A DNA stretch of 64,000 nucleotides, taken from a virus. The stretch lies in the IMG/VR virus record IMGVR_UViG_3300045988_098585; one strand, given 5' to 3'. The notes beneath the pieces are model-generated. The model saw only the letters and a list, made by a program, of their open reading frames with translations. It searched no databases and was not told where the DNA came from. Positions 1-64,000 of this stretch are shown here, in pieces; position 1 is the first letter of the stretch, and the number at the start of each line of letters is the position of its first letter. A program made the position numbers and the translations under genes.

Positions 1-78
1 AACATAGAAAGTCTTGAACAATTTGGTCAATGGCTTGTAAGTGGTGGGTATAAGGAGAATAGCAACTATAAAAAGTAA
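1..78 (+). CDS. hypothetical protein, 3' end (partial at window edge)
   Basis: Frame 1 is open from base 1 to TAA 76-78 (..NIESLEQFGQWLVSGGYKENSNYKK*). The stop lies in the recurrent TAAAGCGTATG gene junction. Confidence 0.4.
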   Translation, partial: NIESLEQFGQWLVSGGYKENSNYKK

Positions 79-83
79 AGCGT

Positions 84-626
84 ATGTTGTACGAAGCAAA
101 ACAAGGGACAAAGGCTTATGAATACATTAAAAGTATTCTCGATGCTGAATTTGAAGAGTATCAAGCCTACATGAAACGAGTAGAAGAAGCTGTAGGCTTT
201 GAGGTTGAAAAATATCAAGGTTATCAGCCTAACCACACCATAAATAGGATGTATGAGGTTACTGCTATATGGGTTTCTTCCGAGCGATACGAAAAACTTG
301 ATAAGAAGGTATGGAAGAAGGTAGACGGTGCAAAATTGGAAGATGGCTATTATGTAGCTATTGCGCCTAATAAGCGATGTAAGCAAGGTAAGGCAATAGC
401 CGCAGTACTTACATCATATAAGTCCTTAACCCATCATTTCAAGGTATTGAAGGAACTGAATATAGAAGTTCCTAACACCAGACGATTTTCCATCACACAA
501 CTTTTACGCCATAAAGACCGTATTTTCGTTTACTTTGATGGTAGCATCAGAGCTGAAAAGCAAAATCCAGACTTTGTGGAAATCACGATTGGAGAGTATG
601 AGGATTTCATTAATAGCAAAGATTAA
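84..626 (+). CDS. hypothetical protein
   Basis: 180-aa ORF with its ATG inside a TAAAGCGTATG junction. No family recognised. Confidence 0.6.
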   Translation: MLYEAKQGTKAYEYIKSILDAEFEEYQAYMKRVEEAVGFEVEKYQGYQPNHTINRMYEVTAIWVSSERYEKLDKKVWKKVDGAKLEDGYYVAIAPNKRCKQGKAIAAVLTSYKSLTHHFKVLKELNIEVPNTRRFSITQLLRHKDRIFVYFDGSIRAEKQNPDFVEITIGEYEDFINSKD

Positions 627-631
627 AGCGT

Positions 632-790
632 ATGGAAGTATATGAATACAGAATCGTAAAGATTGAGAAAGGCCTTTTTCTCATTGAGTATAAGACCGCT
701 CCTTATGGAGTTTGGCATGAAGTTGAAAACAAGCAGTCCAAAACTAAGCCAAAGGCAGAAGCTTGGGCTAAAAAGAACTTTTTTAATTAA
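632..790 (+). CDS. hypothetical small protein (52 aa)
   Basis: ORF below the track cutoff (MEVYEYRIVKIEKGLFLIEYKTAPYGVWHEV..). Its ATG sits in the same TAAAGCGTATG junction and the ORF fills the gap between neighbours. Confidence 0.4.
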   Translation: MEVYEYRIVKIEKGLFLIEYKTAPYGVWHEVENKQSKTKPKAEAWAKKNFFN

Positions 791-835
791 GTTAAGCGTA
801 TTGCACAGAAAGAATTTAGAAAGCCACCTCGTTAT

Positions 836-1222
836 ATGGTGGGTGATATAGTTTATAGTCACGGATTTATTTGTGTTGTCTGTAGCGTCTATCCGTTCAA
901 TATTGATTATTCTTATGACCTTAAAGTTATTAGCGGTAAGAGTTTGGGTAAGATTTGCCAAGAAGATATTATGCATGTTCATATTTGGGAAGAGTTTCTT
1001 AAAAAGAATGGGTGGCTATGCTATCGCTCTGAAGGAGGAAGTCTTGGCCATATTTGGTATAAACACCAAGAATACCCTTTCATTTTGAAATATAATAATT
1101 TTTTAGGAATATGCGATGTATCTTTCAATGAAGGAAAAGACTATGCTGTTATGATAAAATGTGTAGATGAACTCCAACATATTCTTTTTGGCTTGCAATT
1201 AGATAGCAATTTAAAAATATAA
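836..1222 (+). CDS. hypothetical protein, paralogue of 1675-2148
   Basis: C-terminus ..KNGW..VDELQHILFGLQLDSNLKI parallels ..KNGW..VSDLQHLLFGLGLNSEMEV of 1675-2148. The frame is open back to an ATT at 800 that occupies the ATG position of the junction motif, so the true start is uncertain. Confidence 0.6.
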   Translation: MVGDIVYSHGFICVVCSVYPFNIDYSYDLKVISGKSLGKICQEDIMHVHIWEEFLKKNGWLCYRSEGGSLGHIWYKHQEYPFILKYNNFLGICDVSFNEGKDYAVMIKCVDELQHILFGLQLDSNLKI

Positions 1223-1226
1223 GCGC

Positions 1227-1403
1227 ATGAATGAAAATTTAAAGTGTATGCTACAAGCTTTTGGATTTTGGAGTTTTGCTGCATTCTTTGTAAGCTTGAT
1301 AGCAACTATCGTCATACACCCTGAGAGTATTGTAGGTATATGCCTATCTTTCACTTTCTTAATAATATCAGTAGTTTTGTTTATTATTTCTTATAAACTT
1401 TAA
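1227..1403 (+). CDS. small membrane protein (58 aa)
   Basis: ORF below the track cutoff (MNENLKCMLQAFGFWSFAAFFVSLIATIVIH..LSFTFLIISVVLFIISYKL) with two hydrophobic helices. It packs exactly between neighbours. Confidence 0.45.
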   Translation: MNENLKCMLQAFGFWSFAAFFVSLIATIVIHPESIVGICLSFTFLIISVVLFIISYKL

Positions 1404-1414
1404 AAGTAAAGCGT

Positions 1415-1669
1415 ATGAAAAAGATAATTGTTATACTACTCTCTGTACTGTTATTTACGGCATGTAACAGAGAGCCAATTAAAACTGAGACAAGAGTGTA
1501 TGAGTTGACGTTTATTGATGGCAAAACATTTGTTTACAAGTTCAACAATGTAGACGTTAATGCTGAGGATGGAATAGACCATAGTCGTGGAGGATATTTC
1601 TTTTATATTTTCTCTTATAAAACATATGAGCATGTAGAAGCTGTCATAAGATTTAAAAGAATAAAATAA
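1415..1669 (+). CDS. putative lipoprotein
   Basis: N-terminus MKKIIVILLSVLLFTAC is a signal peptide plus lipobox Cys. Confidence 0.6.
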   Translation: MKKIIVILLSVLLFTACNREPIKTETRVYELTFIDGKTFVYKFNNVDVNAEDGIDHSRGGYFFYIFSYKTYEHVEAVIRFKRIK

Positions 1670-1674
1670 AGGGT

Positions 1675-2148
1675 ATGAATAAAGAGATAAAATACATTCC
1701 AGGAGATTTGGTAATGACAAACGGCATTCCTATCGGAACCAAAAAGGGAAGCGTTTACCAAGTCACAGAAAGTAATCCTGATAAATATAGACCAGTGGAA
1801 GATGGAAATACATTCACTGAACTGAAAGGTTCTGTCACTCTTTCCAACATAAAAGGAAAAACCGCTTATGATGAAGGTTTCCTATTTGGTGACTGTGGTG
1901 CATGGGTTAAGGATATTGTTCCAATACCTCTTACTCCAAAGATTTTAGAGAAGAATGGATGGAAACTTAGTCATGGATTCTACTTGTCTCCAAATGAAGA
2001 AGGTGCAGAAGTAGGCTTGTCAAGCCAAACTGGTTATGTTTGGGAAGCCTACATAAGAAGACATCCGTTTCGTAGTAATATCAACAGTGTTTCTGATTTA
2101 CAGCACTTACTCTTCGGTTTAGGACTTAACTCAGAAATGGAGGTGTAG
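1675..2148 (+). CDS. hypothetical protein, paralogue of 836-1222
   Basis: 157 aa. Shares the C-terminal LQHxLFGLxLxS motif with 836-1222. Confidence 0.6.
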   Translation: MNKEIKYIPGDLVMTNGIPIGTKKGSVYQVTESNPDKYRPVEDGNTFTELKGSVTLSNIKGKTAYDEGFLFGDCGAWVKDIVPIPLTPKILEKNGWKLSHGFYLSPNEEGAEVGLSSQTGYVWEAYIRRHPFRSNINSVSDLQHLLFGLGLNSEMEV

Positions 2149-2150
2149 GT

Positions 2151-2384
2151 ATGGCATTAGAAGTAGTAGTTTTAGATAAGGATGAATATAAGGCACTTAT
2201 TGACAACCAATCTGATGAGGAAGAGTTAGAATACTTAAGAGCTTGTCAATATACTTTAGAAGTATTTAATAAGGTAATAGGTTTATGCCCTAAGTGCAGA
2301 AAATCCGTTATAGTAGATGGATGGGTTTGTCCTTGTTGTGGGTATGATTCAAGTGGTGAGGAATTATATAAATATGGTGATTAA
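2151..2384 (+). CDS. zinc-ribbon protein
   Basis: 77 aa with a four-Cys pattern, CPKC..(13)..CPCC. Confidence 0.6.
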   Translation: MALEVVVLDKDEYKALIDNQSDEEELEYLRACQYTLEVFNKVIGLCPKCRKSVIVDGWVCPCCGYDSSGEELYKYGD

Positions 2385-2413
2385 CCGCCTTTTGAGGCAT
2401 AAATTTTAATGAT

Positions 2414-2743
2414 ATGACAAAAGAAGAATTATACAACGAATTACAGAATGTAGAAGGTTGCTTAAAGATGGCAGATTCACAAATATCAGAGCTTCGCAAA
2501 AAGAAGAATGATATAATGAACGACTTTCTAAGTTTGTTACCTTTTCAGGAAGGCGACAAGGTGAAAGATAAAGATGGCAATATCTTTATCATAGAACGTC
2601 TAAAAGAAGCCATATCTCTTGGCAAGAATGAAATTAAGGTTTATTTTCTTATCCGAAAAATAAAGAAAAATGGAGAACCTTATCAATACGCAAACGAAGC
2701 TTGGGGAATTGATTATTTTTCCCTTGAAAAAGTGGAAGATTAA
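2414..2743 (+). CDS. hypothetical protein
   Basis: 109-aa ORF. Its stop is followed by a conserved TAACTAACC + GNRA stem-loop junction. Confidence 0.55.
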   Translation: MTKEELYNELQNVEGCLKMADSQISELRKKKNDIMNDFLSLLPFQEGDKVKDKDGNIFIIERLKEAISLGKNEIKVYFLIRKIKKNGEPYQYANEAWGIDYFSLEKVED

Positions 2744-2749
2744 CTAACC

Positions 2750-2763
2750 ATCCTGTAAAGGAT
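2750..2763 (+). repeat. post-stop stem-loop junction element (ATCCT-GTAA-AGGAT)
   Basis: 5-bp stem with a GTAA tetraloop, 7 nt after the TAA of 2414-2743. It is embedded in TAACTAACC..ATAAATAAGATAGTAATATG, which is nearly repeated at 2989-3031. Confidence 0.6.
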
Positions 2764-2778
2764 AAATAAGATAGTAAT

Positions 2779-2991
2779 ATGAATATAGAACAATTAGAAC
2801 GTGCTAATCTTTTAGCTAAAAGTTTAATTCCAAAAGCGGAAAGGCTAACAATGCCAGAAACTGCTGGTAAGATAACACTTGGAGAGTGTCTTGATGGTTT
2901 GCTCAAATGCGACAAAGAGTTCTACGCTAAATTCTCGCAACTTGTATCAGAAACAGAACAGAAATTTCGGAAAGAACTTGATGAGCTTTAG
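2779..2991 (+). CDS. hypothetical protein
   Basis: 70-aa ORF flanked on both sides by near-identical stem-loop junctions of about 38 nt. Confidence 0.5.
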   Translation: MNIEQLERANLLAKSLIPKAERLTMPETAGKITLGECLDGLLKCDKEFYAKFSQLVSETEQKFRKELDEL

Positions 2992-2996
2992 TAACT

Positions 2997-3010
2997 ATCC
3001 TGCAAAGGAT
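2997..3010 (+). repeat. post-stop stem-loop junction element (ATCCT-GCAA-AGGAT)
   Basis: Same stem as 2750-2763 with a GCAA tetraloop, followed by ATAAATAGATAGTAATATATG leading into the next start. Confidence 0.6.
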
Positions 3011-3028
3011 ATAAATAGATAGTAATAT

Positions 3029-3226
3029 ATGAGTTTTGAAGTTCCTAAATATCGTTTGCTGGCTTTATTAAAAGCCGAGACAGAACTTAAACTATTAGAG
3101 GATTATGGAGTTGACAACTGGGATTGGTATAAACATGCAATAAATGATACATTTAATGATGGAAAAGATGCCGTTAATAATCTTTCAGATAATGAACTCC
3201 TTAGTGAGTTTAAGGAAATAGAGTAA
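3029..3226 (+). CDS. hypothetical protein
   Basis: 65-aa acidic ORF between two junction stem-loops. Confidence 0.5.
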   Translation: MSFEVPKYRLLALLKAETELKLLEDYGVDNWDWYKHAINDTFNDGKDAVNNLSDNELLSEFKEIE

Positions 3227-3232
3227 CTAACC

Positions 3233-3247
3233 GTCCTCTATGAGGAC
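3233..3247 (+). repeat. post-stop stem-loop junction element (GTCCTC-TAT-GAGGAC)
   Basis: Preceded by the same TAACTAACC as at 2741. 6-bp stem. Confidence 0.55.
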
Positions 3248-3262
3248 ATAAAATAAATTGAT

Positions 3263-3961
3263 ATGAAAAAGTACATTGGAACAAAAGTTGTGGATGCCAC
3301 CCCAGCGTGGCGAGTTGATGGCAAAGTGTATCTCAAAGATGAAGCTGTGCCAAAATCTATGAATCGTGAAGACGGTTACAAGGTAGTCTATGAGGGCGGC
3401 TATGAAAGTTGGTCTCCTAAGGACGTGTTTGAGAAAGCCTATAAGCCTTGTGAAACTTTCTTAGATAGAATGAAACTGGAGTTTGAAAGTGAAGTTGATA
3501 AATTTAAAAAGGGTGATACCTTTATTCGCTCTGAGAAGTTTAACGAGCTTACTCTTGTTGCAAGAGTTCTTCTTTATGCGCAGAACAAGACTCAGAAAAT
3601 GTACTGTGGCTTGTTGGAGAACAGGATTGACGCCGCAGAGAATAATAACCCATTGCTAAAGCTATTTGATTTCGGCACAGCCATCAAGTTCTTGGAGGCA
3701 GGTGGAGCTATCCGCCGTAGTGGTTGGCATGGTAAGGGATTGTTTATCGTGAAGCAGGTTCCTTCCCATATCACAGGTGATATTATTCCAAATATGCAGT
3801 CACTCCCTCAGTCTGCCAAGGACATCTTGATGAGCCGTGAAAATCCTCACATTGACTACACAAATCAGATGCTTATCATCAATCCAGACGGAAGAGCAGA
3901 TTCTTGGGTTCCTTCTTCATCTGATGTATTCGCAGAAGATTGGGAAGTTGTAGTTGAGTAA
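3263..3961 (+). CDS. two-domain protein with C-terminal DUF2829 (Tad2-like) domain
   Basis: The C-terminal half FGTAIKFLEAGGAIRRSGWHGKGLFIV...DVFAEDWEVV fits the DUF2829 pattern. The N-terminal part MKKYIGTKVVDATP..GYESWSPKDVFEKAY looks like a separate common phage domain. Confidence 0.65.
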   Translation: MKKYIGTKVVDATPAWRVDGKVYLKDEAVPKSMNREDGYKVVYEGGYESWSPKDVFEKAYKPCETFLDRMKLEFESEVDKFKKGDTFIRSEKFNELTLVARVLLYAQNKTQKMYCGLLENRIDAAENNNPLLKLFDFGTAIKFLEAGGAIRRSGWHGKGLFIVKQVPSHITGDIIPNMQSLPQSAKDILMSRENPHIDYTNQMLIINPDGRADSWVPSSSDVFAEDWEVVVE

Positions 3962-3968
3962 CAAACCA

Positions 3969-3992
3969 CCCTCTCCTGTAAAAGGGAGAGGG
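3969..3992 (+). repeat. post-stop stem-loop (CCCTCTCC / GGAGAGGG)
   Basis: 8-bp GC-rich stem beginning 8 nt after the TAA of 3263-3961, preceded by TAACAAACC. Confidence 0.55.
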
Positions 3993-4008
3993 TAAAAAAG
4001 AAGAGAAC

Positions 4009-4674
4009 ATGAAGAAAATTATGTTTAACGATAAATACGGTCTTACAGAGGCTGTACTTGAAAGAAGAAAGACTCAAACAAGACGCATTCTGAACCCAAC
4101 GATGCTTTTTGAACGTCTTAATACGTATGAAGGATGGGAAAAGGAAGATATTGCTGATTGGAAGAAATCTTGTAAAGACCGACTTTATAAAGCAGAGGGT
4201 GAAGAACTGAAAGAAATGCTTGATTATGCCTTGGAACATTCACCATATAAGGTTGGAGAAAATGTAGCTATTGCGCAAAGATACATAGACCTTGCAGGCA
4301 ATGATGAGTTCTATCGCCTTTGTGGCATTCATGGGATGCCATTAGAGTGTATTAAATACGAGAAAGGTTGCAAAAACAAAATGTTTGTTAAAGCGGACCT
4401 CATGCCTTATCACATTCATATCACTAATGTGAGAATAGAACGATTGCAGGACATTAGCGAAGAAGACTGCCTTACAGAGGGCATAAACGAAATCTATGAT
4501 ACAAATGTAGATGACCCTAAAGAGTTCTATGGTTACGCATACTTACCCGACGCAAGCCCATGTTTGGCACATTGCTATTGCGAAGCGAAAGAAGCGTATG
4601 CAGCATTAATAGATAAGCTCTCAGGAAAAGGTACATGGGCAAGTAACCCATTCGTGTTTGTTTATGAATTTTAG
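4009..4674 (+). CDS. ASCH/PUA-like domain protein (tentative)
   Basis: The N-terminus MFNDKYGLTEAVLERRKTQTRR resembles the ..GxKTQTRR opening of ASCH-like phage proteins. Confidence 0.5.
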   Translation: MKKIMFNDKYGLTEAVLERRKTQTRRILNPTMLFERLNTYEGWEKEDIADWKKSCKDRLYKAEGEELKEMLDYALEHSPYKVGENVAIAQRYIDLAGNDEFYRLCGIHGMPLECIKYEKGCKNKMFVKADLMPYHIHITNVRIERLQDISEEDCLTEGINEIYDTNVDDPKEFYGYAYLPDASPCLAHCYCEAKEAYAALIDKLSGKGTWASNPFVFVYEF

Positions 4675-4681
4675 ATTTATA

Positions 4682-4813
4682 ATGAGCAAAGAAAAAGCTA
4701 TTGAGTATATTAAAAAAGCTAAAGAGTAACTATCTGACGATTTGCTTTCTGTCAGATTTTGTCAAATAGCTCGAAATAATTTAGATAAGGCGCTTAAAGA
4801 GTTGGAGGACTAA
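4682..4813 (+). pseudogene. small helical ORF interrupted by an in-frame TAA (4727-4729)
   Basis: Reads MSKEKAIEYIKKAKE*LSDDLLSVRFCQIARNNLDKALKELED*. The N-terminus resembles that of the next ORF (MTKEEAKNTIKFLRE). A 7-bp hairpin (4732-4757) starts 3 nt after the internal stop. Confidence 0.25.
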
Positions 4814-4816
4814 GGT

Positions 4817-4936
4817 ATGACAAAAGAAGAAGCAAAAAATACTATAAAATTTTTACGAGAGTTTTTTATGGATTGGTCGAAAGACCATGAAGAAAAAATA
4901 ATTAAACCAAAAAGCAATGAAAAGAGAAAACGTTAA
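4817..4936 (+). CDS. hypothetical small protein (39 aa)
   Basis: MTKEEAKNTIKFLREFFMDWSKDHEEKIIKPKSNEKRKR. Below the track cutoff and overlaps the next start by 20 nt. Confidence 0.3.
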   Translation: MTKEEAKNTIKFLREFFMDWSKDHEEKIIKPKSNEKRKR

Positions 4937-5312
4937 AAAAAATATAGGTATAATTTCTGCCTTTGCAGATGGTAAGACTATTCAAATCTTAAATGAAAGA
5001 GGCGAATGGGTTGACCTAACAGAAAGAGAAGGCTTACCTATTGGAATTTTAGAAGAAGAACCAAACAATTTTCGTATCAAGCCAGAGCCAAAATACCGAC
5101 CATTCAAGGACGCAGAAGAGTGTTGGGCTGAAATGCTGAAACATCAGCCTTTTGGATATACGTATGATAGGTTTAATAATATAAGAGATTGTATCACAAA
5201 GGTGGCTACTACTGGTGTTTCGTACGATTCGCCAACTGTTATATTTTTCGAAGAGATTTTCGATAGATTTGTTTTTGCTGACGGAGTTCCATTTGGTATA
5301 AAAGTAGAATAG
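4917..5312 (+). CDS. hypothetical protein
   Basis: 131-aa ORF. No family recognised. Confidence 0.55.
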   Translation: MKRENVKKNIGIISAFADGKTIQILNERGEWVDLTEREGLPIGILEEEPNNFRIKPEPKYRPFKDAEECWAEMLKHQPFGYTYDRFNNIRDCITKVATTGVSYDSPTVIFFEEIFDRFVFADGVPFGIKVE

Positions 5313-5409
5313 TATGGCGTATTGTTTGTGTGATTTTTGCGATTACAAGGATGTGTAAGTATTATCGAAAGGTAGTTGTTTGTCCTTATTTGAAAGAGGA
5401 GGAATAGTT

Positions 5410-5616
5410 ATGGCATGGGTAGCGGTAGATAAAAATGGTTCAGAATGTATTTTTGAGAAAAAGCCTTTCAGACTTCGTAAGCAATGGATGATACCAATTA
5501 GCTTTAAGAATGAAGAATATTGTGGTTTTTCTGACCTTCCTAAAGGTAGTATTGAAAAACTCATCGGAAAGCAATTAACCTGGGATGATGAGCCAGTAGA
5601 ACTTAAAGAAGAATAG
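5410..5616 (+). CDS. hypothetical protein
   Basis: The track start 5380 is a TTG. Trimmed to ATG 5410 (MAWVAVDKNGSECIFEKKPF..), which is preceded by GAGGAGGAATAGTT. Confidence 0.5.
   Translation: MAWVAVDKNGSECIFEKKPFRLRKQWMIPISFKNEEYCGFSDLPKGSIEKLIGKQLTWDDEPVELKEE
5597..5616 (+). repeat. 20-bp perfect direct repeat, left copy (TAGAACTTAAAGAAGAATAG)
   Basis: Identical 20-mer recurs at 6123-6142. The pair brackets exactly the methyltransferase gene plus its hairpin. Confidence 0.9.
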
Positions 5617-5619
5617 CGT

Positions 5620-6087
5620 ATGAAGAAAAGAATCTTAGATATGTGTTGTGGGTCACGTATGTTTTATTTCGACAAGCAAGACCCAAATGTACTTTTCGCA
5701 GATATAAGAGAAGTTCATGATACTTTGTGTGATGGAAGGAAATTGGATGTGATGCCCGATATAATTGCCGATTGCACTAATTTGCCATTTGAAGATGAAG
5801 CATTTGATATGGTAGTTTTCGACCCTCCTCATCTGTTAAAAGTAGGTCAGAACTCCTGGCTATGCAAGAAATATGGTAAGCTGCCAGAAAATTGGCAAGC
5901 GTTCATCAACGACTCAATCCACGAAGGTATGAGAGTACTAAAAACAAACGGAACGCTAATATTCAAGTGGAACGAACAGCAGATAAAGGTTCGCGACATA
6001 CTCAATGCGATTACTGATTATAAGCCAATATTCGGGCATCGCACTACGTCTAAGAATCAAACTATTTGGATGGCGTTCTTAAAGTAA
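5620..6087 (+). CDS. SAM-dependent methyltransferase, probably DNA N6-A/N4-C
   Basis: 155 aa. Motif I-like ILDMCCGSRMF followed by VVFDPPH (DPPY-type motif IV). Confidence 0.6.
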   Translation: MKKRILDMCCGSRMFYFDKQDPNVLFADIREVHDTLCDGRKLDVMPDIIADCTNLPFEDEAFDMVVFDPPHLLKVGQNSWLCKKYGKLPENWQAFINDSIHEGMRVLKTNGTLIFKWNEQQIKVRDILNAITDYKPIFGHRTTSKNQTIWMAFLK

Positions 6088-6093
6088 TAATAA

Positions 6094-6117
6094 ATGGTTA
6101 TATTCGTATTGAACCAT
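6094..6117 (+). terminator. hairpin after the methyltransferase gene (ATGGTT..AACCAT)
   Basis: 6-bp stem with a 12-nt loop, 7 nt after the stop. No clear T-tract. Confidence 0.35.
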
Positions 6118-6122
6118 AAAAA

Positions 6123-6142
6123 TAGAACTTAAAGAAGAATAG
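6123..6142 (+). repeat. 20-bp perfect direct repeat, right copy
   Basis: Identical to 5597-5616 and immediately precedes ATG 6145. Confidence 0.9.
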
Positions 6143-6144
6143 TT

Positions 6145-6399
6145 ATGGCAACATATAGAATAGTAGATATGTATCGTAAAAGCAAGGCTGTTAAAGGCAT
6201 ACATTACGATTCTCAGGATAATCCAATCCTTGCTTATCGTGTAGATAAGAGACATTCATTGTTATTTGGACTTATCCATTATTGGGATTATGGTGCATAT
6301 AACCTTTGCCCAGAGTATTTGTTTCCTTCGATTGATAAAGCAAAAGAAGCTATATTGAAGGTAGATAAAAGTAAAATAATAACAATTTTATATGAATAG
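6145..6399 (+). CDS. hypothetical protein
   Basis: 84-aa ORF. Confidence 0.5.
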   Translation: MATYRIVDMYRKSKAVKGIHYDSQDNPILAYRVDKRHSLLFGLIHYWDYGAYNLCPEYLFPSIDKAKEAILKVDKSKIITILYE

Positions 6400-6402
6400 C
6401 TT

Positions 6403-6795
6403 ATGAAAACAGAAAACATCAAGTTCAAGGCAAAACGTCTTGACAATGGAGAATGGGTAAAAGGAGACTTGGTACATAGTACAAGTTATGTTGGCATAAG
6501 TTACCCAAGTGATGAATTTTCTGATGTACCAATAGTGCACAGAGTTGACCCTGAAACCGTCTGCCAGTTTACAGGATTGACAGATTGTGAAGGCAATGAG
6601 GTTTGGGAAGGAGACATTATCGGAAATCATGATTTTCCATTTGAAAGGAGAATGGTAACTTGGGCTAATTGTCTATCATGTTTTATCCCAATCGACGAAG
6701 ATGGAGGACAAGATAGACATCTTTCTTTATTGGTCTTGTTTAAAAAATGGACTGTTGTTGGCAACAAATTCGATAGAAAGGAAGGTGAGAAATGA
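6403..6795 (+). CDS. YopX-family protein
   Basis: IKFKAKRLDNGEWVKGDLV...QFTGLTDCEGNEVWEGDII matches the YopX signature. Confidence 0.7.
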   Translation: MKTENIKFKAKRLDNGEWVKGDLVHSTSYVGISYPSDEFSDVPIVHRVDPETVCQFTGLTDCEGNEVWEGDIIGNHDFPFERRMVTWANCLSCFIPIDEDGGQDRHLSLLVLFKKWTVVGNKFDRKEGEK

Positions 6796-7010
6796 AGAAG
6801 TATGAGTATATGGTAACTTCAATAGTTATCAAGAAAGCTGATGAGATAAACAAGGTTCTATCTGATAAATTTAATCAATACGGCTATGATGGTTGGGAAT
6901 TAGTACAATATAACCTAATACCACCATCTGCATTGGTAACAGCATTTACGATACCTTGTTGCGGTTCAATCTATATACTTGCGACATTCAAGAAAAGGTT
7001 AGAGAAATAG
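6792..7010 (+). CDS. hypothetical protein (DUF4177-like?)
   Basis: 72 aa. MKKYEYMV..YGYDGWELV resembles DUF4177. ATGA overlap with the upstream gene. Confidence 0.4.
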   Translation: MKKYEYMVTSIVIKKADEINKVLSDKFNQYGYDGWELVQYNLIPPSALVTAFTIPCCGSIYILATFKKRLEK

Positions 7011-7013
7011 CAT

Positions 7014-7187
7014 ATGAAGAAGATAAGTTCTAATCTCAAATATCTTATAACCAAATACGATTGGTGCTTTTATTTCATTCCAAGTTTAATCGTATGGAAG
7101 CCTTATAGTGGTGTTTATGAAATTAATGTAGCCTTTCTGCTTTGGGAGTTTAATATTAAATATCAATTAAAAAGAAATAAGAAATGA
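7014..7187 (+). CDS. hypothetical small protein (57 aa)
   Basis: MKKISSNLKYLITKYDWCFYFIPSLIVWKPY.. is below the track cutoff. It fills the gap and overlaps the next start by ATGA. Confidence 0.35.
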   Translation: MKKISSNLKYLITKYDWCFYFIPSLIVWKPYSGVYEINVAFLLWEFNIKYQLKRNKK

Positions 7188-7378
7188 AGAAGGAAATATT
7201 TGACTTCTCAGAGGCTTTAAAGCGTATGAGAAAAGGAAAGCTCGTAAAGCGTGAAAATGGGCTTTATCCGTTTGGTATTGACGAGGAAGGAATATTCTAT
7301 CATTATGGGCATCATATATTCAAGGAAGAAAGAATGCTCTCAGAGGATATACTTGCAACAGACTGGGAGGAGGTGTAA
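7184..7378 (+). CDS. DUF2829 (Tad2-like) single-domain protein
   Basis: 64 aa. FDFSEALKRMRKGKLVKRENG....DILATDWEEV shows the same N- and C-terminal signatures as the domain in 3263-3961. Confidence 0.6.
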   Translation: MKKEIFDFSEALKRMRKGKLVKRENGLYPFGIDEEGIFYHYGHHIFKEERMLSEDILATDWEEV

Positions 7379-7381
7379 AAG

Positions 7382-7714
7382 ATGAAGAAGAATGTATTGA
7401 CCCTCACCGTCAGCAAGCAATGGTTCGACATGATTGTGACTGGCGAAAAGACAGAGGAGTATCGGGAGATTAAACCTTATTGGATTAAACGTCTGACCAC
7501 TAACTGCGAAGTAGCTTATGATGTGGCTGCAGAAACATATTGTGGAGAGGTGCTTTATCGCCCTTACACCCACGTCCTCTTTATCAACGGCTACCGCAAG
7601 GATAGCCCACGTATCGAGAAGAAGATTGTAAGTATCACCATCGGTAAGCCGAAGAAAGACTTATGCCCTGATAAGTGGCTTGATACTGAGTTTTTTATAA
7701 TTAAGTTTAAGTGA
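7382..7714 (+). CDS. ASCH domain protein
   Basis: LTLTVSKQWFDMIVTGEKTEEYREIKPYW is a typical ASCH opening. Confidence 0.6.
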   Translation: MKKNVLTLTVSKQWFDMIVTGEKTEEYREIKPYWIKRLTTNCEVAYDVAAETYCGEVLYRPYTHVLFINGYRKDSPRIEKKIVSITIGKPKKDLCPDKWLDTEFFIIKFK

Positions 7715-7715
7715 T

Positions 7716-8090
7716 ATGAGAATAAAGAATTTACCAAAGAAGATTTACCTCAACATCTGTAGCAACGAAGATGAGGTAGATTACAATGGGCTGAACGGGG
7801 TAACGTTCAGCTCAGAAAAGATTGGTGTTACTGATTGTAACACAGAAAACGTTCCTTACGTAAATGCTGCATCATTATGGCACGACCTAAAGGAAGAGAA
7901 GCCACCATTAAAAAAGTGGGTGATGTTCCGATATAGTGGAGGTGGCGTAAATCACCCTACGGTTCTTTTCTTCGGAGCAATGAGTGATGATATATGGGTC
8001 GTCACAAGAGGGGAAGGAACACAGCGTATTGAAGTTCTTTACGATATCTACGATAAGATTGAGTGGTTTGACTTTGACGAACTGAAATAA
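7716..8090 (+). CDS. hypothetical protein
   Basis: 124-aa ORF. Confidence 0.5.
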   Translation: MRIKNLPKKIYLNICSNEDEVDYNGLNGVTFSSEKIGVTDCNTENVPYVNAASLWHDLKEEKPPLKKWVMFRYSGGGVNHPTVLFFGAMSDDIWVVTRGEGTQRIEVLYDIYDKIEWFDFDELK

Positions 8091-8093
8091 GTT

Positions 8094-8504
8094 ATGAAGA
8101 AGGAAGATAGAATCAAAGTTTGGGAGAAATACGACCATCATTGCGCATACTGCGGAAGAGAAATAAAACTCGAAGATATGCAAATCGACCATTTTATTCC
8201 TAAGAATCGTGGAAACTATTCACGTTGGAGTGATAATGAAGGTAAGTATATCGTTTCTCATGGAGAGGATAGTATGGAGAATTATATGCCTTCTTGCCGA
8301 GCTTGTAACTTTCGAAAGCGAGATATGAGTATAGGGCAATTTCGTGAAGCTATCAAGGAACAGGCGAAAGGTTTGCTTAAAGGTGCTGCAAAGTTTCAGG
8401 TAAGCATGAGTATCGCTTATGGTCTGCTCAACCCTGCTTTTGACAAGCCTATAGTATTCTATTTTGAGAAGTTTAAAAAGAATGATAAAAAGTATAACAA
8501 ATGA
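8094..8504 (+). CDS. HNH endonuclease
   Basis: HHCAYCGREIKLEDMQIDHFIPKN...NYMPSCRACNFRK is the HNH/zinc-finger core. Confidence 0.8.
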   Translation: MKKEDRIKVWEKYDHHCAYCGREIKLEDMQIDHFIPKNRGNYSRWSDNEGKYIVSHGEDSMENYMPSCRACNFRKRDMSIGQFREAIKEQAKGLLKGAAKFQVSMSIAYGLLNPAFDKPIVFYFEKFKKNDKKYNK

Positions 8505-8872
8505 AAGAATACAAATATACAAATAAAGAGGAAAGACCCATTCCAAAATATAAGAATGGTGATATTGCTTGGTATATAGATAAATGGTTTGAACATCCGC
8601 AACGCTGTATTATAAAGGGATGCTGCAACGTATCCTGGTTCGAGGGAAACGAGTTTAACCCTTCTGGTTGGAGGATAAATTATAAATACAAACCCGACTA
8701 TTGTGAACGAACTAAACAACATACAATTAGAGAAGAATCACTTTTTGATACCGAGCAAGAGGCTTTAATTGCATTGTTCGAAGAGTTTAAAGATAAAGTA
8801 AAAACAAAAATAGATTTCTTTAGCAAAGAGGCAAAAAGGTTAGGCATAAAACAGCAGTTGTTATTACAATAA
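8501..8872 (+). CDS. hypothetical protein
   Basis: 123-aa ORF with ATGA overlap to the HNH gene. Last gene of the rightward block. Confidence 0.5.
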   Translation: MKEYKYTNKEERPIPKYKNGDIAWYIDKWFEHPQRCIIKGCCNVSWFEGNEFNPSGWRINYKYKPDYCERTKQHTIREESLFDTEQEALIALFEEFKDKVKTKIDFFSKEAKRLGIKQQLLLQ

Positions 8873-8909
8873 TAAGAAGGGTAGGGCAAAAGCTCTACCC
8901 TCTCTTATT
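8871..8909. terminator. bidirectional hairpin between convergent genes
   Basis: AATAAGAAGGGTAG..(10)..CTACCCTCTCTTATT. Overlaps the integrase stop codon. Confidence 0.6.
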
Positions 8910-10070
8910 ATATAGAACATAATCAATAACCTTTCGGTTAGCTTCATCAATAAGGTTTTGGTCTTTGCGTACATATATAGAGGTTATTCTATGACCACTC
9001 TTATGCCCAAGGCAGTCAGCGATAACGTCCATACTGATACCGATTTCATAAGCAATAGTGGCAAAAGTATGTCTTGCCCAATACGTTGTAATTTTCGGTA
9101 TACCTATCTCTTCGCATATTTTACCGAGAACCCGATTTGAAGATTGGTCGAAACTAAGATACGAAGCATCGCTGTCAAAAGGTATGAGTAAGTGGTTTTT
9201 ACCTTTATATCTGTTTATAATTTCAAGTGCTTCTGGCTCTACTTTTATATTATAATAAGTACCAGTTTTAGCTCTTCGGTATGTTATTCTACCATTATCT
9301 ATTTCTTTTAGCTCAGATAAATCCTTGACGTTAATTCCCATGAGAAAGAAAATTAAAAAGAATATATCTCTGTGCTTTGAGCGGATTGGGGATAGCTCTA
9401 CATTATATAATTTTCTTAATTCCTCAACAGTTAAAGAACGCTTTTTTGTTTCTTCCATTCTGATTGGATACATACTGAAAGCATACTCTTTTACCAGTCC
9501 CTTTTTTCGTGCAAAATTCACTACGGCACGAATATTCCTTAATCTTACAGCAATAGTATTCTTTACGTTTTCTTTTTTTAGGAACTCGCTGAAATTATTA
9601 AGCCATTCTATGTCTATATCTTCAATTCTTAACTCATCATAATCGCAGAATGATTTTATCCTATTTTCTGTTGCGATGTACAACTTCTTAGTTGATTCGC
9701 TATCTTTTTTAGAAATAAAATCTGCCATTTGTGTTTTAAAGAGATGATTTTCGTATTCCTCTTTGCTTTCGTCATTAGAAAGATAAAGTGATAGCTTTTT
9801 GTTTGAAAAATAGCGCAATTTTCCTTCCGCTTGCAACGTGATTACTTTATCATTGATATCTGATAGGCGTTTACCAAGTTTAATGTTTAAAATTCGTTTG
9901 TTGGGTAAGTTTTTGACTTTTTCATTTTTCGCATCCCAATCATTCTCATTTAATTCATAACCTGTTGGTATGTAGATTGCTTTATCTTTGCGAGCAATTT
10001 TAAACTTTAACGGAAACTTTCCGTTATTCAATCTTCGCCTTTTGTCTAATTTGATAGAAATTTTAATCAT
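8895..10070 (-). CDS. int: tyrosine-type site-specific integrase
   Basis: 391 aa from ATG 10070 (track start 10094 is a GTG). ..YWARHTFATIAYEIGISMDVIADCLGHKSGHRITSIYV is the R..HxxR..Y catalytic box. GGGAGACATAACAATG lies upstream of the ATG. Confidence 0.9.
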   Translation of the reverse strand: MIKISIKLDKRRRLNNGKFPLKFKIARKDKAIYIPTGYELNENDWDAKNEKVKNLPNKRILNIKLGKRLSDINDKVITLQAEGKLRYFSNKKLSLYLSNDESKEEYENHLFKTQMADFISKKDSESTKKLYIATENRIKSFCDYDELRIEDIDIEWLNNFSEFLKKENVKNTIAVRLRNIRAVVNFARKKGLVKEYAFSMYPIRMEETKKRSLTVEELRKLYNVELSPIRSKHRDIFFLIFFLMGINVKDLSELKEIDNGRITYRRAKTGTYYNIKVEPEALEIINRYKGKNHLLIPFDSDASYLSFDQSSNRVLGKICEEIGIPKITTYWARHTFATIAYEIGISMDVIADCLGHKSGHRITSIYVRKDQNLIDEANRKVIDYVLYNKRG

Positions 10071-10088
10071 TGTTATGTCTCCCTTCTT

Positions 10089-10109
10089 TTGCACGAAATT
10101 TGCACGTTT
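10089..10109 (+). repeat. direct repeat TTGCACGAAATTTGCACGTTT (copy 1)
   Basis: Repeated 20/21 at 10308-10328. Each copy contains GCWCG-N6-GCWCG. It lies 19-39 nt upstream of the int ATG. Confidence 0.8.
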
Positions 10110-10307
10110 AAAAATAAAAAATAAAATGCAATAATAGATTATGCTAATCTAATATCTTATCATTGTCTTAATACATAAGCGATAATACCGCTTTGTACAG
10201 ACTTTCTTGTTGATTTTATTCTGTTAATGCGAATATTTTTTGAAAATTGGTATCTACTCTATAATTGCATTGGTTATCAGTTACTTATGAATTATAATAT
10301 TTTTTCC

Positions 10308-10328
10308 TTGCACGAAATTTGCTCGTTT
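10308..10328 (+). repeat. direct repeat TTGCACGAAATTTGCTCGTTT (copy 2)
   Basis: 219 bp from copy 1 and 15 nt beyond the repressor stop codon. Confidence 0.8.
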
Positions 10329-10342
10329 TAAGTTTTTTAACG

Positions 10343-10978
10343 TCACTTAATGGTGATACAACAACGAACACGATACCATCCTCTAATATCTGATGTATCG
10401 ACAATAAAGTCCGCAAAGTTTGGATTTACCGAGCGGCAAATTACTTTTGACTCATCATCCTTGTATTGATACACATTCTTAATTATAGCACCATTCACTG
10501 TATCGAGAACGTAAGTACTTCCCCATTCGATGAAAGCCTTTTCGTTTATTTTCTGCACCATCACCTTGCTACCACTTGGAAATTCGGGTGACATACTATC
10601 TCCAGTAACAGAGATGGCGAGGTCTATATTTTCGACTGGTGACATAATCATCTCACATTCGTGGTTCGAAATCTGATATTCAAAATTATTGGGAGTTCCA
10701 CCTTGAGCTGCGACAGGCAAAAGCGGTACAAGGTATGCCGAAGAATCCTTTGCAAAGGTTGGCAATACACCTCCTTTTATCATTTCTCCATTACCAGTTG
10801 CAAGCCAGTCTACATTAATTTCAGGGTATACTTCCTCTATCTTTCTCGCAACCTTGCGTGAAAGAAACTTTGTATTATAGAAATGACTAATACTTAATCC
10901 AAGAGACTCTTGGAACTGTACCATCGACATTCTTTTTGACTTGGCGATTTCTTTCGCTCTTTCTGTAAATGTACTCAT
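10343..10978 (-). CDS. CI/LexA-type repressor (XRE HTH + S24 peptidase)
   Basis: N-terminal HTH (..MSMVQFQESLGLSISHFYN..). The C-terminal part has VTGDSMSPEFPSGSKV (Ser) and ..GAIIKNV (Lys), the S24 self-cleavage fold. Divergent from the early promoter. Confidence 0.85.
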   Translation of the reverse strand: MSTFTERAKEIAKSKRMSMVQFQESLGLSISHFYNTKFLSRKVARKIEEVYPEINVDWLATGNGEMIKGGVLPTFAKDSSAYLVPLLPVAAQGGTPNNFEYQISNHECEMIMSPVENIDLAISVTGDSMSPEFPSGSKVMVQKINEKAFIEWGSTYVLDTVNGAIIKNVYQYKDDESKVICRSVNPNFADFIVDTSDIRGWYRVRCCITIK

Positions 10979-11023
10979 AATATTTAAAATAATATAAATA
11001 ATAATAGTCTACTAATAGAAAAT

Positions 11024-11054
11024 TTTGTTATGTGAATAATTATTATTAATTTTG
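11024..11054 (+). promoter_or_regulatory. early rightward promoter (-33 TTTG / -7 TAATTTTG)
   Basis: TTTG at 11024-11027, 19-nt spacer, TAATTTTG at 11047-11054 within ATTAATTTTGCGG. This is the Bacteroidota sigma-A-type consensus TTTG/TAnnTTTG. Confidence 0.65.
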
Positions 11055-11136
11055 CGGTGTGGTTAATAATACTACTCTAATTATGGAGCAAAGTTAGTAA
11101 TAATATATTAATTTATATATAATTATATAGTTAAAA

Positions 11137-11325
11137 ATGGTTATAACATCACAAAAAGACAAAGAACGCATGGTTTGTCTGTCAATTGACAAATACATGG
11201 AGCAAGGCCTCAAGAAGTCTGAGGCTGTGCGGCGGACAATGAGTGACTTCAACTACGCAACAGAAGCTGCTATCTACAACATCTATAAGCGTAATAAAAC
11301 GAAAGGAGGAAATCATAATGACTAA
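11137..11325 (+). CDS. hypothetical small protein, Cro-position
   Basis: 62 aa. First gene after the divergent promoter opposite the repressor. Confidence 0.45.
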   Translation: MVITSQKDKERMVCLSIDKYMEQGLKKSEAVRRTMSDFNYATEAAIYNIYKRNKTKGGNHND

Positions 11326-11515
11326 CGATATCCCTGACGTTAAGCCAAAAGGTCGATATTCTATTAAGGAAACGGCAGAAAAATTAGGGATAAGTGTAAC
11401 AACCGTATATCGCTATATTAAAAGCGGATTCCTTAAGAATAGCATCAGACAGAATGGGCGAATTATTATTGCTGGGTCTGAAATTACCCGATTTTGGGGT
11501 GGCGAGTATATATAA
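11318..11515 (+). CDS. excisionase-family/MerR-type HTH protein
   Basis: Trimmed to ATG 11318. ..YSIKETAEKLGISVTTVYRYIKSGFLK.. is an HTH_17-like motif. Confidence 0.65.
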   Translation: MTNDIPDVKPKGRYSIKETAEKLGISVTTVYRYIKSGFLKNSIRQNGRIIIAGSEITRFWGGEYI

Positions 11516-11532
11516 TATAATAAGGTGTAAAT

Positions 11533-11910
11533 ATGGAAAAGGAGATACAAGAAGCAATCACATTATTAGAATCCCAAGGTTACGAGATTACTCCACCGCA
11601 ATCTATCTCAGTCATAAATGAAGAGTTTGAAAAATGGTGGAAGATGTATGGTAAGTGTGTTGGTAAGCAAAAGTGCCTTAAAAAATGGATGCACATGACT
11701 AAGAAAGATAGAGCTGCTTGCATAGCAGCTACACCTAAATATGTTGCATCTATTACACAGAAAGTTTTCCAAAAGCATCCTCTTACCTATCTTAATTCCC
11801 GTGCTTGGGAGGATGAAATATATTCTGAGTATGACGAAGTACAGCAACAACAGCAGCGAACAGAGCTTAATTTCGCAAGAACAGCAGCAGAAGTCTTTAA
11901 CGCAGATTAA
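11533..11910 (+). CDS. hypothetical protein
   Basis: 125 aa, with EFEKWWKMYGKCVGKQKCLKKW..YLNSRAWEDEIY. Ends in a Q-rich tract that overlaps the next ORF. Confidence 0.55.
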   Translation: MEKEIQEAITLLESQGYEITPPQSISVINEEFEKWWKMYGKCVGKQKCLKKWMHMTKKDRAACIAATPKYVASITQKVFQKHPLTYLNSRAWEDEIYSEYDEVQQQQQRTELNFARTAAEVFNAD

Positions 11911-12478
11911 TTTCGAAGAATGGATAGAAACCAATTATCCTTTAATCAGTAAGCGAAAAGAGCCAGTTTCTTCGTTAACTTCTGCCTTTAAAGATACCAA
12001 TACATTTGCATCTTTAGATAATGATTATGAAGAGGGGTTCGCTCTTAAATGGATAAAAGCTCAATTATTAGATACCTTTAGACTTCTCGGTGCTGGAGGT
12101 TCTATTAATAGTCTTCAAGTTATCTTTATGGCAAGGCGAATAAGATATATCTACTACTATCTATCACCCACCGAATTCACCTACTTTTTGGAATCATTGA
12201 TAGGTGGATGCTATGGAAAGATATATGTAGGTAATACTATCAACCCTCAGAATCTTATGGAGGCGTTGCTAAAGTTTGATACAGAAAGGGCAAAGATATT
12301 ATCTCAGATGGAATCTGATGCCAATAAAGAGCGAAAGAAGAATGTAAAGGCTGATATTGATACTGTTAATGCTATCTGTCATAAGATACATAAGGAGTTG
12401 GCTATTAAGCTTATGGGTTCTAAAGCTTGCAATGAATACAAACCGTTTAACGTTAATAAAAACAACAATGAAAATTGA
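11831..12478 (+). CDS. hypothetical protein (start uncertain; possibly one gene with 11533-11910)
   Basis: The frame is open from 11741. The only ATGs upstream of 12128 lie inside the preceding ORF, and 11831 is the last of them. See the finding on the 40-nt duplication. Confidence 0.4.
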   Translation: MTKYSNNSSEQSLISQEQQQKSLTQINFEEWIETNYPLISKRKEPVSSLTSAFKDTNTFASLDNDYEEGFALKWIKAQLLDTFRLLGAGGSINSLQVIFMARRIRYIYYYLSPTEFTYFLESLIGGCYGKIYVGNTINPQNLMEALLKFDTERAKILSQMESDANKERKKNVKADIDTVNAICHKIHKELAIKLMGSKACNEYKPFNVNKNNNEN

Positions 12479-14396
12479 AATCAAATCAATGACTTTACAG
12501 AACTTTAAGAAGGTTCGGAGTCAAGAAATTAACTTTAGCCATAATATGGTTATTAGTGGCGCAAATAAGGTAGGCAAGACAACTATCTACGATGCTTACC
12601 TTTGGGCTATCTTCGGTATTATTAGCAAGAAGAATGCTACTGTGCAACCTCTTGATATTAATAATAACGTTATTCATCATCTTGAAACCTCTGTCACTGT
12701 AGTACTTAACTATAATGATGAGCGAGAGATTAAGGTACAGCGTATTCTTTCTGAGAATTGGAAGAATAAGGGTACAGCAGATGAGAAGTTGCAAAGTACT
12801 ACACAGGATAGACTTATCGATGACGTTCCTCTTTCACAGAAAGATTTCAACGCCAAACTTGAAGAACTTTGTCCGCTCAATAAATGGCTCGTACTGTCTA
12901 ATATCAACATCTTTATGTCCTATAAGGTTGATGACCGCCGTAAAATGCTTATGTCGCTGGCAGGCAAAATCAATGAAGAAGAATTGATGAAGCCTTATCC
13001 TATGGTGTATAAGGGCGTAATTGAAGAGAAGAAAGAACTCTCCGATATGCTTACACAGCAGAAGGCAACAAAGAAGAAAGCGGAAGAGGAGTTAGATTTG
13101 ATACCTGCAAAGGTTCAGGCACAAGAGGCTCTTAGAGTTGATGCCGATTTTACTGCTCTCAAAGCGCAGAAGGTAAAGATTGATGCTGATATTGCTGCTA
13201 TAGATGCGGCATTGGAGGGAACGACTGAGAAAGACCCTGCTATGGAAGAGTACCTCAATAAGTTGCAAGCGCATAACGTAAAGGTTGCGAATGCACAGAA
13301 GGTATGGCAAGATGCTAAGATTAAGGCGATTGATGAGCTTACGAAGAAGATTTCTACGGCTTCAACGAAACTCAATGACGCTAAATCTGCATATACTACA
13401 AATATGGAGACCAATACAAAATACAAGGTTTCCTTGGCAGAGGTCACTATTAATTTCAATAACAAGATTAAAGAGTGGAATAATGCTAACGAAAAGAAAT
13501 TTAACTATAAGCAAACAGATGTTTGTCCAGTTTGTGGTCGTCCTTATACGGACGAAATGAAGGCAAAGGAATATGATAACGCCGTTGCCGAGTTCAATAA
13601 GAATAAGTCTGATGAACTCACAAAAATACAGAATGAGGCTGCTCAAATTAAGCAACAGATGACAGTCCTCAAAGGTAATATCAATACCTATGAGCAGATT
13701 ACCAAGGCACAAGATGAGGATAAGGTAAAGAATGCCCAATCTGAGTATCAGAAGTTAATTGACGAGCGCACAGAGAAGCAGAATCAAACTTGGGAAGCTG
13801 CTGCGGAAAAGGTGGTCTTTGATAAAGACCTCGCCGATATTGAAGCAAGTAAGCCTGTTGCGAAGGTTGATGCTACAATCGAAGAGAATAAGGAGAAAAA
13901 GAAGACCCTTACTTCTCTGCGTGACGAGTTAGTTAACAAAATCGCAGGCGAGGAGACTAATAAGCGTATTGATACAGAGAAAGAAAAGCTCAATAATCGC
14001 TCTGTTGAGTTATCTCAGATTATCGCTGATTGCGATGAAGTTATTAGACAAATCAAAGCTTACAAAAAAGCAAAGATTAATCTTGTTGAAAAGAAGGTTA
14101 ATTCTTACTTCTCCCTCGTCCGTTGGAAGTTCTATGAGCAGAATAAGACCAATGACGATGAGAAGGAAATCTGCACCGCTATTGACAATGACGGTATCGA
14201 CTACGATAACACAAATGATGGAACTGTCATTGATATGGGCGTTGATATTATCAGTGGTATATCTAAGGCTTCTGGTATCTTCGTACCTCTGTTCGTTGAC
14301 CGCAAGGAATCAGCAGAGCACATCGTCCCCGTTGAGCAACAGATTATCTACTTGCAATGTATCTACGGGCAGCCATTGGAGATAAAATCAATTTAA
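12468..14396 (+). CDS. SbcC/Rad50-like AAA ATPase with zinc-hook-like CxxC
   Basis: Trimmed to ATG 12468 (MKIEIKSMTLQNFKK). Walker A GANKVGKTT, a long coiled coil interrupted by CPVCGRP, and a C-terminal ..IFVPLFVDRKESAE. Confidence 0.75.
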   Translation: MKIEIKSMTLQNFKKVRSQEINFSHNMVISGANKVGKTTIYDAYLWAIFGIISKKNATVQPLDINNNVIHHLETSVTVVLNYNDEREIKVQRILSENWKNKGTADEKLQSTTQDRLIDDVPLSQKDFNAKLEELCPLNKWLVLSNINIFMSYKVDDRRKMLMSLAGKINEEELMKPYPMVYKGVIEEKKELSDMLTQQKATKKKAEEELDLIPAKVQAQEALRVDADFTALKAQKVKIDADIAAIDAALEGTTEKDPAMEEYLNKLQAHNVKVANAQKVWQDAKIKAIDELTKKISTASTKLNDAKSAYTTNMETNTKYKVSLAEVTINFNNKIKEWNNANEKKFNYKQTDVCPVCGRPYTDEMKAKEYDNAVAEFNKNKSDELTKIQNEAAQIKQQMTVLKGNINTYEQITKAQDEDKVKNAQSEYQKLIDERTEKQNQTWEAAAEKVVFDKDLADIEASKPVAKVDATIEENKEKKKTLTSLRDELVNKIAGEETNKRIDTEKEKLNNRSVELSQIIADCDEVIRQIKAYKKAKINLVEKKVNSYFSLVRWKFYEQNKTNDDEKEICTAIDNDGIDYDNTNDGTVIDMGVDIISGISKASGIFVPLFVDRKESAEHIVPVEQQIIYLQCIYGQPLEIKSI

Positions 14397-14414
14397 AATT
14401 TAAATATAGAAATT

Positions 14415-15248
14415 ATGGAAGAAACAAAAGATTTGACTGTATCACAGTCTCAGAAAGGTATTAACATCTTCGGCTCTATTGAAGGTTTTGAAGCAGGACA
14501 GAGAATTGCAAAAGTATTTGCATCTTCTTCTTTTGTCCCTGATGTCTATAAGGGCAATATTGGTAATTGTATGATAGGACTCAATATGGCTATTCGTATG
14601 AACGCTGACCCTCTGATGGTTTTACAGAACCTTGTTGTTGTTCATGGAACACCTACGTTTGAAGCGAAGTTTGCCATAGCTTGCTTTAATGCAACGGGCA
14701 AATACTCTACACTTAGCTATGCGGAAGTTGGAGAAAGAGGTAAAGATACTTGGGGAATGTATGCCTATGCTATCGAATTGAAGACGGGAGAGGTAAAGAA
14801 AGGTCCTATTGTTACAATTCAAATGGCAAAGGATGAAGGTTGGTATTCCCGTAACCCTAAATGGAAAAGTATTCCAGAATTGATGCTTCGTTATCGTTCC
14901 GCTTCTTGGTTTATTAGAACGACCGACTCTGGTATCATGATGGGCTTTCAGACCAGAGACGAGGCAGAAGATGCCGATTATGAAGAGATTCCTGCCACTA
15001 ACGCTTCTATTGAGCAGCTTTCAGCCGAAGAGAAGCTTGCCCAAGCTCAGCAGCAAGAGGAACAGCAAGCTAATTCTCAGTCACTCGATATGAATAATGG
15101 CGAGAAAAAGGAAGAAAATAAAGCTGCCGATAATCAGCCAAGCGACACGCAAAAAGCCGCTGATACCGCAGAAAATGCGGCTCAAACCAAGCGTAAGGCT
15201 CAGCCGATGGGTAAGCAAGAAATGCCTGATATGTTTAAGCAGCAGTAG
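14415..15248 (+). CDS. recT: RecT-family single-strand annealing protein
   Basis: ..DPLMVLQNLVVVHGTPTFEAKFAIACFNATGKYS.. core with an acidic/Q-rich tail. Sits between the ATPase and the MBL hydrolase. Confidence 0.7.
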   Translation: MEETKDLTVSQSQKGINIFGSIEGFEAGQRIAKVFASSSFVPDVYKGNIGNCMIGLNMAIRMNADPLMVLQNLVVVHGTPTFEAKFAIACFNATGKYSTLSYAEVGERGKDTWGMYAYAIELKTGEVKKGPIVTIQMAKDEGWYSRNPKWKSIPELMLRYRSASWFIRTTDSGIMMGFQTRDEAEDADYEEIPATNASIEQLSAEEKLAQAQQQEEQQANSQSLDMNNGEKKEENKAADNQPSDTQKAADTAENAAQTKRKAQPMGKQEMPDMFKQQ

Positions 15249-15303
15249 AACGACAGATAGGAGAGGGAGAAATCTCTCTCCTATATATAATAAGGTATAG
15301 AAT

Positions 15304-16038
15304 ATGCAATTAGTTACATTAGGAAGTGGAAGCTCTGGTAATGGGTATATCCTACAGAATGATGATGAAGCACTTATCATAGAATGCGGAATGCCATTAA
15401 AAGATGCCGCAGAAGCACTTGGAGGAAATCTTAAAAAGGTTGCTGGTTGCCTGATTACTCATAGCCACAGCGACCACGCAGGGTTTATTCGTCAGTATGC
15501 ACGACCTTTCAATATCTTTGCAACCAAAGGTACTTTGGAAGAGAAAAAGATAAAGGAGGATGATTTTCATTACAATGTCATACCGATGCTGAAAGAGTTT
15601 TGTATTGGTAACTTCGTTATAAAGGCTTTCGATACAGTTCACGACACAAAAGAGCCTTGTGGCTTTATCATTTATCATCCCGATATGGGAGATATGCTTT
15701 TCCTCACGGATAGCCATCATATCAAATATAAGCTATCTTTTCCGCTCGATTATATTCTTATCGAATGTAATCATACCGATTCATTGGTTGAAAAGAGTAT
15801 AAAAGAGGGTATTATTCCTAAAAAGGTTGGCATAAGAGCAAAGGCTACTCACATGAGTTTGGAAAGATGCCTGAACTGCTTGAAAGAGAATAAGTTACAA
15901 AGAACGAAAGCGATTGTACTTATTCATATGAGTGCAAATAATGGCGATGCAGAATTATTCTCTTCTGAGGTAGCGAAAGCAACTGGTAAGGCGGTTTACG
16001 TTGCGAAGAAAGGATTCTCGTTGGAGTTGATGAAATGA
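15304..16038 (+). CDS. MBL-fold metallo-hydrolase (putative recombination nuclease)
   Basis: LITHSHSDHAG is the HxHxDH motif, plus downstream His/Asp residues. Confidence 0.8.
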   Translation: MQLVTLGSGSSGNGYILQNDDEALIIECGMPLKDAAEALGGNLKKVAGCLITHSHSDHAGFIRQYARPFNIFATKGTLEEKKIKEDDFHYNVIPMLKEFCIGNFVIKAFDTVHDTKEPCGFIIYHPDMGDMLFLTDSHHIKYKLSFPLDYILIECNHTDSLVEKSIKEGIIPKKVGIRAKATHMSLERCLNCLKENKLQRTKAIVLIHMSANNGDAELFSSEVAKATGKAVYVAKKGFSLELMK

Positions 16039-16166
16039 AAACTTTTGAAGAAATATCGTATTTGCATATCATAGAGCAACTACAAGAAGAAGTTAGATTG
16101 CTTACCGATGAAAATAAGTTATTGCGTAAATCAATAAAACGTTATTTACATGAAGAAAGAAAATGA
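16035..16166 (+). CDS. hypothetical small coiled-coil protein (43 aa)
   Basis: MKTFEEISYLHIIEQLQEEVRLLTDENKLLRKS.. with ATGA overlap to the upstream stop. Confidence 0.3.
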   Translation: MKTFEEISYLHIIEQLQEEVRLLTDENKLLRKSIKRYLHEERK

Positions 16167-16290
16167 AGAGCCTTGTTGCGGTAATTGTATTTCATTTGCC
16201 AACGAAGGTATTTATGGTGATGGCTTTTGCTGCGATAAAGAAGAATGTACAGATTGTTGGAAATGGTGTAATAAACATAAATACAGATAA
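16150..16290 (+). CDS. Cys-rich small protein (46 aa)
   Basis: MKKENEEPCCGNCISFANEGIYGDGFCCDKEECTDCWKWCNKHKYR has 9 Cys. It ends 2 nt before the next ATG. Confidence 0.35.
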   Translation: MKKENEEPCCGNCISFANEGIYGDGFCCDKEECTDCWKWCNKHKYR

Positions 16291-16292
16291 TT

Positions 16293-16898
16293 ATGAAAAT
16301 TAAAGCAAAACAGATTAATGAGTGGGTTAAAAAAGCCTATGATAATGCTGTCAAACATGGATGGCATGAAGAAGAAAAGTCTAATGCGCATTGGTTGATG
16401 ATGGTTTGCACAGAAGTAGCAGAAGCCGTACAAGCTGACCGCAAAGGAAACTATATGGACGACTTTGACAAAGAAGGTCTTAAAACTGTACTTGTCAACG
16501 ACCATGGTGGCGGTTTGTTCAACAAATACTACTCTGATACCATCGAGGGAAAAGTAGAAAGCGAGTTGGCAGACATTTGTATTAGAATCTTTGATTTGAT
16601 GGGCGTTTGTAATATTCAGGCAAAGGACGGATTTTCCACATTTGACTCAGAGGTTAAGTATGCTAAACAGCATAGCTTTACTGAGAATGCTTTAATTGTT
16701 ACAAGAACTATTGTTTCGTGCAACCTTAACTCATCTATAAGTGTAAAGGCAGAAATGTTCTACGTCTTATATAAAAGTATTCTTTCTTCCGTATTTGAAT
16801 GGGCGGAAGCACTTGGAATCAACCTTGTACAGCATATTAATCTGAAGATGCGCTATAATGAGAGCCGTGAATATCATCACGGAGGCAAGAAGTACTAA
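16293..16898 (+). CDS. MazG-like nucleotide pyrophosphohydrolase (tentative)
   Basis: ..MMVCTEVAEAVQADRKG.. and ..ESELADICIRIFDLMG.. resemble the ExxE/ExxD MazG helices. Confidence 0.5.
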   Translation: MKIKAKQINEWVKKAYDNAVKHGWHEEEKSNAHWLMMVCTEVAEAVQADRKGNYMDDFDKEGLKTVLVNDHGGGLFNKYYSDTIEGKVESELADICIRIFDLMGVCNIQAKDGFSTFDSEVKYAKQHSFTENALIVTRTIVSCNLNSSISVKAEMFYVLYKSILSSVFEWAEALGINLVQHINLKMRYNESREYHHGGKKY

Positions 16899-16904
16899 AA
16901 GAAA

Positions 16905-16935
16905 TAAGGCGGCTGCTCTTCACGAGTAACCGCCT
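16905..16935. terminator. bidirectional hairpin between convergent operons
   Basis: AAGGCGG..(17)..CCGCCTT followed by TGTTAT. Confidence 0.55.
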
Positions 16936-16979
16936 TTGTTATCCTAACAATCTTTTACTTAAACATAACCTATTGAAAA

Positions 16980-17582
16980 CTAAGAACTATCAAAAAATTT
17001 ACATCTTTTTCTTCTTTTTATATATTGCCAAGATATCATACCTACCACGAAGAGAGGCACGAATACCGCCGTAACCTTACCTAATCGTAAGAGTGCTGCA
17101 TCTGTTTTCTTCATTGGCTTCTCTATATACACGGGATATGGCACAGAATCTTGTTTAGCCTTATTCAAGGAATCGATTTTGAGTCGATATTTGCTTAGAC
17201 TATCCTTATATGATTTATAGTAAGAAACACTATCTTTGAGCTTCTGTACAAAACTCTCGGAGTAGTTATGACTTTCGTAATGATATTTATCTTTTCTTAT
17301 TATATTTCCTTCTTTATCAACCGTTACAGAAGTGCTATCTCTGATATGGTTTGTTTCTGACTTGCTCGTTTCTTTCAGCTCACTCTGCTTACTTTGATAG
17401 AGTTCGAGTGTTGTTAAAAATCGAGCATTGAATATCGAATCCCAATGCGACTGCTTATCGCTGATATAAGTCTGTCGGGTAACCACCTTCGGGGTAGCCG
17501 TACATCCGATAACTATCTGCGTCATAAGAAACAGAAGCATTGAAATTGATAAACAATAAAACAAATCTTTAACCCTTTTCAT
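16980..17582 (-). CDS. unimolecular spanin-like lipoprotein with C-terminal TM
   Basis: N-terminal signal plus lipobox (..LFLMTQIVIGC) and a C-terminal TM helix (VTAVFVPLFVVGMISWQYI) followed by KRRKR. Last gene of the lysis cassette. Confidence 0.45.
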   Translation of the reverse strand: MKRVKDLFYCLSISMLLFLMTQIVIGCTATPKVVTRQTYISDKQSHWDSIFNARFLTTLELYQSKQSELKETSKSETNHIRDSTSVTVDKEGNIIRKDKYHYESHNYSESFVQKLKDSVSYYKSYKDSLSKYRLKIDSLNKAKQDSVPYPVYIEKPMKKTDAALLRLGKVTAVFVPLFVVGMISWQYIKRRKRCKFFDSS

Positions 17583-17585
17583 AAG

Positions 17586-18140
17586 CTATGTTGTTATATT
17601 AAAGGCTTTCAAAGCTCTCTTCCAATATTTGGTTCTGCTCGACAAGCCGTTTGTTCCACCATTAATTTTCTTTGTTACAGCAAGAATATTATTCTTATCC
17701 GCTACGGCATTCAATCCTCTTATCAGCCAATACCACATACCGCTTTTTACTGCTCCTTTCGGTTGTTCCAAGAGCTTTGGCTCTGCTACAACATCACCTT
17801 TGCAGTACTTTGAGTTCGTGTAAGCTTGATAATTCGCCCTTCCTGTTAAATGCAAGAAGCCACGACCTTTATATCTGTAGCCATCTCCCTTTTGAGTATT
17901 ACCCAACATCTTTGCGAGTTTACCGACCTCATACTTATGGCAATAGTCAGCATTACCGATTTCTCGTATATGTACCAACTCTGCGGTTTCGTGAGCCACT
18001 TGCGCAAGGAAATTTGCCATACGAATGGGAGTGTTTATATTAAAGGCATCAGCATAGGCATTGATATAAGGAAGATATGTATCAATCCTTTCTCCAGCTT
18101 TCGGCATGATGGCTTCCATTTGTTCTTTTGTTACTTTCAT
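17586..18140 (-). CDS. endolysin, glycoside hydrolase family 19
   Basis: ..FLAQVAHETAELVHIREIG...YKGRGFLHLTGRANY.. is the GH19 chitinase-like lysozyme signature. Confidence 0.85.
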   Translation of the reverse strand: MKVTKEQMEAIMPKAGERIDTYLPYINAYADAFNINTPIRMANFLAQVAHETAELVHIREIGNADYCHKYEVGKLAKMLGNTQKGDGYRYKGRGFLHLTGRANYQAYTNSKYCKGDVVAEPKLLEQPKGAVKSGMWYWLIRGLNAVADKNNILAVTKKINGGTNGLSSRTKYWKRALKAFNITT

Positions 18141-18682
18141 TTTTTACCCTCCGTTGCTTTAAATCCTTCTTCTAAGGCATCGCCAACACCTTCGCTTTTA
18201 GATTTTGCAAGGGCTACGACAAATGCTTTAATGAATCCTGTTATTGTCTTCTTCTCTACTGATACGCCACGCACAAATAAGAAATGCCCTACTATGCTTG
18301 GGATTTCTATTCTTGCCGCAATAAATGCAGTAACAACCCATCCACCCCATATGTAATTAATGTCAAGCTGCGGCAATAGAGCTTTACCAAGAGATACACC
18401 TAACATTATGTAGATAAGGTAGTCTACGAATTTATTTGCAGTTCTACGTCTTGCCCGTGATACTCTGAACTCATATCTATCCGCAAGCAGAAGATTTTTA
18501 TCTTCTAAAGCATTCTTATGGCGAAGGCTACTCTCTTCGCAGCCAAAACGATAGTCAGCGATTATGAGTAGAACGATAGCAATAAGCATCCATCGAGTAT
18601 CGAGTAACATGCAACTCAACTCATCCCCGAATAGCACCATCCCTGCTGCTCTTGTACCTGTATTTCCTATCTGTGCTACCAT
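18137..18682 (-). CDS. holin-like membrane protein
   Basis: 181 aa with several TM helices (WMLIAIVLLIIADY, LIYIMLGVSLG, GGWVVTAFIAA). ATGA overlap with the endolysin. Confidence 0.55.
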   Translation of the reverse strand: MVAQIGNTGTRAAGMVLFGDELSCMLLDTRWMLIAIVLLIIADYRFGCEESSLRHKNALEDKNLLLADRYEFRVSRARRRTANKFVDYLIYIMLGVSLGKALLPQLDINYIWGGWVVTAFIAARIEIPSIVGHFLFVRGVSVEKKTITGFIKAFVVALAKSKSEGVGDALEEGFKATEGKK

Positions 18683-18699
18683 ATTTTGTTTTTTTGTTG

Positions 18700-18707
18700 C
18701 AAAGATA
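18700..18707 (-). promoter_or_regulatory. -7 box TATCTTTG for the lysis cassette
   Basis: The minus strand reads AACTATCTTTGCAAC, with the box ending 17 nt upstream of ATG 18682. Confidence 0.55.
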
Positions 18708-18750
18708 GTTTTTTAGGTTAACATTTCGATAATAATACTGATATTCGATA

Positions 18751-18787
18751 TAAACAAATAAAGAGGAACTTATAAAAGCCCCTCTTT
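18751..18787 (-). terminator. rho-independent-type terminator
   Basis: The minus strand reads AAAGAGG..(14)..CCTCTTT followed by ATTTGTTTA. Confidence 0.55.
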
Positions 18788-18809
18788 ACGAATGATTCAA
18801 ACTGTATAT

Positions 18810-19316
18810 CTACTTCAAAAAGTATTCTCTAATATCGTATACCCCATCCTTATCTTTTAGTAGGTCAATGGCTAATCTGTAGGCATATTCTACAAGTTCC
18901 TCTTCGCTTATATCAGAAAGAGATTTCTCTCCCTTTATTGCAACTATGGTTTCCCCGTGGTCGCTTATTACCTGATTCATTGCTATATACAGCGCATAAT
19001 CATTGTAATACGGCTTATCCTCCATACAGAAGCCTAACTTCTCCATTTCATCCAACCATTCTTGCATATTCCATGTAGCTTCGGGATTCATCTTACTGAT
19101 AATATCCAACGCCTCATTCTTGGTAAGATAGTTCTTCCACTTTATAGCGCAAAGCTTATCAAGATACTCTTGCGCCAACTCTGGGTGCTTTGCTGCCATA
19201 TCTTTCATCATGCAGCGCATCGTGTTACCGAATATGTGCATATACTTCACGTTAGTTGATGATGCCATTATCCCGTAAAGTTCATCAAACTTACTCATAA
19301 TCTCTTTTGCTTCCAT
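18810..19316 (-). CDS. hypothetical protein
   Basis: 168-aa ORF. Confidence 0.55.
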   Translation of the reverse strand: MEAKEIMSKFDELYGIMASSTNVKYMHIFGNTMRCMMKDMAAKHPELAQEYLDKLCAIKWKNYLTKNEALDIISKMNPEATWNMQEWLDEMEKLGFCMEDKPYYNDYALYIAMNQVISDHGETIVAIKGEKSLSDISEEELVEYAYRLAIDLLKDKDGVYDIREYFLK

Positions 19317-19340
19317 ATTGTCTTGTATTTATATATGTGA

Positions 19341-19775
19341 TTATTCTGCTGTTATCAGACTTCTCAACTCTTCAAAATCATCCTTTGTAAAGCTGATACT
19401 CTTCTTGCTGCCAAAGAAGATAGTCGTTATGATGTTGTCGGGCAAATCAATAACCAAAGCACCGCTATCAATGCGGCCTTTAATAATTCCGAAATCAAAC
19501 TCATAATTGCTTATATTTTCCAACATCTGCATAAGGTCTGAGAATATGGTATCAGCATCTATGTTGCCGTCTTCATCGGCAATGAATAGGGTAGCGTTGT
19601 CAATGCTCTTGCCCCAACTATCCTTATTCTTTGCGATGATATTGTGCGCTGCACGTTTCATGTAGACGGAAGGAATTGCCAATGCAGGGTTCTCCTTCAC
19701 CATGTCACTTATTCTTGCGTCTGCCCACAGGTCTAACGATGTAAGCAGCTTCTCTTTAAGTTCCGTTATGTTCAT
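19341..19775 (-). CDS. hypothetical protein
   Basis: 144-aa ORF with ATGA overlap to the upstream gene. Confidence 0.55.
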   Translation of the reverse strand: MNITELKEKLLTSLDLWADARISDMVKENPALAIPSVYMKRAAHNIIAKNKDSWGKSIDNATLFIADEDGNIDADTIFSDLMQMLENISNYEFDFGIIKGRIDSGALVIDLPDNIITTIFFGSKKSISFTKDDFEELRSLITAE

Positions 19776-20266
19776 TTCTTAACTCCTCCTTTCTTTGTTT
19801 TGTTGTACCATACGAGGTATTCTTGCCAAGTCTTATCACTATGGTTAGTCATATAATCGTTGAGCATGGCAGATTTCTGCTCCTCTGCCTGTGCTACTTC
19901 TTTTCTCAGTCTTTGCATCAAGGACAAGTGTTTCTTCAATGCCTCCTGTCCTTGCTGAGTGCTTTCGATACGAGGGCGTATGATACGCAACTCCTCATCT
20001 TGCACTAACTTAGACACATATTGCAAGCTATTGACGTATTCTTGGTTTTGCATCAAGTACTGACGTTGTGCGCCCGTAAGATTGTCCTCTATCTTGTCTA
20101 TCTCATCCCAAAGTGGGGTGGAAGACTGCTGCGCTTGCATGTTGATAGATGCTCGCTTCTGCTGTATTGCCTCATACATCTTCTGTAGCTCTGCATCCAA
20201 CACCTGAGGCTGCTGTTGCTGACTTGTACCCATATCCAATAATGGGCTGTTTCCAAAATTCATCAT
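19772..20266 (-). CDS. hypothetical Q-rich coiled-coil protein
   Basis: The track start 20272 is a TTG. The first ATG is at 20266. Confidence 0.55.
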   Translation of the reverse strand: MMNFGNSPLLDMGTSQQQQPQVLDAELQKMYEAIQQKRASINMQAQQSSTPLWDEIDKIEDNLTGAQRQYLMQNQEYVNSLQYVSKLVQDEELRIIRPRIESTQQGQEALKKHLSLMQRLRKEVAQAEEQKSAMLNDYMTNHSDKTWQEYLVWYNKTKKGGVKK

Positions 20267-20389
20267 AATCAATATCTTTAAGTTGGTGATATATTACAGA
20301 GAGGTGAGAGGGCATCCACCAACGAGGGCAGACACCCCTCACCAACTCATTTCTTTTTAGTCCTTTTTACAGACTTCCTTGCTGCTCTG

Positions 20390-21121
20390 TTACGCTCCTG
20401 TAGTGGGAGTGGAGGGAGTGGAGGGAGTGGCGCAGTTACAGCCGTAGCTGCCGTAACCAGAAACTACTGGCGTAGATGGGAGTACCAACTGACCACGAAG
20501 ACAGTTACATGTCTTCTCGTTCACGTAAGCCATCATCAGCTTCTCCTTGTAAGGAGTGAGGGCTTCCATCACGGCCCCCTTCTTGTCAAGGTCGCAATAC
20601 TTTGCTTGCAACGCATCGTACTGGTCTCTCTGATTCTTGTACAGACCGAAGTCCGCATCAATCTGAGACTTGTACAGACCGAACTCAGCTCGCATTGCAC
20701 GGCGGTTCTCAGCGTTGATAGCATCTGTAGCACCCTTGTACATAGAGAACTTCTCTGCGATGTCAGTTTCACGCATAGCGTAGAACTTGTTATCAGTGTC
20801 GAGCTTCAAACCGAACATATCGGTAAGCAGCTTCACCTCATCAGCGCATTCCTTCTCCATTACCTGCAAGGCGGTTGGCTGGTTTGAGCTTGAGTTAGCT
20901 CCGTAAGTGTTGATGTTTACGTTCTCAGGCATATTGCTGCCGAGTGAACCAAACACGCTGCGGTTGTTACCGCCAAGCAACCAAGCACCTGCACCGAGTG
21001 CTGTGCCGATGATACCAAGGGTAAGACCAGCATTACCTGTTGCCTTAGAAGCATACTCATCGTGCTTCTTTCCCTCTTCGTAGATTTTCTTCTCTACGAC
21101 CTTTGCATCTGTCATTTCCAT
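20390..21121 (-). CDS. membrane-anchored protein with repeats and a Cys/Thr-Pro-rich tail
   Basis: TM segment GLTLGIIGTALGAGAWLLGG, tandem FGLYKSQIDADFGLYKNQ, and tail ..CNCLRG..GSYGCNCATPSTPSTPTTGA. Confidence 0.55.
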   Translation of the reverse strand: MEMTDAKVVEKKIYEEGKKHDEYASKATGNAGLTLGIIGTALGAGAWLLGGNNRSVFGSLGSNMPENVNINTYGANSSSNQPTALQVMEKECADEVKLLTDMFGLKLDTDNKFYAMRETDIAEKFSMYKGATDAINAENRRAMRAEFGLYKSQIDADFGLYKNQRDQYDALQAKYCDLDKKGAVMEALTPYKEKLMMAYVNEKTCNCLRGQLVLPSTPVVSGYGSYGCNCATPSTPSTPTTGA

Positions 21122-21176
21122 AATACAATCTTTTGAAATCCTTAATATTAACTAACACTATTGTAACGTTACGATG

Positions 21177-21184
21177 CAAAGGTA
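21177..21184 (-). promoter_or_regulatory. -7 box TACCTTTG
   Basis: The minus strand reads TGTACCTTTGCATC, about 55 nt upstream of ATG 21121. Confidence 0.5.
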
Positions 21185-21332
21185 CAGCGAATTAATAAGA
21201 ACAAATATAACTCTATCACACTTTCTTTTAGTGGTTGATTATCAGTGTTTTAAGGTGATAGTAGGTAATATCATTTTGAGCTAATATAGGGGGAATTAAA
21301 ATCTTTTCCAATCTTGCAAACATTGGAAAGGA

Positions 21333-21370
21333 TTGAAAACAAAAAGAGAGGCAATCACTTACCTCTCTTT
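21333..21370 (-). terminator. rho-independent terminator closing the AT-rich island
   Basis: The minus strand reads AAGAGAGG..(10)..CCTCTCTT followed by TTTGTTTT. Confidence 0.65.
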
Positions 21371-21373
21371 AGC

Positions 21374-21580
21374 TTATAAGAAACAATTAAAATACAAATA
21401 CAGTCCAACTCCGAACCACATTGTCAATACCATAGTTGACATCGTTACCCAAGCCAGGAAGAACTTATCGACCTTCTCGTACTCATGCATAATGTATAGG
21501 TATGCAATGAACGTGCAATTAATGACGACTATCATTGCTAATATAATCAAAGTCTGAGACACAAAGTCCACAATACTCAT
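21374..21580 (-). CDS. small membrane protein (68 aa)
   Basis: Trimmed to ATG 21580. MSIVDFVSQTLIILAMIVVINCTFIAYLY..MVLTMWFGVGLYLYF has two TM helices. Confidence 0.4.
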   Translation of the reverse strand: MSIVDFVSQTLIILAMIVVINCTFIAYLYIMHEYEKVDKFFLAWVTMSTMVLTMWFGVGLYLYFNCFL

Positions 21581-21617
21581 ACATACTCGCTTATCCGTGC
21601 TGCGTAGGCATAATACG

Positions 21618-21959
21618 TTAAGATTTTCTCTTACTCTTAATATAGTGAAGAATATCCCACTTCTTAAAATATCTCGTATGTCCTCGCTTCTTGCATTCAC
21701 CATTCGGAATGACACCCTTTGCAACCATCCTGTTAAGTGTAGCATCAGAAACGTGAAGCTTCTCTTTTACCTCCTCTGTGCTCATCATCGGGTTGAGCAT
21801 ATCGGGGATGATATCACACAGTCTATCCAGGTCCTCATCGCTCATTCCGCAAGCGGTGATCTTCTCTCCATTTCTCTGTTGCTCATCAGCCTTAAAGCAA
21901 GCGTCACTTAGCGACTTTAAAGCTGTTCCGAGTATCTTATAATTCAATATCTTTCCCAT
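21618..21959 (-). CDS. HTH (excisionase/MerR-like) DNA-binding protein
   Basis: Trimmed to ATG 21959. ..STEEVKEKLHVSDATLNRMVAKGVIP..RYFKKWDILHYI is an HTH_17-type motif. Confidence 0.55.
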   Translation of the reverse strand: MGKILNYKILGTALKSLSDACFKADEQQRNGEKITACGMSDEDLDRLCDIIPDMLNPMMSTEEVKEKLHVSDATLNRMVAKGVIPNGECKKRGHTRYFKKWDILHYIKSKRKS

Positions 21960-21963
21960 ATTT

Positions 21964-22470
21964 TTATGCACAGATTTTTCGTCCCAACTTGGTTTTGCTG
22001 ATAAACATGTCACAGAATCCGTAAATATAAAACATTGCCGTTACTATCATGACTGTGAAGCACGAATCAATCATATCTTGAGTTGTGTACCAACTCCACT
22101 CTACAATATGGGCAGCGTTGATACCGAAGAAGTAGAAAAATGGTATTCTATATCTCCAACACAAAAAGAAGAATCGGCTTGCTAATATCAAAACCATAGG
22201 TAAAATATAAACCATAAAATAGATGAATAAATAGCATGGAAAATTCTCATTGTTTGTTATGAACATTTCCCTTGGATGCTGGCTAAAATCCCACATTCCA
22301 TAAGCGTGTAAGCACATAATAATTATTGGAACGTACTTACAGAACCAGCGGAAGAACTTCAAGATTCTCCGTGAATATCTGTTACCATGTTTCATCAGCA
22401 AATCCATAACCTCGCTGACGTCTTTGTCTTGCAACCACCTTAATAGGTCGCCTTCGTCTTCTTTATTCAT
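21964..22470 (-). CDS. multi-pass membrane protein
   Basis: 168 aa with about 4 hydrophobic helices. Has its own TAACTTTG -7 box. Confidence 0.55.
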   Translation of the reverse strand: MNKEDEGDLLRWLQDKDVSEVMDLLMKHGNRYSRRILKFFRWFCKYVPIIIMCLHAYGMWDFSQHPREMFITNNENFPCYLFIYFMVYILPMVLILASRFFFLCWRYRIPFFYFFGINAAHIVEWSWYTTQDMIDSCFTVMIVTAMFYIYGFCDMFISKTKLGRKICA

Positions 22471-22505
22471 AATTTTCGGTTTTAAGATTCAAAATAAGAT
22501 GGTTG

Positions 22506-22513
22506 CAAAGTTA
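22506..22513 (-). promoter_or_regulatory. -7 box TAACTTTG
   Basis: The minus strand reads GTGTAACTTTGCAAC, about 35 nt upstream of ATG 22470. It lies inside a 12-bp inverted repeat pair (22491-22502 / 22571-22582). Confidence 0.5.
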
Positions 22514-22606
22514 CACTTTTGTGGCAATAACGCAAGAAAAATGTCAAATTGTTAGTGTTAAACTTTACTAAACCATCTTATTGCTATCAACAACGGCGTT
22601 TTGCTA

Positions 22607-23131
22607 TCAATCTGTTATCCAGTATGTCAAAAACACATCCAAGAATCCTGCCACCTCTGCCATATACCACACAGGCTTATATCCTTCGTCATCGTCCGAA
22701 CAGCTTACGAGTAGCAGATAGATAAGAGCTATTACGGCCGTTGGGACCCAGCATACCGACATACACCAGCCCACACACCCTGCCGCAGCTATAAGCGCAC
22801 CTCCTTTGTGAATAGGGTAGGCGTCAGCATCGAGATAGTTGGGTGCAGCACCAACAAACATCAGTCCTGCGCAACCTATGAAGGCGAGGCACTGAATGCC
22901 CTTACCTGTGGCGAGCATACATATCATCATCAGTACCGCACACGTAACCATTACAGCGGTAAATACCCATCCATAGTTTCGCTTGCGCTTATCGCCAATT
23001 ACCTCGCTACCCGTACATCTCTGTAGCTGATAATACACATCGCTTACCATCGCAGGAACGCCGAACCTCATTGCTGCGAGAAGCAGAAATCCTCCAAGTA
23101 AGAGGAAAGAAATAACACTTAGTATATACAT
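22607..23131 (-). CDS. multi-pass membrane protein
   Basis: 174 aa with about 5 TM helices, Cys-rich. Confidence 0.55.
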   Translation of the reverse strand: MYILSVISFLLLGGFLLLAAMRFGVPAMVSDVYYQLQRCTGSEVIGDKRKRNYGWVFTAVMVTCAVLMMICMLATGKGIQCLAFIGCAGLMFVGAAPNYLDADAYPIHKGGALIAAAGCVGWCMSVCWVPTAVIALIYLLLVSCSDDDEGYKPVWYMAEVAGFLDVFLTYWITD

Positions 23132-23193
23132 AGTCTTTTTATTTTAATTGTGTTAAACGTCAATATCATTTTGCTGACATCGGCAATATGATC

Positions 23194-23781
23194 CTACACA
23201 CTCATCTCAAGCATCTTCGGATAGCCTGTCTTGTAATCGTAGGCCTCTACCTCCTCAATGGTTGTTAGCTCATTTACAGTTGCCTTATGGCTTGCTGTCA
23301 CATTAAAGCACTCAAGGGCATACATTTCGAGCGCAGAGAGCAACTGAATAGCCTTGTCACAATCCACCACCAGTTTGATGCCTTTAAGCCAGAGGGTAGT
23401 TGTTTCCTGGCCTGCCGCCTTGGCAATAGTGGTGGAGTTCATCAATCCCACACGTGTTGCCTTGTCGAGCCAAACAAGCAGTCCGTTCAGCATAAAGCCG
23501 TTCACGGATGACGAGGTATCGTAGGCTATTATCTCTGCTATCTTAGCCTTTTTGGCAAGGGTCAAGGCTTTTTCTGCCCACTTATGTTTCCACGCCTCAT
23601 ACTCTCGTCGTACCTCCTGTTCATCATATTCTGATGCAGATGCAGAACCCTCGACACAAGAGTATGCGTCCATGTCTGCATCTTTAACTGCATCGAAACG
23701 AACAAGTATCTTGTTTCCTACTTTTTCTACTGCGACAAAATCCTTTGCTGTGATAAATGTCTTTACAAAATTTACTTTCAT
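23194..23781 (-). CDS. fibre-associated protein, DUF4376-like; paralogue of 25878-26423
   Basis: C-terminus TTLWLKG..YALECFNVTASHKATVNELTTIEEVEAYDYKTGYP parallels TTLWLDG..YAKDCYNVTQTHLDKVVELQTIDALIAYDITAGYP. Confidence 0.6.
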   Translation of the reverse strand: MKVNFVKTFITAKDFVAVEKVGNKILVRFDAVKDADMDAYSCVEGSASASEYDEQEVRREYEAWKHKWAEKALTLAKKAKIAEIIAYDTSSSVNGFMLNGLLVWLDKATRVGLMNSTTIAKAAGQETTTLWLKGIKLVVDCDKAIQLLSALEMYALECFNVTASHKATVNELTTIEEVEAYDYKTGYPKMLEMSV

Positions 23782-24119
23782 AACTTTTTATTTTTTAATT
23801 CAACGAGAGATGGAGAGTCGGAGAGACAAGCGTAGAACGGAATCGCCATATAATTGTTCTTCTTGATGTTGCCGTTGATAGACATAGTGAAGTAGTAGCT
23901 GCCGATGGCGTTGGCCTGGGTTGAAGTCCATTTATAATAACTGAACGTTGTCTTGCTGACATTGAGGTCTGGATATTTCTTATTGATAGCGTCTATCACG
24001 ATATCAATATTCTGCCATGTCAGCTCCCATTGGTTAGCTGTCGGCAGGTAGCCTTGATAAAGCTTATCTCCATTCGTAATCGTAGAACTATAGCAATAAT
24101 CAGCAGCAGCCGTAGTCAA
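23778..24119 (-). CDS. DUF1566/lectin-like domain ORF, in frame with the upstream fibre ORF
   Basis: No ATG (track M is TTG 24119). ..AADYCYS..GYLPTANQWELTW..YYKWTSTQ resembles the DUF1566 signature. It is separated from 24150-25865 only by a TAG plus 10 open codons. Confidence 0.5.
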   Translation of the reverse strand: MTTAAADYCYSSTITNGDKLYQGYLPTANQWELTWQNIDIVIDAINKKYPDLNVSKTTFSYYKWTSTQANAIGSYYFTMSINGNIKKNNYMAIPFYACLSDSPSLVELKNKKL

Positions 24120-24149
24120 CTCACGCTCGTCACCTTCCGCTATGATGGT

Positions 24150-25865
24150 CTATGTCGCTAACAATCCGTTATACACGAAGCGAGACCAGTTCGTGCCATT
24201 ATTGTCTCGACCATCAATAGGTATGTTTTTAAACTCTACGTTCTGATTACACCATTGCTTAGTTATGGCTACCTTGGAGAAGTATGCCATCTTGTCAATA
24301 CTGATAAGTATATCTCCCTTATAGCGTTGAGTAGAAAATGTAGCGATACGCACAAACATCAGCTTGCTATTATCATTTCCGCTTGCCTCCCAGTCATCGT
24401 AAGTCCACTGCTTATTGGTGTCATCAATGAGCCAAATACCACTCTCGTAAGGACGGTAGACGAAGTTGAAACGATAACTATCTGCAATAGCAGTTCTTGC
24501 GATAGAGTAGCGGTCGTACTGCTCATACATACCGTCTATCTTGTCAACGCTTACTGTGTAAGATGTACCATTCTTGATCTCAACGACAGCCTTACCTTCG
24601 GCATCCATGACGTATTCGGTCTTTTTACCCGATATGGTGACATACGCCTTGCCGCCTTCCCATGGAGTGACGTTCCCGCTTTCGTCAGCCTTAGACATTT
24701 TGATGGTTAACCGCTCCATCTTTTCGGTTTCAGCGATATAGTTTGCATCAATAATCCTGTTACCTACGCTTGCTACATGCTGCACAGGGTCTATGATGTT
24801 ACACTTTGGGACGTATGGGAACACAACTTTATAGGTTGCACCCTTGGTGATAGTAAACTCAGCCTGACCGTTTACGTCTGTAGTGTACTGATGAGGGTCT
24901 AAGCCATTGTTAACATAAACGTTAATAACCAATCCCTCCATGCTTACGCCTTCCAAAGTGGTAGTACAGTTCACCGTCACATGCTCGTCAGTATCGGTAA
25001 GATTTACTGATTTTACCTCTCCGTTGCGGTTCGTTACTTTCAATACATTTCCCTTCAGTTCTGCGTTGACCATCTCTGCGCCTAATGTTGCAGTCTCTGC
25101 TGCTTTGATGGCGGTGTCAAAATCGCTCTTACGCTTTGTTTCTGCGTCCACACGGGTTTTCTCAGCTTTCACTCTCTCACCTTCTGCGGCAACTCTGTCT
25201 GCCTCTGCTTGCTTACGAGTTACTTCTGCTTTGACACGACTATTTTCAGCATCAACCCTCGCAGCTTCTGCCGACGCACGTCCTTCTTCGGCTTTTGTCC
25301 TACTACCTTCAGCAGACACCCTTGCCTCCTCAGCAGACACACGTCCTTGTTCGGCAGTCCCCCTCAGAGTCTCGGCTTCCTTTCTCGCTTCCTCGTTAGT
25401 ATTGAGGGTATCGTTTGTCTCCTTGTTGTTTTTCATAGCCTCGTTAGCCTTGCTGATGAGGTCAGACAGCTCCACGGTAGGAGGGAGGATAACCATAGCG
25501 GTATCCATCTCCACGCTGTTGTCGCCCTCATCGGTCTCTCCAAACTCGGTGTCAGCATCGGCATTGTTTGACACGATGGCAAACTGAGGGTATTCGTTGC
25601 TCCGCCAGTCGTTGCCGAATATCTTACCCTTCACCTCGATGGCATACGTACCGAGGCTCATCTTATCACCATCTACTCTCGCAAGGAGTACATTATCCTC
25701 CTTTACATCAATCTCAAACGCAAGAGGGATGCGTTTGAACTGATTGCATACCTGCACCACTACATCGGTACAGGCTGGCAAGGGGAAAGCCTTCGCTTGC
25801 CCCTCCACCATCTTCATCACTGGTATCTTCAGTGTGAAGTCGTTACCTTTAACGATTTTCTTCAT
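24150..25865 (-). CDS. tail fibre / receptor-binding protein
   Basis: 571 aa. Contains 12 AExxRxx heptads followed by two beta-sandwich-like segments (..VNVYVNNGLDPHQYTTDVNGQAEFTI.., ..AYVTISGKKTEYVMDAEGKAVVEI..). Confidence 0.7.
   Translation of the reverse strand: MKKIVKGNDFTLKIPVMKMVEGQAKAFPLPACTDVVVQVCNQFKRIPLAFEIDVKEDNVLLARVDGDKMSLGTYAIEVKGKIFGNDWRSNEYPQFAIVSNNADADTEFGETDEGDNSVEMDTAMVILPPTVELSDLISKANEAMKNNKETNDTLNTNEEARKEAETLRGTAEQGRVSAEEARVSAEGSRTKAEEGRASAEAARVDAENSRVKAEVTRKQAEADRVAAEGERVKAEKTRVDAETKRKSDFDTAIKAAETATLGAEMVNAELKGNVLKVTNRNGEVKSVNLTDTDEHVTVNCTTTLEGVSMEGLVINVYVNNGLDPHQYTTDVNGQAEFTITKGATYKVVFPYVPKCNIIDPVQHVASVGNRIIDANYIAETEKMERLTIKMSKADESGNVTPWEGGKAYVTISGKKTEYVMDAEGKAVVEIKNGTSYTVSVDKIDGMYEQYDRYSIARTAIADSYRFNFVYRPYESGIWLIDDTNKQWTYDDWEASGNDNSKLMFVRIATFSTQRYKGDILISIDKMAYFSKVAITKQWCNQNVEFKNIPIDGRDNNGTNWSRFVYNGLLAT
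25125..25376 (-). repeat. 12 consecutive AExxRxx heptads (coding)
   Basis: AETLRGT AEQGRVS AEEARVS AEGSRTK AEEGRAS AEAARVD AENSRVK AEVTRKQ AEADRVA AEGERVK AEKTRVD AETKRKS (aa 164-247). Confidence 0.9.
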
Positions 25866-25877
25866 ATAGCTATAAAA

Positions 25878-26423
25878 TTAAATTGTTAATCGTACTTTTT
25901 CTGGATAACCTGCCGTAATATCATAGGCTATCAATGCGTCTATCGTCTGTAGCTCCACAACCTTGTCAAGATGGGTCTGCGTAACATTGTAGCAGTCTTT
26001 GGCGTAGACTTCTATCTTACTGATGAGGTCTTGAGCTGTGTCAATAGGCAGGGTATAACACTCGCCGTCGAGCCACAGGGTCGTTTCCGTTCTCCCCATT
26101 CGCATAAGTCGCTCATTGCCCTGATATACCCTATCTCTTGTCTCGAAATCGAGCCAGTGAGCCTTGTCGTTGAGATAAAACGTATTCACCTCTGCGCTCT
26201 TATCGTACTCCGTTATCTGCTCGATGCACTTGTTTCTCAGAGCCTCTGTCAGCTGTTCATCAGTAGGCTCGGCATCGGTATTCATGCCGAGCAGCACGCA
26301 GTCGTATAGATACTCACCGTCTTCTGTCTTGCGTTCGTTCATAGCAAGACGCACCTCATTATTTTTCCATGTCGCAACCTTCGTTTCCAAAGGCGTAGCA
26401 TACAATTCCTTATATGTTATCAT
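25878..26423 (-). CDS. fibre-associated protein, DUF4376-like; paralogue of 23194-23781
   Basis: 181 aa, immediately downstream of the giant fibre gene. See the paralogy noted above. Confidence 0.6.
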   Translation of the reverse strand: MITYKELYATPLETKVATWKNNEVRLAMNERKTEDGEYLYDCVLLGMNTDAEPTDEQLTEALRNKCIEQITEYDKSAEVNTFYLNDKAHWLDFETRDRVYQGNERLMRMGRTETTLWLDGECYTLPIDTAQDLISKIEVYAKDCYNVTQTHLDKVVELQTIDALIAYDITAGYPEKVRLTI

Positions 26424-26429
26424 ATCCGC

Positions 26430-29400
26430 TTAGTAATTATTATTGTTGCTCATTATTCCTGCGTCAAGATTACCGAAAGTGGTTTCCGTCTGTATTGAAT
26501 AGATTTTTTCGTGAAATCCGGGTGCCATGTACGTTGCGCTAAAGGAAGCTATCTGTACATAGAAGGATGGCCTTGTCACAAACTGCCCCTTCTTGATGGC
26601 AGGCACCAGTTTTGTGTTGTCGTAGACCGTGGCATCCCCAGTAAGGAATACGCCATCCGCAAGATTTGTCAGCGCACCATTCTTCACCATTGTGCGGCTC
26701 GTAAACGTCCTTCCGTCGGCTGCACTTGCGAGTTCGTAGGTACTCAATCCGTTGGCCGAGTCGGCTACTATCTTTCCGTTCACTCTTGGTGCTGAGTAAC
26801 GATACAGGGTTGTCGTTTTACCCGTCGCACCCTTAACGAAAAGAATGTAGTTGTTGTCCTTCGTTGCCGTGTACCACGACTTCGTTGTGTCAACCCACGG
26901 CAGGTCTACATTCTCTCCGAGCGGAGTCGTCAGTCCTGCGTCCTCTGCTTTGATATATTGCGCAGAAGTTATCTTCGCGTCGGTCTTGCTTAGCGAGGCG
27001 ATACCAGCAGGGCCGAGGTCGTAGAGAAAGTTTCCGTTGTCGTCGTAGTACGACAGCACGGCCTGTCCCGAACTGTTCAGACCAAAGCGGATGTTTGCAG
27101 TTCCTGCCTTGCCGTAGATATTGATAAGGCCATCGGCTATCCTCACCATCTGTCCGTTGAGTCCTTGCGATGTAAGCATCTGCGCCAGTATCAGAGCCGC
27201 ATTGATGGCTCCGTCTGTAAAGAGCGCGGCTGTCGTAGTCTGACCTGTAGAGAGCGTGTTCTCCACCTTGATTTTCTCGCCATACAGAGTTACTCCGCTC
27301 GACGTAATCTCAAGTCCTGCCGCCTTGGCCGTGGCTCTGTCTATGAGGTCGGTCTTCCGTTCTGTATAATCAGTAAGTTGTGCGCCTTCCTCCAACTTCG
27401 GCTTTGTCACCCAAGCTTCAGTATCGCCTGGAACACGTATCAGCACCTTGTCTGGAATTACCTCTGCTCCCTCGCCAGTATAGTCCTCTATTCGCCAATG
27501 CACCCAGTACCGCTTATAGGTCGAGGTGAGTGCGAGCTGTACGAATCCGTCAGCCCAGCCGACCGGATATACGTTTCCTTCGCAGGTTTCTGTAAATACG
27601 TTTGCATGAACGCTGTCTCCATAGAGAAAAACGTTGATGTTCCCGCTGCCCTTGGCAACGAAGGAGAACACATAGTCCTGATTCTTTACTATTCTCGCCT
27701 GCCCAGAAAGGGTAGCTGTTGTTGGAAATTTATATTGCAAGGCTTCTGTGTACAGAGACTCTGCCGAGTTATTTTTGTTGTACAATATACCGTAGCAGCC
27801 TTCGTATTTACCAAACAAAATCAGTCCGCTGGCAAACTGAAGATTGCTGTTGTCAGACGATCTGGTCAGTGCCATCGTATCATCCAAAAGGTTTCCTCCC
27901 ACATAGTCGTAGTCCGTTTCCGCAGGAGTCCAGCCTGTGTACTCGCTTCCTTCCTCCAACATCGGCATACATATCCATCCGTTACCAGAGGCAGTATAAC
28001 CAAATGTTCCGTCCACGGTTATGCCATTGTAGACAAAGATATTCACCTCGATAAACTCTGCGTCGCCCGTATTGAAGGTGTAGTTCACCTGCCTCCACTG
28101 GTTCACCTCTTCCTCCTTCGTCAGCCAATCCATTTTACCCGAGGTGGCAGTAATTCTGTCCCCTCTACCACTATTCAGCGCAGCCATCTTGAAAACCTCT
28201 GAATGAACCTGTAAGTCCTTCGTGTCGCACTTTATCCATGCCGAGAAAGTGTAGTCGGTGTTCTTCTTCACAGCGATGCCGTTGACGTGCTGTCCCCAGA
28301 AAAGTCCATTATACTGATGCTTTCCGTTACCAGTCACCGAGAAGCGGATGGCATTATGGCCGTTCACGCCCTGTGTTATCGTAGGCTGGAAGAGGCCGTC
28401 CGAATAATATATATCACCCTTCCTCGTCAGTGCCGTATCTCGCAGTAGGTTATGCCGTCCTTGCTGGCTCTGAGTAACACTGAGAGTAATCTCCTTAGCT
28501 GTCTGCTTGATAGTAGATGTGTAGGCGTTGAGAACGGTAGGATTACTTCCTTTCAGGTCTTTCTCCAGTGCCTCAAACTTCGACTGGTACTGCTTGGCCG
28601 TAGCCTTTACACTGCCCATGTACTTTGTCACATTCACAGAGAATGGAACCTGTGTACTGTAGCTCTTCCCTCCGAGAGAGAATGCGATTGTGATAAATCC
28701 CTCGCTCACCGACACCTTGTCTCCGCTCGCCAGAGTGGTAGTGTTCACAGAATTGAGCTTCACCTTTATGTATCCTGTAGCCAAACTTGCCGCAGCCGTA
28801 CAGTTCTGCATATAGCTCACCTTTACGTCTGAGCACTCGTTAGTAACATTCTCGCCACCTCTCATCACCTTTACTCGTCCTTCTGCCGTGGTGTCCGACA
28901 CGATGCCGTCATCGTTAGTGTCGAGCACGATGGGCTGTACGAGAAGTATGCTCACTCCGTCATTTCCGTCTGCTCCAGGCTTTCCTTGCTCTCCTTTCTC
29001 GCCCTGCGGTCCTTGTGCGCCCGTTTCGCCCTGCGCACCTGTTTCTCCTTTAGGCCCTTGTGGTCCTTCGTCACCTCTGTCTCCCTTGTCTCCTTTCTCA
29101 CCTTTTTCTCCCGACAGCACCTTCTGCCAGTCACTGCTTGCGTCCGAAGGCTCTTGGCTTGTTCCGTTCTCATTGATACAAGTCCACAGGGCGTTGTCAT
29201 GGTTCACTTGGTCGTAGTAGGCATAGCTTCCTGCCTTCCACTCGCCTCTGTAGTTCACCATGTGTATGGTGTCACCGCTTGGAGATACCCATTCAAACAG
29301 ATTGCTGTAGAATCTCGACCCGTCAGGTGAAATGACGAACACTTCCTTTCCGTTGTGTGTGTATCTGTTCACACCATTGAAGCCCACAATCCTCGGTGTG

Positions 29401-32081
29401 TTCTCTCCTGTACTCTCCAGTATCAGTACACCTTGCCTTGTCGTGTCACTCCTTGAACCATCAAGCACAATAGTATCTCCTTCTTCAGGAATACCACCTA
29501 TCTCTGCCGTTGCAAACTCCTCAGTCATCGAGTCTAACGACAAAGAGTGCTTGCCGATTACAATCCACGAGAACATCTGCCCGCCATACAGCTCGTTGCC
29601 ATATTCGTCATATATCTTCTCGTTCACACTCGATACGCCGTGCTCAGGGATTGTTCTCCAGTAGCTCTTGTTGCTTGTGTTCATGGTTCCTGCGGTCAAC
29701 CTTCCGATAGTCTTGCACCTAACTTGGTCGCCCTCTCTCCACAGGTTCTGCGTAGCCGTAGTTCCGTCGTCAGCAAGAAGATAACAGAGCCAGCCTTCAC
29801 ACTTATCTACTACAGAAGTCTTATGCCATTCGCTATCTTCATTATCCCATATTACAGGCACAACCTTCACTATCTTGCTTCCTGCGCCCGACAGATACAC
29901 ATTACCGCCTGCATACGACAGTTTTCTTACCTCCAGTTGATTAAAGATAGCCTTTCCCCAAATGGTAAGATTGGTGATAAAGGCATGATACTTGCCGTTC
30001 TTCTCCTTCTCAACAGAAAAGCCTTGTTCAGCCGCATTGTCGTAATCGAAAGACTTGATGGCATTAAACACCGCATCGCCCAACTCCGTAATCATAGCAT
30101 TGTTGCCAAACTTCGCTCCCATCATCAAATCAGCAAGACCTTTGGCAATAAGACCTTTCGCAAATGTGATTAATCCCTGCGCAGTGTCGTTGTATTGCTT
30201 TGACAGAAAATATCTTGTGCCGTACTTTGCAATTATATTGCTAAGTTGTGATGTTGTATATCCTCCATTATTAGAAGCTGAGCCTGATGCGATAATAGAA
30301 TCAACTTTTTCTTTAAGCTGAGTTGTTGAACCTTTAACAGCTTCGTTTCCTATAGTGATTACTTGCTCAAAGTTATAATCAATATTGGTTGACAACTTTA
30401 ACACTCTTGTTGTTAACAGATATCCATTTCCATCATTATAGGTAACCTTTTGCCCTATTTGTAGACAGGGATTATCTTTTTCAAAGACCTGTGGATAAGA
30501 CTTTAGGCTATAATTATTCAAATCAGATTTAAGACGCTGAATCTCCTTTATAGCCTCGTCAAAAAGTCGCTTTTGAGCATCTTTAGTGTATATGCTTTCA
30601 GCCATTGCAATATTATATAGAACAGTAATATTGCACTTATATGTTGGCTTACTTTCTCCTCGTGGAATTATCATTTCACTCTCATTCGTAGGTATTATAA
30701 GATTATTATCCTCCTGATAGATAATCTCATAATCACCAGTTAAAACCGAAAAATTACCACCACTCACATCATCGGAGGCGTGAGAAGAAGAAGCTTCTTT
30801 ATGATAAGAAAGTTCAAATCCTACATAATCACCATTCGTTCCACGTCCAGCGAGTGGGGTAGAGAGTGCGTCTTTATTAAAGTTCGCTTCAAAAGAGCAC
30901 GACAAATTTTTCCCATTAATAAGCAGTTTATCCGTAACCTCGAAATCATACCAATAATGCACAACGCCATCATCATTTGTTGTGTTAACTATTGCTTTTC
31001 CTTCGATTCTTTCTGTAGTCGGATAAGCAAGACGAATATACCACACAGTGAACGTCTTGTAAGTTGCCACAGAACCATCACTATTATATGTTAAAGGTAT
31101 CTTCTTTTGGGTTTCCGAGTCAATTACATACTTTTCTCGCCCTCGTACATTATAAACATACGTATTAAGAGATGGGTATATCTGAGAAAACTCAAGAACT
31201 TTAGTAAAAAGCGGTTCTTTTTTATCTTTTCTAATATCTATAGTAGAGAATTTATCTATAGTATAAGGTAACTTTTCTCCGTCAATATCAAGCGTTCCCA
31301 TAGAAGGAGCTAATTGTAGACGGATATCTGACGAAGCTATATTCTCCCCTTTGTTATTTACTTGTGTAATGTTTCTTGTACCACCGAACACAGCGAAGGA
31401 GTTATAGTAATTTTCCTTGCTATTATTTACCGAAGGAATACCTACATTTTTACCTACTTCAAGCGTTATATCTCCATCATCAATACACGTCTTGCATATA
31501 TAGATAATCTCATTATCGTAATCTATATGCCATTCACAATTATTGCCAATAGCGTTACAGATAGCCGTAAGTGCAGATATGAAATCGTTATTGTCAAAAG
31601 ATACATTAACCACATTCGCATTTGTTGTGTCATACACAACATTCCATCCTGCTGTACCAAAGGCAATCTCATTATTCAGAAAATCTTTCAACTTATTCGC
31701 AATTGTATTCACCGTTCCCACAAACGACCATTCATGTTGTTTTATTTCTTCATTTTGCGAGTTGCGTGTGCGAATATAGAAAGGAATTTTTGATAAAATC
31801 ATCTTTGGATGATGAAACTCTGGCGTATATTTCCAAGCCATTTCGTTGCTCTGCGTAGGCTCGTATGATTCCAAGAGAAGAAACTGACGAGTAACTTCTC
31901 TAACTTTATCAATTTTGTATGTATGCACAATGTATGCTCCAACAGGCAGGACAACCTTTTCGGCACTATTCCATGAGAGGGAGATATAGTCTGATTTAGA
32001 TAATTCCTCCTCCCTAATAGCCGAATTGGTTATCTCTGCTTGCATAAGCACCCTTCCGTTCACATCATAGATATTAATCAT
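26430..32081 (-). CDS. giant tail tip/fibre protein (Tal-like N-terminus, collagen-like stalk, C-terminal binding modules)
   Basis: 1883 aa, directly after the TMP and the Dit-position gene. It contains 17 G-X-Y triplets. Base composition changes sharply inside the gene near 30.1-30.25 kb. Confidence 0.75.
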   Translation of the reverse strand: MINIYDVNGRVLMQAEITNSAIREEELSKSDYISLSWNSAEKVVLPVGAYIVHTYKIDKVREVTRQFLLLESYEPTQSNEMAWKYTPEFHHPKMILSKIPFYIRTRNSQNEEIKQHEWSFVGTVNTIANKLKDFLNNEIAFGTAGWNVVYDTTNANVVNVSFDNNDFISALTAICNAIGNNCEWHIDYDNEIIYICKTCIDDGDITLEVGKNVGIPSVNNSKENYYNSFAVFGGTRNITQVNNKGENIASSDIRLQLAPSMGTLDIDGEKLPYTIDKFSTIDIRKDKKEPLFTKVLEFSQIYPSLNTYVYNVRGREKYVIDSETQKKIPLTYNSDGSVATYKTFTVWYIRLAYPTTERIEGKAIVNTTNDDGVVHYWYDFEVTDKLLINGKNLSCSFEANFNKDALSTPLAGRGTNGDYVGFELSYHKEASSSHASDDVSGGNFSVLTGDYEIIYQEDNNLIIPTNESEMIIPRGESKPTYKCNITVLYNIAMAESIYTKDAQKRLFDEAIKEIQRLKSDLNNYSLKSYPQVFEKDNPCLQIGQKVTYNDGNGYLLTTRVLKLSTNIDYNFEQVITIGNEAVKGSTTQLKEKVDSIIASGSASNNGGYTTSQLSNIIAKYGTRYFLSKQYNDTAQGLITFAKGLIAKGLADLMMGAKFGNNAMITELGDAVFNAIKSFDYDNAAEQGFSVEKEKNGKYHAFITNLTIWGKAIFNQLEVRKLSYAGGNVYLSGAGSKIVKVVPVIWDNEDSEWHKTSVVDKCEGWLCYLLADDGTTATQNLWREGDQVRCKTIGRLTAGTMNTSNKSYWRTIPEHGVSSVNEKIYDEYGNELYGGQMFSWIVIGKHSLSLDSMTEEFATAEIGGIPEEGDTIVLDGSRSDTTRQGVLILESTGENTPRIVGFNGVNRYTHNGKEVFVISPDGSRFYSNLFEWVSPSGDTIHMVNYRGEWKAGSYAYYDQVNHDNALWTCINENGTSQEPSDASSDWQKVLSGEKGEKGDKGDRGDEGPQGPKGETGAQGETGAQGPQGEKGEQGKPGADGNDGVSILLVQPIVLDTNDDGIVSDTTAEGRVKVMRGGENVTNECSDVKVSYMQNCTAAASLATGYIKVKLNSVNTTTLASGDKVSVSEGFITIAFSLGGKSYSTQVPFSVNVTKYMGSVKATAKQYQSKFEALEKDLKGSNPTVLNAYTSTIKQTAKEITLSVTQSQQGRHNLLRDTALTRKGDIYYSDGLFQPTITQGVNGHNAIRFSVTGNGKHQYNGLFWGQHVNGIAVKKNTDYTFSAWIKCDTKDLQVHSEVFKMAALNSGRGDRITATSGKMDWLTKEEEVNQWRQVNYTFNTGDAEFIEVNIFVYNGITVDGTFGYTASGNGWICMPMLEEGSEYTGWTPAETDYDYVGGNLLDDTMALTRSSDNSNLQFASGLILFGKYEGCYGILYNKNNSAESLYTEALQYKFPTTATLSGQARIVKNQDYVFSFVAKGSGNINVFLYGDSVHANVFTETCEGNVYPVGWADGFVQLALTSTYKRYWVHWRIEDYTGEGAEVIPDKVLIRVPGDTEAWVTKPKLEEGAQLTDYTERKTDLIDRATAKAAGLEITSSGVTLYGEKIKVENTLSTGQTTTAALFTDGAINAALILAQMLTSQGLNGQMVRIADGLINIYGKAGTANIRFGLNSSGQAVLSYYDDNGNFLYDLGPAGIASLSKTDAKITSAQYIKAEDAGLTTPLGENVDLPWVDTTKSWYTATKDNNYILFVKGATGKTTTLYRYSAPRVNGKIVADSANGLSTYELASAADGRTFTSRTMVKNGALTNLADGVFLTGDATVYDNTKLVPAIKKGQFVTRPSFYVQIASFSATYMAPGFHEKIYSIQTETTFGNLDAGIMSNNNNY
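28956..29111 (-). repeat. collagen-like G-X-Y run (coding, 17 triplets)
   Basis: GEKGEKGDKGDRGDEGPQGPKGETGAQGETGAQGPQGEKGEQGKPGADGNDG. Confidence 0.9.
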
Positions 32082-32524
32082 AATTTTTCTCTATCGTTAG
32101 GATTATACTCTGTTAATTTGAGGACAAATTTACCTTTTTTTAGCCCATAATCACCAAACTGCGAACATTGCGTATAAACAAGCTTAAAAACCCTCTTTAA
32201 TCGAGGAACTTTTAGACAAAACTCTCCAGAATAAGCTATCTTGTTAAGGAAAGCTTCATATTTTTGCAGATAATCCTCTTCCGAATTTCCTTCAAGAAAG
32301 AAAGAGATACTTACGTCACGCTTATCTTTCTTTGCATATTTCGGTGCTGCGATAACCGATTGTCCGTGTTCTAATCGACTATCATTTGTTACATAACCTT
32401 TTACTGGGGCAGGGGTTAACAAGGCTTCTCGCCAACCCCTTACCAATGTAATACCGAAAGTATCAAGGTCAATATAAGCTGAATCCGCTTCATCGACCAA
32501 TTTAATAAATGCATTATTCTTCAT
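32078..32524 (-). CDS. distal tail protein (by position)
   Basis: 148 aa between the TMP and the Tal-like gene, with ATGA overlap downstream. Confidence 0.4.
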   Translation of the reverse strand: MKNNAFIKLVDEADSAYIDLDTFGITLVRGWREALLTPAPVKGYVTNDSRLEHGQSVIAAPKYAKKDKRDVSISFFLEGNSEEDYLQKYEAFLNKIAYSGEFCLKVPRLKRVFKLVYTQCSQFGDYGLKKGKFVLKLTEYNPNDREKL

Positions 32525-32526
32525 TT

Positions 32527-35500
32527 CTAATACCTTTCCTTCATTAATTTATACATGCTTGCGATGTCCTCACGTATCAATATAATAGGTGCAGTATTCT
32601 TATTGATTGCTTCTAACTGCTCCAATCCCTGATACTGAATATCTCGCATTTCTGAGATATTATTATATGTCTGTTCGGCATAGATGCGCAAAAAAGAAAC
32701 ATCAACGGCGATAGCCTTTCGAACTTCATTACCTTGCTCTTGTGCAATCTGTACCGCATAACCGATGCCGATAAGGCTGCTTGCTTGGTCTGCGGTGATA
32801 GCCTCAATACCCTTGCCCGTTGCTGTTTGCTGAGATTGTGCTTCCTTATATCCCGTCATTGCAGCAATATTATCCCTTATCTTCAAACCTTCATCAACGA
32901 TGTTATCATACTCTTTTTTAAGTATATTCAAATCGTCATTGGAGAGCTGTCCTTGCTTCATCTTATCTGCCCATTTTTCATAAAGGGCTTTAAGTCTCTT
33001 ATTAGCAAGGTCATCAACGGCAAAGTTAAGCATAGACTTATTGAGCATCGTTGTGAAATCATTTGCGAAATCTTGCGCCGATTTACTCATATCCATAAGA
33101 TTGCTAATAAAGTTGTCCTTTAACGAATCGAAGGTTGTCTGCGTAAGATTCTGATTGATTTTATCAGTCAGCTCTTCAAGCTTCTCGGCAAGGTCGGTAT
33201 AATTCTCCCAATATTCGGTTTTATCATATTTACCTTGGTCGGTCATATTCTTCCATACATCTTGGTTGTATGTGCGAATATCCTTCATTTGCTCTGGAGT
33301 GAGCTTGTAAATATCCTCCAAAGAACTTACCTTGTTTATCGTAGAATTAACATAACCACCTCTGACCGCTGATTGCTGTGCTAATGTGCGATTGATAGCC
33401 GCATAGTCCTGCGCCGACAGATTCCAATAATAAGCGTTAGAGTGATGCGAGCCGTGGTAACCCATCTGCGTTTGAAGAATCTCCATACTCTGCTTATTGA
33501 TTTGCTTCTGTGCATCATAGGCTTTCTGATAATTGCTGACGGCACTCATTCCCGAAGTCTTATCAATCGAACTCTTCAATTGCTCAATAGAGTATCGCAA
33601 TCGCTCGTTGGATTCTGTAAGGCGGTTGGTAGTCTCCGCAACCTCCTTCGCATTACTTCCGTCACCGATACCAAGAGCACTACCAAGCGATTTGATAGCC
33701 CCTACACCGTTAATAGCTGCCCCGATATAGTTACCCGTAGCAAAGTCTGATGCCGCTTGCGAACCCTTATTGAAGGCATCTGCACCACTTTTAAGCTTCT
33801 TTCCAAGGTCTGTATCACCGAAACCGAGAACATCAATCAATTCACTTGCTTCTTGTAGCTTCTTAGCAACGTTACCGATACTTTCTGCCCATTCATTAGC
33901 AATCTCTTTAATTGACTTTCTTGCCTTATCTTGTGATATATTTGCATCCTCCTGTGCCTTCTTTACGTCCTTTGTTGCCTTTCCGACTTTTACCTCAGAA
34001 ACAGCGAGCTCATCAAAGAGTTTCTTTAATTTTTCAAGCTGTTCATTACTGAGGTTCATCTTATTCTCATTGAAGAGTGTGCTTTTATTCTGAGAGGTTA
34101 TCTTATCAGTATCTACATATACCCCCGTCTCCGCAAAGACTTTCTGTATAGCAATTTTCGCAGAAGACATCTGCTCTTGTGCATTATATTGCTCTACTGT
34201 AGCTTTTCTTAATCGCTCTTGTGCGTCAGCAGCCTCTTGTAAGAGTCGATTATGTTCACGCACCTTCTCGTTAGACCAACCCCATTTATCGGTTTGCTCT
34301 GAAATAGCATCATCAATCTTACCAATCTGTTCAGACACAACCTTCATATCATCAATATCAAGAGTACCCGAACCGAGAAGGTCTTTGAGCTTTTTTCTTA
34401 GGTCTTCGAGATAAGATTTACTCAATCTTCCCATATCAGAGAAAACAGAATCCCAGTTGATAGAATCCTTGAAATCATTAAAGTTGAGCTTCTTTAGCTG
34501 CTCTTCAAGGTCAGTTTTCAGCTTTGCTTCCTCGAAAATATTACCCTTTGCCCTTGCTTCTTTGATTTTCTCGTTATATTCCTCAACGATGGTGAGCTTC
34601 TGCTGTTCGAGGTTGCCATACTCCTTTAAGTATTCACGATATGATTTTAATTCATCGGCATAAATCTCATTATTATATGATTCTACAGTCTTTTGCTCAA
34701 TGATGGTATACTGCTCAGTAATCTTCTTAATATTCTTTGAATCAAGATGTTTCTTATCATCCCAAGTCTCAGCCTTACCACCCTTTGCCTTGATAACAAA
34801 CTGCTGTGCGTCAAATTCAGCTTTCTGTCGGTCACGCTCTGCCTTGATAGCTGCATTCTTTCGTTCTTCAATCTGCTCAATCTCTTTGGATAGCTCTCTT
34901 TTGCGCTCGGCGATGACCTTCTCTTCGCTTTCTTTCATCGCCTTAATCTTAGCATCGGTTACCTCCTGTTCCAAAGATTGCCAAGCTTTTGCTCTTTCAT
35001 AAGCATTCTTATAGATAACATCATCAAGCTTCCCCTCTGCTGTATTAATCTGCTTTTGCTGAGTAGCATCCTTCTTTGCATCGGTCTTACTTTTATTTGC
35101 GAGAGAACGTTTTGCTGATTCCTCTTGTCTGATGAGCATTCTCTGTTCGCTATTCTGCTGAACTTGCGTTCTAAGAACCTGCATTCTAAGTTCACGCTCT
35201 GCGGCAATATCCTTCAAAGATTGAGTATGCAATTTAGCTTGCTTCTCATGTAGCTCAACGAGTTGTTGCTGCTGCTTTATCTGAAAATCGTATTTCTGCT
35301 TAACAAGAGCCTTTGCCTCCTCAATGGCTGCAATTTTCTCCTTTCCTTGCAAGGTATATATCTTATTTCTTACTTCGGCAATTTTTCCGTCAAGTTTGAG
35401 CTGAGTTTCTTTATTCTTATTGATAGCAATCTGTGCTTCTTGAATCTTGCCTGCAAGAGAAGCCGCTTGCTCTGCCTTTGATAGCATTCCATTGAATGCC

Positions 35501-37668
35501 GCTCCCAACTTCTTTGATAAATCATCATTAGTAAAAGCATCATAAGCAGTTTTAACCGCACCAATCGCCCCAGATACTCCCGTCTTGAATACATCAATGA
35601 CAGTTTCGCCAGCACCTTTAATTCCATCCCAAGTCTTTTTGAGACCAGCAGTAAAGGTGTCCCAGTCCATATTTAATACACCTTTAATGGTAGTTCCAAG
35701 ACCACCAATAAGGTTCACCGCAGCTTTTACGGCGGTTTTAAACGTCTTCACGAAGTTGTTACCGAAGTCACGAAGAGGACCGTTTGGCTTAGTGAAGCAC
35801 TTGTACAAGTACTCTCCGAAGATAATTACAATATCAGTGATAGACTTAGCAAGAGAACCAAAGTAAGCCATCAGCTTTGTATAGACCTTCTGACCCTCTG
35901 CGGATTTAGTCATCCATGTATGCACCGCCTTGAAAGCAAGAGCGATAGCTGCAATCACCGCACCCACAGGTGTTGCACACATTCCCCATAGAGCCTTTGT
36001 TACAGACTTGATGGCTGTAAGAGACCCCGTTACGGGAATACCAAGAGCCTTGAAAGCTTCGCCGACTTTACCAATCTCACTTTGTAACTTACCATTGGCA
36101 GTCATTACATTAATGATTCCGTCTTTAAAGTTGTTTAGACCAGACTTTGCTTGTGCGAACTCTTCACTAAAACGCTGACCGATGGAAGAACCGCTTACTT
36201 TTGCTTTCAGCTCATCAATAGGTTGAGAGATTTTATCTTTTATGCTCTGTCCAAAATCGGAAATCTTCTGCCCAAAATCGGAAATCTGATTGCGCAATCT
36301 ACCGATAAAAGTCTCTTCGTTCTTCTCACGGATAGCCTCTTGCAATACAGATATATTATTCTTTGTCTTTTCAATCTCAGACTGTAGTTTCTGCAAATCT
36401 TCTTTCTGCTTATCCCCAAGCAACTTGCCATCCATCTTAGAAGCTTCTGCTTCCAAATCTTGCAATTTCTGCTTACTCTCATCAAGCTTAGAAGTAAGTT
36501 CTGATAATGATGTGTCCTCAACGTTGATTTTTACTGTTGAAATTGTATCAGATTGAACGATGGTTGAACCACCTTGAATCTTATTCGCAGCTTCGAGAAG
36601 AGCATTGTATTGCTGAAGGTCTGCATTAAGTCGCTGTTGTTCTGTTTGCCAATCATTGATTTTCGATTGAAGAGCATCAATATTTGTCTGTGCTTTCTCT
36701 ATAAGCTTATTATAGTAGTTAGCACCATTTCCCGTTTCGTTATCCGCAGCAGAAAGATTGTTGATAGCATTTTTATAACCCTCAATCTTTGATTTCTGTA
36801 CCTCAATCTTCTTTGTTGCTTCCTCAATATTTTTAGCAAAGTCAGTTGTGCCAAGTTTATTCTGAATATCTTCAATAGTCTTCTCGTACAACTTCATATC
36901 CGCTTTCAGCTCCTTTGCGCTCTCTGATTGCATTCGCTCAATCTCTGCACGACCCGAAGCAACGGAAATATACTGCTGCAAGGCTTCTGTCAGATGTTTG
37001 GTTGCTTCTACATTCTGATTCTCGGCTTCGGCATTCTGTGTTGCTGCCTCAGCATTAGCCACGTGCGCCGCTGCTTCTGCTGATGTAGCGGTTGCTGCCG
37101 TTGTAGCTGTAGCCCCTACAGCAATATTCGTTGCGGATTGAACGCTATTAGCACTTGTACTTGCAACTGAGAATGCACTTAATGCTTGATACGCACCATT
37201 TACCTGAGAGATAGAATTTTTGACCCCATCATAAGATTCAACGAGGTCTTTTACATCACCTTTCGCCAATTCCAAAGAATGCTTTTGAGCATCAATCTGC
37301 TTAGTAAGCGAGCCGAATGCCTCTGAGCCTTTTTCCGTATTAGCTAACTGCTCGTTAAGTTTACCGATAGTACCTTCAATGGTTTCTACTCGTTTATTAG
37401 CAGTATCAATCATTTCTGGTACTACCTGAATTCCCTTCGTAGCTTCATCCATAGCAGATTTAAGAACCTGCATAGCCTTGGTGGTCTTTGTCGCAAGGTC
37501 TTCATCGGATTGCGCCACATCGTTAAGTGCCTTATTCATTCTCTGAGATAAGGCTTCTGTATCAACGCCGACACGATTCAACCCATCACAAAGCTTATCA
37601 AGTGATGCTTGAATATCGGAAATATCCATCTGTCCGCTGATTCCAAGGATTTCATCTGCTGCTGCCAT
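32527..37668 (-). CDS. tape measure protein
   Basis: 1713 aa, highly helical/coiled coil with hydrophobic central segments (..ALWGMCATPVGAVIAAIALAF..). Directly downstream of the G/GT chaperone pair. Confidence 0.9.
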   Translation of the reverse strand: MAAADEILGISGQMDISDIQASLDKLCDGLNRVGVDTEALSQRMNKALNDVAQSDEDLATKTTKAMQVLKSAMDEATKGIQVVPEMIDTANKRVETIEGTIGKLNEQLANTEKGSEAFGSLTKQIDAQKHSLELAKGDVKDLVESYDGVKNSISQVNGAYQALSAFSVASTSANSVQSATNIAVGATATTAATATSAEAAAHVANAEAATQNAEAENQNVEATKHLTEALQQYISVASGRAEIERMQSESAKELKADMKLYEKTIEDIQNKLGTTDFAKNIEEATKKIEVQKSKIEGYKNAINNLSAADNETGNGANYYNKLIEKAQTNIDALQSKINDWQTEQQRLNADLQQYNALLEAANKIQGGSTIVQSDTISTVKINVEDTSLSELTSKLDESKQKLQDLEAEASKMDGKLLGDKQKEDLQKLQSEIEKTKNNISVLQEAIREKNEETFIGRLRNQISDFGQKISDFGQSIKDKISQPIDELKAKVSGSSIGQRFSEEFAQAKSGLNNFKDGIINVMTANGKLQSEIGKVGEAFKALGIPVTGSLTAIKSVTKALWGMCATPVGAVIAAIALAFKAVHTWMTKSAEGQKVYTKLMAYFGSLAKSITDIVIIFGEYLYKCFTKPNGPLRDFGNNFVKTFKTAVKAAVNLIGGLGTTIKGVLNMDWDTFTAGLKKTWDGIKGAGETVIDVFKTGVSGAIGAVKTAYDAFTNDDLSKKLGAAFNGMLSKAEQAASLAGKIQEAQIAINKNKETQLKLDGKIAEVRNKIYTLQGKEKIAAIEEAKALVKQKYDFQIKQQQQLVELHEKQAKLHTQSLKDIAAERELRMQVLRTQVQQNSEQRMLIRQEESAKRSLANKSKTDAKKDATQQKQINTAEGKLDDVIYKNAYERAKAWQSLEQEVTDAKIKAMKESEEKVIAERKRELSKEIEQIEERKNAAIKAERDRQKAEFDAQQFVIKAKGGKAETWDDKKHLDSKNIKKITEQYTIIEQKTVESYNNEIYADELKSYREYLKEYGNLEQQKLTIVEEYNEKIKEARAKGNIFEEAKLKTDLEEQLKKLNFNDFKDSINWDSVFSDMGRLSKSYLEDLRKKLKDLLGSGTLDIDDMKVVSEQIGKIDDAISEQTDKWGWSNEKVREHNRLLQEAADAQERLRKATVEQYNAQEQMSSAKIAIQKVFAETGVYVDTDKITSQNKSTLFNENKMNLSNEQLEKLKKLFDELAVSEVKVGKATKDVKKAQEDANISQDKARKSIKEIANEWAESIGNVAKKLQEASELIDVLGFGDTDLGKKLKSGADAFNKGSQAASDFATGNYIGAAINGVGAIKSLGSALGIGDGSNAKEVAETTNRLTESNERLRYSIEQLKSSIDKTSGMSAVSNYQKAYDAQKQINKQSMEILQTQMGYHGSHHSNAYYWNLSAQDYAAINRTLAQQSAVRGGYVNSTINKVSSLEDIYKLTPEQMKDIRTYNQDVWKNMTDQGKYDKTEYWENYTDLAEKLEELTDKINQNLTQTTFDSLKDNFISNLMDMSKSAQDFANDFTTMLNKSMLNFAVDDLANKRLKALYEKWADKMKQGQLSNDDLNILKKEYDNIVDEGLKIRDNIAAMTGYKEAQSQQTATGKGIEAITADQASSLIGIGYAVQIAQEQGNEVRKAIAVDVSFLRIYAEQTYNNISEMRDIQYQGLEQLEAINKNTAPIILIREDIASMYKLMKERY

Positions 37669-37692
37669 ATTGTTTGCTTATTTATGTGATTA

Positions 37693-38348
37693 TTACATCA
37701 AGCCCATAAAGAAATCATTAGCAGAGATTGATTTATCTATCTTGTGATACTCTTTTTGCGGCTTTTTTTGCTGTCTGCTGCCTTTTCTCGGTTCATCCTT
37801 AGTATTTGTATTAAAGGGCGGAATCGAGCGGTTAAGCAGAATAATATTGAGGTATGAGCGATTAAATACGACCTCCTCGTAACTCATACGAAAGTACTTC
37901 ATTACTGCTCCGATTGTTGACCATGGGGAGTCGTTTTCGGCTCCGTCATTATCTTCGTCTGGGTCAGGAAAGTTATAGAGGTTAAGAAAAAATTTGCATT
38001 AAACGAACCGCTGATAAACTTTATAAGCTCATTGAATGCCATAATACCAAGGTGCTTGCGTATATATCGCCCCCATACCTTGCGTGCCCACTTCTTGCGA
38101 AAGGCGCACACGATAAAAATCTCGCTCATTAAACGAGCTGTCTCAGAGTGCTCAAACAAAAGAGGGATGATATTCATCATATCGCCTTCCTTCCATGTTG
38201 GTTCTTTGATAGAGTTACCGAATACACCCATTTCGTATATCTGCATAAAAGTAAGTGGCTTCACTTTAAAGCGAAACTTACCAACTTTAATCTTTACAGA
38301 TGCCTCGGCAAGCGTCTTTGCTACCTTCTCCTTATCTGATGTTTTCAT
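37693..38348 (-). CDS. tail assembly chaperone G-T fusion via -1 frameshift
   Basis: The -1 frame is open from the slippery site (37986-37992) through the 69-aa ORF 37693-37902, reading ..FFLNLYNFPDPDEDNDGAENDSPWSTIGAVMKYFRMSYEE... Confidence 0.65.
37902..38348 (-). CDS. tail assembly chaperone (gpG analogue)
   Basis: 148 aa between the major tail gene and the TMP. Contains the slippery heptamer TTTTTTC near its 3' end. Confidence 0.7.
   Translation of the reverse strand: MKTSDKEKVAKTLAEASVKIKVGKFRFKVKPLTFMQIYEMGVFGNSIKEPTWKEGDMMNIIPLLFEHSETARLMSEIFIVCAFRKKWARKVWGRYIRKHLGIMAFNELIKFISGSFNANFFLTSITFLTQTKIMTEPKTTPHGQQSEQ
37986..37992 (-). promoter_or_regulatory. -1 programmed frameshift slippery heptamer T_TTT_TTC
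   Basis: The zero frame reads gca aaT TTT TTC tta, which fits the X_XXY_YYZ rule. Confidence 0.65.
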
Positions 38349-38370
38349 ATCGAAAATATATTTTATAACA

Positions 38371-38414
38371 TAAAAAAGCGGTGCGGCTTGGGAAAGTTCC
38401 CTTACCTCACCGCC
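38371..38414 (-). terminator. terminator/attenuator after the major tail gene
   Basis: The minus strand reads GGCGGTG..(22)..CACCGC followed by TTTTTTA. Confidence 0.6.
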
Positions 38415-38471
38415 TTTTGAAGTTTAATTTTAATCTTTTGTCTAAATAAAAATCTTAGATACTAAGTATTT

Positions 38472-39038
38472 TTACTTACCAAGCGGAGTGCTGATATCCT
38501 TGGTAAGAATATTACGATGACCGCTCTTCTTCTCACCCTTTGCATCGAATACCGCCATCTGACGGAACTCAATGTTGAGGTTAGGAAGTCCACTCTTACC
38601 GATAGAACCACTGCGAGTGATTGTAAGTTTCATCTTAGACCACTGGAAGGTACGAGAAGGAATGTCATCCAATTCCTTTGTTACAATCTGTACAGCCTTG
38701 TAAATCTCGGTTTCTTGTGGAAGCTCATTCAACCAAGCATCCTTACCACCAGTACCAGAATCCTTGGTATAACCAAGAAGCTTAGTAAAGTTCTCTTCTG
38801 AGAAATCGTATGTCTGCAAGGTGAAACCCTTTGTTGCTGCTGATGTGGTAAGCACTGCGTAAGGGTCTTCCGAATCCTCAACCTCTACATCCGATGTCTG
38901 TGCTGCTTGGTCATTGAAACTCAAGCTACCAGAAACGACAGCCTTAATTTTGTCGCTCCATGTTGTAGGATAGCCGCCATTTTCGACACAATCGGCAAAA
39001 CTGAAGCTTTCCAAGCCATATACACCATTCTTTGCCAT
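38472..39038 (-). CDS. major tail protein (by position)
   Basis: 188 aa, immediately upstream of the chaperone pair and followed by a terminator/attenuator. Confidence 0.6.
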   Translation of the reverse strand: MAKNGVYGLESFSFADCVENGGYPTTWSDKIKAVVSGSLSFNDQAAQTSDVEVEDSEDPYAVLTTSAATKGFTLQTYDFSEENFTKLLGYTKDSGTGGKDAWLNELPQETEIYKAVQIVTKELDDIPSRTFQWSKMKLTITRSGSIGKSGLPNLNIEFRQMAVFDAKGEKKSGHRNILTKDISTPLGK

Positions 39039-39042
39039 AATT

Positions 39043-39447
39043 TTATTCTTTTAAATTATTATACGTTACATTAAATTTCATATTGACGTAATAAGTGTTA
39101 TCACCATCACGAGTTGGGCGAGAGATAGAATAGAAATCAAAGTAGCAGCCACCAAGATAAGTACCATCACCAAACAGAGAAAGAATCTTTTCTGAATAAT
39201 CAGAAAGCTTCTTTGTGTTAGGTAAGTTAGATGATGTTTTAGGGCAATGAATATTCAGATTCACTATACCTTCATTAATGGCATCACTGTAGACAAAAGG
39301 AAGATGATTGATGGCAATATAATCACCAATAGCCAACTTCTCGGGTATCTCATACTTAAAGATACGACCCTTCTTTATGCCTATACTCTCAATATTATCA
39401 TTGAGATACTTGAATAATGCCGTTACCGCTTTATCTCCGAGTATCAT
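39043..39447 (-). CDS. tail completion/terminator protein (by position)
   Basis: 134-aa ORF in the connector block. Confidence 0.35.
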   Translation of the reverse strand: MILGDKAVTALFKYLNDNIESIGIKKGRIFKYEIPEKLAIGDYIAINHLPFVYSDAINEGIVNLNIHCPKTSSNLPNTKKLSDYSEKILSLFGDGTYLGGCYFDFYSISRPTRDGDNTYYVNMKFNVTYNNLKE

Positions 39448-39449
39448 AT

Positions 39450-39929
39450 CTAACTATCGCTTTTAATCATTTCAGCTACTTCTTCAAAAATCTTTTTCAT
39501 TTCGTCACGAAGGAAATACTTTGTAAGGTGTAAGACATTGTAACCTTTATCCTCTACATGTTTTCCGTAGTTCATGCCAGCTACAATGATGAGAGAGTAC
39601 CCTTTGGGTGCTACTACACCTTCTTTCTGTGCATACTCACTGAGTGCAGCACTAACACCTTCCTGTCCTCCTTCCGCTTCTTCTGCTTTTGGAATCTTGC
39701 CAACTGACGAGGTAACAAGTTGCCCGTCAAGGTAAAGTGCGAACGAAATTGAGTTCTTCAAATTTGCAGTTCGGTCTTGATAGCCTTTATTATCTTTAGA
39801 GTAGGTGACCGCTTCTTCGGCAAGTTGCATCAAACGCATATTGAGGTAACTGATAATCTGCTGCCTCTTTTCGTTCAACCTTTTCTGTAAGGCTTCACGA
39901 CCTTTGATTTGTAATTCAACCTTTGCCAT
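39450..39929 (-). CDS. HK97 gp10-like head-tail joining protein (tentative)
   Basis: Trimmed to ATG 39929. MAKVELQIKGREALQKRLNEKRQQ.. resembles the gp10-family opening. Confidence 0.4.
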   Translation of the reverse strand: MAKVELQIKGREALQKRLNEKRQQIISYLNMRLMQLAEEAVTYSKDNKGYQDRTANLKNSISFALYLDGQLVTSSVGKIPKAEEAEGGQEGVSAALSEYAQKEGVVAPKGYSLIIVAGMNYGKHVEDKGYNVLHLTKYFLRDEMKKIFEEVAEMIKSDS

Positions 39930-39940
39930 ATTGCCGCCTA

Positions 39941-40369
39941 TCAGAGCCAAATTCTAAGAAAGCGTTTCTTTAAGGTTACGAAGCCTTTAACCTCCATCTC
40001 CTTATCAATAGTGCCATCTTTCTTCGTTATATGCACCTTGTCTCCTTCTTTCGGGATGAGTGGGTATTTAGCTTTATTGAGCGGAGCGTATATTTCGTAC
40101 ACATATGTGTATTTTTGACCATCAGCTAAAGTAATAATACTCGCCTTGGTGTTAGGAAGGATAACACACTTTCCGAAATCGATAAAGATAAACGCCTCTG
40201 GAGTCAGAGGATTTCCCTCTTCATCGTACCCAGCTTTCAATGCCTCGTTTGCGTTATCAGCAAGATTCAGTGTACCGTCGTTATTCAGAGAATAATACTT
40301 TCCTCCAACTTCTGCATAACCGATATCGTAGACGTTTGCACCAATTTTAAGCGAATCTTCAAAGTTCAC
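39941..40369 (-). CDS. head-tail adaptor (by position)
   Basis: 142 aa with a GTG start preceded by TAAGGAGGTGATAC. Confidence 0.35.
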   Translation of the reverse strand: MNFEDSLKIGANVYDIGYAEVGGKYYSLNNDGTLNLADNANEALKAGYDEEGNPLTPEAFIFIDFGKCVILPNTKASIITLADGQKYTYVYEIYAPLNKAKYPLIPKEGDKVHITKKDGTIDKEMEVKGFVTLKKRFLRIWL

Positions 40370-40380
40370 GTATCACCTCC

Positions 40381-40734
40381 TTACCAAGCTTTGGCACTCG
40401 TAATCCAAAAACCATCTGAATCACTATCAATAACAAGGTCAGCATCCAATCCAGCATCCTTTGCAATAGATTTAATCATTTTATCAATGAGATTCTTATC
40501 GTTCTTGTAACTCTGAGAGATACCACCGATATTCTCACTTGACAATGAGTTCATCTTGTAGAGGATACGCATAGCCGCATAAGCTACGGGTTTCTTCACC
40601 GCTACAGAGTATTCATCAGCCACGGATGCCGTGATGCTAAACTTATCAGCAGCATCAATAAACATCTTCTCCAAAGTCTCATCAGAGGTAGAGAAAGGCT
40701 GAATCTCGCTTGCTATGGATTCTGAAATTGTCAT
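40381..40734 (-). CDS. head-tail connector (gp6-like, by position)
   Basis: 117-aa acidic ORF just downstream of the capsid gene. Confidence 0.4.
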   Translation of the reverse strand: MTISESIASEIQPFSTSDETLEKMFIDAADKFSITASVADEYSVAVKKPVAYAAMRILYKMNSLSSENIGGISQSYKNDKNLIDKMIKSIAKDAGLDADLVIDSDSDGFWITSAKAW

Positions 40735-40799
40735 ACTTTCCTTGTTATATCAATATGAGAAGAAGATAATTCTATCTACTTATTACTTAACTCCTTTAA

Positions 40800-40821
40800 G
40801 GTTGGCGATTAATCGCCAACC
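40800..40821 (-). terminator. perfect 22-bp palindrome spanning the capsid stop codon
   Basis: GGTTGGCGATTAATCGCCAACC, a 9-bp stem. The TAA of the capsid gene lies in the loop. No T-tract. Confidence 0.45.
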
Positions 40822-41903
40822 TCGAGGATAAAGTAGTCATTAATACCATTAAAGACTGGCTGTGCCCACATATCTGTAGTGATATGATAGCCTGTTTTGT
40901 CACGCCAGTAACCTACAAGGTTGCCGTCATGATTAGCATAAGAGACGTTAGGCAATGGGTCGATAGCCTCCAATCCCTCTGCTTCCTTCATCACGGCGAC
41001 AGTCTCAGCACACTGGGCAACAATACGGTTATCTGGGATAAGGTTCACACTTGTACCATCAGCGAGAGTAACGAACTGGTCTTCGTCAATAACGATGGTT
41101 GGCAGCAGGATGGAACGCAGATAAGTGTTCATGTGCTCAACAGTAATGAGAGGAACAGCAGGATTAATCTGTACCGTACCAAGGTTCAGCTTGAAGGTGT
41201 CCTTAACCTCCTTCGCCTGACACATTGCGTAGAATGTATTCTCTGACATACGGAGTTTGAGAATCTTACGACCCTTCTTCTTTGCCTCATCCTTCAAAGA
41301 TTTAATATCCTTGAATGGAGTTGCGTTCTCTGCTCCCCAATTGACACTTGTTTTAATCTTCTTGGTGCCAAGATTGAAGGTGTAAGACACATTCGCCTTC
41401 TTGTTATTGGTGCGTGATACGGTCTGAGTACCCTTATAAAGTCCCTCGAAATAAAGCATATCCAATCGCTTATGAGGAGCGATGACAGCTTTTTCCATTG
41501 GTCGGAAAGAGTACGAGATTAACTGGTCGTATGCAGCATTGAGCTGCGCCTGCGTATAATTATGACGACCCTTAATATCGTTGTACTTACCCTCCAAGAG
41601 ATGCAACTGGTCAAGGTAGTCGTTATCAAGCTCCCACTCGTCAGCCATACGCCCGATAGAACCAGTAAGCTGACCGAAGTCTGGCATCTGATGCAATGGA
41701 CGTTCAGCATTTTTAGCAACTACAGATGCAACCATCGCTGCGTTATACTCTGCCAGGTTCTCATTATAAGACTTGGCCGCACAGAAATCAACCTGTTTGA
41801 TTTCATTCTTCCACAGAGCCTTGTAAGTGGAAGTTTTCATGTTTTCGTCAATGTAAGTCTGAAAAGACAAAGGGTCTTGCAGACTCTTCAATATACTATT
41901 CAT
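40809..41903 (-). CDS. major capsid protein, lambda gpE-like
   Basis: 364 aa. Size, position after the scaffold and accessory genes, and overall similarity to Phage_cap_E-type proteins support the call. Confidence 0.7.
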   Translation of the reverse strand: MNSILKSLQDPLSFQTYIDENMKTSTYKALWKNEIKQVDFCAAKSYNENLAEYNAAMVASVVAKNAERPLHQMPDFGQLTGSIGRMADEWELDNDYLDQLHLLEGKYNDIKGRHNYTQAQLNAAYDQLISYSFRPMEKAVIAPHKRLDMLYFEGLYKGTQTVSRTNNKKANVSYTFNLGTKKIKTSVNWGAENATPFKDIKSLKDEAKKKGRKILKLRMSENTFYAMCQAKEVKDTFKLNLGTVQINPAVPLITVEHMNTYLRSILLPTIVIDEDQFVTLADGTSVNLIPDNRIVAQCAETVAVMKEAEGLEAIDPLPNVSYANHDGNLVGYWRDKTGYHITTDMWAQPVFNGINDYFILEVGD

Positions 41904-41925
41904 ATTCTAATCTCCACTTTATAGG

Positions 41926-42501
41926 TTACTGAATTTTGAACAAAGCGATACCAACAGCGTTGATACCTAACTTAATCTCTTCATTGATAGGGTATGGGAG
42001 CGAATCTTCCTCAACCTCCATTACCTGTAAGGTAGGAGTTGCTGGAATAGAAGCATCCTTATCCAAGTCCAGAGTATCATATGAGAAGCCAAGAAGGATA
42101 TCCTTGGTCTTATCATAATCTGAAACAACAGCCTTTGCTTCAACAGCGTTTCCGAGTGCGGAAACTGTCAAGGTATCAACGCCGCTTTCTGATGTAATCG
42201 CAGAGATAGTTGCACCAGCAATCTTATCACTAATGGCGAACAGAGAACCGCTCGCAATCTTCAATGTCGTTGCACCCTTCTCTGCCTTTTCTGTTACTTT
42301 TGCAGTCTTAACAGCAATAGCATCACCTTTAGAAGTAAGCTTCAATACAGTACCCTTTGGTAACCATTTGAGTGACGCAGGAAGATTAGACTGGTCAAGA
42401 TTATAACCACCCTGACGGCGAAGGCATTGTTCTTCAAGCCATACTGCTTCCTTAATATCAGTAGGCTTGCTTTTCTTCATAAAATAGCCTTTGTTTGACA
42501 T
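41926..42501 (-). CDS. capsid accessory/decoration protein (by position)
   Basis: 191 aa between the scaffold and the capsid gene. An alternative ATG is at 42480. Confidence 0.35.
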   Translation of the reverse strand: MSNKGYFMKKSKPTDIKEAVWLEEQCLRRQGGYNLDQSNLPASLKWLPKGTVLKLTSKGDAIAVKTAKVTEKAEKGATTLKIASGSLFAISDKIAGATISAITSESGVDTLTVSALGNAVEAKAVVSDYDKTKDILLGFSYDTLDLDKDASIPATPTLQVMEVEEDSLPYPINEEIKLGINAVGIALFKIQ

Positions 42502-42551
42502 TTTTTCTTTTTTAAAAGGTTCGACAAAATGTTTCTTTAAGGCGGTAAGGG

Positions 42552-43241
42552 TTACTCTGGTTTCGGAGCATTTCGCTCAGAGTAGCCTTGCATTGCCTTG
42601 ATAAAATCATTCTGCTCATCTGCCTTAGAGGTTGCTTTCGGTGCTTCCACGTACTGACCACTTGACACAAGCCCCTGTTTGAGTGCAGTCCACTCGTCAG
42701 TAATCTTCTGTACTGTAGCATCGAGATTTTCCTCCTTGTCGAGCTGATAACGTGTACGGAATACTTCAGGAATGTCCTTCAGTTTTTCGTTGCCTTGCAA
42801 AAGGCTCGTCAAGCGTGCCTTTTCTTCTCTTTCCTTGTAAGGAGCAATAGCTTGTGCTACGGCATCAGAAATAGCTTTCTGACTATTTGCACTCGCTTCG
42901 GCAATCATCTGCTGAACTTGCTCTTGTGTAAGTCCTGTTGGAGGTACTGGAGGTGTAGGAGGAACTGGCGGAGTAGGCTTATTGTTAGGGTCGTTAGGGT
43001 CAATCCAGCCATCGAATTTCTTCGTTGTTTCGCTGACCGCACGATTGAATGATGATTGCATCATACCAACATAAGGTTCAACTGCCGTGATAGCACTCGT
43101 TACATCCTCGTCCTTTGACTCATCTGTTAGACCTCGACTTGCAATAATCAGGTCAACCAGCTTTGAAAGTTCGTCCTTCTTCAAACCATACTTTGCAAAT
43201 GATGTTTTGGCAGAAGTAAGCACTTTGTCTTTTATTGCCAT
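42552..43241 (-). CDS. scaffolding-like protein
   Basis: Trimmed to ATG 43241 (track start is a TTG). Helical, with a PTPPVPPTPPVPP linker. First gene after the late promoter. Confidence 0.45.
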   Translation of the reverse strand: MAIKDKVLTSAKTSFAKYGLKKDELSKLVDLIIASRGLTDESKDEDVTSAITAVEPYVGMMQSSFNRAVSETTKKFDGWIDPNDPNNKPTPPVPPTPPVPPTGLTQEQVQQMIAEASANSQKAISDAVAQAIAPYKEREEKARLTSLLQGNEKLKDIPEVFRTRYQLDKEENLDATVQKITDEWTALKQGLVSSGQYVEAPKATSKADEQNDFIKAMQGYSERNAPKPE

Positions 43242-43286
43242 AGTAATTTTCTGTTTAAACGTTATACTTAAAAATGATTCTGCTTG

Positions 43287-43294
43287 CAAAATTA
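43287..43294 (-). promoter_or_regulatory. -7 box TAATTTTG upstream of the head-tail operon
   Basis: The minus strand reads ATATTAATTTTGCAAG, with the box ending 45 nt upstream of ATG 43241. Confidence 0.55.
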
Positions 43295-43407
43295 ATATTT
43301 CTAATAAATAATGAATAGAAATTATTAATAGTTGTGTAAACAATTGCGATTTAGGCGATTTTCTTGCGGTCTAAGCGGTTTTCTTTTAGTTTATATATAG
43401 TTATTAA

Positions 43408-43457
43408 GAAACAAAAATAAAAGGCAAGATAACCGATATTCTTGGTTACTTTGCCTT
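43408..43457 (-). terminator. strong rho-independent terminator ending the leftward early operon
   Basis: The minus strand reads AAGGCAAAGTAACC..(9)..GGTTATCTTGCCTT followed by TTATTTTTGTTTC. Overlaps the stop codon at 43446. Confidence 0.7.
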
Positions 43458-43805
43458 ACGTAGTATCATATCTATCTTTGCCTTAACCTTCTTCGGATTC
43501 CTGGCATCGTGATTGCTCAATCTCACTACATGATACCCAAGTCGCCATATACCCGAAGAGCGATTACCATCCTTGCGCTTTTGGTCTTTGGTAAAATGAT
43601 AACCACCATCAAGCTCTATTATGGTTTTTATCTCGGGTAGATATATATCTGCGAAGTATAATTTTCTACCTGTGATTATTGGCTGCTGTGGTATTACCTT
43701 ATATCCTAATTGAGTACATATCTTCGCCGCAGCCTTCTCCGCATCTGTTGTATTCGAAAGAAGGTCGCAGCGAATTTGCCTAATTAAAGCCTTCGAGTAT
43801 TTCAT
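43446..43805 (-). CDS. DUF559/Vsr-like endonuclease-fold protein
   Basis: ..KLYFADIYLPEIKTIIELDGGYHFTKDQKRKDGNRSSGIWRLGYHVVRLSNHD is the DUF559 core. Confidence 0.65.
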   Translation of the reverse strand: MKYSKALIRQIRCDLLSNTTDAEKAAAKICTQLGYKVIPQQPIITGRKLYFADIYLPEIKTIIELDGGYHFTKDQKRKDGNRSSGIWRLGYHVVRLSNHDARNPKKVKAKIDMILRKAK

Positions 43806-44326
43806 TTGCCTTTCTTCATCATATCAATCTCATCCTGTAGGTAGAAGATTGCCTTACTCAAATCCTGTATTCTCTGTTCACGTTCTGAAAGGTTCATTTC
43901 CTTCTTACCCTTACGCAAGAGATATTTTACTGCTGAGCCACAGTTAAAGTCAAGGTGTCGGCAAATATCAATCGGCTCTATGCCGCAGAGTTTCTTCAAC
44001 CACGCATAGTGGTCGGGGTGATTAACCATTTCAGCTTTTTCTTCACTAACGATAGTGCCATTTTTCGCAATCACTTCAAACTGAATAGGTATATTCTCTT
44101 GATATGGTTCATTGTATTCATCTTCTATAATATTGCATTCTACAATAGATTTATCTACATTGACAACTTTTAATCTAAGCGGGTACATATTGATAAGCGC
44201 ATATTGACCTTCTCCAATTTTATAGATATACATTTTTATTACACTGCTTGCTGCGCCAATCACTTGATTTGGTTCTATTGGTAATGTAAAAACCAACCCT
44301 TTACGTATCTTCATTGATTCTATCAT
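43802..44326 (-). CDS. protein with C-terminal DUF3310 domain
   Basis: ..VNHPDHYAWLKKLCGIEPIDICRHLDFNCGSAVKYLLRKGKK..DLSKAIFYLQDEI matches DUF3310. Confidence 0.6.
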   Translation of the reverse strand: MIESMKIRKGLVFTLPIEPNQVIGAASSVIKMYIYKIGEGQYALINMYPLRLKVVNVDKSIVECNIIEDEYNEPYQENIPIQFEVIAKNGTIVSEEKAEMVNHPDHYAWLKKLCGIEPIDICRHLDFNCGSAVKYLLRKGKKEMNLSEREQRIQDLSKAIFYLQDEIDMMKKGK

Positions 44327-44347
44327 AATTCTTGCTTTTTAAAAAAT

Positions 44348-44578
44348 TCATCTTATCTCTATTTTGATTTTGTAAATGTCCTTTGGTTTTAATCTATCAG
44401 AACCATTAAGCAATAAATGAGCAATCGTATCTGCTATAGAGTCACTGATAGCTCTTCTTGTATATTCAGAAGAATCCCCATGTTCGTTCTCTTCGTAAAC
44501 ATTTACGAAATCCTTGTTATTATCCGTTACGACAACCCCGTTATCAGCAAATTCTATCTTATAGCTAAGCTTTTCCAT
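44348..44578 (-). CDS. hypothetical protein
   Basis: 76-aa ORF. Confidence 0.45.
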   Translation of the reverse strand: MEKLSYKIEFADNGVVVTDNNKDFVNVYEENEHGDSSEYTRRAISDSIADTIAHLLLNGSDRLKPKDIYKIKIEIR

Positions 44579-44584
44579 AAATTA

Positions 44585-44920
44585 CTATCTATTTGATTTT
44601 GTTTCCTTTTTATCATGTTCTCTCATGTAATACTTTTGCTGGTTAACCATAACTCTTGTGATGGTGTTTTGCATTTTTTCAATCAGAAATCTCGGTGTAT
44701 CAGTATCACGAATTACAACTGGATTCCTGTCATAATGTGCTCTGTACCATTTCTGCGTATAATCGTCGTCAATTCTTACAGATATTACAAACTTAGGAAT
44801 AAAGAGGTCGCTGCGTTTCTTTCTTTTGTATTTGCTCATTTCTTTTGATGGGCATCTATACTCGATATTATTCTTATCCAGCCAGCCCATCAACTTCTTT
44901 AACTTCGTTTCGTTTTTCAT
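44585..44920 (-). CDS. hypothetical protein
   Basis: 111-aa basic ORF. Confidence 0.5.
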   Translation of the reverse strand: MKNETKLKKLMGWLDKNNIEYRCPSKEMSKYKRKKRSDLFIPKFVISVRIDDDYTQKWYRAHYDRNPVVIRDTDTPRFLIEKMQNTITRVMVNQQKYYMREHDKKETKSNR

Positions 44921-44938
44921 TTGAATATCTCTTACAAT

Positions 44939-45382
44939 TTAGTTCTCACCTAACATCTTTTCAACCTCATTATCATAGTCATTCCTCTTAAACCAAGTAG
45001 TGAGGTCAAAGATTACTTCCGTATCCTTTTTCAGAGTTTTGTATTGGCTTAGATAATTTCTACCCGTTACTTTGTTGGCCTTTCTTACTTTATCTAAAAA
45101 CCAAAAGTAATTTTTTAAATATTCCGAATGGAATGTGATTATATCAGCATCTTTGCATTTTTGCATCATAAACAGTATCGCTTCTACAATAACGACTGCT
45201 TTTGAAGCGCAATAGATGTGATTTTTCTCTTTTATCACAACTTCTCCGTTCTTAATGATGATAACCGAAAATTTACCTTTCGCGAAATTTTCTTCATAAT
45301 CACAACTTACGTAGCATTCATATCCAACAAGTTCTTTTGCTGGTGTGAGGTAAGTATCGAGCCAATTTTTCTTTTTCTCCAT
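44939..45382 (-). CDS. hypothetical protein
   Basis: 147-aa ORF. A weak RNase H-like D/E pattern is not convincing. Confidence 0.5.
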   Translation of the reverse strand: MEKKKNWLDTYLTPAKELVGYECYVSCDYEENFAKGKFSVIIIKNGEVVIKEKNHIYCASKAVVIVEAILFMMQKCKDADIITFHSEYLKNYFWFLDKVRKANKVTGRNYLSQYKTLKKDTEVIFDLTTWFKRNDYDNEVEKMLGEN

Positions 45383-45526
45383 TTTGTATCTCCTGTGTTA
45401 TTATATAATCGGGTGGGGCATACGTGCGCCCGTTAGTTAATTTTTTCTTGGGCTGTCGCCCCTATAAGGAAATAAATTTAATTAAAATTCTCATCCCTTA
45501 TTTTATTGTTTTTGATTTTACATAAA

Positions 45527-46324
45527 CTACATTTTTGCCTCCTTTCTTCTCGTACCATGACGAGATAACGATATAGCATCGTCCATCTGCATACGATAGA
45601 TATTTGATTCGACAGAAAATGCGTTTCTGCTTTTTGCACTTATCACAATCACAGAATCGCCAATATCCTTGATAGACATATTAGTTGTACAAGCCTTTGC
45701 ATCGCACCTTATTTCTTTGATTCTTGTGCGCTTGTTGATAATGCCTTTGCCTACAAGTTGATTTGTGACTTTGAACGCTTGGTACATCGTGCCAAAGATA
45801 ACATCCTTTATTCTGTCATAAGATAAACCTTTGTTATCGCAAAATTTCTTCCTCAACATACGACTTTCACGTTTGAGAGCCTTGCGAATAATCTTCGCAT
45901 TTCTCCCATTCGTTCCCTTATTGTGCGTATTGATTACATCCTCTTGCATCCTAACTTGGTTCTCCATGACAATCCTTCTCAAAAGGTTTTTGATGGCAGG
46001 AAATGTCATCTTCGTTAAATCATCCTTGCGAAGCTTATAACTATATCCATCATTTGAATGTATGCTACGTGCAATGTATCTCTTTTTTTCATTCTTTTCT
46101 TCTAAATGTAAATACCCTATCTTGCAACCATATTCAAGCAGTCTCTTTAACTTATTATTATCAATATGCAATAGCTTGGCGCAATGATTGTACGATACAA
46201 GGTTAAGGTCAGATGAGCGGAATAAGAGCTTAATCTTTAGAAGCAAACAGAAGGCATCCAAGCGATTCTTATCGCTCAGAGCAAACTTAGCCTCATTTAT
46301 TCCTATTCTTATTCTTTTCATCAT
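45527..46324 (-). CDS. hypothetical basic protein, possible DNA-binding/replication initiator
   Basis: Trimmed to ATG 46324 (track start is a TTG). First gene of the leftward early operon. Confidence 0.45.
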   Translation of the reverse strand: MMKRIRIGINEAKFALSDKNRLDAFCLLLKIKLLFRSSDLNLVSYNHCAKLLHIDNNKLKRLLEYGCKIGYLHLEEKNEKKRYIARSIHSNDGYSYKLRKDDLTKMTFPAIKNLLRRIVMENQVRMQEDVINTHNKGTNGRNAKIIRKALKRESRMLRKKFCDNKGLSYDRIKDVIFGTMYQAFKVTNQLVGKGIINKRTRIKEIRCDAKACTTNMSIKDIGDSVIVISAKSRNAFSVESNIYRMQMDDAISLSRHGTRRKEAKM

Positions 46325-46465
46325 TATATATAAAGCAAAAACCAAACAGATGAAAGGTACTATCAATCATTCCGTTTGGTTTGTATATAGAACCCTTTCA
46401 CTTGTGTTGATTGGGCGTATATGGTTCTTTCTTAGCTGGAAAATAGTACTTCCCTTTTCATGCCG

Positions 46466-46473
46466 CAAAATTA
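46466..46473 (-). promoter_or_regulatory. leftward early promoter -7 box (TTTTTAATTTTGCGGC)
   Basis: The minus strand matches the extended box of the promoter at 58029. Back-to-back with the rightward promoter 108 bp away. Confidence 0.55.
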
Positions 46474-46556
46474 AAAAGAATTATTCATATAGTGCTTTAA
46501 AATCTCTTAAAAGATAATAGAAAACTAATAATAAATATTAATTTGGGTGATGAAAA

Positions 46557-46636
46557 TTTGTTTATCTGAAAAGTTATTATTAATTTTGCGACATAAAAAT
46601 TAATAACAACAATTAAATATAGGAGATACAAAAATG
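46557..46636 (+). promoter_or_regulatory. promoter-leader cassette, copy A
   Basis: TTTG (46557-60), 20-nt spacer, TAATTTTG (46581-88), then leader ATTAATAACAACAATTAAATATAGGAGATACAAAAATG. About 85% identical to 53541-53621. Confidence 0.7.
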
Positions 46637-46765
46637 GAAAAAGAAAAAGACATGATGAACCCATTAAATTGGGGAGTTAATGAGATTAAAGATGCTTGTG
46701 AGGCATTTCTACTTTCACTCTTTTGTGTATTCGCAATGTATATAACATTATTAATTTTTAGATAA
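46634..46765 (+). CDS. small membrane protein (43 aa)
   Basis: MEKEKDMMNPLNWGVNEIKDACEAFLLSLFCVFAMYITLLIFR starts at the ATG of the conserved leader. Confidence 0.4.
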   Translation: MEKEKDMMNPLNWGVNEIKDACEAFLLSLFCVFAMYITLLIFR

Positions 46766-46766
46766 G

Positions 46767-47045
46767 ATGGAGATAGTAACGACATTTGTTAAGTTTCGTT
46801 GTCCCAAAAGTGCAATGAAGGAGCAATCGCATAATGCTCAGATATTTAATTTTGATGGCAAGAATGGTGAGATAAAAATCTTTGTTCCAAAATCAAAAAT
46901 AATCATTAAAGAGGATTCTGTAAGTGAAAATTTTAATGTCTGCATAATGCCAAAATGGGCTTTCTTCAAGACAAAGAAATTATCATTCTTTGTTGAAATT
47001 TTAGGCGAGACACAACACATGGAGGTTGTAGACGATATAGATTAA
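46767..47045 (+). CDS. hypothetical protein
   Basis: 92-aa ORF. Confidence 0.5.
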   Translation: MEIVTTFVKFRCPKSAMKEQSHNAQIFNFDGKNGEIKIFVPKSKIIIKEDSVSENFNVCIMPKWAFFKTKKLSFFVEILGETQHMEVVDDID

Positions 47046-47088
47046 TTATTATTTTTATATATTCATTTTTAAAAAAGGAGATACAACA

Positions 47089-48063
47089 ATGAACACAATG
47101 GCAATGAATTTGATGGCACAGCCAAAAGTAGCAGAGGTAGCGGTTGCAAAGCAGCCAGAGTTGAAGAGTGACAATAAGAATCAGTTCTTGGATTTTGAGA
47201 CATCCAAGGTACAGATTTTGACAATCGACCAGCTTGAACGCACCGAGAAAGAGAATGATGTGTACGGAAAGCCTTTGAAAGGCATCTATCATTTTGACCT
47301 CATTCATAAGGTGGAAGACTTGTGCGAGAAATACGGCTATAAGGCTGAGATTTACGACCTCTTTGCGGCGAATAACAAAGACCGCAATACTCCAGGTGTT
47401 ACCCGTTTGCCTGAGAAGGAAGCTTTGATGGGTGATAGAGCTGTAGAGGCTCATATCCTTCGCCGAGTATTCTGTAATATCCGCTTGCGTGACTTTGATA
47501 AAGGAGAGGGCAATGATGAGATTACAACCAATATGGCGGTATCATTCCATCAGAAGGGTATTCAGTTAGGTATTGGTAGAAACGTAATTATCTGTCATAA
47601 TCAGTGTATGCTTAGTGCTGAGCATTACGCTGCTACCTACTCAGACCTCAATAGCAGAAGATTAGCTTTCAAGCTCGATGAGCTTCTTCAACGTGCTGAT
47701 GATTGGCTCGCTAATCTAAAAGGTATCATTGATGCCAATGATGAAATGATTGAGCGTATGAAGAATCGTGAGATTAAGGCACAGGAGATGTTTACCATCA
47801 TCGGTATGCTGACCTCGCTCCGTGTTGCTGCCGAGACAAAATACAAGGGCATTCGCAATCTTCAAGTCATCCCTCTTAATCAGGCACAGATTGGTCGATT
47901 GACCGAAAAAATGATGATTGCTTACTACGAGCGCAATGTGGTTACCGCTTGGGATTTGTACAATGCGGCTACCGATATGTATAAGTCAACTCAGCTCGAC
48001 CAGCCAATGATTCTTTCACAGAACTTGGCAATGAGTAGCTTCATTCAGAATAAGTTGATTTAA
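47089..48063 (+). CDS. DUF932-like phage/plasmid protein (tentative)
   Basis: 324 aa. ..AVSFHQKGIQLGIGRNVIICHNQCML.. resembles the DUF932 core. Preceded by AAGGAGATACAACAATG. Confidence 0.45.
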   Translation: MNTMAMNLMAQPKVAEVAVAKQPELKSDNKNQFLDFETSKVQILTIDQLERTEKENDVYGKPLKGIYHFDLIHKVEDLCEKYGYKAEIYDLFAANNKDRNTPGVTRLPEKEALMGDRAVEAHILRRVFCNIRLRDFDKGEGNDEITTNMAVSFHQKGIQLGIGRNVIICHNQCMLSAEHYAATYSDLNSRRLAFKLDELLQRADDWLANLKGIIDANDEMIERMKNREIKAQEMFTIIGMLTSLRVAAETKYKGIRNLQVIPLNQAQIGRLTEKMMIAYYERNVVTAWDLYNAATDMYKSTQLDQPMILSQNLAMSSFIQNKLI

Positions 48064-48104
48064 AGATATAACTACATAAGATTGAATATAGAAAAGTCGA
48101 TAAC

Positions 48105-48145
48105 AAGAGCCATCAAGCCGCCGTGAGGTGTCGGCTCTTTCTTTT
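48105..48145 (+). terminator. rho-independent-type terminator
   Basis: AAGAGCC..GGCTCTT stem followed by TCTTTTAG. Confidence 0.6.
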
Positions 48146-48198
48146 AGGTGTTTTTAGTTACATAAGTTCGTAAATTTATAACGGTTATTCAGTTGCAT

Positions 48199-48377
48199 CC
48201 TACAGCGGTAGGGGTTCCCAAAGAAAACCAATCGCACTGGGTGCGTGGGTTGTATGGTAGTGATACCAAATTATTCTTATCAAATTCAATCCTACAATAG
48301 GATTAGCACAGTTTACTCTGTATAAGCAGCCCTTAATAAGCAGAGGTTGGCGAGGGTTCGATTCCCTCCTTTGGAAC
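48199..48377 (+). ncRNA. structured RNA candidate ending in a tRNA-like T-arm/acceptor
   Basis: Canonical T-arm GAGGG-TTCGATT-CCCTC (48352-48368). Upstream hairpins lie at 48199-212, 48226-251, 48255-268 (GTGA loop), 48288-304 and 48316-345. A long-range helix pairs 48215-223 with 48369-376. No full cloverleaf can be drawn. Confidence 0.35.
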
Positions 48378-48400
48378 TAATTGTTTTTAAAGTAATAATT

Positions 48401-48787
48401 ATGGATAATTTTAACGCAAAATTAAATTTATTAAAGCTCAAAAGAGCTGGTGTTATGCAGATTCAAGGACGTGGCGAAGTTCTTCGGTGTCTGGTTATTC
48501 CTATTGAAGAGAATAATATCTTTGTAAGCACGGATGATAACAATCGTCCAAAGGCTGCTTATCTCGACCTTACCGCTTGGGCACTGCAGAACCCTAAGTA
48601 TGATGAAACTCATATGATTAAGCAGTCGCTACCAAAAGAGGTTCGTGAGAAAATGACAGACGAGGAAAAGAAGGCGATGCCTATTCTTGGTGGCATGAGG
48701 CCAGCGAGCTTCGAGGTTCAGAATGCAGCTACTACTTGTGATGCTCCTTTTGCACAAACGCAGAATTCGGATGATTTGCCATTCTGA
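48401..48787 (+). CDS. hypothetical protein with SSB-type acidic C-terminal tip
   Basis: Trimmed to ATG 48401 (the track TTG start runs through the tRNA-like element). Ends ..QNSDDLPF, like the DDDIPF tail of bacterial SSB. Confidence 0.5.
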   Translation: MDNFNAKLNLLKLKRAGVMQIQGRGEVLRCLVIPIEENNIFVSTDDNNRPKAAYLDLTAWALQNPKYDETHMIKQSLPKEVREKMTDEEKKAMPILGGMRPASFEVQNAATTCDAPFAQTQNSDDLPF

Positions 48788-48839
48788 GTAAAGGTGTTAT
48801 TAGATAATGGTTTTAAATTAGTTTTAGATTATTAGAAAT

Positions 48840-49331
48840 ATGCGTAGTATAACGAGTAATTGGTTTGAGGTAGGAATCCGCTACCAAAAGACCCAAGAAG
48901 ATGGTTCGGAGAAATCTGTGACCGAAAAGTATGCGATTGATGCCTTATCCTTCACGGAAGGTGAGAGCGCAATCACAGAGGAAATGGCTGCTTATATCAG
49001 CGGCGAGTTCAAGGTTAAGTCGATGCAAGAGGCTTCATACAGAGAGGTGTTCTTCTCTGATAAGGATGATGATGATTGCTGGTACAAGGCGAAATTGCAA
49101 TTCATTTCCTTTGATGATAAGTCAAATAAGGAGAAGCGTAGTAACGTGACTTATCTCGTACAGGCAAAGTCTATGCACCGAGCAATAAGTAACATTGATG
49201 AGGTGATGAAAAAGACCATGATAGAATATGAAATCATTGGTCTCAGTAAAACCAACGTGTACGATGTATTCGAACATAAGACAAAGGAGGAGAAGGAACA
49301 GAAGTCTAATGAAGAAAAAAGGGAGGAGTAA
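48840..49331 (+). CDS. DUF4494-like protein
   Basis: ..WFEVGIRYQKTQEDGSEKSVTEKYAIDALSFTEGESAITEEM.. resembles the Bacteroidota DUF4494 opening. Confidence 0.5.
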   Translation: MRSITSNWFEVGIRYQKTQEDGSEKSVTEKYAIDALSFTEGESAITEEMAAYISGEFKVKSMQEASYREVFFSDKDDDDCWYKAKLQFISFDDKSNKEKRSNVTYLVQAKSMHRAISNIDEVMKKTMIEYEIIGLSKTNVYDVFEHKTKEEKEQKSNEEKREE

Positions 49332-49334
49332 AAC

Positions 49335-49868
49335 ATGGCAAGACCTAAAAAAAATGCTGTAGAACAGCCTTTAGGACTGAACGGCGATAAATTATCAACA
49401 GAGAATAATAACGCCCATCAGAGCCAGGAAAATGCGGCTCAGCAGGAAAGTAACGGACAAGTTAAGGAGTCTGAGGAAGATAAAATTCCTTTGGAAGTAA
49501 CAGATGGCGTTCCGTTGCCTATCTATAATAGCAATAATTCGTTTGTTATCTATGCCCCAAACGATATTGAAGCCCATAAAGGACAATTATTAGTAAAGAC
49601 GGGTATTACGCTCAAAGAGGGTTATAGTGGTCTAATTACTCCTATCATAGAGAATGCTCTCCAAGGTATCCCTACGGAAACCGATTATCGTTTACAGCAC
49701 TCTGGCGTAATTTCTACATATGTCAAGGAAGGAGAAGAGGTAAGACTCGTGCTCTCTATTAACGATGAGACAATGATACAAGAGCAAACGAACTTCGGTT
49801 CACGCACTCGCAATCTTATTATTCCGAAAGGTGTTCCGCTCGCTATTCTTCTTGTATATAAATTATAG
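49335..49868 (+). CDS. hypothetical protein (weak dUTPase-fold resemblance)
   Basis: 177 aa. ..FVIYAPNDIEAHKGQLLVKTGITLKEGYSGLITP.. is only loosely dUTPase-like. Confidence 0.35.
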   Translation: MARPKKNAVEQPLGLNGDKLSTENNNAHQSQENAAQQESNGQVKESEEDKIPLEVTDGVPLPIYNSNNSFVIYAPNDIEAHKGQLLVKTGITLKEGYSGLITPIIENALQGIPTETDYRLQHSGVISTYVKEGEEVRLVLSINDETMIQEQTNFGSRTRNLIIPKGVPLAILLVYKL

Positions 49869-49920
49869 TCAAACTTGCGGATGGCATAGAGGGTATGTCA
49901 TCCGCTAAAACCTGAATATA

Positions 49921-50136
49921 ATGAACAATATTGATAAAACAGAAAAGTTAAGAAAGCTGATTGAGATAAATAATGCGTACCGAAAGATTAGGAAAGACAA
50001 TCTCGTCTACGAGGTTGAAATTCATTGTGTTGGCGGTACATACATGATTAAGAATCAGCAGATTAACTCCAAGATTATAGATATGCTTATAAAAGAATCT
50101 CAAAAGCTGATAGAAAGTGAGGCGAATAATGGTTAA
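49921..50136 (+). CDS. hypothetical protein
   Basis: 71-aa ORF. Confidence 0.45.
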   Translation: MNNIDKTEKLRKLIEINNAYRKIRKDNLVYEVEIHCVGGTYMIKNQQINSKIIDMLIKESQKLIESEANNG

Positions 50137-50353
50137 AAAAGTAGTTATTGTTAAGCTCAAAAAGATAAAAAAGGAGGAGGTTTTTCTTACTTGCCCAGAG
50201 ATTTACCTTAAGCACAATAAGGAAGAACTCGGAATATGTCTTAATGCGCTATGGAATGCGCTATCGAAGAATAATGGTCGCTACGAAAATCGTCATTGTG
50301 TGGTCTATTACCGCAATAACGACAAATCATTAAAAACTGTTGTATGGGACTAA
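50129..50353 (+). CDS. hypothetical protein
   Basis: Trimmed to ATG 50129 (MVKKVVIVKL..). Confidence 0.45.
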   Translation: MVKKVVIVKLKKIKKEEVFLTCPEIYLKHNKEELGICLNALWNALSKNNGRYENRHCVVYYRNNDKSLKTVVWD

Positions 50354-50850
50354 AACCGAAAAGAAATGATGGAAAGTTCTGCGTTGTGTATCCGCACTCG
50401 TTGGATGACAACCTTCTCTCTATGTATGCGCAAGGTATGAGTATTCCTGAGATTAGCAAAGAAAAAGGAATGTCATGTGATACAATCAGAAGAAGACTCA
50501 CCTCTAAGGGTGCTAATCTTTCCGCTGTTCGGTATATATCATCTAAGGGTGGGTACAGGAAGAGCGGCCGAAATATTCCATGGACAGACGAAATGGTCAA
50601 AAAACTCATAGAGTTATATCCGACACATACAAACATAGAGATAGCAGAGATTCTTCAATTAACAGAGAGGCAGGTAATAAGAAAAAGCCGTACATTGAAG
50701 CTTTATAAAGATGCCGAATGGTTAAAGAATCGTCACAAAGAACATATCTATCTTGCATCGATAATCAGTCGCAAAAGCAAAAAACATTTTTCCTTTCAAA
50801 AAGGCAATACATACGGAAAGGAGTATTGGGAACGGATAAAATCACTTTAA
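50344..50850 (+). CDS. HTH-containing DNA-binding protein
   Basis: ..MYAQGMSIPEISKEKGMSCDTIRRRL.. and ..NIEIAEILQLTERQVIRKSR.. are two HTH-like segments. Confidence 0.45.
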   Translation: MGLKPKRNDGKFCVVYPHSLDDNLLSMYAQGMSIPEISKEKGMSCDTIRRRLTSKGANLSAVRYISSKGGYRKSGRNIPWTDEMVKKLIELYPTHTNIEIAEILQLTERQVIRKSRTLKLYKDAEWLKNRHKEHIYLASIISRKSKKHFSFQKGNTYGKEYWERIKSL

Positions 50851-50860
50851 AACTTAAAAT

Positions 50861-51559
50861 ATGGAAAAAAATAAAGATTTACCAAAAGAGGAGCAGCTTC
50901 GGATGGTGCTACGTAACTACGACAAAAAGCAATCCGAGTGTGATTCTCTCAAGAAAGAAAACGCAGAGTTGAAAAAACGACTTGAAGTCAAAGAAAAGCA
51001 TTTCAAGGAAGAATTAGAGAAGAAGGATATTCTTTATACGAACATGCTCAAACACTTCAACGAGAAAAAGAATATCGATGGGGAAGATTGGGAGCATCAG
51101 TATAAAGTTCTCAGAACCCAATACTTACAACGTGGAGAGAAAGTTACCAGTCAGGCAAACAAAATCTCAAAACTTACAAGCGAGTTACAAAAAACGAAGA
51201 ATATTTTAGATTCCGTTAGGGGTACTATTTTCCGCACATACAACAAAATTGAAGATTTCTGCTCAGATGCTATTGCCGGTCATGAGGAAATAACACCAAA
51301 GAAGGAAGAAGAGATAACGATATATGGTATTAATGCCGAAATGAGCACGCAAGAAAGGAAATTTATATGCTATGTGCGTGAACTTATTGAAAGCTTTAGA
51401 AAAAACGGCTCTCTTAGAGGTATCGCCATGATAGGAAGAGGGTATGGTGTCAGCACCCTAACTAAGGAACAATTCTTTAGATTTGGATTGCACGAGGACA
51501 AAGAGTTTACGGACGAATACCTCCTTGGATTGTACGAAAAGGCAAAAAAACATTTGTAA
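50861..51559 (+). CDS. coiled-coil protein
   Basis: 232-aa ORF with a long heptad-rich N-terminal half. Confidence 0.5.
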   Translation: MEKNKDLPKEEQLRMVLRNYDKKQSECDSLKKENAELKKRLEVKEKHFKEELEKKDILYTNMLKHFNEKKNIDGEDWEHQYKVLRTQYLQRGEKVTSQANKISKLTSELQKTKNILDSVRGTIFRTYNKIEDFCSDAIAGHEEITPKKEEEITIYGINAEMSTQERKFICYVRELIESFRKNGSLRGIAMIGRGYGVSTLTKEQFFRFGLHEDKEFTDEYLLGLYEKAKKHL

Positions 51560-51561
51560 TT

Positions 51562-51804
51562 ATGGAAGATATTATAATTAAGCGAGATGGTAATTTCGGC
51601 TTCGACGTGTGGCAAGGAAATAAACACAGTAACCATCTTGGGTATGATGAAATGTTAGGGCTTATTTCAGCCCTAACAATGCCAGAGAACAGACCTTGCC
51701 TTCAATGGATGAAATCTGACGAAGAATGGGAAAAACAATCACAAAGCAGCCTTTATTTGAAGGTATACGTAAATGTGAGATATGTGGTTGCGAGAAGCCG
51801 ATAA
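51562..51804 (+). CDS. hypothetical protein
   Basis: 80-aa ORF. The last ~20 residues look non-protein-like and overlap 51726-51890. Confidence 0.45.
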   Translation: MEDIIIKRDGNFGFDVWQGNKHSNHLGYDEMLGLISALTMPENRPCLQWMKSDEEWEKQSQSSLYLKVYVNVRYVVARSR

Positions 51805-51890
51805 GCGAATTCTCCAAGTCTCACATGTATCGTTGTAAAACTTGTCAATCCGAAATAATGCGTAATATATTCAAAGAAATAAAGAAATGA
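51726..51890 (+). CDS. zinc-ribbon small protein (54 aa)
   Basis: MGKTITKQPLFEGIRKCEICGCEKP..YRCKTCQSEIM.. is in the -1 frame relative to 51562-51804. ATGA overlap with the next gene. Confidence 0.4.
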   Translation: MGKTITKQPLFEGIRKCEICGCEKPISEFSKSHMYRCKTCQSEIMRNIFKEIKK

Positions 51891-52324
51891 AAAATAAATC
51901 AAAGAAATGGTATTTGAAGTATAAAGGGATGATTACTTTCCTGTTGTATCTAACATTTTGTCTATGCGCATATATAAATAGACATTTAAATGCATGTTTG
52001 TTGCTGATGTTGTTATGTACCCTTTGGGCAGTATTAATGTATTGGATGCAAAGCCGCATCAACGATAAACTCGCACAGCATAATGCCGAACTGATGAAGC
52101 GGAACGATGATTTATCAAAGCTGTGTGATGACATAGACAAGGATAGAACTACACGTCGCATCATTTCATATTTCTATCTGTACAAATACCTCAATGCTCA
52201 GAACGATGTCGATTTCTGTAAGCGAAAGATAAATTGTACTGATTATCTTTCTAAAAAAAGATGGTTGGAATTTATGATTGAAACATATACAGGAATACTT
52301 AAAGAAAGAGGGCTGAACGTATGA
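51887..52324 (+). CDS. membrane-anchored coiled-coil protein
   Basis: Two N-terminal TM helices (MITFLLYLTFCLCAYI, LLLMLLCTLWAVLMYW). Confidence 0.5.
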   Translation: MKNKSKKWYLKYKGMITFLLYLTFCLCAYINRHLNACLLLMLLCTLWAVLMYWMQSRINDKLAQHNAELMKRNDDLSKLCDDIDKDRTTRRIISYFYLYKYLNAQNDVDFCKRKINCTDYLSKKRWLEFMIETYTGILKERGLNV

Positions 52325-53073
52325 AAGATGTAGAAATATTCAATGATAGTTTTCAAAATTATAAGACATGGGGTATTCCACATGCGCAACTTATTTTAAC
52401 TGACGTACCCTACGTTCTTGGCAAAAACGCTTATGCCTCCAATCCTGCTTGGTACAAGGATGGTGACAATAAAAACGGAGAAAGTGAGCTGGCTGGTAAG
52501 CAGTTCTTTTCTTCTGACAGTGAGTTTCGCCCTGCCGAATTCATGCACTTCTGTAGCAAGATGCTTATAAAAGAGCCTAAGCAGTCGGGCAAATCACCTT
52601 GTATGATTCTATTTTGTGAGTACGAACAGCAATTTCAGTTTATACAGCTTGGTAAAAAGTACGGACTGATGCACTATATACCCTTGGTGTTCCGTAAAAA
52701 CTTCTCTGCTCAAGTTTTAAAAGCAAATATGAAGGTTGTTGGTAATTGCGAGTATGGTCTTATCCTCTATCGTGATAAATTGCCGAAATTCAATAATAAT
52801 GGGCAAATGATATTCAATTGCTTTGATTGGGTTAGAGATAATTCAACGCCAAAGGTGCATCCTACCCAGAAGCCTGTACCATTGCTCGAAAGGTTGATTG
52901 AAATCTTCACAGATAAAGGGGATGTAGTCATTGACCCATGCGCAGGTTCGGGAACAACTCTTAGAGCTGCTGCGAATTTAGGTCGTAAGGCTTATGGTTT
53001 TGAGGTAAATAAGGAGTTTTTTAGAGGAGCAAAAGAAAAAGTATTATTAAGTATTGAACCAAGACTATTTTAA
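52321..53073 (+). CDS. DNA methyltransferase, beta-class N6-A/N4-C (N6_N4_Mtase-like)
   Basis: Motif IV ILTDVPY precedes HPTQKPVPLLERLI and motif I VIDPCAGSGTT. No cognate nuclease is seen. Confidence 0.85.
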   Translation: MKDVEIFNDSFQNYKTWGIPHAQLILTDVPYVLGKNAYASNPAWYKDGDNKNGESELAGKQFFSSDSEFRPAEFMHFCSKMLIKEPKQSGKSPCMILFCEYEQQFQFIQLGKKYGLMHYIPLVFRKNFSAQVLKANMKVVGNCEYGLILYRDKLPKFNNNGQMIFNCFDWVRDNSTPKVHPTQKPVPLLERLIEIFTDKGDVVIDPCAGSGTTLRAAANLGRKAYGFEVNKEFFRGAKEKVLLSIEPRLF

Positions 53074-53075
53074 TT

Positions 53076-53477
53076 ATGAAGTACGATGAGTTTTTAAAGA
53101 AGGAGTCTGCTCGAAAGTCAAGAGCAACCCCTCGACACGAAGAGTCTCATATACAGATACAGATGGTGAACTGGTTTCGCTTACAATATCCATCATACAT
53201 TATCGCTGCCATCCCCAATGGTGGACGGAGAAATGCAATTGAAGCAAAGATAATGAAAGGAGAGGGTGTGTTGGCTGGTTTTTCTGACCTTATTGTCGTT
53301 GCATTCAATAGTATCCTTTTTGTTGAGGTTAAAACAGAAAAAGGAAAGCAGAGCGCATCACAGAAATGGTTTCAGTCTAATATTGAAAGATTAGGTTTTC
53401 AATACTCTGTTTGTCGTTCTTTGCAAGATTTTCAGTTAACAGTTGAGCGGTGGCTTAAAGCTAAATTTTCCGTGTAA
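53076..53477 (+). CDS. VRR-NUC domain nuclease
   Basis: ..GFSDLIVVAFNSILFVEVKTEKGKQSASQKWF.. is the PD-(D/E)xK core of VRR-NUC. Confidence 0.8.
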   Translation: MKYDEFLKKESARKSRATPRHEESHIQIQMVNWFRLQYPSYIIAAIPNGGRRNAIEAKIMKGEGVLAGFSDLIVVAFNSILFVEVKTEKGKQSASQKWFQSNIERLGFQYSVCRSLQDFQLTVERWLKAKFSV

Positions 53478-53540
53478 TTAATTAAAGAACAACATTTAAG
53501 TCTAAAATAATATTAAATACTAATAGATGTTAATAAGGAA

Positions 53541-53621
53541 GTTGCTTATCTGAAAACAAAATATTAATTTTGCGGTATAATTAATTAATAACAACAATTA
53601 AATTTAGGAGATACAACAATG
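53541..53621 (+). promoter_or_regulatory. promoter-leader cassette, copy B
   Basis: GTTG, 20-nt spacer, TAATTTTG (53565-72), then leader ATTAATAACAACAATTAAATTTAGGAGATACAACAATG. The upstream element 53504-53526 recurs at 63978-64000. Confidence 0.7.
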
Positions 53622-53801
53622 AAAGTTACAATGATTAACGGAAAGGTAGTAGAAGCTAACGTTTTTGATTACGTTGCTCAGATTTACGAAGGTGGTAAAT
53701 GGCAAACGGTTGCCGTTAGCCCAGACTATTCAGAGGTTGAAAAGAAACGTAAAGAGTATGCCGTTAAAGGTTACTATAACAGAATTGAACAACTAAACTA
53801 A
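53619..53801 (+). CDS. hypothetical protein
   Basis: 60 aa. ATG in the TAGGAGATACAACAATG motif. Confidence 0.5.
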   Translation: MKVTMINGKVVEANVFDYVAQIYEGGKWQTVAVSPDYSEVEKKRKEYAVKGYYNRIEQLN

Positions 53802-53826
53802 TTAATAATATATAGGAGATACAACA

Positions 53827-54213
53827 ATGATGACAAAGGAAGAAGAAATCAAGCATCTTGTAGCCTTGATGGGTAAGGGCTGCGGTGACACATACTTCAA
53901 TCAGTTCTTTAGCATCTGCGACATCGAGCGGATGATAGAGAATATCAAAGATGATTTTGCTATCGAGATGGGTTGCTCATTCGTCAAGAAGGCAGAGGTG
54001 CTTGAGAAGAAGTTGCATGAGGAACAGAAAGCCCACGACCAGGATATGCTTGACTTCGTTGAGGAGATGCTTATAACAGAAGCACAGGGTGGCAATTCAC
54101 TCAATGTTGCAATGAAGAAAATCGGAATGGATAACACCATTAAGATAAAGCGCAAGAATAAGATTGCGCTCAGCGAGGAGGAGATTGATTATTTGGTTTC
54201 AAAACTTGATTAA
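53827..54213 (+). CDS. hypothetical protein
   Basis: 128 aa. ATG in the TAGGAGATACAACAATG motif. Confidence 0.5.
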   Translation: MMTKEEEIKHLVALMGKGCGDTYFNQFFSICDIERMIENIKDDFAIEMGCSFVKKAEVLEKKLHEEQKAHDQDMLDFVEEMLITEAQGGNSLNVAMKKIGMDNTIKIKRKNKIALSEEEIDYLVSKLD

Positions 54214-54232
54214 CAAATAAGGAGATACAATA

Positions 54233-54463
54233 ATGATTACAATTATCAACAGATATACTGGCGAGGTTATTACTAAGTACTCTGGGGCTTTGGTTAGCGA
54301 ATCAAATGTTGATTCTTTCGTCGCTAACGTAAAGGGTTCAGGTACGTTCAGAGGACGTTGGAATGCTATCGTGGAAGTATTCATTCCTCTGAAAGGCTTG
54401 AATGCAACGCAATGCCTTCTTAAAAGCCAATATGCGGTAAAAGAATGCATGGATAAGAAATAA
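54233..54463 (+). CDS. hypothetical protein
   Basis: 76 aa, preceded by AAGGAGATACAATAATG. Confidence 0.5.
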   Translation: MITIINRYTGEVITKYSGALVSESNVDSFVANVKGSGTFRGRWNAIVEVFIPLKGLNATQCLLKSQYAVKECMDKK

Positions 54464-54490
54464 TTAATTTTAAATATAGGAGATACAGTT

Positions 54491-54703
54491 ATGGCATTAG
54501 CAGTTTCATGTCACGGAGTTAAGAAGCTTGTTGAGGATATTAACAAGCTGTACGGAAAGCATATTGTAACCGCAAAATTACAGAAAGACGGATGGGTCAT
54601 CCTTGTAGGAGAGGAAATCCGAATTATGTCGAGGCCTTGTGAAGCGGTTCAATTCCTTGATGGATTGAAATGTATGGCCAAGATTATGAAAGATAGTTTT
54701 TAA
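54491..54703 (+). CDS. hypothetical protein
   Basis: 70 aa, preceded by TAGGAGATACAGTTATG. Confidence 0.5.
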   Translation: MALAVSCHGVKKLVEDINKLYGKHIVTAKLQKDGWVILVGEEIRIMSRPCEAVQFLDGLKCMAKIMKDSF

Positions 54704-54713
54704 TTTAACAATC

Positions 54714-54733
54714 GGGCAGCGTAATTGCTGCCC
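54714..54733 (+). repeat. intergenic stem-loop GGGCAGC-GTAATT-GCTGCCC
   Basis: 7-bp GC stem, 11 nt after the stop of 54491-54703. Confidence 0.5.
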
Positions 54734-54756
54734 ATAAAGATAGGAGATACAATATA

Positions 54757-55053
54757 ATGGAAAATGTAGTAAAATTTGATATGTGTAGCAATGAAAAGGT
54801 AAGACAAGAAATAGCCAATCACCCAAATTATAAGGTTAGATGGATGGCTGGTTTTGCTTGGAAAGGTGCTGGTAGCAGAGAACTTAAACGTGAGGGTGAG
54901 CGAAAAATTTATTGTCCTGGAGGTTGGTTTGTTGGAACTTTCGAAGATGAACTGAATCGTTGCTTAAATTGGGCTTGCGCTCAGGATATAGAGATTAACC
55001 ATGATAAGAAGGAAATCTTTATCAATGGTTTTAGTGAAAATGATATGCTTTAA
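54757..55053 (+). CDS. hypothetical protein
   Basis: 98 aa, preceded by TAGGAGATACAATATAATG. Confidence 0.5.
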   Translation: MENVVKFDMCSNEKVRQEIANHPNYKVRWMAGFAWKGAGSRELKREGERKIYCPGGWFVGTFEDELNRCLNWACAQDIEINHDKKEIFINGFSENDML

Positions 55054-55064
55054 AATATAGTCTT

Positions 55065-55664
55065 ATGTTTGTAGAATTTAAGAACTTAAACGTAGCATTC
55101 GGGAAGGAGTTTCCTTTAGCTTATGTTTATTTTACCAAATACAACGGTGAGCGTTTTTTAAAAGAACAGGGTGTAGCTTTATCTGGCTCATTCGTCAGCT
55201 TTATTCCACTTATTGCAATCGTTGATAACGTGACACGGAAAGTGAGCAGTGAGATTTTCTTTACTAATTATCGCATTCTTAATGAAGAAGAAGAGAAAGA
55301 TGCCTTAGATACTCTTAAACGAAGTAATCTTACTATTAACAATAAAGGTAACATTTCCTTCCTTGATTATAAGCAGATATGTTTTGAGGTGGATGGAAAT
55401 ATCCTTCCTTACGATGACTTCTGTAAGTATGAACTACCAAAAGGAAAGGTGTTCAAAACAGTCTTTGATAACGGCTATTCTTACTACGGTTCATATCCTT
55501 TTAAGGGTGATGCGAAGAAATATGCCGATACGGCTATCAGTGTTGCCGAGAAAGTCGGTTATCTTTGGGGCGGTTGGACTATGGGCTTTAGTCTTAATAA
55601 CCTTCTTTGCGTAGATGTTTCTTATGGGAAGGATGAAAGCTATTCTGAGGTTTCTAATACATAA
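55065..55664 (+). CDS. hypothetical protein
   Basis: 199-aa ORF. Confidence 0.5.
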   Translation: MFVEFKNLNVAFGKEFPLAYVYFTKYNGERFLKEQGVALSGSFVSFIPLIAIVDNVTRKVSSEIFFTNYRILNEEEEKDALDTLKRSNLTINNKGNISFLDYKQICFEVDGNILPYDDFCKYELPKGKVFKTVFDNGYSYYGSYPFKGDAKKYADTAISVAEKVGYLWGGWTMGFSLNNLLCVDVSYGKDESYSEVSNT

Positions 55665-55669
55665 TAGAT

Positions 55670-56020
55670 ATGGAAGATAAGAAATTTATTATCGAAGCTC
55701 ACGGAGAAGCACCTTACGCTTTGCGCATAAACGAGGGTTATGAGCTTGTAAGTAACGATAGGACTATGCGCCTTTTAATCGGTAAAGTGTCATACACTGA
55801 TGATGATACAGGTCAGCAGGGTAGTATCTTTAGAGTTGCATGTTTTGTTCGTGAGGATGGCGGTTGGATAAAGACAAGCGAAGAATCTCTTACAAAGACC
55901 ATAACGGACTACGTCAAGCAACTGAATAAATCTTTGCAATTCACGAAGGCTGTGAAGGAGTATAGAGAACAGATGGATATATCCGACCAGTGGTCAACAC
56001 AGAATATGCGATTAGAATGA
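55670..56020 (+). CDS. hypothetical protein
   Basis: 116-aa ORF. Confidence 0.5.
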   Translation: MEDKKFIIEAHGEAPYALRINEGYELVSNDRTMRLLIGKVSYTDDDTGQQGSIFRVACFVREDGGWIKTSEESLTKTITDYVKQLNKSLQFTKAVKEYREQMDISDQWSTQNMRLE

Positions 56021-56095
56021 GTTTTATTTTATTCATGTCATCACTATGCGTTATAAGCATAGTATTGATACATTTTCTTCATCGTGAAAGATAAT

Positions 56096-56950
56096 ATGAT
56101 TATGAAAGATATGTTAACTAATAACAATCGAGCAACCGACAGTTCGATAGTTTCGCCAAGGCGAATACAGGTCGAGGTCTGCGGTTATAAATCAATAATT
56201 AATGTTCCATATGATATGTCAGAAGAGCGGTTGCAAGAAGCCCTTGATAATGCCTATTCGATGCTCGTTCAAAGCTGCTATATGGAATATATCCTTGCGG
56301 ATAATTTTCTTATCATTGCCAAAGATATATTCGTTAGGAAAAAGATATTTCGCTTTAATATTAAAAAGTTTTTCGTTGATTGTCAGTCTGATATAAGAAA
56401 AACAATGAAAATATACAAGATGCACATGGATGACGATTATTATGATGAATATTCGTCAATTCTATACGGAAAGGTATCTGATGTGATTGAACATATGCGT
56501 AAACTCATTGAGGATAAGCTCAGAAACCTTCATTCTAAATGCAATCCGTATATAGCTTCTTATGCAATAATGATGCAAAACCTTGTACAGCAAGTTGATG
56601 ATACTTACAAGAATGTAATGGATTCGTTAAAGAAAAGATATAATGTTGACCTGTCAAAGGTATTCGATAAATACCGCTCTCGGCTTGCCTTTACAATGGT
56701 AGACAACCTTTTGTATGCAATTATGCAGAGTGATGCTGATAAGTTCACAGACAATATTGTCAATAATAAGAAGATACTTGCTCTGTGGTCAGAGGTAACC
56801 AAGCGATTGTATAGCCCAAAGAATCTGAAAGAGGCTCGCTTGTCGGCTTTCTATAGTATGCCGAAAGAGTATCAATCTTTGTACACCCTGAATGAGGATG
56901 GCACTTGCGAGCCAAAGGAGGGTGTATCTAAATGGAAGAAAGGAGCGTAG
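56096..56950 (+). CDS. hypothetical protein
   Basis: The track start 56084 is a GTG. The first ATG is at 56096. Confidence 0.5.
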   Translation: MIMKDMLTNNNRATDSSIVSPRRIQVEVCGYKSIINVPYDMSEERLQEALDNAYSMLVQSCYMEYILADNFLIIAKDIFVRKKIFRFNIKKFFVDCQSDIRKTMKIYKMHMDDDYYDEYSSILYGKVSDVIEHMRKLIEDKLRNLHSKCNPYIASYAIMMQNLVQQVDDTYKNVMDSLKKRYNVDLSKVFDKYRSRLAFTMVDNLLYAIMQSDADKFTDNIVNNKKILALWSEVTKRLYSPKNLKEARLSAFYSMPKEYQSLYTLNEDGTCEPKEGVSKWKKGA

Positions 56951-56953
56951 GGT

Positions 56954-57121
56954 ATGGATAGAGAAGATATGCGTAAGCTGATTTCGTGGGGTAATGAATG
57001 CTCTAAGTACACAAAGAAGAAGCTATCTGAGATAACTGTTCAAGAATGCCTTGATTTTTGTCACTTTATGATATGGAATAAGCATAACTTTGCCCCACCA
57101 ATTATATACTATAAGAGTTAG
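56954..57121 (+). CDS. hypothetical small protein (55 aa)
   Basis: MDREDMRKLISWGNECSKYTKKKLSEITVQECLDFCHFMIWNK.. is below the track cutoff. Confidence 0.35.
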   Translation: MDREDMRKLISWGNECSKYTKKKLSEITVQECLDFCHFMIWNKHNFAPPIIYYKS

Positions 57122-57155
57122 ATTCTCATTTTATCTTAATATATGTTGTATCTCT

Positions 57156-57183
57156 GGGAGTGGCGGTTTCGGCTGCTGCTCCC
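57156..57183 (+). terminator. GC-rich hairpin (GGGAG..CTCCC)
   Basis: GGGAGTGGCGGTTTCGGCTGCTGCTCCC followed by TTCT. Confidence 0.4.
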
Positions 57184-57214
57184 TTCTAAAAGAAAAAATT
57201 AAATTAAAAAGTAT

Positions 57215-57940
57215 ATGGAAGAAATAATCAAAATTACTGAGCATAACGGCAAACGTGCTGTCAATGCAAGAGAACTACATCAGTTCTTGGAGAGCAAATA
57301 TCAGTTTGCTAATTGGATTCAAGAAAGAATCACTAAATATGGTTTTGTTGAAAATCAGGATTATGAGGTTTTTAAGGAAAATCTTAAAAACTCAAATGGA
57401 GGAAGACCGCAAACAGAATATGCCCTTTCCGTTGATATGGCAAAGGAGCTTTCAATGGTAGAAAACAACGAGAAAGGTCGCCTTGCACGCAAATACTTTA
57501 TTGAGTGTGAGAAGATAGCAAGAGAAGTAGCTATGGCTTCCTATCAGATAGAGGACCCCATCAAGCGTGCTGAGCGTTGGATTGAAGAGCAGAAAGAAAA
57601 GAAAGCACTCGAAGCAAAGAACCTTGAAATGCAACCAAAGGCGCATTACTTCGATGAGCTTGTTGAACGCTCCCTGCTTACAGGTTTTCGTGATACCGCA
57701 AAGGAACTTGGCTTAAAGCAGTCTGAGTTTATCAAAATTCTTATTGATAGGGGATATATCTATCGTACTCCAAAAGGCGAGCTAAGACCGATTGCTAAAT
57801 ATACAAATGATTTATTTGAATTAAAAGACTTTAAGAGCATAAGCAGCGACCACGCAGGGGTGCGGACTTGGATAACCGTCAAAGGGAAGAAGGTTTTTCA
57901 GTTGTTGTTTGGGAGGAAACAACCTATTAGAAACGATTAG
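57215..57940 (+). CDS. antirepressor (AntA/AntB N-terminal + KilAC C-terminal domains)
   Basis: ..ELHQFLESKYQFANWIQERITKYGFVENQDYEVF..GGRPQTEYALSVDMAKELSMVE.. is AntA-like. ..HYFDELVERSLLTGFRDTAKELGLKQSEFIK.. is KilAC-like. Confidence 0.8.
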   Translation: MEEIIKITEHNGKRAVNARELHQFLESKYQFANWIQERITKYGFVENQDYEVFKENLKNSNGGRPQTEYALSVDMAKELSMVENNEKGRLARKYFIECEKIAREVAMASYQIEDPIKRAERWIEEQKEKKALEAKNLEMQPKAHYFDELVERSLLTGFRDTAKELGLKQSEFIKILIDRGYIYRTPKGELRPIAKYTNDLFELKDFKSISSDHAGVRTWITVKGKKVFQLLFGRKQPIRND

Positions 57941-58004
57941 AAATAATAGTTTTCTTTAGCAAACCTATTAAGTTCTATTAATAACCTATTTTTGTGGGGA
58001 AAAA

Positions 58005-58036
58005 TTTGGTAGTTCGCAGATTTCTTTTTAATTTTG
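58005..58036 (+). promoter_or_regulatory. promoter (-33 TTTG / -7 TAATTTTG) for the second antirepressor
   Basis: TTTG 58005-08, 20-nt spacer, TAATTTTG 58029-36 within TTTTTAATTTTGCGGC. Followed by a leader of about 225 nt. Confidence 0.6.
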
Positions 58037-58268
58037 CGGCGTTCAATAAATAATTGTGGCGAGGTTGGAAGCTCTGCCGCATCAAGGTAGGGCATTTTTT
58101 ATGCTCGCTTCTTAATGGATTACGATATACGTGTATCGCTCCCCTTGGGTGTATTGTAATGGTGCATCCGTGCTTTCCACAATTAGGCATTGAACAAAGG
58201 GGTAAAGCGGTACACTCTTTTTGTTGTATCAACCCCACAAGTTGTTAATGTTCAAAAATAATTGTAAG

Positions 58269-59060
58269 ATGAACGATGTGCAAATTTTTAACTCTCCTAT
58301 GTTTGGAGACCTCCGTGTTGTTCGGGATGAGAAAGGCGAACTGCTTTTCTGTCTAAAGGATGTTTGTAATTCACTCGAATTACAAGTTACAAAGGTAAAG
58401 GATAGACTTACCCCCTTCCTCCCTACTATTAAGGTAGGGGTAGTAACTGGCAAGAAGTCTGATGGTTCAGATTCTATTCAGTATATAGATATGTACTTTG
58501 TTACAGAGCCAGACCTTTATCGTTGTATTTTCCAATCTCGCAAGTCTTCCGCTCGCAAGTTCCAAGATTGGGTTTTTGATGAGGTTCTTCCAGCTCTTCG
58601 AAAAGATGGTGGCTATATCGTTTCAACCGATGAAGATACCGAGGAAGACATCATTGCTCGTGGTCTTATCGCTGCGAAGGCAGCACTATCACGTAAAGAG
58701 CAGCGTGTTCGTGAGCTTGAAGCTCAGACCGAACAGCAGGCGCAGACCATCGGCATTCAGCAGAAAGAATTGACTGTAGCCGCACCAAAGGTAAAGTACT
58801 ACGATGATACACTTGCATCAACGGACTGCCTTACCACCACACAGGTTGCTGACGACCTTGGCATCAGCGCAAAAGCACTTAATCAGCAGCTCGCCAATGC
58901 AGGTATTCAATACTTCCAATCAGGTTCTTGGCATTTGAAGGGTGTGTTCCGTGAGTGGAAGCTTGCAAGTACAAGAACCTATAATTATATCAAGGGTGAT
59001 GGTTCTACGGGTACAAAGGTAAACCTCGTATGGAATCAACGTGGCAAGCGTTTTATCTGA
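58269..59060 (+). pseudogene. Bro-N/KilAC antirepressor, C-terminally truncated by the IS21 insertion
   Basis: Start trimmed to MNDVQIFNSPMFGDLRVV (Bro-N). KilAC-like ..YYDDTLASTDCLTTTQVADDLGISAKALNQQL.. The stop TGA (59058-60) is the first 3 nt of the IS. The last 32 codons lie at 61692-61790. Confidence 0.8.
59051..59057 (+). repeat. target-site duplication TTTTATC (left)
   Basis: The identical heptamer directly flanks the other IS end at 61685-61691. Confidence 0.8.
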
Positions 59061-59175
59061 CAGTATCGGCGATTCGGTACCACTATAGCGCATGAATCGG
59101 TACCATCATAGCACTGCATTCGGTACCATCGTATCACTTGAATCGGTACCATCATAGCGCACCAATCGGTACCAA
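59058..59175 (+). repeat. IS left end: 5 copies of TCGGTACCA phased every 23 bp
   Basis: Copies start at 59074, 59097, 59120, 59143 and 59166. Confidence 0.85.
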
Positions 59176-59214
59176 AAAGATGTAAAGTTCTGCTCATGTA
59201 AAATAATAACCGCC

Positions 59215-59222
59215 TATCTTTG
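59215..59222 (+). promoter_or_regulatory. -7 box TATCTTTG for istA
   Basis: CCTATCTTTGCAAT, with the box ending 27 nt upstream of ATG 59250. Confidence 0.5.
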
Positions 59223-59249
59223 CAATAGAATTTTAAATTTTGCATAGAT

Positions 59250-60806
59250 ATGGCACAAAGTAATGTAAACATGAGCAAATTAAAACGTTCATTTCAAATG
59301 CTAGCGGCAAAAATACCGCAACGCACCATTTGCGAGCAACTACACATGGGACGTGGTGTACTTAACCGGTACAAGACCTTGGCGGATTCCCAAGGTTTGT
59401 CCTATGGTGTGATAGGCTGCATGAGTGACGGGGAAATAGAATCTTTCCTCCAGTTGTCCAAACCCACAGCAGCCCCTTCCTCCCAACGTCAGGTGCTGGA
59501 CGGACTGTTGCCAGAATATGTATCAGACTTGTCGCATAACCGCTACCTCACCATTCAAGCCCTGCACGAGTCATACAAGAAGGAGCATCCCGACGGATAT
59601 GGATACACCCAGTTCAAGAAGTCAATCCGTGAGTATCAGTACTCACACAACCTCAGCTTCCATAACACCTATATTCCTGGGGAAGAGATGCAGATTGACT
59701 TTGCCGGCGATGCCCTGTGGCTTACCGACCCGAAGACAGGTGAGCTAACCAAGGTTGTCGTCTTGGTCTGTATCCTGCCATACAGCGGCTTGGGATTTGC
59801 CAAGGCTATGTACAACGCTTCCATGGAGAATTTCTTCGGCGGTATATCCGATGCCTTCTCTTACTTCGGCGGAACGACTCGCATAGCCAAGAGTGACAAC
59901 ATGAAGCAGTGGGTGAAGAAATACGACCGCTACGAGCCAGCGTTCAATGATGCAGCCGTGGAATGGGCCGCCTACTACGATACATCACTCCAAACCTGCA
60001 GGGTTCGCACTCCCAGGGACAAAGGTCCAGTCGAGGGACTCGTCCAAAAGACATACAATGCCGTCTACGCTCTGCTACATGACGAGGTGTTTTACAATCT
60101 ACCGAGTATGAATGCCCGTATCTATGAGTTGATGGACGGCTTCAATGAAAAGCCGTCCAGAACGACAGGGAGAAGCAGACGTGACATCTTCGAGGCGGAA
60201 GAGCAACCTACGTTGGGCAAACTGCCCATGACTCCATACCGCTTCAGATATCGCAAGGAGGTGAAACTGTCCGGGACCTATCACGTCATGGTTGACAAGC
60301 ACAACTATAGCGTGCCATACCAGTATGTCGGGCAAAAGGTGAGCGTACTGTGGGACTTGGATACCGTGGAGGTTTACTCCGGGAGTTCTCGCATAGCCAT
60401 CCATCAGCGTCGCCAAGGATCTGGGTACAGCACACTTGACGAGCATATGCCAGACAAACATCTTGCCTACAAGCACGGACAGGGATATAACGCCGCCTAT
60501 TTTCTGGAGGAGGCGGCATTGGTTGGCAGCAACACCACTGCCGCAGTCCAATCCATCCTCAATCGCACGAAGCATGTCGAGCAGTCGTACAAGTCCTGCC
60601 AGGGAGTCCTGTCTCTCAAGCGCAAGTATGGCAAGGAGCGTCTGGAGAAGGCCTGCAAGCGTCTGGCAGGTTGTTCATCCATCACCTACACGACCATCCG
60701 CAACGTGTTGGAGAAGAACCTTGACCAAGTTGACGGGGAAGAAACCGTCTCAAATGTGCCACAGAACGACTATGTGAGAGGCGCAGAGGCATTTATGAAC
60801 ATTTAA
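59250..60806 (+). CDS. istA: IS21-family transposase IstA
   Basis: 518 aa. N-terminal HTH and a DDE-type core (..EEMQIDFAGD.., ..AKSDNMKQWV.., ..PRDKGPVEG..). Confidence 0.85.
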   Translation: MAQSNVNMSKLKRSFQMLAAKIPQRTICEQLHMGRGVLNRYKTLADSQGLSYGVIGCMSDGEIESFLQLSKPTAAPSSQRQVLDGLLPEYVSDLSHNRYLTIQALHESYKKEHPDGYGYTQFKKSIREYQYSHNLSFHNTYIPGEEMQIDFAGDALWLTDPKTGELTKVVVLVCILPYSGLGFAKAMYNASMENFFGGISDAFSYFGGTTRIAKSDNMKQWVKKYDRYEPAFNDAAVEWAAYYDTSLQTCRVRTPRDKGPVEGLVQKTYNAVYALLHDEVFYNLPSMNARIYELMDGFNEKPSRTTGRSRRDIFEAEEQPTLGKLPMTPYRFRYRKEVKLSGTYHVMVDKHNYSVPYQYVGQKVSVLWDLDTVEVYSGSSRIAIHQRRQGSGYSTLDEHMPDKHLAYKHGQGYNAAYFLEEAALVGSNTTAAVQSILNRTKHVEQSYKSCQGVLSLKRKYGKERLEKACKRLAGCSSITYTTIRNVLEKNLDQVDGEETVSNVPQNDYVRGAEAFMNI

Positions 60807-60820
60807 ATATATATAGTAAC

Positions 60821-61552
60821 ATGAACTTACAAGAAACCATCATACAACTCAACGAGTTGAAGCTCAGAGGTATGTCATCCTCCTTCGAGGCCATGACCAG
60901 CCTTCCTGTACAGAACCGCCCATCCCTGGAAGTCGCCATCTCCAAGATGGTGGATGCAGAGGTGCAGGACAGACGAGATCGAAAGACCGCCATGTATCTA
61001 AAAATCAGCAAGCTTAGATATACGGCGCTCTTAGAGGATGTCATCTGTGGAACAGACCGCAACTTCACCAAGGATGACCTTGCCGCCATTGCCGACTGTG
61101 CCTTCATACGCAGGCATGAAAACTTGCTCATACAAGGAAAGTGTGGCTGCGGAAAATCCTTTCTTGCCTGTGCCCTTGGAAGACAGGCTTGCATGCTAGG
61201 CTATAGAACTCTCTATCTCAACATGAACAGCTTTGTGGAGAAAGTTGCACTCAGCAAGCTGGATGGGTCGTACCTGAAGATGATAACCAATCTGGAAAAG
61301 TATGACTTGCTCATATGGGATGACTTCGGGTTGCAGCCAATAGATGACAAGACCAGACTCGCAATGCTCCAAATTTTAGAAGAGAGATATGAGAGAAAGT
61401 CTGTCATTATCGCCTCACAGCTTCCTATTGCCAAATGGTATGATTACATAGGTGATCCTACCTTGGCAGATGCCATTATGGACCGTTTGGTTGCAAATGC
61501 AAGTAAAATAGAGTTAAAAGGCGATTCTATGCGCCAGAAATTGAAAAAATAG
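60821..61552 (+). CDS. istB: IS21-family helper ATPase IstB
   Basis: Walker A GKCGCGKSFLACALG and Walker B DLLIWDDFG, a DnaC-like AAA+ protein. Confidence 0.9.
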   Translation: MNLQETIIQLNELKLRGMSSSFEAMTSLPVQNRPSLEVAISKMVDAEVQDRRDRKTAMYLKISKLRYTALLEDVICGTDRNFTKDDLAAIADCAFIRRHENLLIQGKCGCGKSFLACALGRQACMLGYRTLYLNMNSFVEKVALSKLDGSYLKMITNLEKYDLLIWDDFGLQPIDDKTRLAMLQILEERYERKSVIIASQLPIAKWYDYIGDPTLADAIMDRLVANASKIELKGDSMRQKLKK

Positions 61553-61554
61553 AT

Positions 61555-61562
61555 TACCTTTG
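61555..61562 (+). promoter_or_regulatory. outward-facing -7 box TACCTTTG in the IS right end
   Basis: GATTACCTTTGCAAATTG lies just after the istB stop and points out of the element toward 61692 onward. Confidence 0.35.
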
Positions 61563-61589
61563 CAAATTGAAAAGCAGAACTGAAATCTT

Positions 61590-61684
61590 GGTACCGCTTG
61601 CAGCGATACAAGCGGTACCGATTGCAGTGATAGTATGGTACCGATTACACCGCTACGCGTGGTACCGATACAGCGCTATCGTCA
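61590..61684 (+). repeat. IS right end: 4 inverted copies (GGTACCG) phased 23-24 bp
   Basis: Copies at 61590, 61614, 61637 and 61661, in inverted orientation relative to the left-end copies. Confidence 0.85.
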
Positions 61685-61691
61685 TTTTATC
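61685..61691 (+). repeat. target-site duplication TTTTATC (right)
   Basis: Matches 59051-59057. Confidence 0.8.
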
Positions 61692-61790
61692 CTTGCCCTT
61701 TATAACAATAACTTTAATGTGAAGGCAGCTATCGCCGAGATAAACGGCGAGAAGGCAGCTCAAAGTGCAAATAATCAGTCTAACAATTAA
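61692..61790 (+). pseudogene. displaced 3' end of the interrupted antirepressor gene
   Basis: After removing the IS and one TSD copy the frame continues ..GKRFI-LALYNNNFNVKAAIAEINGEKAAQSANNQSNN* (TAA 61788-90). Confidence 0.7.
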
Positions 61791-61810
61791 TCAATAAGGA
61801 GAAAGTAATC

Positions 61811-62056
61811 ATGGAGAATAAAGATAATCAGGTTCAATACTCAGTAAGCGATAAGACTGTGCGGTGCATCGCCCTGTTAAAGGAGGTTGTCGCCGTTCAG
61901 GAGAAGGCTCTTACATACTTTGCAAGCGAGGGTATCGAGGATTCAAAGGAAGCTGAGACCTTCGCTGAGAGTATGGGTAACGCCATTAAGGCATTCGGTG
62001 GCATCTTGGGCGATAAGGTCTATCAGAATGTGATTGATGGCTGTAAGGCGATATAA
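61811..62056 (+). CDS. hypothetical acidic small protein
   Basis: 81 aa, preceded by AAGGAGAAAGTAATCATG. Confidence 0.5.
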   Translation: MENKDNQVQYSVSDKTVRCIALLKEVVAVQEKALTYFASEGIEDSKEAETFAESMGNAIKAFGGILGDKVYQNVIDGCKAI

Positions 62057-62140
62057 TTGCGATATAAGTTCAATTTAGGTCGAAACGATGATACTACTTC
62101 GGCACGCCTAAATATAATACATAAGAAAAGAGTGGGGCGG

Positions 62141-63073
62141 TTATACCTCACTCTTTATCTTTTCTATATATGGCTTGAATATCTTTGCCGCTTTCTTGTA
62201 CGCTTCAAGCAACCAGGCGAAGATAGGTTTCCAATCATCTTGCTCATAACCGCCGTTTTCGTAGTTCGTGGCGAAGATAACGCTTGTTTTGTTATCCTCG
62301 GCGATATTCCACTGAAGGAGCGGTTTTCCAAAAGCCTCATTGATAGAATCCTTATCCTTTTCAATCATTCGGTAATGCTTCTTGTTTTCAGTCTTATCAG
62401 AACCGTCAAGCAACAAACGGACAGATACAGAACCTTTGCGGATGAAAAGGTCATAATGTACCTTTGTAGTTCCTGTTGATATATTCATCCAGTGATAGCT
62501 CTGTGGCATCTTTTGAAAATTCGCTCCGTTCTTGCTTGCATACTCATTGAATGCCGTCCAAAACTCAATCAACCTTTGCTCGGTATCAGACTTCGGTGAA
62601 GCTTCATTCTTCTCATAAGGTGGTTGGCTTGCAATATCGAATAGAAGTGCAGGTTTTGAATCGCCAATACTTACAGCCGTAACCTCCACAAGGAAGAAGT
62701 TGCACTGTATGGTTGAGTCGTTCAGCATCTGAATGGCACTGATATGTTCCGCTCTCGCTTTCTCTACTATCCATACAGCATAGTCGGCATGGTGGTGGGC
62801 GGCATACGTTATCACCTTTCCAAGATGGTCTGAATCGCTATCGCCGAACTGGTTTTCTATGATTATGCTTTTTTCGCCATCGTCTCCAGCTTTGGCTACA
62901 ATATCAACCTTCATCGTTTCTAACTTATGCTCTTTCTCTGCCTCAGATATATTGATACCAAGCTTTTCAGCCAGTACACCAATATTCTTTGTAAGCCAAG
63001 GGGTGAAGCCTGAAGCCTCTCCATCAAAAATTTCTTTTAATGGGTGTACGTTTATGCGGTCTATCTCTTTCAT
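62141..63073 (-). CDS. PD-(D/E)xK nuclease-like protein with DUF4268-like C-terminal half (tentative)
   Basis: ..MKVDIVAKAGDDGEKSIIIENQFGDSDSDHLGKVITYAA.. is a D..E-x-Q/K restriction-endonuclease-like core. Confidence 0.5.
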   Translation of the reverse strand: MKEIDRINVHPLKEIFDGEASGFTPWLTKNIGVLAEKLGINISEAEKEHKLETMKVDIVAKAGDDGEKSIIIENQFGDSDSDHLGKVITYAAHHHADYAVWIVEKARAEHISAIQMLNDSTIQCNFFLVEVTAVSIGDSKPALLFDIASQPPYEKNEASPKSDTEQRLIEFWTAFNEYASKNGANFQKMPQSYHWMNISTGTTKVHYDLFIRKGSVSVRLLLDGSDKTENKKHYRMIEKDKDSINEAFGKPLLQWNIAEDNKTSVIFATNYENGGYEQDDWKPIFAWLLEAYKKAAKIFKPYIEKIKSEV

Positions 63074-63642
63074 TGTATATTAATTAGTTCATTTCTGTCT
63101 ATTGCAGGGGCTTTCTTTTTATCAGAATCTAAATCGAGTATATATTTTTGAGGATAGCTTATACAATGTAGGAAAAACTTCTTTTTCCCACCGACAATAT
63201 TAGCCTTAACAACAAAGGAGTCATTTCTATAAAAATATGAGTTGTTATCATTGAGAGCAAAATAACCTTTTATCTTCTTTTTTATAGTTTCTTTATCAAT
63301 AGGCGTTTGCTCGTACCCGTTTTCGGTGAGTACATAAAGAAGTTTTCCGTTACCTTGTAATTCTAAATCCGTATATTGGTAATCTTGCCCAACAATAATA
63401 AAGTTACCTGTTTGTTCGCCGAGATATTTATCTACATAATTATATCCTATAAGGCTATATACATTAGATAACACAACTGTATCTTTATTCATTTCATCAA
63501 TAGTATGAGTAGAGATATATTGTTTGATAGTCTGTTTGGTTATATCTGGTACGGGTGATAAGCTTGTTATCTTTTGTTGTGCGTTAGCTGCTATACAAAA
63601 GAGAAGTCCACTAAATACACATATCTTCTTTATCTGTTCCAT
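63070..63642 (-). CDS. secreted protein
   Basis: Trimmed to ATG 63642. MEQIKKICVFSGLLFCIAANAQQ is a signal peptide. Confidence 0.5.
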   Translation of the reverse strand: MEQIKKICVFSGLLFCIAANAQQKITSLSPVPDITKQTIKQYISTHTIDEMNKDTVVLSNVYSLIGYNYVDKYLGEQTGNFIIVGQDYQYTDLELQGNGKLLYVLTENGYEQTPIDKETIKKKIKGYFALNDNNSYFYRNDSFVVKANIVGGKKKFFLHCISYPQKYILDLDSDKKKAPAIDRNELINIQ

Positions 63643-63643
63643 A

Positions 63644-63871
63644 TTAATGTTTATAAATTGCACGATACCTATTTAAAACACGCTCTGCGGCGTTATCTTT
63701 TCCTTGTTTGGTATATACTAAGGCAAGGCGAAGATAGCCCGTTCTGCGCAAGCGACCGAGGTACATCATCCGCTCGTAGCAATATGATGCCCTGCTAAGT
63801 ATTCCTTCTTTAAGATAGCATTGAGCCATTGCCGCCAACTCCTTTGGTGATGCGTCATAAATCTGTTTCAT
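63644..63871 (-). CDS. small TPR-like protein
   Basis: 75 aa. ..AQCYLKEGILSRASYCYERMMYLGRL..LALVYTKQGKDNAAERVL.. resembles 1-2 TPR units. Confidence 0.4.
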   Translation of the reverse strand: MKQIYDASPKELAAMAQCYLKEGILSRASYCYERMMYLGRLRRTGYLRLALVYTKQGKDNAAERVLNRYRAIYKH

Positions 63872-63896
63872 AACTCGTCTGATTTGGTTATGAATG

Positions 63897-63904
63897 CAAA
63901 GATA
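63897..63904 (-). promoter_or_regulatory. -7 box TATCTTTG for the leftward accessory cassette
   Basis: The minus strand reads TTGCTATCTTTGCATT, with the box ending 25 nt upstream of ATG 63871. Confidence 0.55.
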
Positions 63905-63977
63905 GCAAAAAATGGATTAATATTATATTATATATCATATTTTATATAAAATTATCTTTAATTCACCATACAAATCA

Positions 63978-64000
63978 AAAATAATATTAAACACTAATAG
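63978..64000 (+). repeat. start of a further promoter cassette (upstream element)
   Basis: AAAATAATATTAAACACTAATAG matches 53504-53526 at 22/23. Cut by the window edge. Confidence 0.6.

Follow-up and report, generated by a model that had tools for sequence, protein, structure and literature searches.

A probable recent nonsense mutation in the lectin-like tip domain of a tail-fibre gene carried by a circulating gut phage

The variable proteins of diversity-generating retroelements (DGRs), such as Mtd of Bordetella phage BPP-1, that of the Bacteroides Hankyphage and the DUF1566-type DGR targets, possess a C-terminal lectin-like fold, and their genes end with a variable region (VR) of approximately 100 nt. 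In temperate phages, amber fibre alleles and recent pseudogenisation are characterized by a one-base change from a sense codon to a stop, intact orthologues, an undecayed downstream frame and a gene split by gene callers. Furthermore, structural proteins of some viruses are made in two forms by recoding, as in the UGA read-through of Qbeta A1 and the frameshifts of Listeria phages A118/PSA and of T7 10B; in these systems, the recoding site is conserved and located at a module boundary, and both products fold. Gut phages with genetic code 15 read TAG as Gln, and such recoding is known in the crAss-like and Lak phages of Bacteroidota.

In this study, a tail-fibre locus of the virus record IMGVR_UViG_3300045988_098585 was analysed within a stretch of 64,000 nucleotides (the window), to which all unassigned coordinates refer. 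The locus displays every feature of the amber fibre alleles listed above and, unlike laboratory amber mutants, its allele occurs in a strain with a complete circular genome that circulates in human gut metagenomes. With the DGR targets it shares the lectin-like C-terminus, the position and approximate length of the VR and the nature of the target, a tail-fibre protein, which is paired in the relative L003 with an Avd-like gene, a TR and an RT. Unlike those targets, the window genome is without Avd, TR and RT, the cassette being cleanly missing at 23805/23804, and unlike the DUF1566-type targets its domain is not recognised by the Pfam models for DUF1566 or FGE-sulfatase. The similarity to Qbeta A1, A118/PSA and T7 10B is formal, in that the reading frame of a structural protein continues open beyond a stop; here, in contrast, the stop is absent from relatives, is placed by the model inside a domain helix and is accompanied by no recoding signal. 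As in code 15, a gut phage associated with Bacteroidota has TAG at a Gln position of its relatives; unlike in code 15, this is the single such TAG in 64 kb.

The phage is a temperate, siphovirus-like gut phage of ~85 kb, and its host is probably Prevotella/Segatella. The fibre gene lies in the tail module, after a tape-measure-like gene and a 1883-aa fibre gene, and the following features were assigned:

24153..25865, minus strand: first 571 codons of the fibre gene (ORF list, translation, PHROG matches and Pfam matches in homologues)
24150..24152, minus strand: in-frame TAG, a CAG (Gln) codon changed by a single C>T transition
24126..24167, minus strand: codons 567-580 (GLLAT-stop-TIIAEGDE), predicted first long alpha-helix of the C-terminal domain (AlphaFold2 model)
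23781..24149, minus strand: remaining 123 fibre codons, the rest of the DUF1566/C-type-lectin-like tip and an 8-codon tail (homologues, Foldseek)
24117..24119, minus strand: TTG, a conserved internal Leu codon (codons of relatives, upstream context)
23822..23939, minus strand: former DGR variable region, codons ~643-681 (homology to the VR of L003)
23797..23812, minus strand: segment containing the cassette junction 23805/23804 (BLAST breakpoints against L003)
23194..23781, minus strand: DUF4376 tail-fibre-like gene (Pfam PF14301, E 2.2e-07)

The geometry of the locus, as described in an earlier sequence-only reading, was reproduced. The fibre ORF of 571 aa (24150-25865 with its stop) begins with ATG and ends ..NGLLAT-TAG in the ORF list and its translation, which makes the TAG codon 572 of the frame. 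Past this TAG, 123 further codons are open in the same frame (TIIAEGDERE-L-TTAAADYCY...KNKKL), up to a TGA at 23778-23780 that overlaps, as ATGA, the ATG of a 195-aa gene, for which the earlier assignment to DUF4376 was confirmed by the Pfam match. The sum of 571+1+123 is 695, exactly the length of the closest intact alleles. The 571-codon part consists of an N-terminal part, Ala/Glu/Arg-rich coiled-coil-like repeats and Ig/prealbumin-like beta-sandwich domains, and extends ~10 residues into the C-terminal domain; its PHROG matches are virion structural and minor tail proteins, and SdrD_B, CarboxypepD_reg and SpaA were weakly matched in fibre homologues. In the downstream part, the TTG is the sole canonical start near the 5' end, and both ATG codons lie far 3', at ..FTM.. 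and ..NYM...

A query spanning the junction retrieved 32 homologous proteins, most of which covered 92-100% of the query, and all of them, together with every related locus fetched, encode one uninterrupted protein across the TAG site. In the alignment of these homologues, the TAG column holds Q in approximately 24 sequences, the distant ones having I, T or K, and the flanking block YNGLLAT-Q-TIIAEGDER is nearly invariant, with TIIAEGDE invariant in the fibre family. At the nucleotide level, the codon is CAG in 9/9 related loci (L001, L002, L003, L007, L008, L015, L016, L017 and L019), and a stop at this site was absent from every relative (the 9 loci and the 32 proteins). The closest alleles are intact (P0165 has 695 aa, and P0163/P0167 are likewise uninterrupted), and the ATGA overlap with the DUF4376 gene is also present in the intact alleles L017 and L019. 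By this comparison of homologues, the two ORFs were shown to be one fibre gene of ~695 codons that was ancestrally a single ORF, and the TAG to differ from the ancestral CAG (Gln572) by a single C>T transition. The suggestion that two neighbouring ORFs share a frame by chance, as one pair in three would, is thereby removed, since homology identifies them as halves of one gene. The TAG is not conserved among homologues, which points to a derived nonsense mutation. Alignment of homologous fibres had been proposed as the check on this point and gave CAG/Gln in all close relatives; among the three options raised beforehand, that of a recent nonsense mutation is the one favoured by the intact orthologues, the single-base difference and the reproducibility of the allele in independent data. 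Neither megablast nor tblastn detected a match among 50,697 deposited phage genomes, so that no cultured relative is available.

The locus is thus most probably a single fibre gene with a recent nonsense mutation, CAG to TAG at Gln572, in the lectin-like tip domain, that is, an ordinary truncation and not a programmed read-through. Translation would stop at the TAG to give a 571-aa fibre without its tip, and the 123-codon remainder would be an undecayed remnant that gene callers rescued as a "113-aa TTG ORF". The strain may persist since the tip is dispensable, presumably because this is a temperate phage with further fibre proteins of its own, and the DGR cassette would already have been lost from this locus before the tip.

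The TAG allele is genuine and belongs to one near-clonal strain. Proteins identical to the 571-aa and 113-aa products were found on 32 contigs from JGI, ENA and Logan, which derive from several gut metagenome data sets, and all 32 contigs with the 571-aa product represent one near-identical strain. The loci L004-L006 are 99.99-100% identical to the window and show the same split in independent assemblies, and the strain was assembled as a complete circular genome of ~85.3 kb in several samples of the Fiji cohort project PRJNA217052. Its spread over 32 contigs and complete genomes indicates that the truncation is not obviously costly. This spread also fits a low level of functional full-length fibre.

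Downstream of the TAG, no second lesion was found in the 123 codons, and no difference from L017 was found in the 69 non-VR codons and the tail, which indicates that the mutation is recent; with zero differences to the nearest allele, this comparison has no power to tell a translated sequence from an untranslated remnant. Divergence is very small, the singletons specific to the window downstream of the TAG being 2 synonymous and 1 nonsynonymous. The dN/dS values up- and downstream of the TAG against four relatives reflect history before the mutation, and neither date it nor bear on whether the remainder is a remnant. Unlesioned downstream codons are also what a sequence still being translated would display.

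The C-terminal domain of ~120 aa is conserved, and the TAG is predicted to lie in its first helix and not in a linker. A first AlphaFold2 model (281 aa, 32 close sequences) had a pLDDT of 57, with values below 50 around the TAG and meaningless Foldseek matches; it was replaced by a model built from 44 diverse C-terminal domains. In this second model, which represents the C-terminus of the intact homologue P0003 with the 44-sequence alignment, the mean pLDDT was 84, the helix comprised residues 32-45, the blocks from residue 31 reached a pLDDT of ~95, and Q37, the residue at the TAG position, fell inside the helix. Moreover, a profile of the downstream region collected 129 clusters at 50% identity, in which the domain is almost always C-terminal in longer proteins, and distant relatives match the family profile from approximately 9 residues before the TAG. 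The earlier guess of a DUF1566/Lcl lectin-like domain stood at the level of the fold, in a comparison that rests on the predicted model: Foldseek against BFVD matched a DUF1566 domain-containing protein of phage cr10_1 (TM 0.57, probability 1.0, E 2.9e-3) and further phage proteins annotated as DUF1566 (TM 0.57-0.58, probability 1.0). The best PDB match was the Legionella Lcl C-terminal domain 8q4e, with a probability of 0.90 but an E value of 0.11 and TM of 0.26-0.31. The same guess failed by the Pfam model PF07603. The window fragment had no Pfam match at E<=1, neither a DUF1566 nor an FGE-sulfatase match was found in the 32 whole homologues (E<=5) or in 10 distant relatives (E<=0.1), and the sole matches of a profile to PDB sequences were spurious ones, between the beta-sandwich part and cadherins. 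The C-terminal domain is presumed to be the ligand-binding tip.

In relatives, the C-terminal domain is a DGR variable region, whereas the window genome is without the Avd-TR-RT cassette. The locus L003 has a VR at 10439-10538 and a TR at 11130-11229, with 20/21 mismatches at TR adenines, and it carries an RT (RVT_1, E 1.3e-13) and a bAvd-like gene (weak, E 0.073); an RT is also present in L016. The VR of the window is homologous to that of L003 and maps, in the model, to the last strands of the lectin-like domain, at its C-terminal end. Compared with the closest allele, the 3' region differs at 9 codons, all of which lie in the VR; the nucleotide differences there fall at TR-adenine positions in 8/10 and 9/11 cases, and dN/dS is 1.2-7.9 in the VR segment against 0.09-0.44 in the flanks. 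Relatives carry a cassette of 1850 bp at the window junction, with BLAST breakpoints that pair window 23805 with L003 10555 and window 23804 with L003 12406. Furthermore, the last 8 codons of the fibre (VELKNKKL-stop) correspond to the end of the L003 RT gene, whose ORF ends ..VEFKNKKL-stop and overlaps the DUF4376 ATG. The RT and Avd of L003 gave nothing in the window by tblastn at E <0.2, a second VR copy (TR) was not found in the window, and an RT was not found in the near-identical loci. An origin of the TAG by DGR mutagenesis was rejected, since the substitution is C>T, is located ~210 nt upstream of the VR and does not affect an adenine-templated site.

The alternative that survives best, although it is unlikely, is that the TAG is occasionally read by a near-cognate tRNA-Gln or by an amber suppressor of the host or of a co-infecting phage, so that mostly short fibres and a minority of functional 695-aa fibres with Gln or a similar residue are made. 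Gln, the ancestral residue, would be inserted by near-cognate as well as by classical amber suppression; moreover, the downstream frame is intact, the ATGA coupling to the next gene is kept, and the strain occurs widely and yields a full circular genome on assembly. However, the stop is conserved in no relative, and the recency of the mutation suffices to explain why the frame is intact. TAG ends 18/68 genes of the window (26%), among them the neighbouring DUF4376 gene; past a TAG the frame stays open for a median of 6 codons, against 9 past TAA and 5.5 past TGA. Only one other TAG, that of 17586-18140, precedes a long extension; these 201 codons are a separate gene, the next one, with its ATG two codons past the TAG, which leaves the fibre gene as the only TAG-split gene in the window. 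ARAGORN detected no tRNA in the window or in any of L001-L014, of which L010/L013 account for 19 of the 21.4 kb that the window lacks; the proposed search for an amber suppressor tRNA (anticodon CUA) was thus negative in ~97% of the ~85-kb phage genome. No Rfam match was obtained in the window and these 19 kb, and no stimulatory RNA structure follows the TAG, the 116-nt fold having an MFE of -20.6 against a shuffle mean of -24.8 (z = +1.37). The unconserved stop, its predicted position inside helix 32-45 instead of at a domain boundary, and the lack of an RNA structure or tRNA in these searches argue against programmed read-through or suppression, which the sequence-only reading had placed first.

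Still less probable is a split fibre, in which reinitiation at the TTG would produce a separate 113-aa tip protein bound non-covalently to the 571-aa shaft. The TTG lies 10 codons past the stop, a distance over which terminating ribosomes can reinitiate, an AGGTGA motif is located 10 nt upstream of it, and the 113-aa ORF is annotated by gene callers. The TTG, however, is a pre-existing codon, TTG/Leu in close relatives and ATC/Ile in the copies of Prevotella MAGs, and AGGTGA merely encodes the invariant EGD. In addition, its context is unlike that of the starts used here: the upstream sequence is G-rich and A-poor, with 25% A in the 20 nt before the TTG against 48% A before the real starts (68 gene starts of the window), and SD-like motifs are little enriched at window genes (4-mers, 19% against a background of 15%; 5-mers, 13% against 5%). 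The 113-aa product would also be deprived of helix 32-45 with the invariant TIIAEGDE, which is modelled within the domain at a pLDDT of ~95, and the stand-alone homologues of ~132 aa all have the helix, at least one of them (P0043) appearing to be a truncated gene call. The TTG (re)initiation that had been put forward earlier is consequently considered improbable.

It is highly improbable that the TAG acts as an amber switch, with synthesis of the full-length lectin-tipped fibre confined to cells that contain an amber-suppressing tRNA(Gln), for which a co-infecting TAG-recoded Prevotella phage, Lak- or crAss-like, would be a possible source. The suppressed product would be exactly the wild type (Gln). 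If this were the case, the host range of the phage would depend on the translation machinery of another phage.

Finally, a sequencing or assembly error, or a genome-wide reassignment of TAG to Gln (code 15), for which the single-base difference between TAG and CAG and the recoding of crAss-like and Lak phages could be invoked, is already effectively refuted by the identical allele on 32 contigs of different pipelines and samples, by the normal frequency at which TAG serves as a stop and the short open stretches that follow it, by large late genes that are all intact under the standard code, and by a suppressor tRNA not being found in ~97% of the phage genome.

For the preferred reading of a nonsense mutation, the consequence in annotation is that the two "genes" of 571 aa and 113 aa, which pipelines call in 32 or more public contigs, need to be joined into a single fibre gene marked as interrupted; the shorter ORF is no small lectin gene. 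The case adds no new recoding mechanism; it would represent the stepwise dismantling of a DGR-diversified receptor-binding tip in a circulating gut phage, by the loss of the cassette and then by a nonsense codon, which suggests that this phage can persist without the fibre tip.

The same fibre gene also carries frameshifts in the relatives L001/L002, L003, L007 and L008. Programmed frameshifting was considered for this reason and rejected, since the positions differ by lineage and intact 695-aa alleles exist; the L003 junction (CGGAATG), the sole junction inspected, holds no slippery heptamer. These frameshifts indicate that disruption of the fibre gene is tolerated elsewhere among the relatives of this phage.

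The split fibre gene of the window is laid out as follows.

24150-25865, minus strand: ATG-initiated fibre ORF of 571 aa with the C-terminus ...NGLLAT-TAG
From this TAG to the TGA at 23778-23780, minus strand: open frame of 123 codons, TIIAEGDERE-L-TTAAADYCY...SLVELKNKKL
Overlapping this TGA with its start as ATGA: DUF4376 gene of 195 aa

The sequence-only reading had described two in-frame ORFs separated by a TAG, and this arrangement was reproduced accurately by the ORF list and translation. Four successive tail genes at 23778-32090 on the minus strand (1883 aa, 181 aa, the 571-aa fibre part and the 123-codon remainder) lie in one frame; for the first three, each of which starts from an ATG of its own only a few codons from the stop before it, the shared frame is a coincidence.

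In the present study, a 283-aa query across the junction, with Q put in for the TAG, matched 32 proteins, most of which were one polypeptide covering 92-100% of the query. The TAG column was occupied by Q in close relatives and by I, T or K in distant ones, and the block around it, YNGLLAT-Q-TIIAEGDER, was the most conserved of the protein. At the DNA level, the codon was CAG in five related loci (L001, L002, L003, L007 and L008) and in two Prevotella MAG contigs (L015 and L016). Moreover, clustering at 90% identity grouped the 571-aa product with intact alleles (P0165 and P0163/P0167); P0165 has 695 aa, corresponding to 571+1+123, and the loci of the intact alleles (L017-L019) share the gene order and the ATGA overlap with the DUF4376 gene. 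The fibre gene of L017 was 93% identical to that of the window, and its codon 572 was CAG. The two parts thus belong to one ORF with a sense codon at the TAG site, and the stop is a nonsense mutation, derived through a single C>T change in a gene whose ~695 codons were ancestrally uninterrupted; this bears out one of the three options originally proposed.

The mutation is also very young. Between the window and L017, no synonymous difference was present in codons 484-695 (212 codons), and the differences comprised Y528D, D551N, the TAG and nine further codons, all changed nonsynonymously. Of these nine, eight lay within the 100-nt core of a variable region (VR) and the other, codon 643, just 5' of this core. 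Downstream of the TAG, no difference was found outside the VR; therefore, the intact frame is fully explained by the youth of the mutation, and the open frame cannot be used as evidence of translation. The same fibre gene was frameshifted, at differing places, in L001/L002 (a 1-nt gain in coiled-coil repeats at ~10000-10020), L003 (a 1-nt loss within an A run at 9975-10001, ..WEASG|NDNSKL..), L007 and L008 (frame changes inside the coiled-coil region at ~2990-3030 and 5233-5506, respectively). These data suggest that relatives tolerate a disrupted copy of this fibre, and some of the frameshifts may be assembly errors in coiled-coil repeats.

Searching with a C-terminal-region profile (A3) retrieved 129 clusters at 50% identity, and the matches nearly always spanned profile positions 2-5 (..RFxYNGL.., ~9 residues before the TAG) to 119-120 (..PFYAC), with the domain nearly always C-terminal in proteins of 400-1400 aa. 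No Pfam model matched this domain in any family member or distant relative, and the family is not yet captured by Pfam. An AlphaFold2 model of an intact homologue, built with an alignment of 44 diverse family members, had a mean pLDDT of 84 (~95 from residue 31 on). Foldseek searches of the model against BFVD returned phage proteins, several annotated as DUF1566 (TM 0.57-0.58, probability 1.0, 128 columns), and in the PDB the Legionella Lcl C-terminal domain 8q4e ranked first (probability 0.90, E 0.11), ahead of C-type lectins, which matched weakly. The earlier assignment to a DUF1566/Lcl lectin-like domain thus holds at the level of the predicted fold but not at that of the Pfam family. In the model, the TAG maps to Q37, midway along the first helix (residues 32-45), and the 571-aa product stops five residues into this helix. 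In one relative, P0161 (127 aa), the first 31 fibre residues (MKKIVK.NDFTL.IPVMKMVEG...FPLPA) are joined straight to the lectin-like domain, apparently through a large internal deletion.

The feature behaves like an ordinary amber allele: translation probably ends at the UAG, which would give a 571-aa fibre without its lectin-like tip and leave the 123 codons 3' of it as a fresh remnant. The tip may be dispensable, as other fibre proteins are encoded (the 1883-aa protein, with collagen-like and fibre PHROG matches, and the DUF4376 protein) and persistence as a prophage is possible.

Read-through, the headline of the sequence-only reading, would at a low level yield the wild-type Gln product, but it is unlikely, since the stop is derived, not conserved and inside a domain rather than at a module boundary, unlike the read-through of Qbeta A1 and the frameshift extensions of A118/PSA, and no signal accompanies it. 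The 116 nt spanning the TAG folded more weakly than shuffled controls (z = +1.37), and a search for phage tRNAs, a suppressor included, was negative: ARAGORN detected none in the window, L010 1-9917 or L013 1-9073 (the latter two adding 19 of the 21.4 kb of genome outside the window), and Rfam gave no match. The median in-frame run from a TAG to the next stop was 6 codons, the same as for other stops, among 68 confident window genes; the other long run (201 codons, after 17586-18140) is a separate gene with its own ATG two codons past the TAG. Reinitiation at the TTG at 24117-24119, the sole canonical start in the 5' portion of the remainder, is still less probable, and nothing specific speaks for either of these two readings. 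A product initiated there would begin past helix 1 and miss the invariant TIIAEGDE, the codon encodes Leu in close relatives but Ile (ATC) in distant ones, and the 20 nt upstream contain 25% A versus a mean of 48% at the 68 real starts of the window, where Shine-Dalgarno-like motifs were barely enriched over background. Sequencing error and code reassignment are effectively refuted, because 32 contigs (JGI/IMG, ENA and Logan assemblies) carry the 571-aa product and the 113-aa gene call in identical form and because TAG ends 18 of the 68 genes (TAA 34, TGA 16), only the fibre gene being split.

Three fetched carrier contigs were 99.99-100% identical to the window across 15-22 kb. All carriers are thus one recent clone and hold no evolutionary information on selection downstream of the TAG. 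The searched protein collection did not contain the protein of this strain in an otherwise identical form with Q. Several carrier contigs originate from PRJNA217052, which papers citing the accession describe as a Fiji community cohort rich in Prevotella/Segatella.

The fibre gene belongs to a known class, that of lectin-tipped phage fibre proteins diversified by DGRs, and its genome has lost the DGR cassette. Downstream of the fibre gene, L003 carries a 120-aa Avd-like gene, a 100-nt TR (11130-11229) and a 385-aa RT (RVT_1, E 1.3e-13), and 20/21 mismatches between VR (10439-10538) and TR are at TR adenines. An RT was also found in the Prevotella contig L016; no RT, Avd or TR was found in the window. 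The window-L003 alignment breaks at 23805|23804, skipping 1850 bp of L003, and the window ORF closes with eight codons (VELKNKKL*) that correspond to the terminus of the RT gene in L003 (VEFKNKKL*), down to the overlap with the DUF4376 ATG. This cassette-less junction is common to L007, L008, L017, L019 and the window. The dN/dS ratio was 1.2-7.9 in the VR segment versus 0.09-0.44 in its flanks. An origin of the TAG itself from the DGR was rejected, as the change is C>T and lies ~210 nt upstream of the VR. Avd, TR and RT are missing from the locus in the window, L017 and L019 alike, and the deletion junction is the same, yet their VRs differ: when the window VR (23822-23939) is compared with L017 10001-12088 and with L019, 9 codons differ, 9/9 nonsynonymously, with 8/10 and 9/11 nucleotide differences at positions that are adenine in the L003 TR. 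This suggests recent DGR mutagenesis in trans from a co-resident relative, or VR-limited recombination. The locus documents a hypervariable, presumably receptor-binding tip lost in steps, and the practical value lies in correcting the annotation.

In one carrier contig (85,457 bp), the two ends overlap by ~127 bp, so that the genome is a circle of ~85.3 kb, of which the window holds 64 kb. The flanks carry an integrase, an S24 repressor-like gene, an SPP1-type portal and a terminase; thus, the phage is temperate and tailed. An IS21-family element at 59058-61684 (IstA-like 59229-60806, IstB-like 60821-61552) is present in L014 and missing from the otherwise 99.98-100% identical L013, being polymorphic within the strain. 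Two candidate anti-defence genes lie at 3263-3961 (+) and 15304-16038 (+); by Pfam marks precomputed on identical contigs, one is Tad2-like/Sequestin (PF11195, PF21825) and the other has an Apyc1-like metallo-beta-lactamase fold (PF23023, Anti-Pycsar_Apyc1). Just beyond window position 1, genes for QueC, PTPS (QueD-like) and radical-SAM (QueE-like) proteins are clustered at 56-2343 of L009/L010, an arrangement suggesting that the phage DNA carries 7-deazaguanine modifications. The terminase of L012 contains an intein (PF14890).
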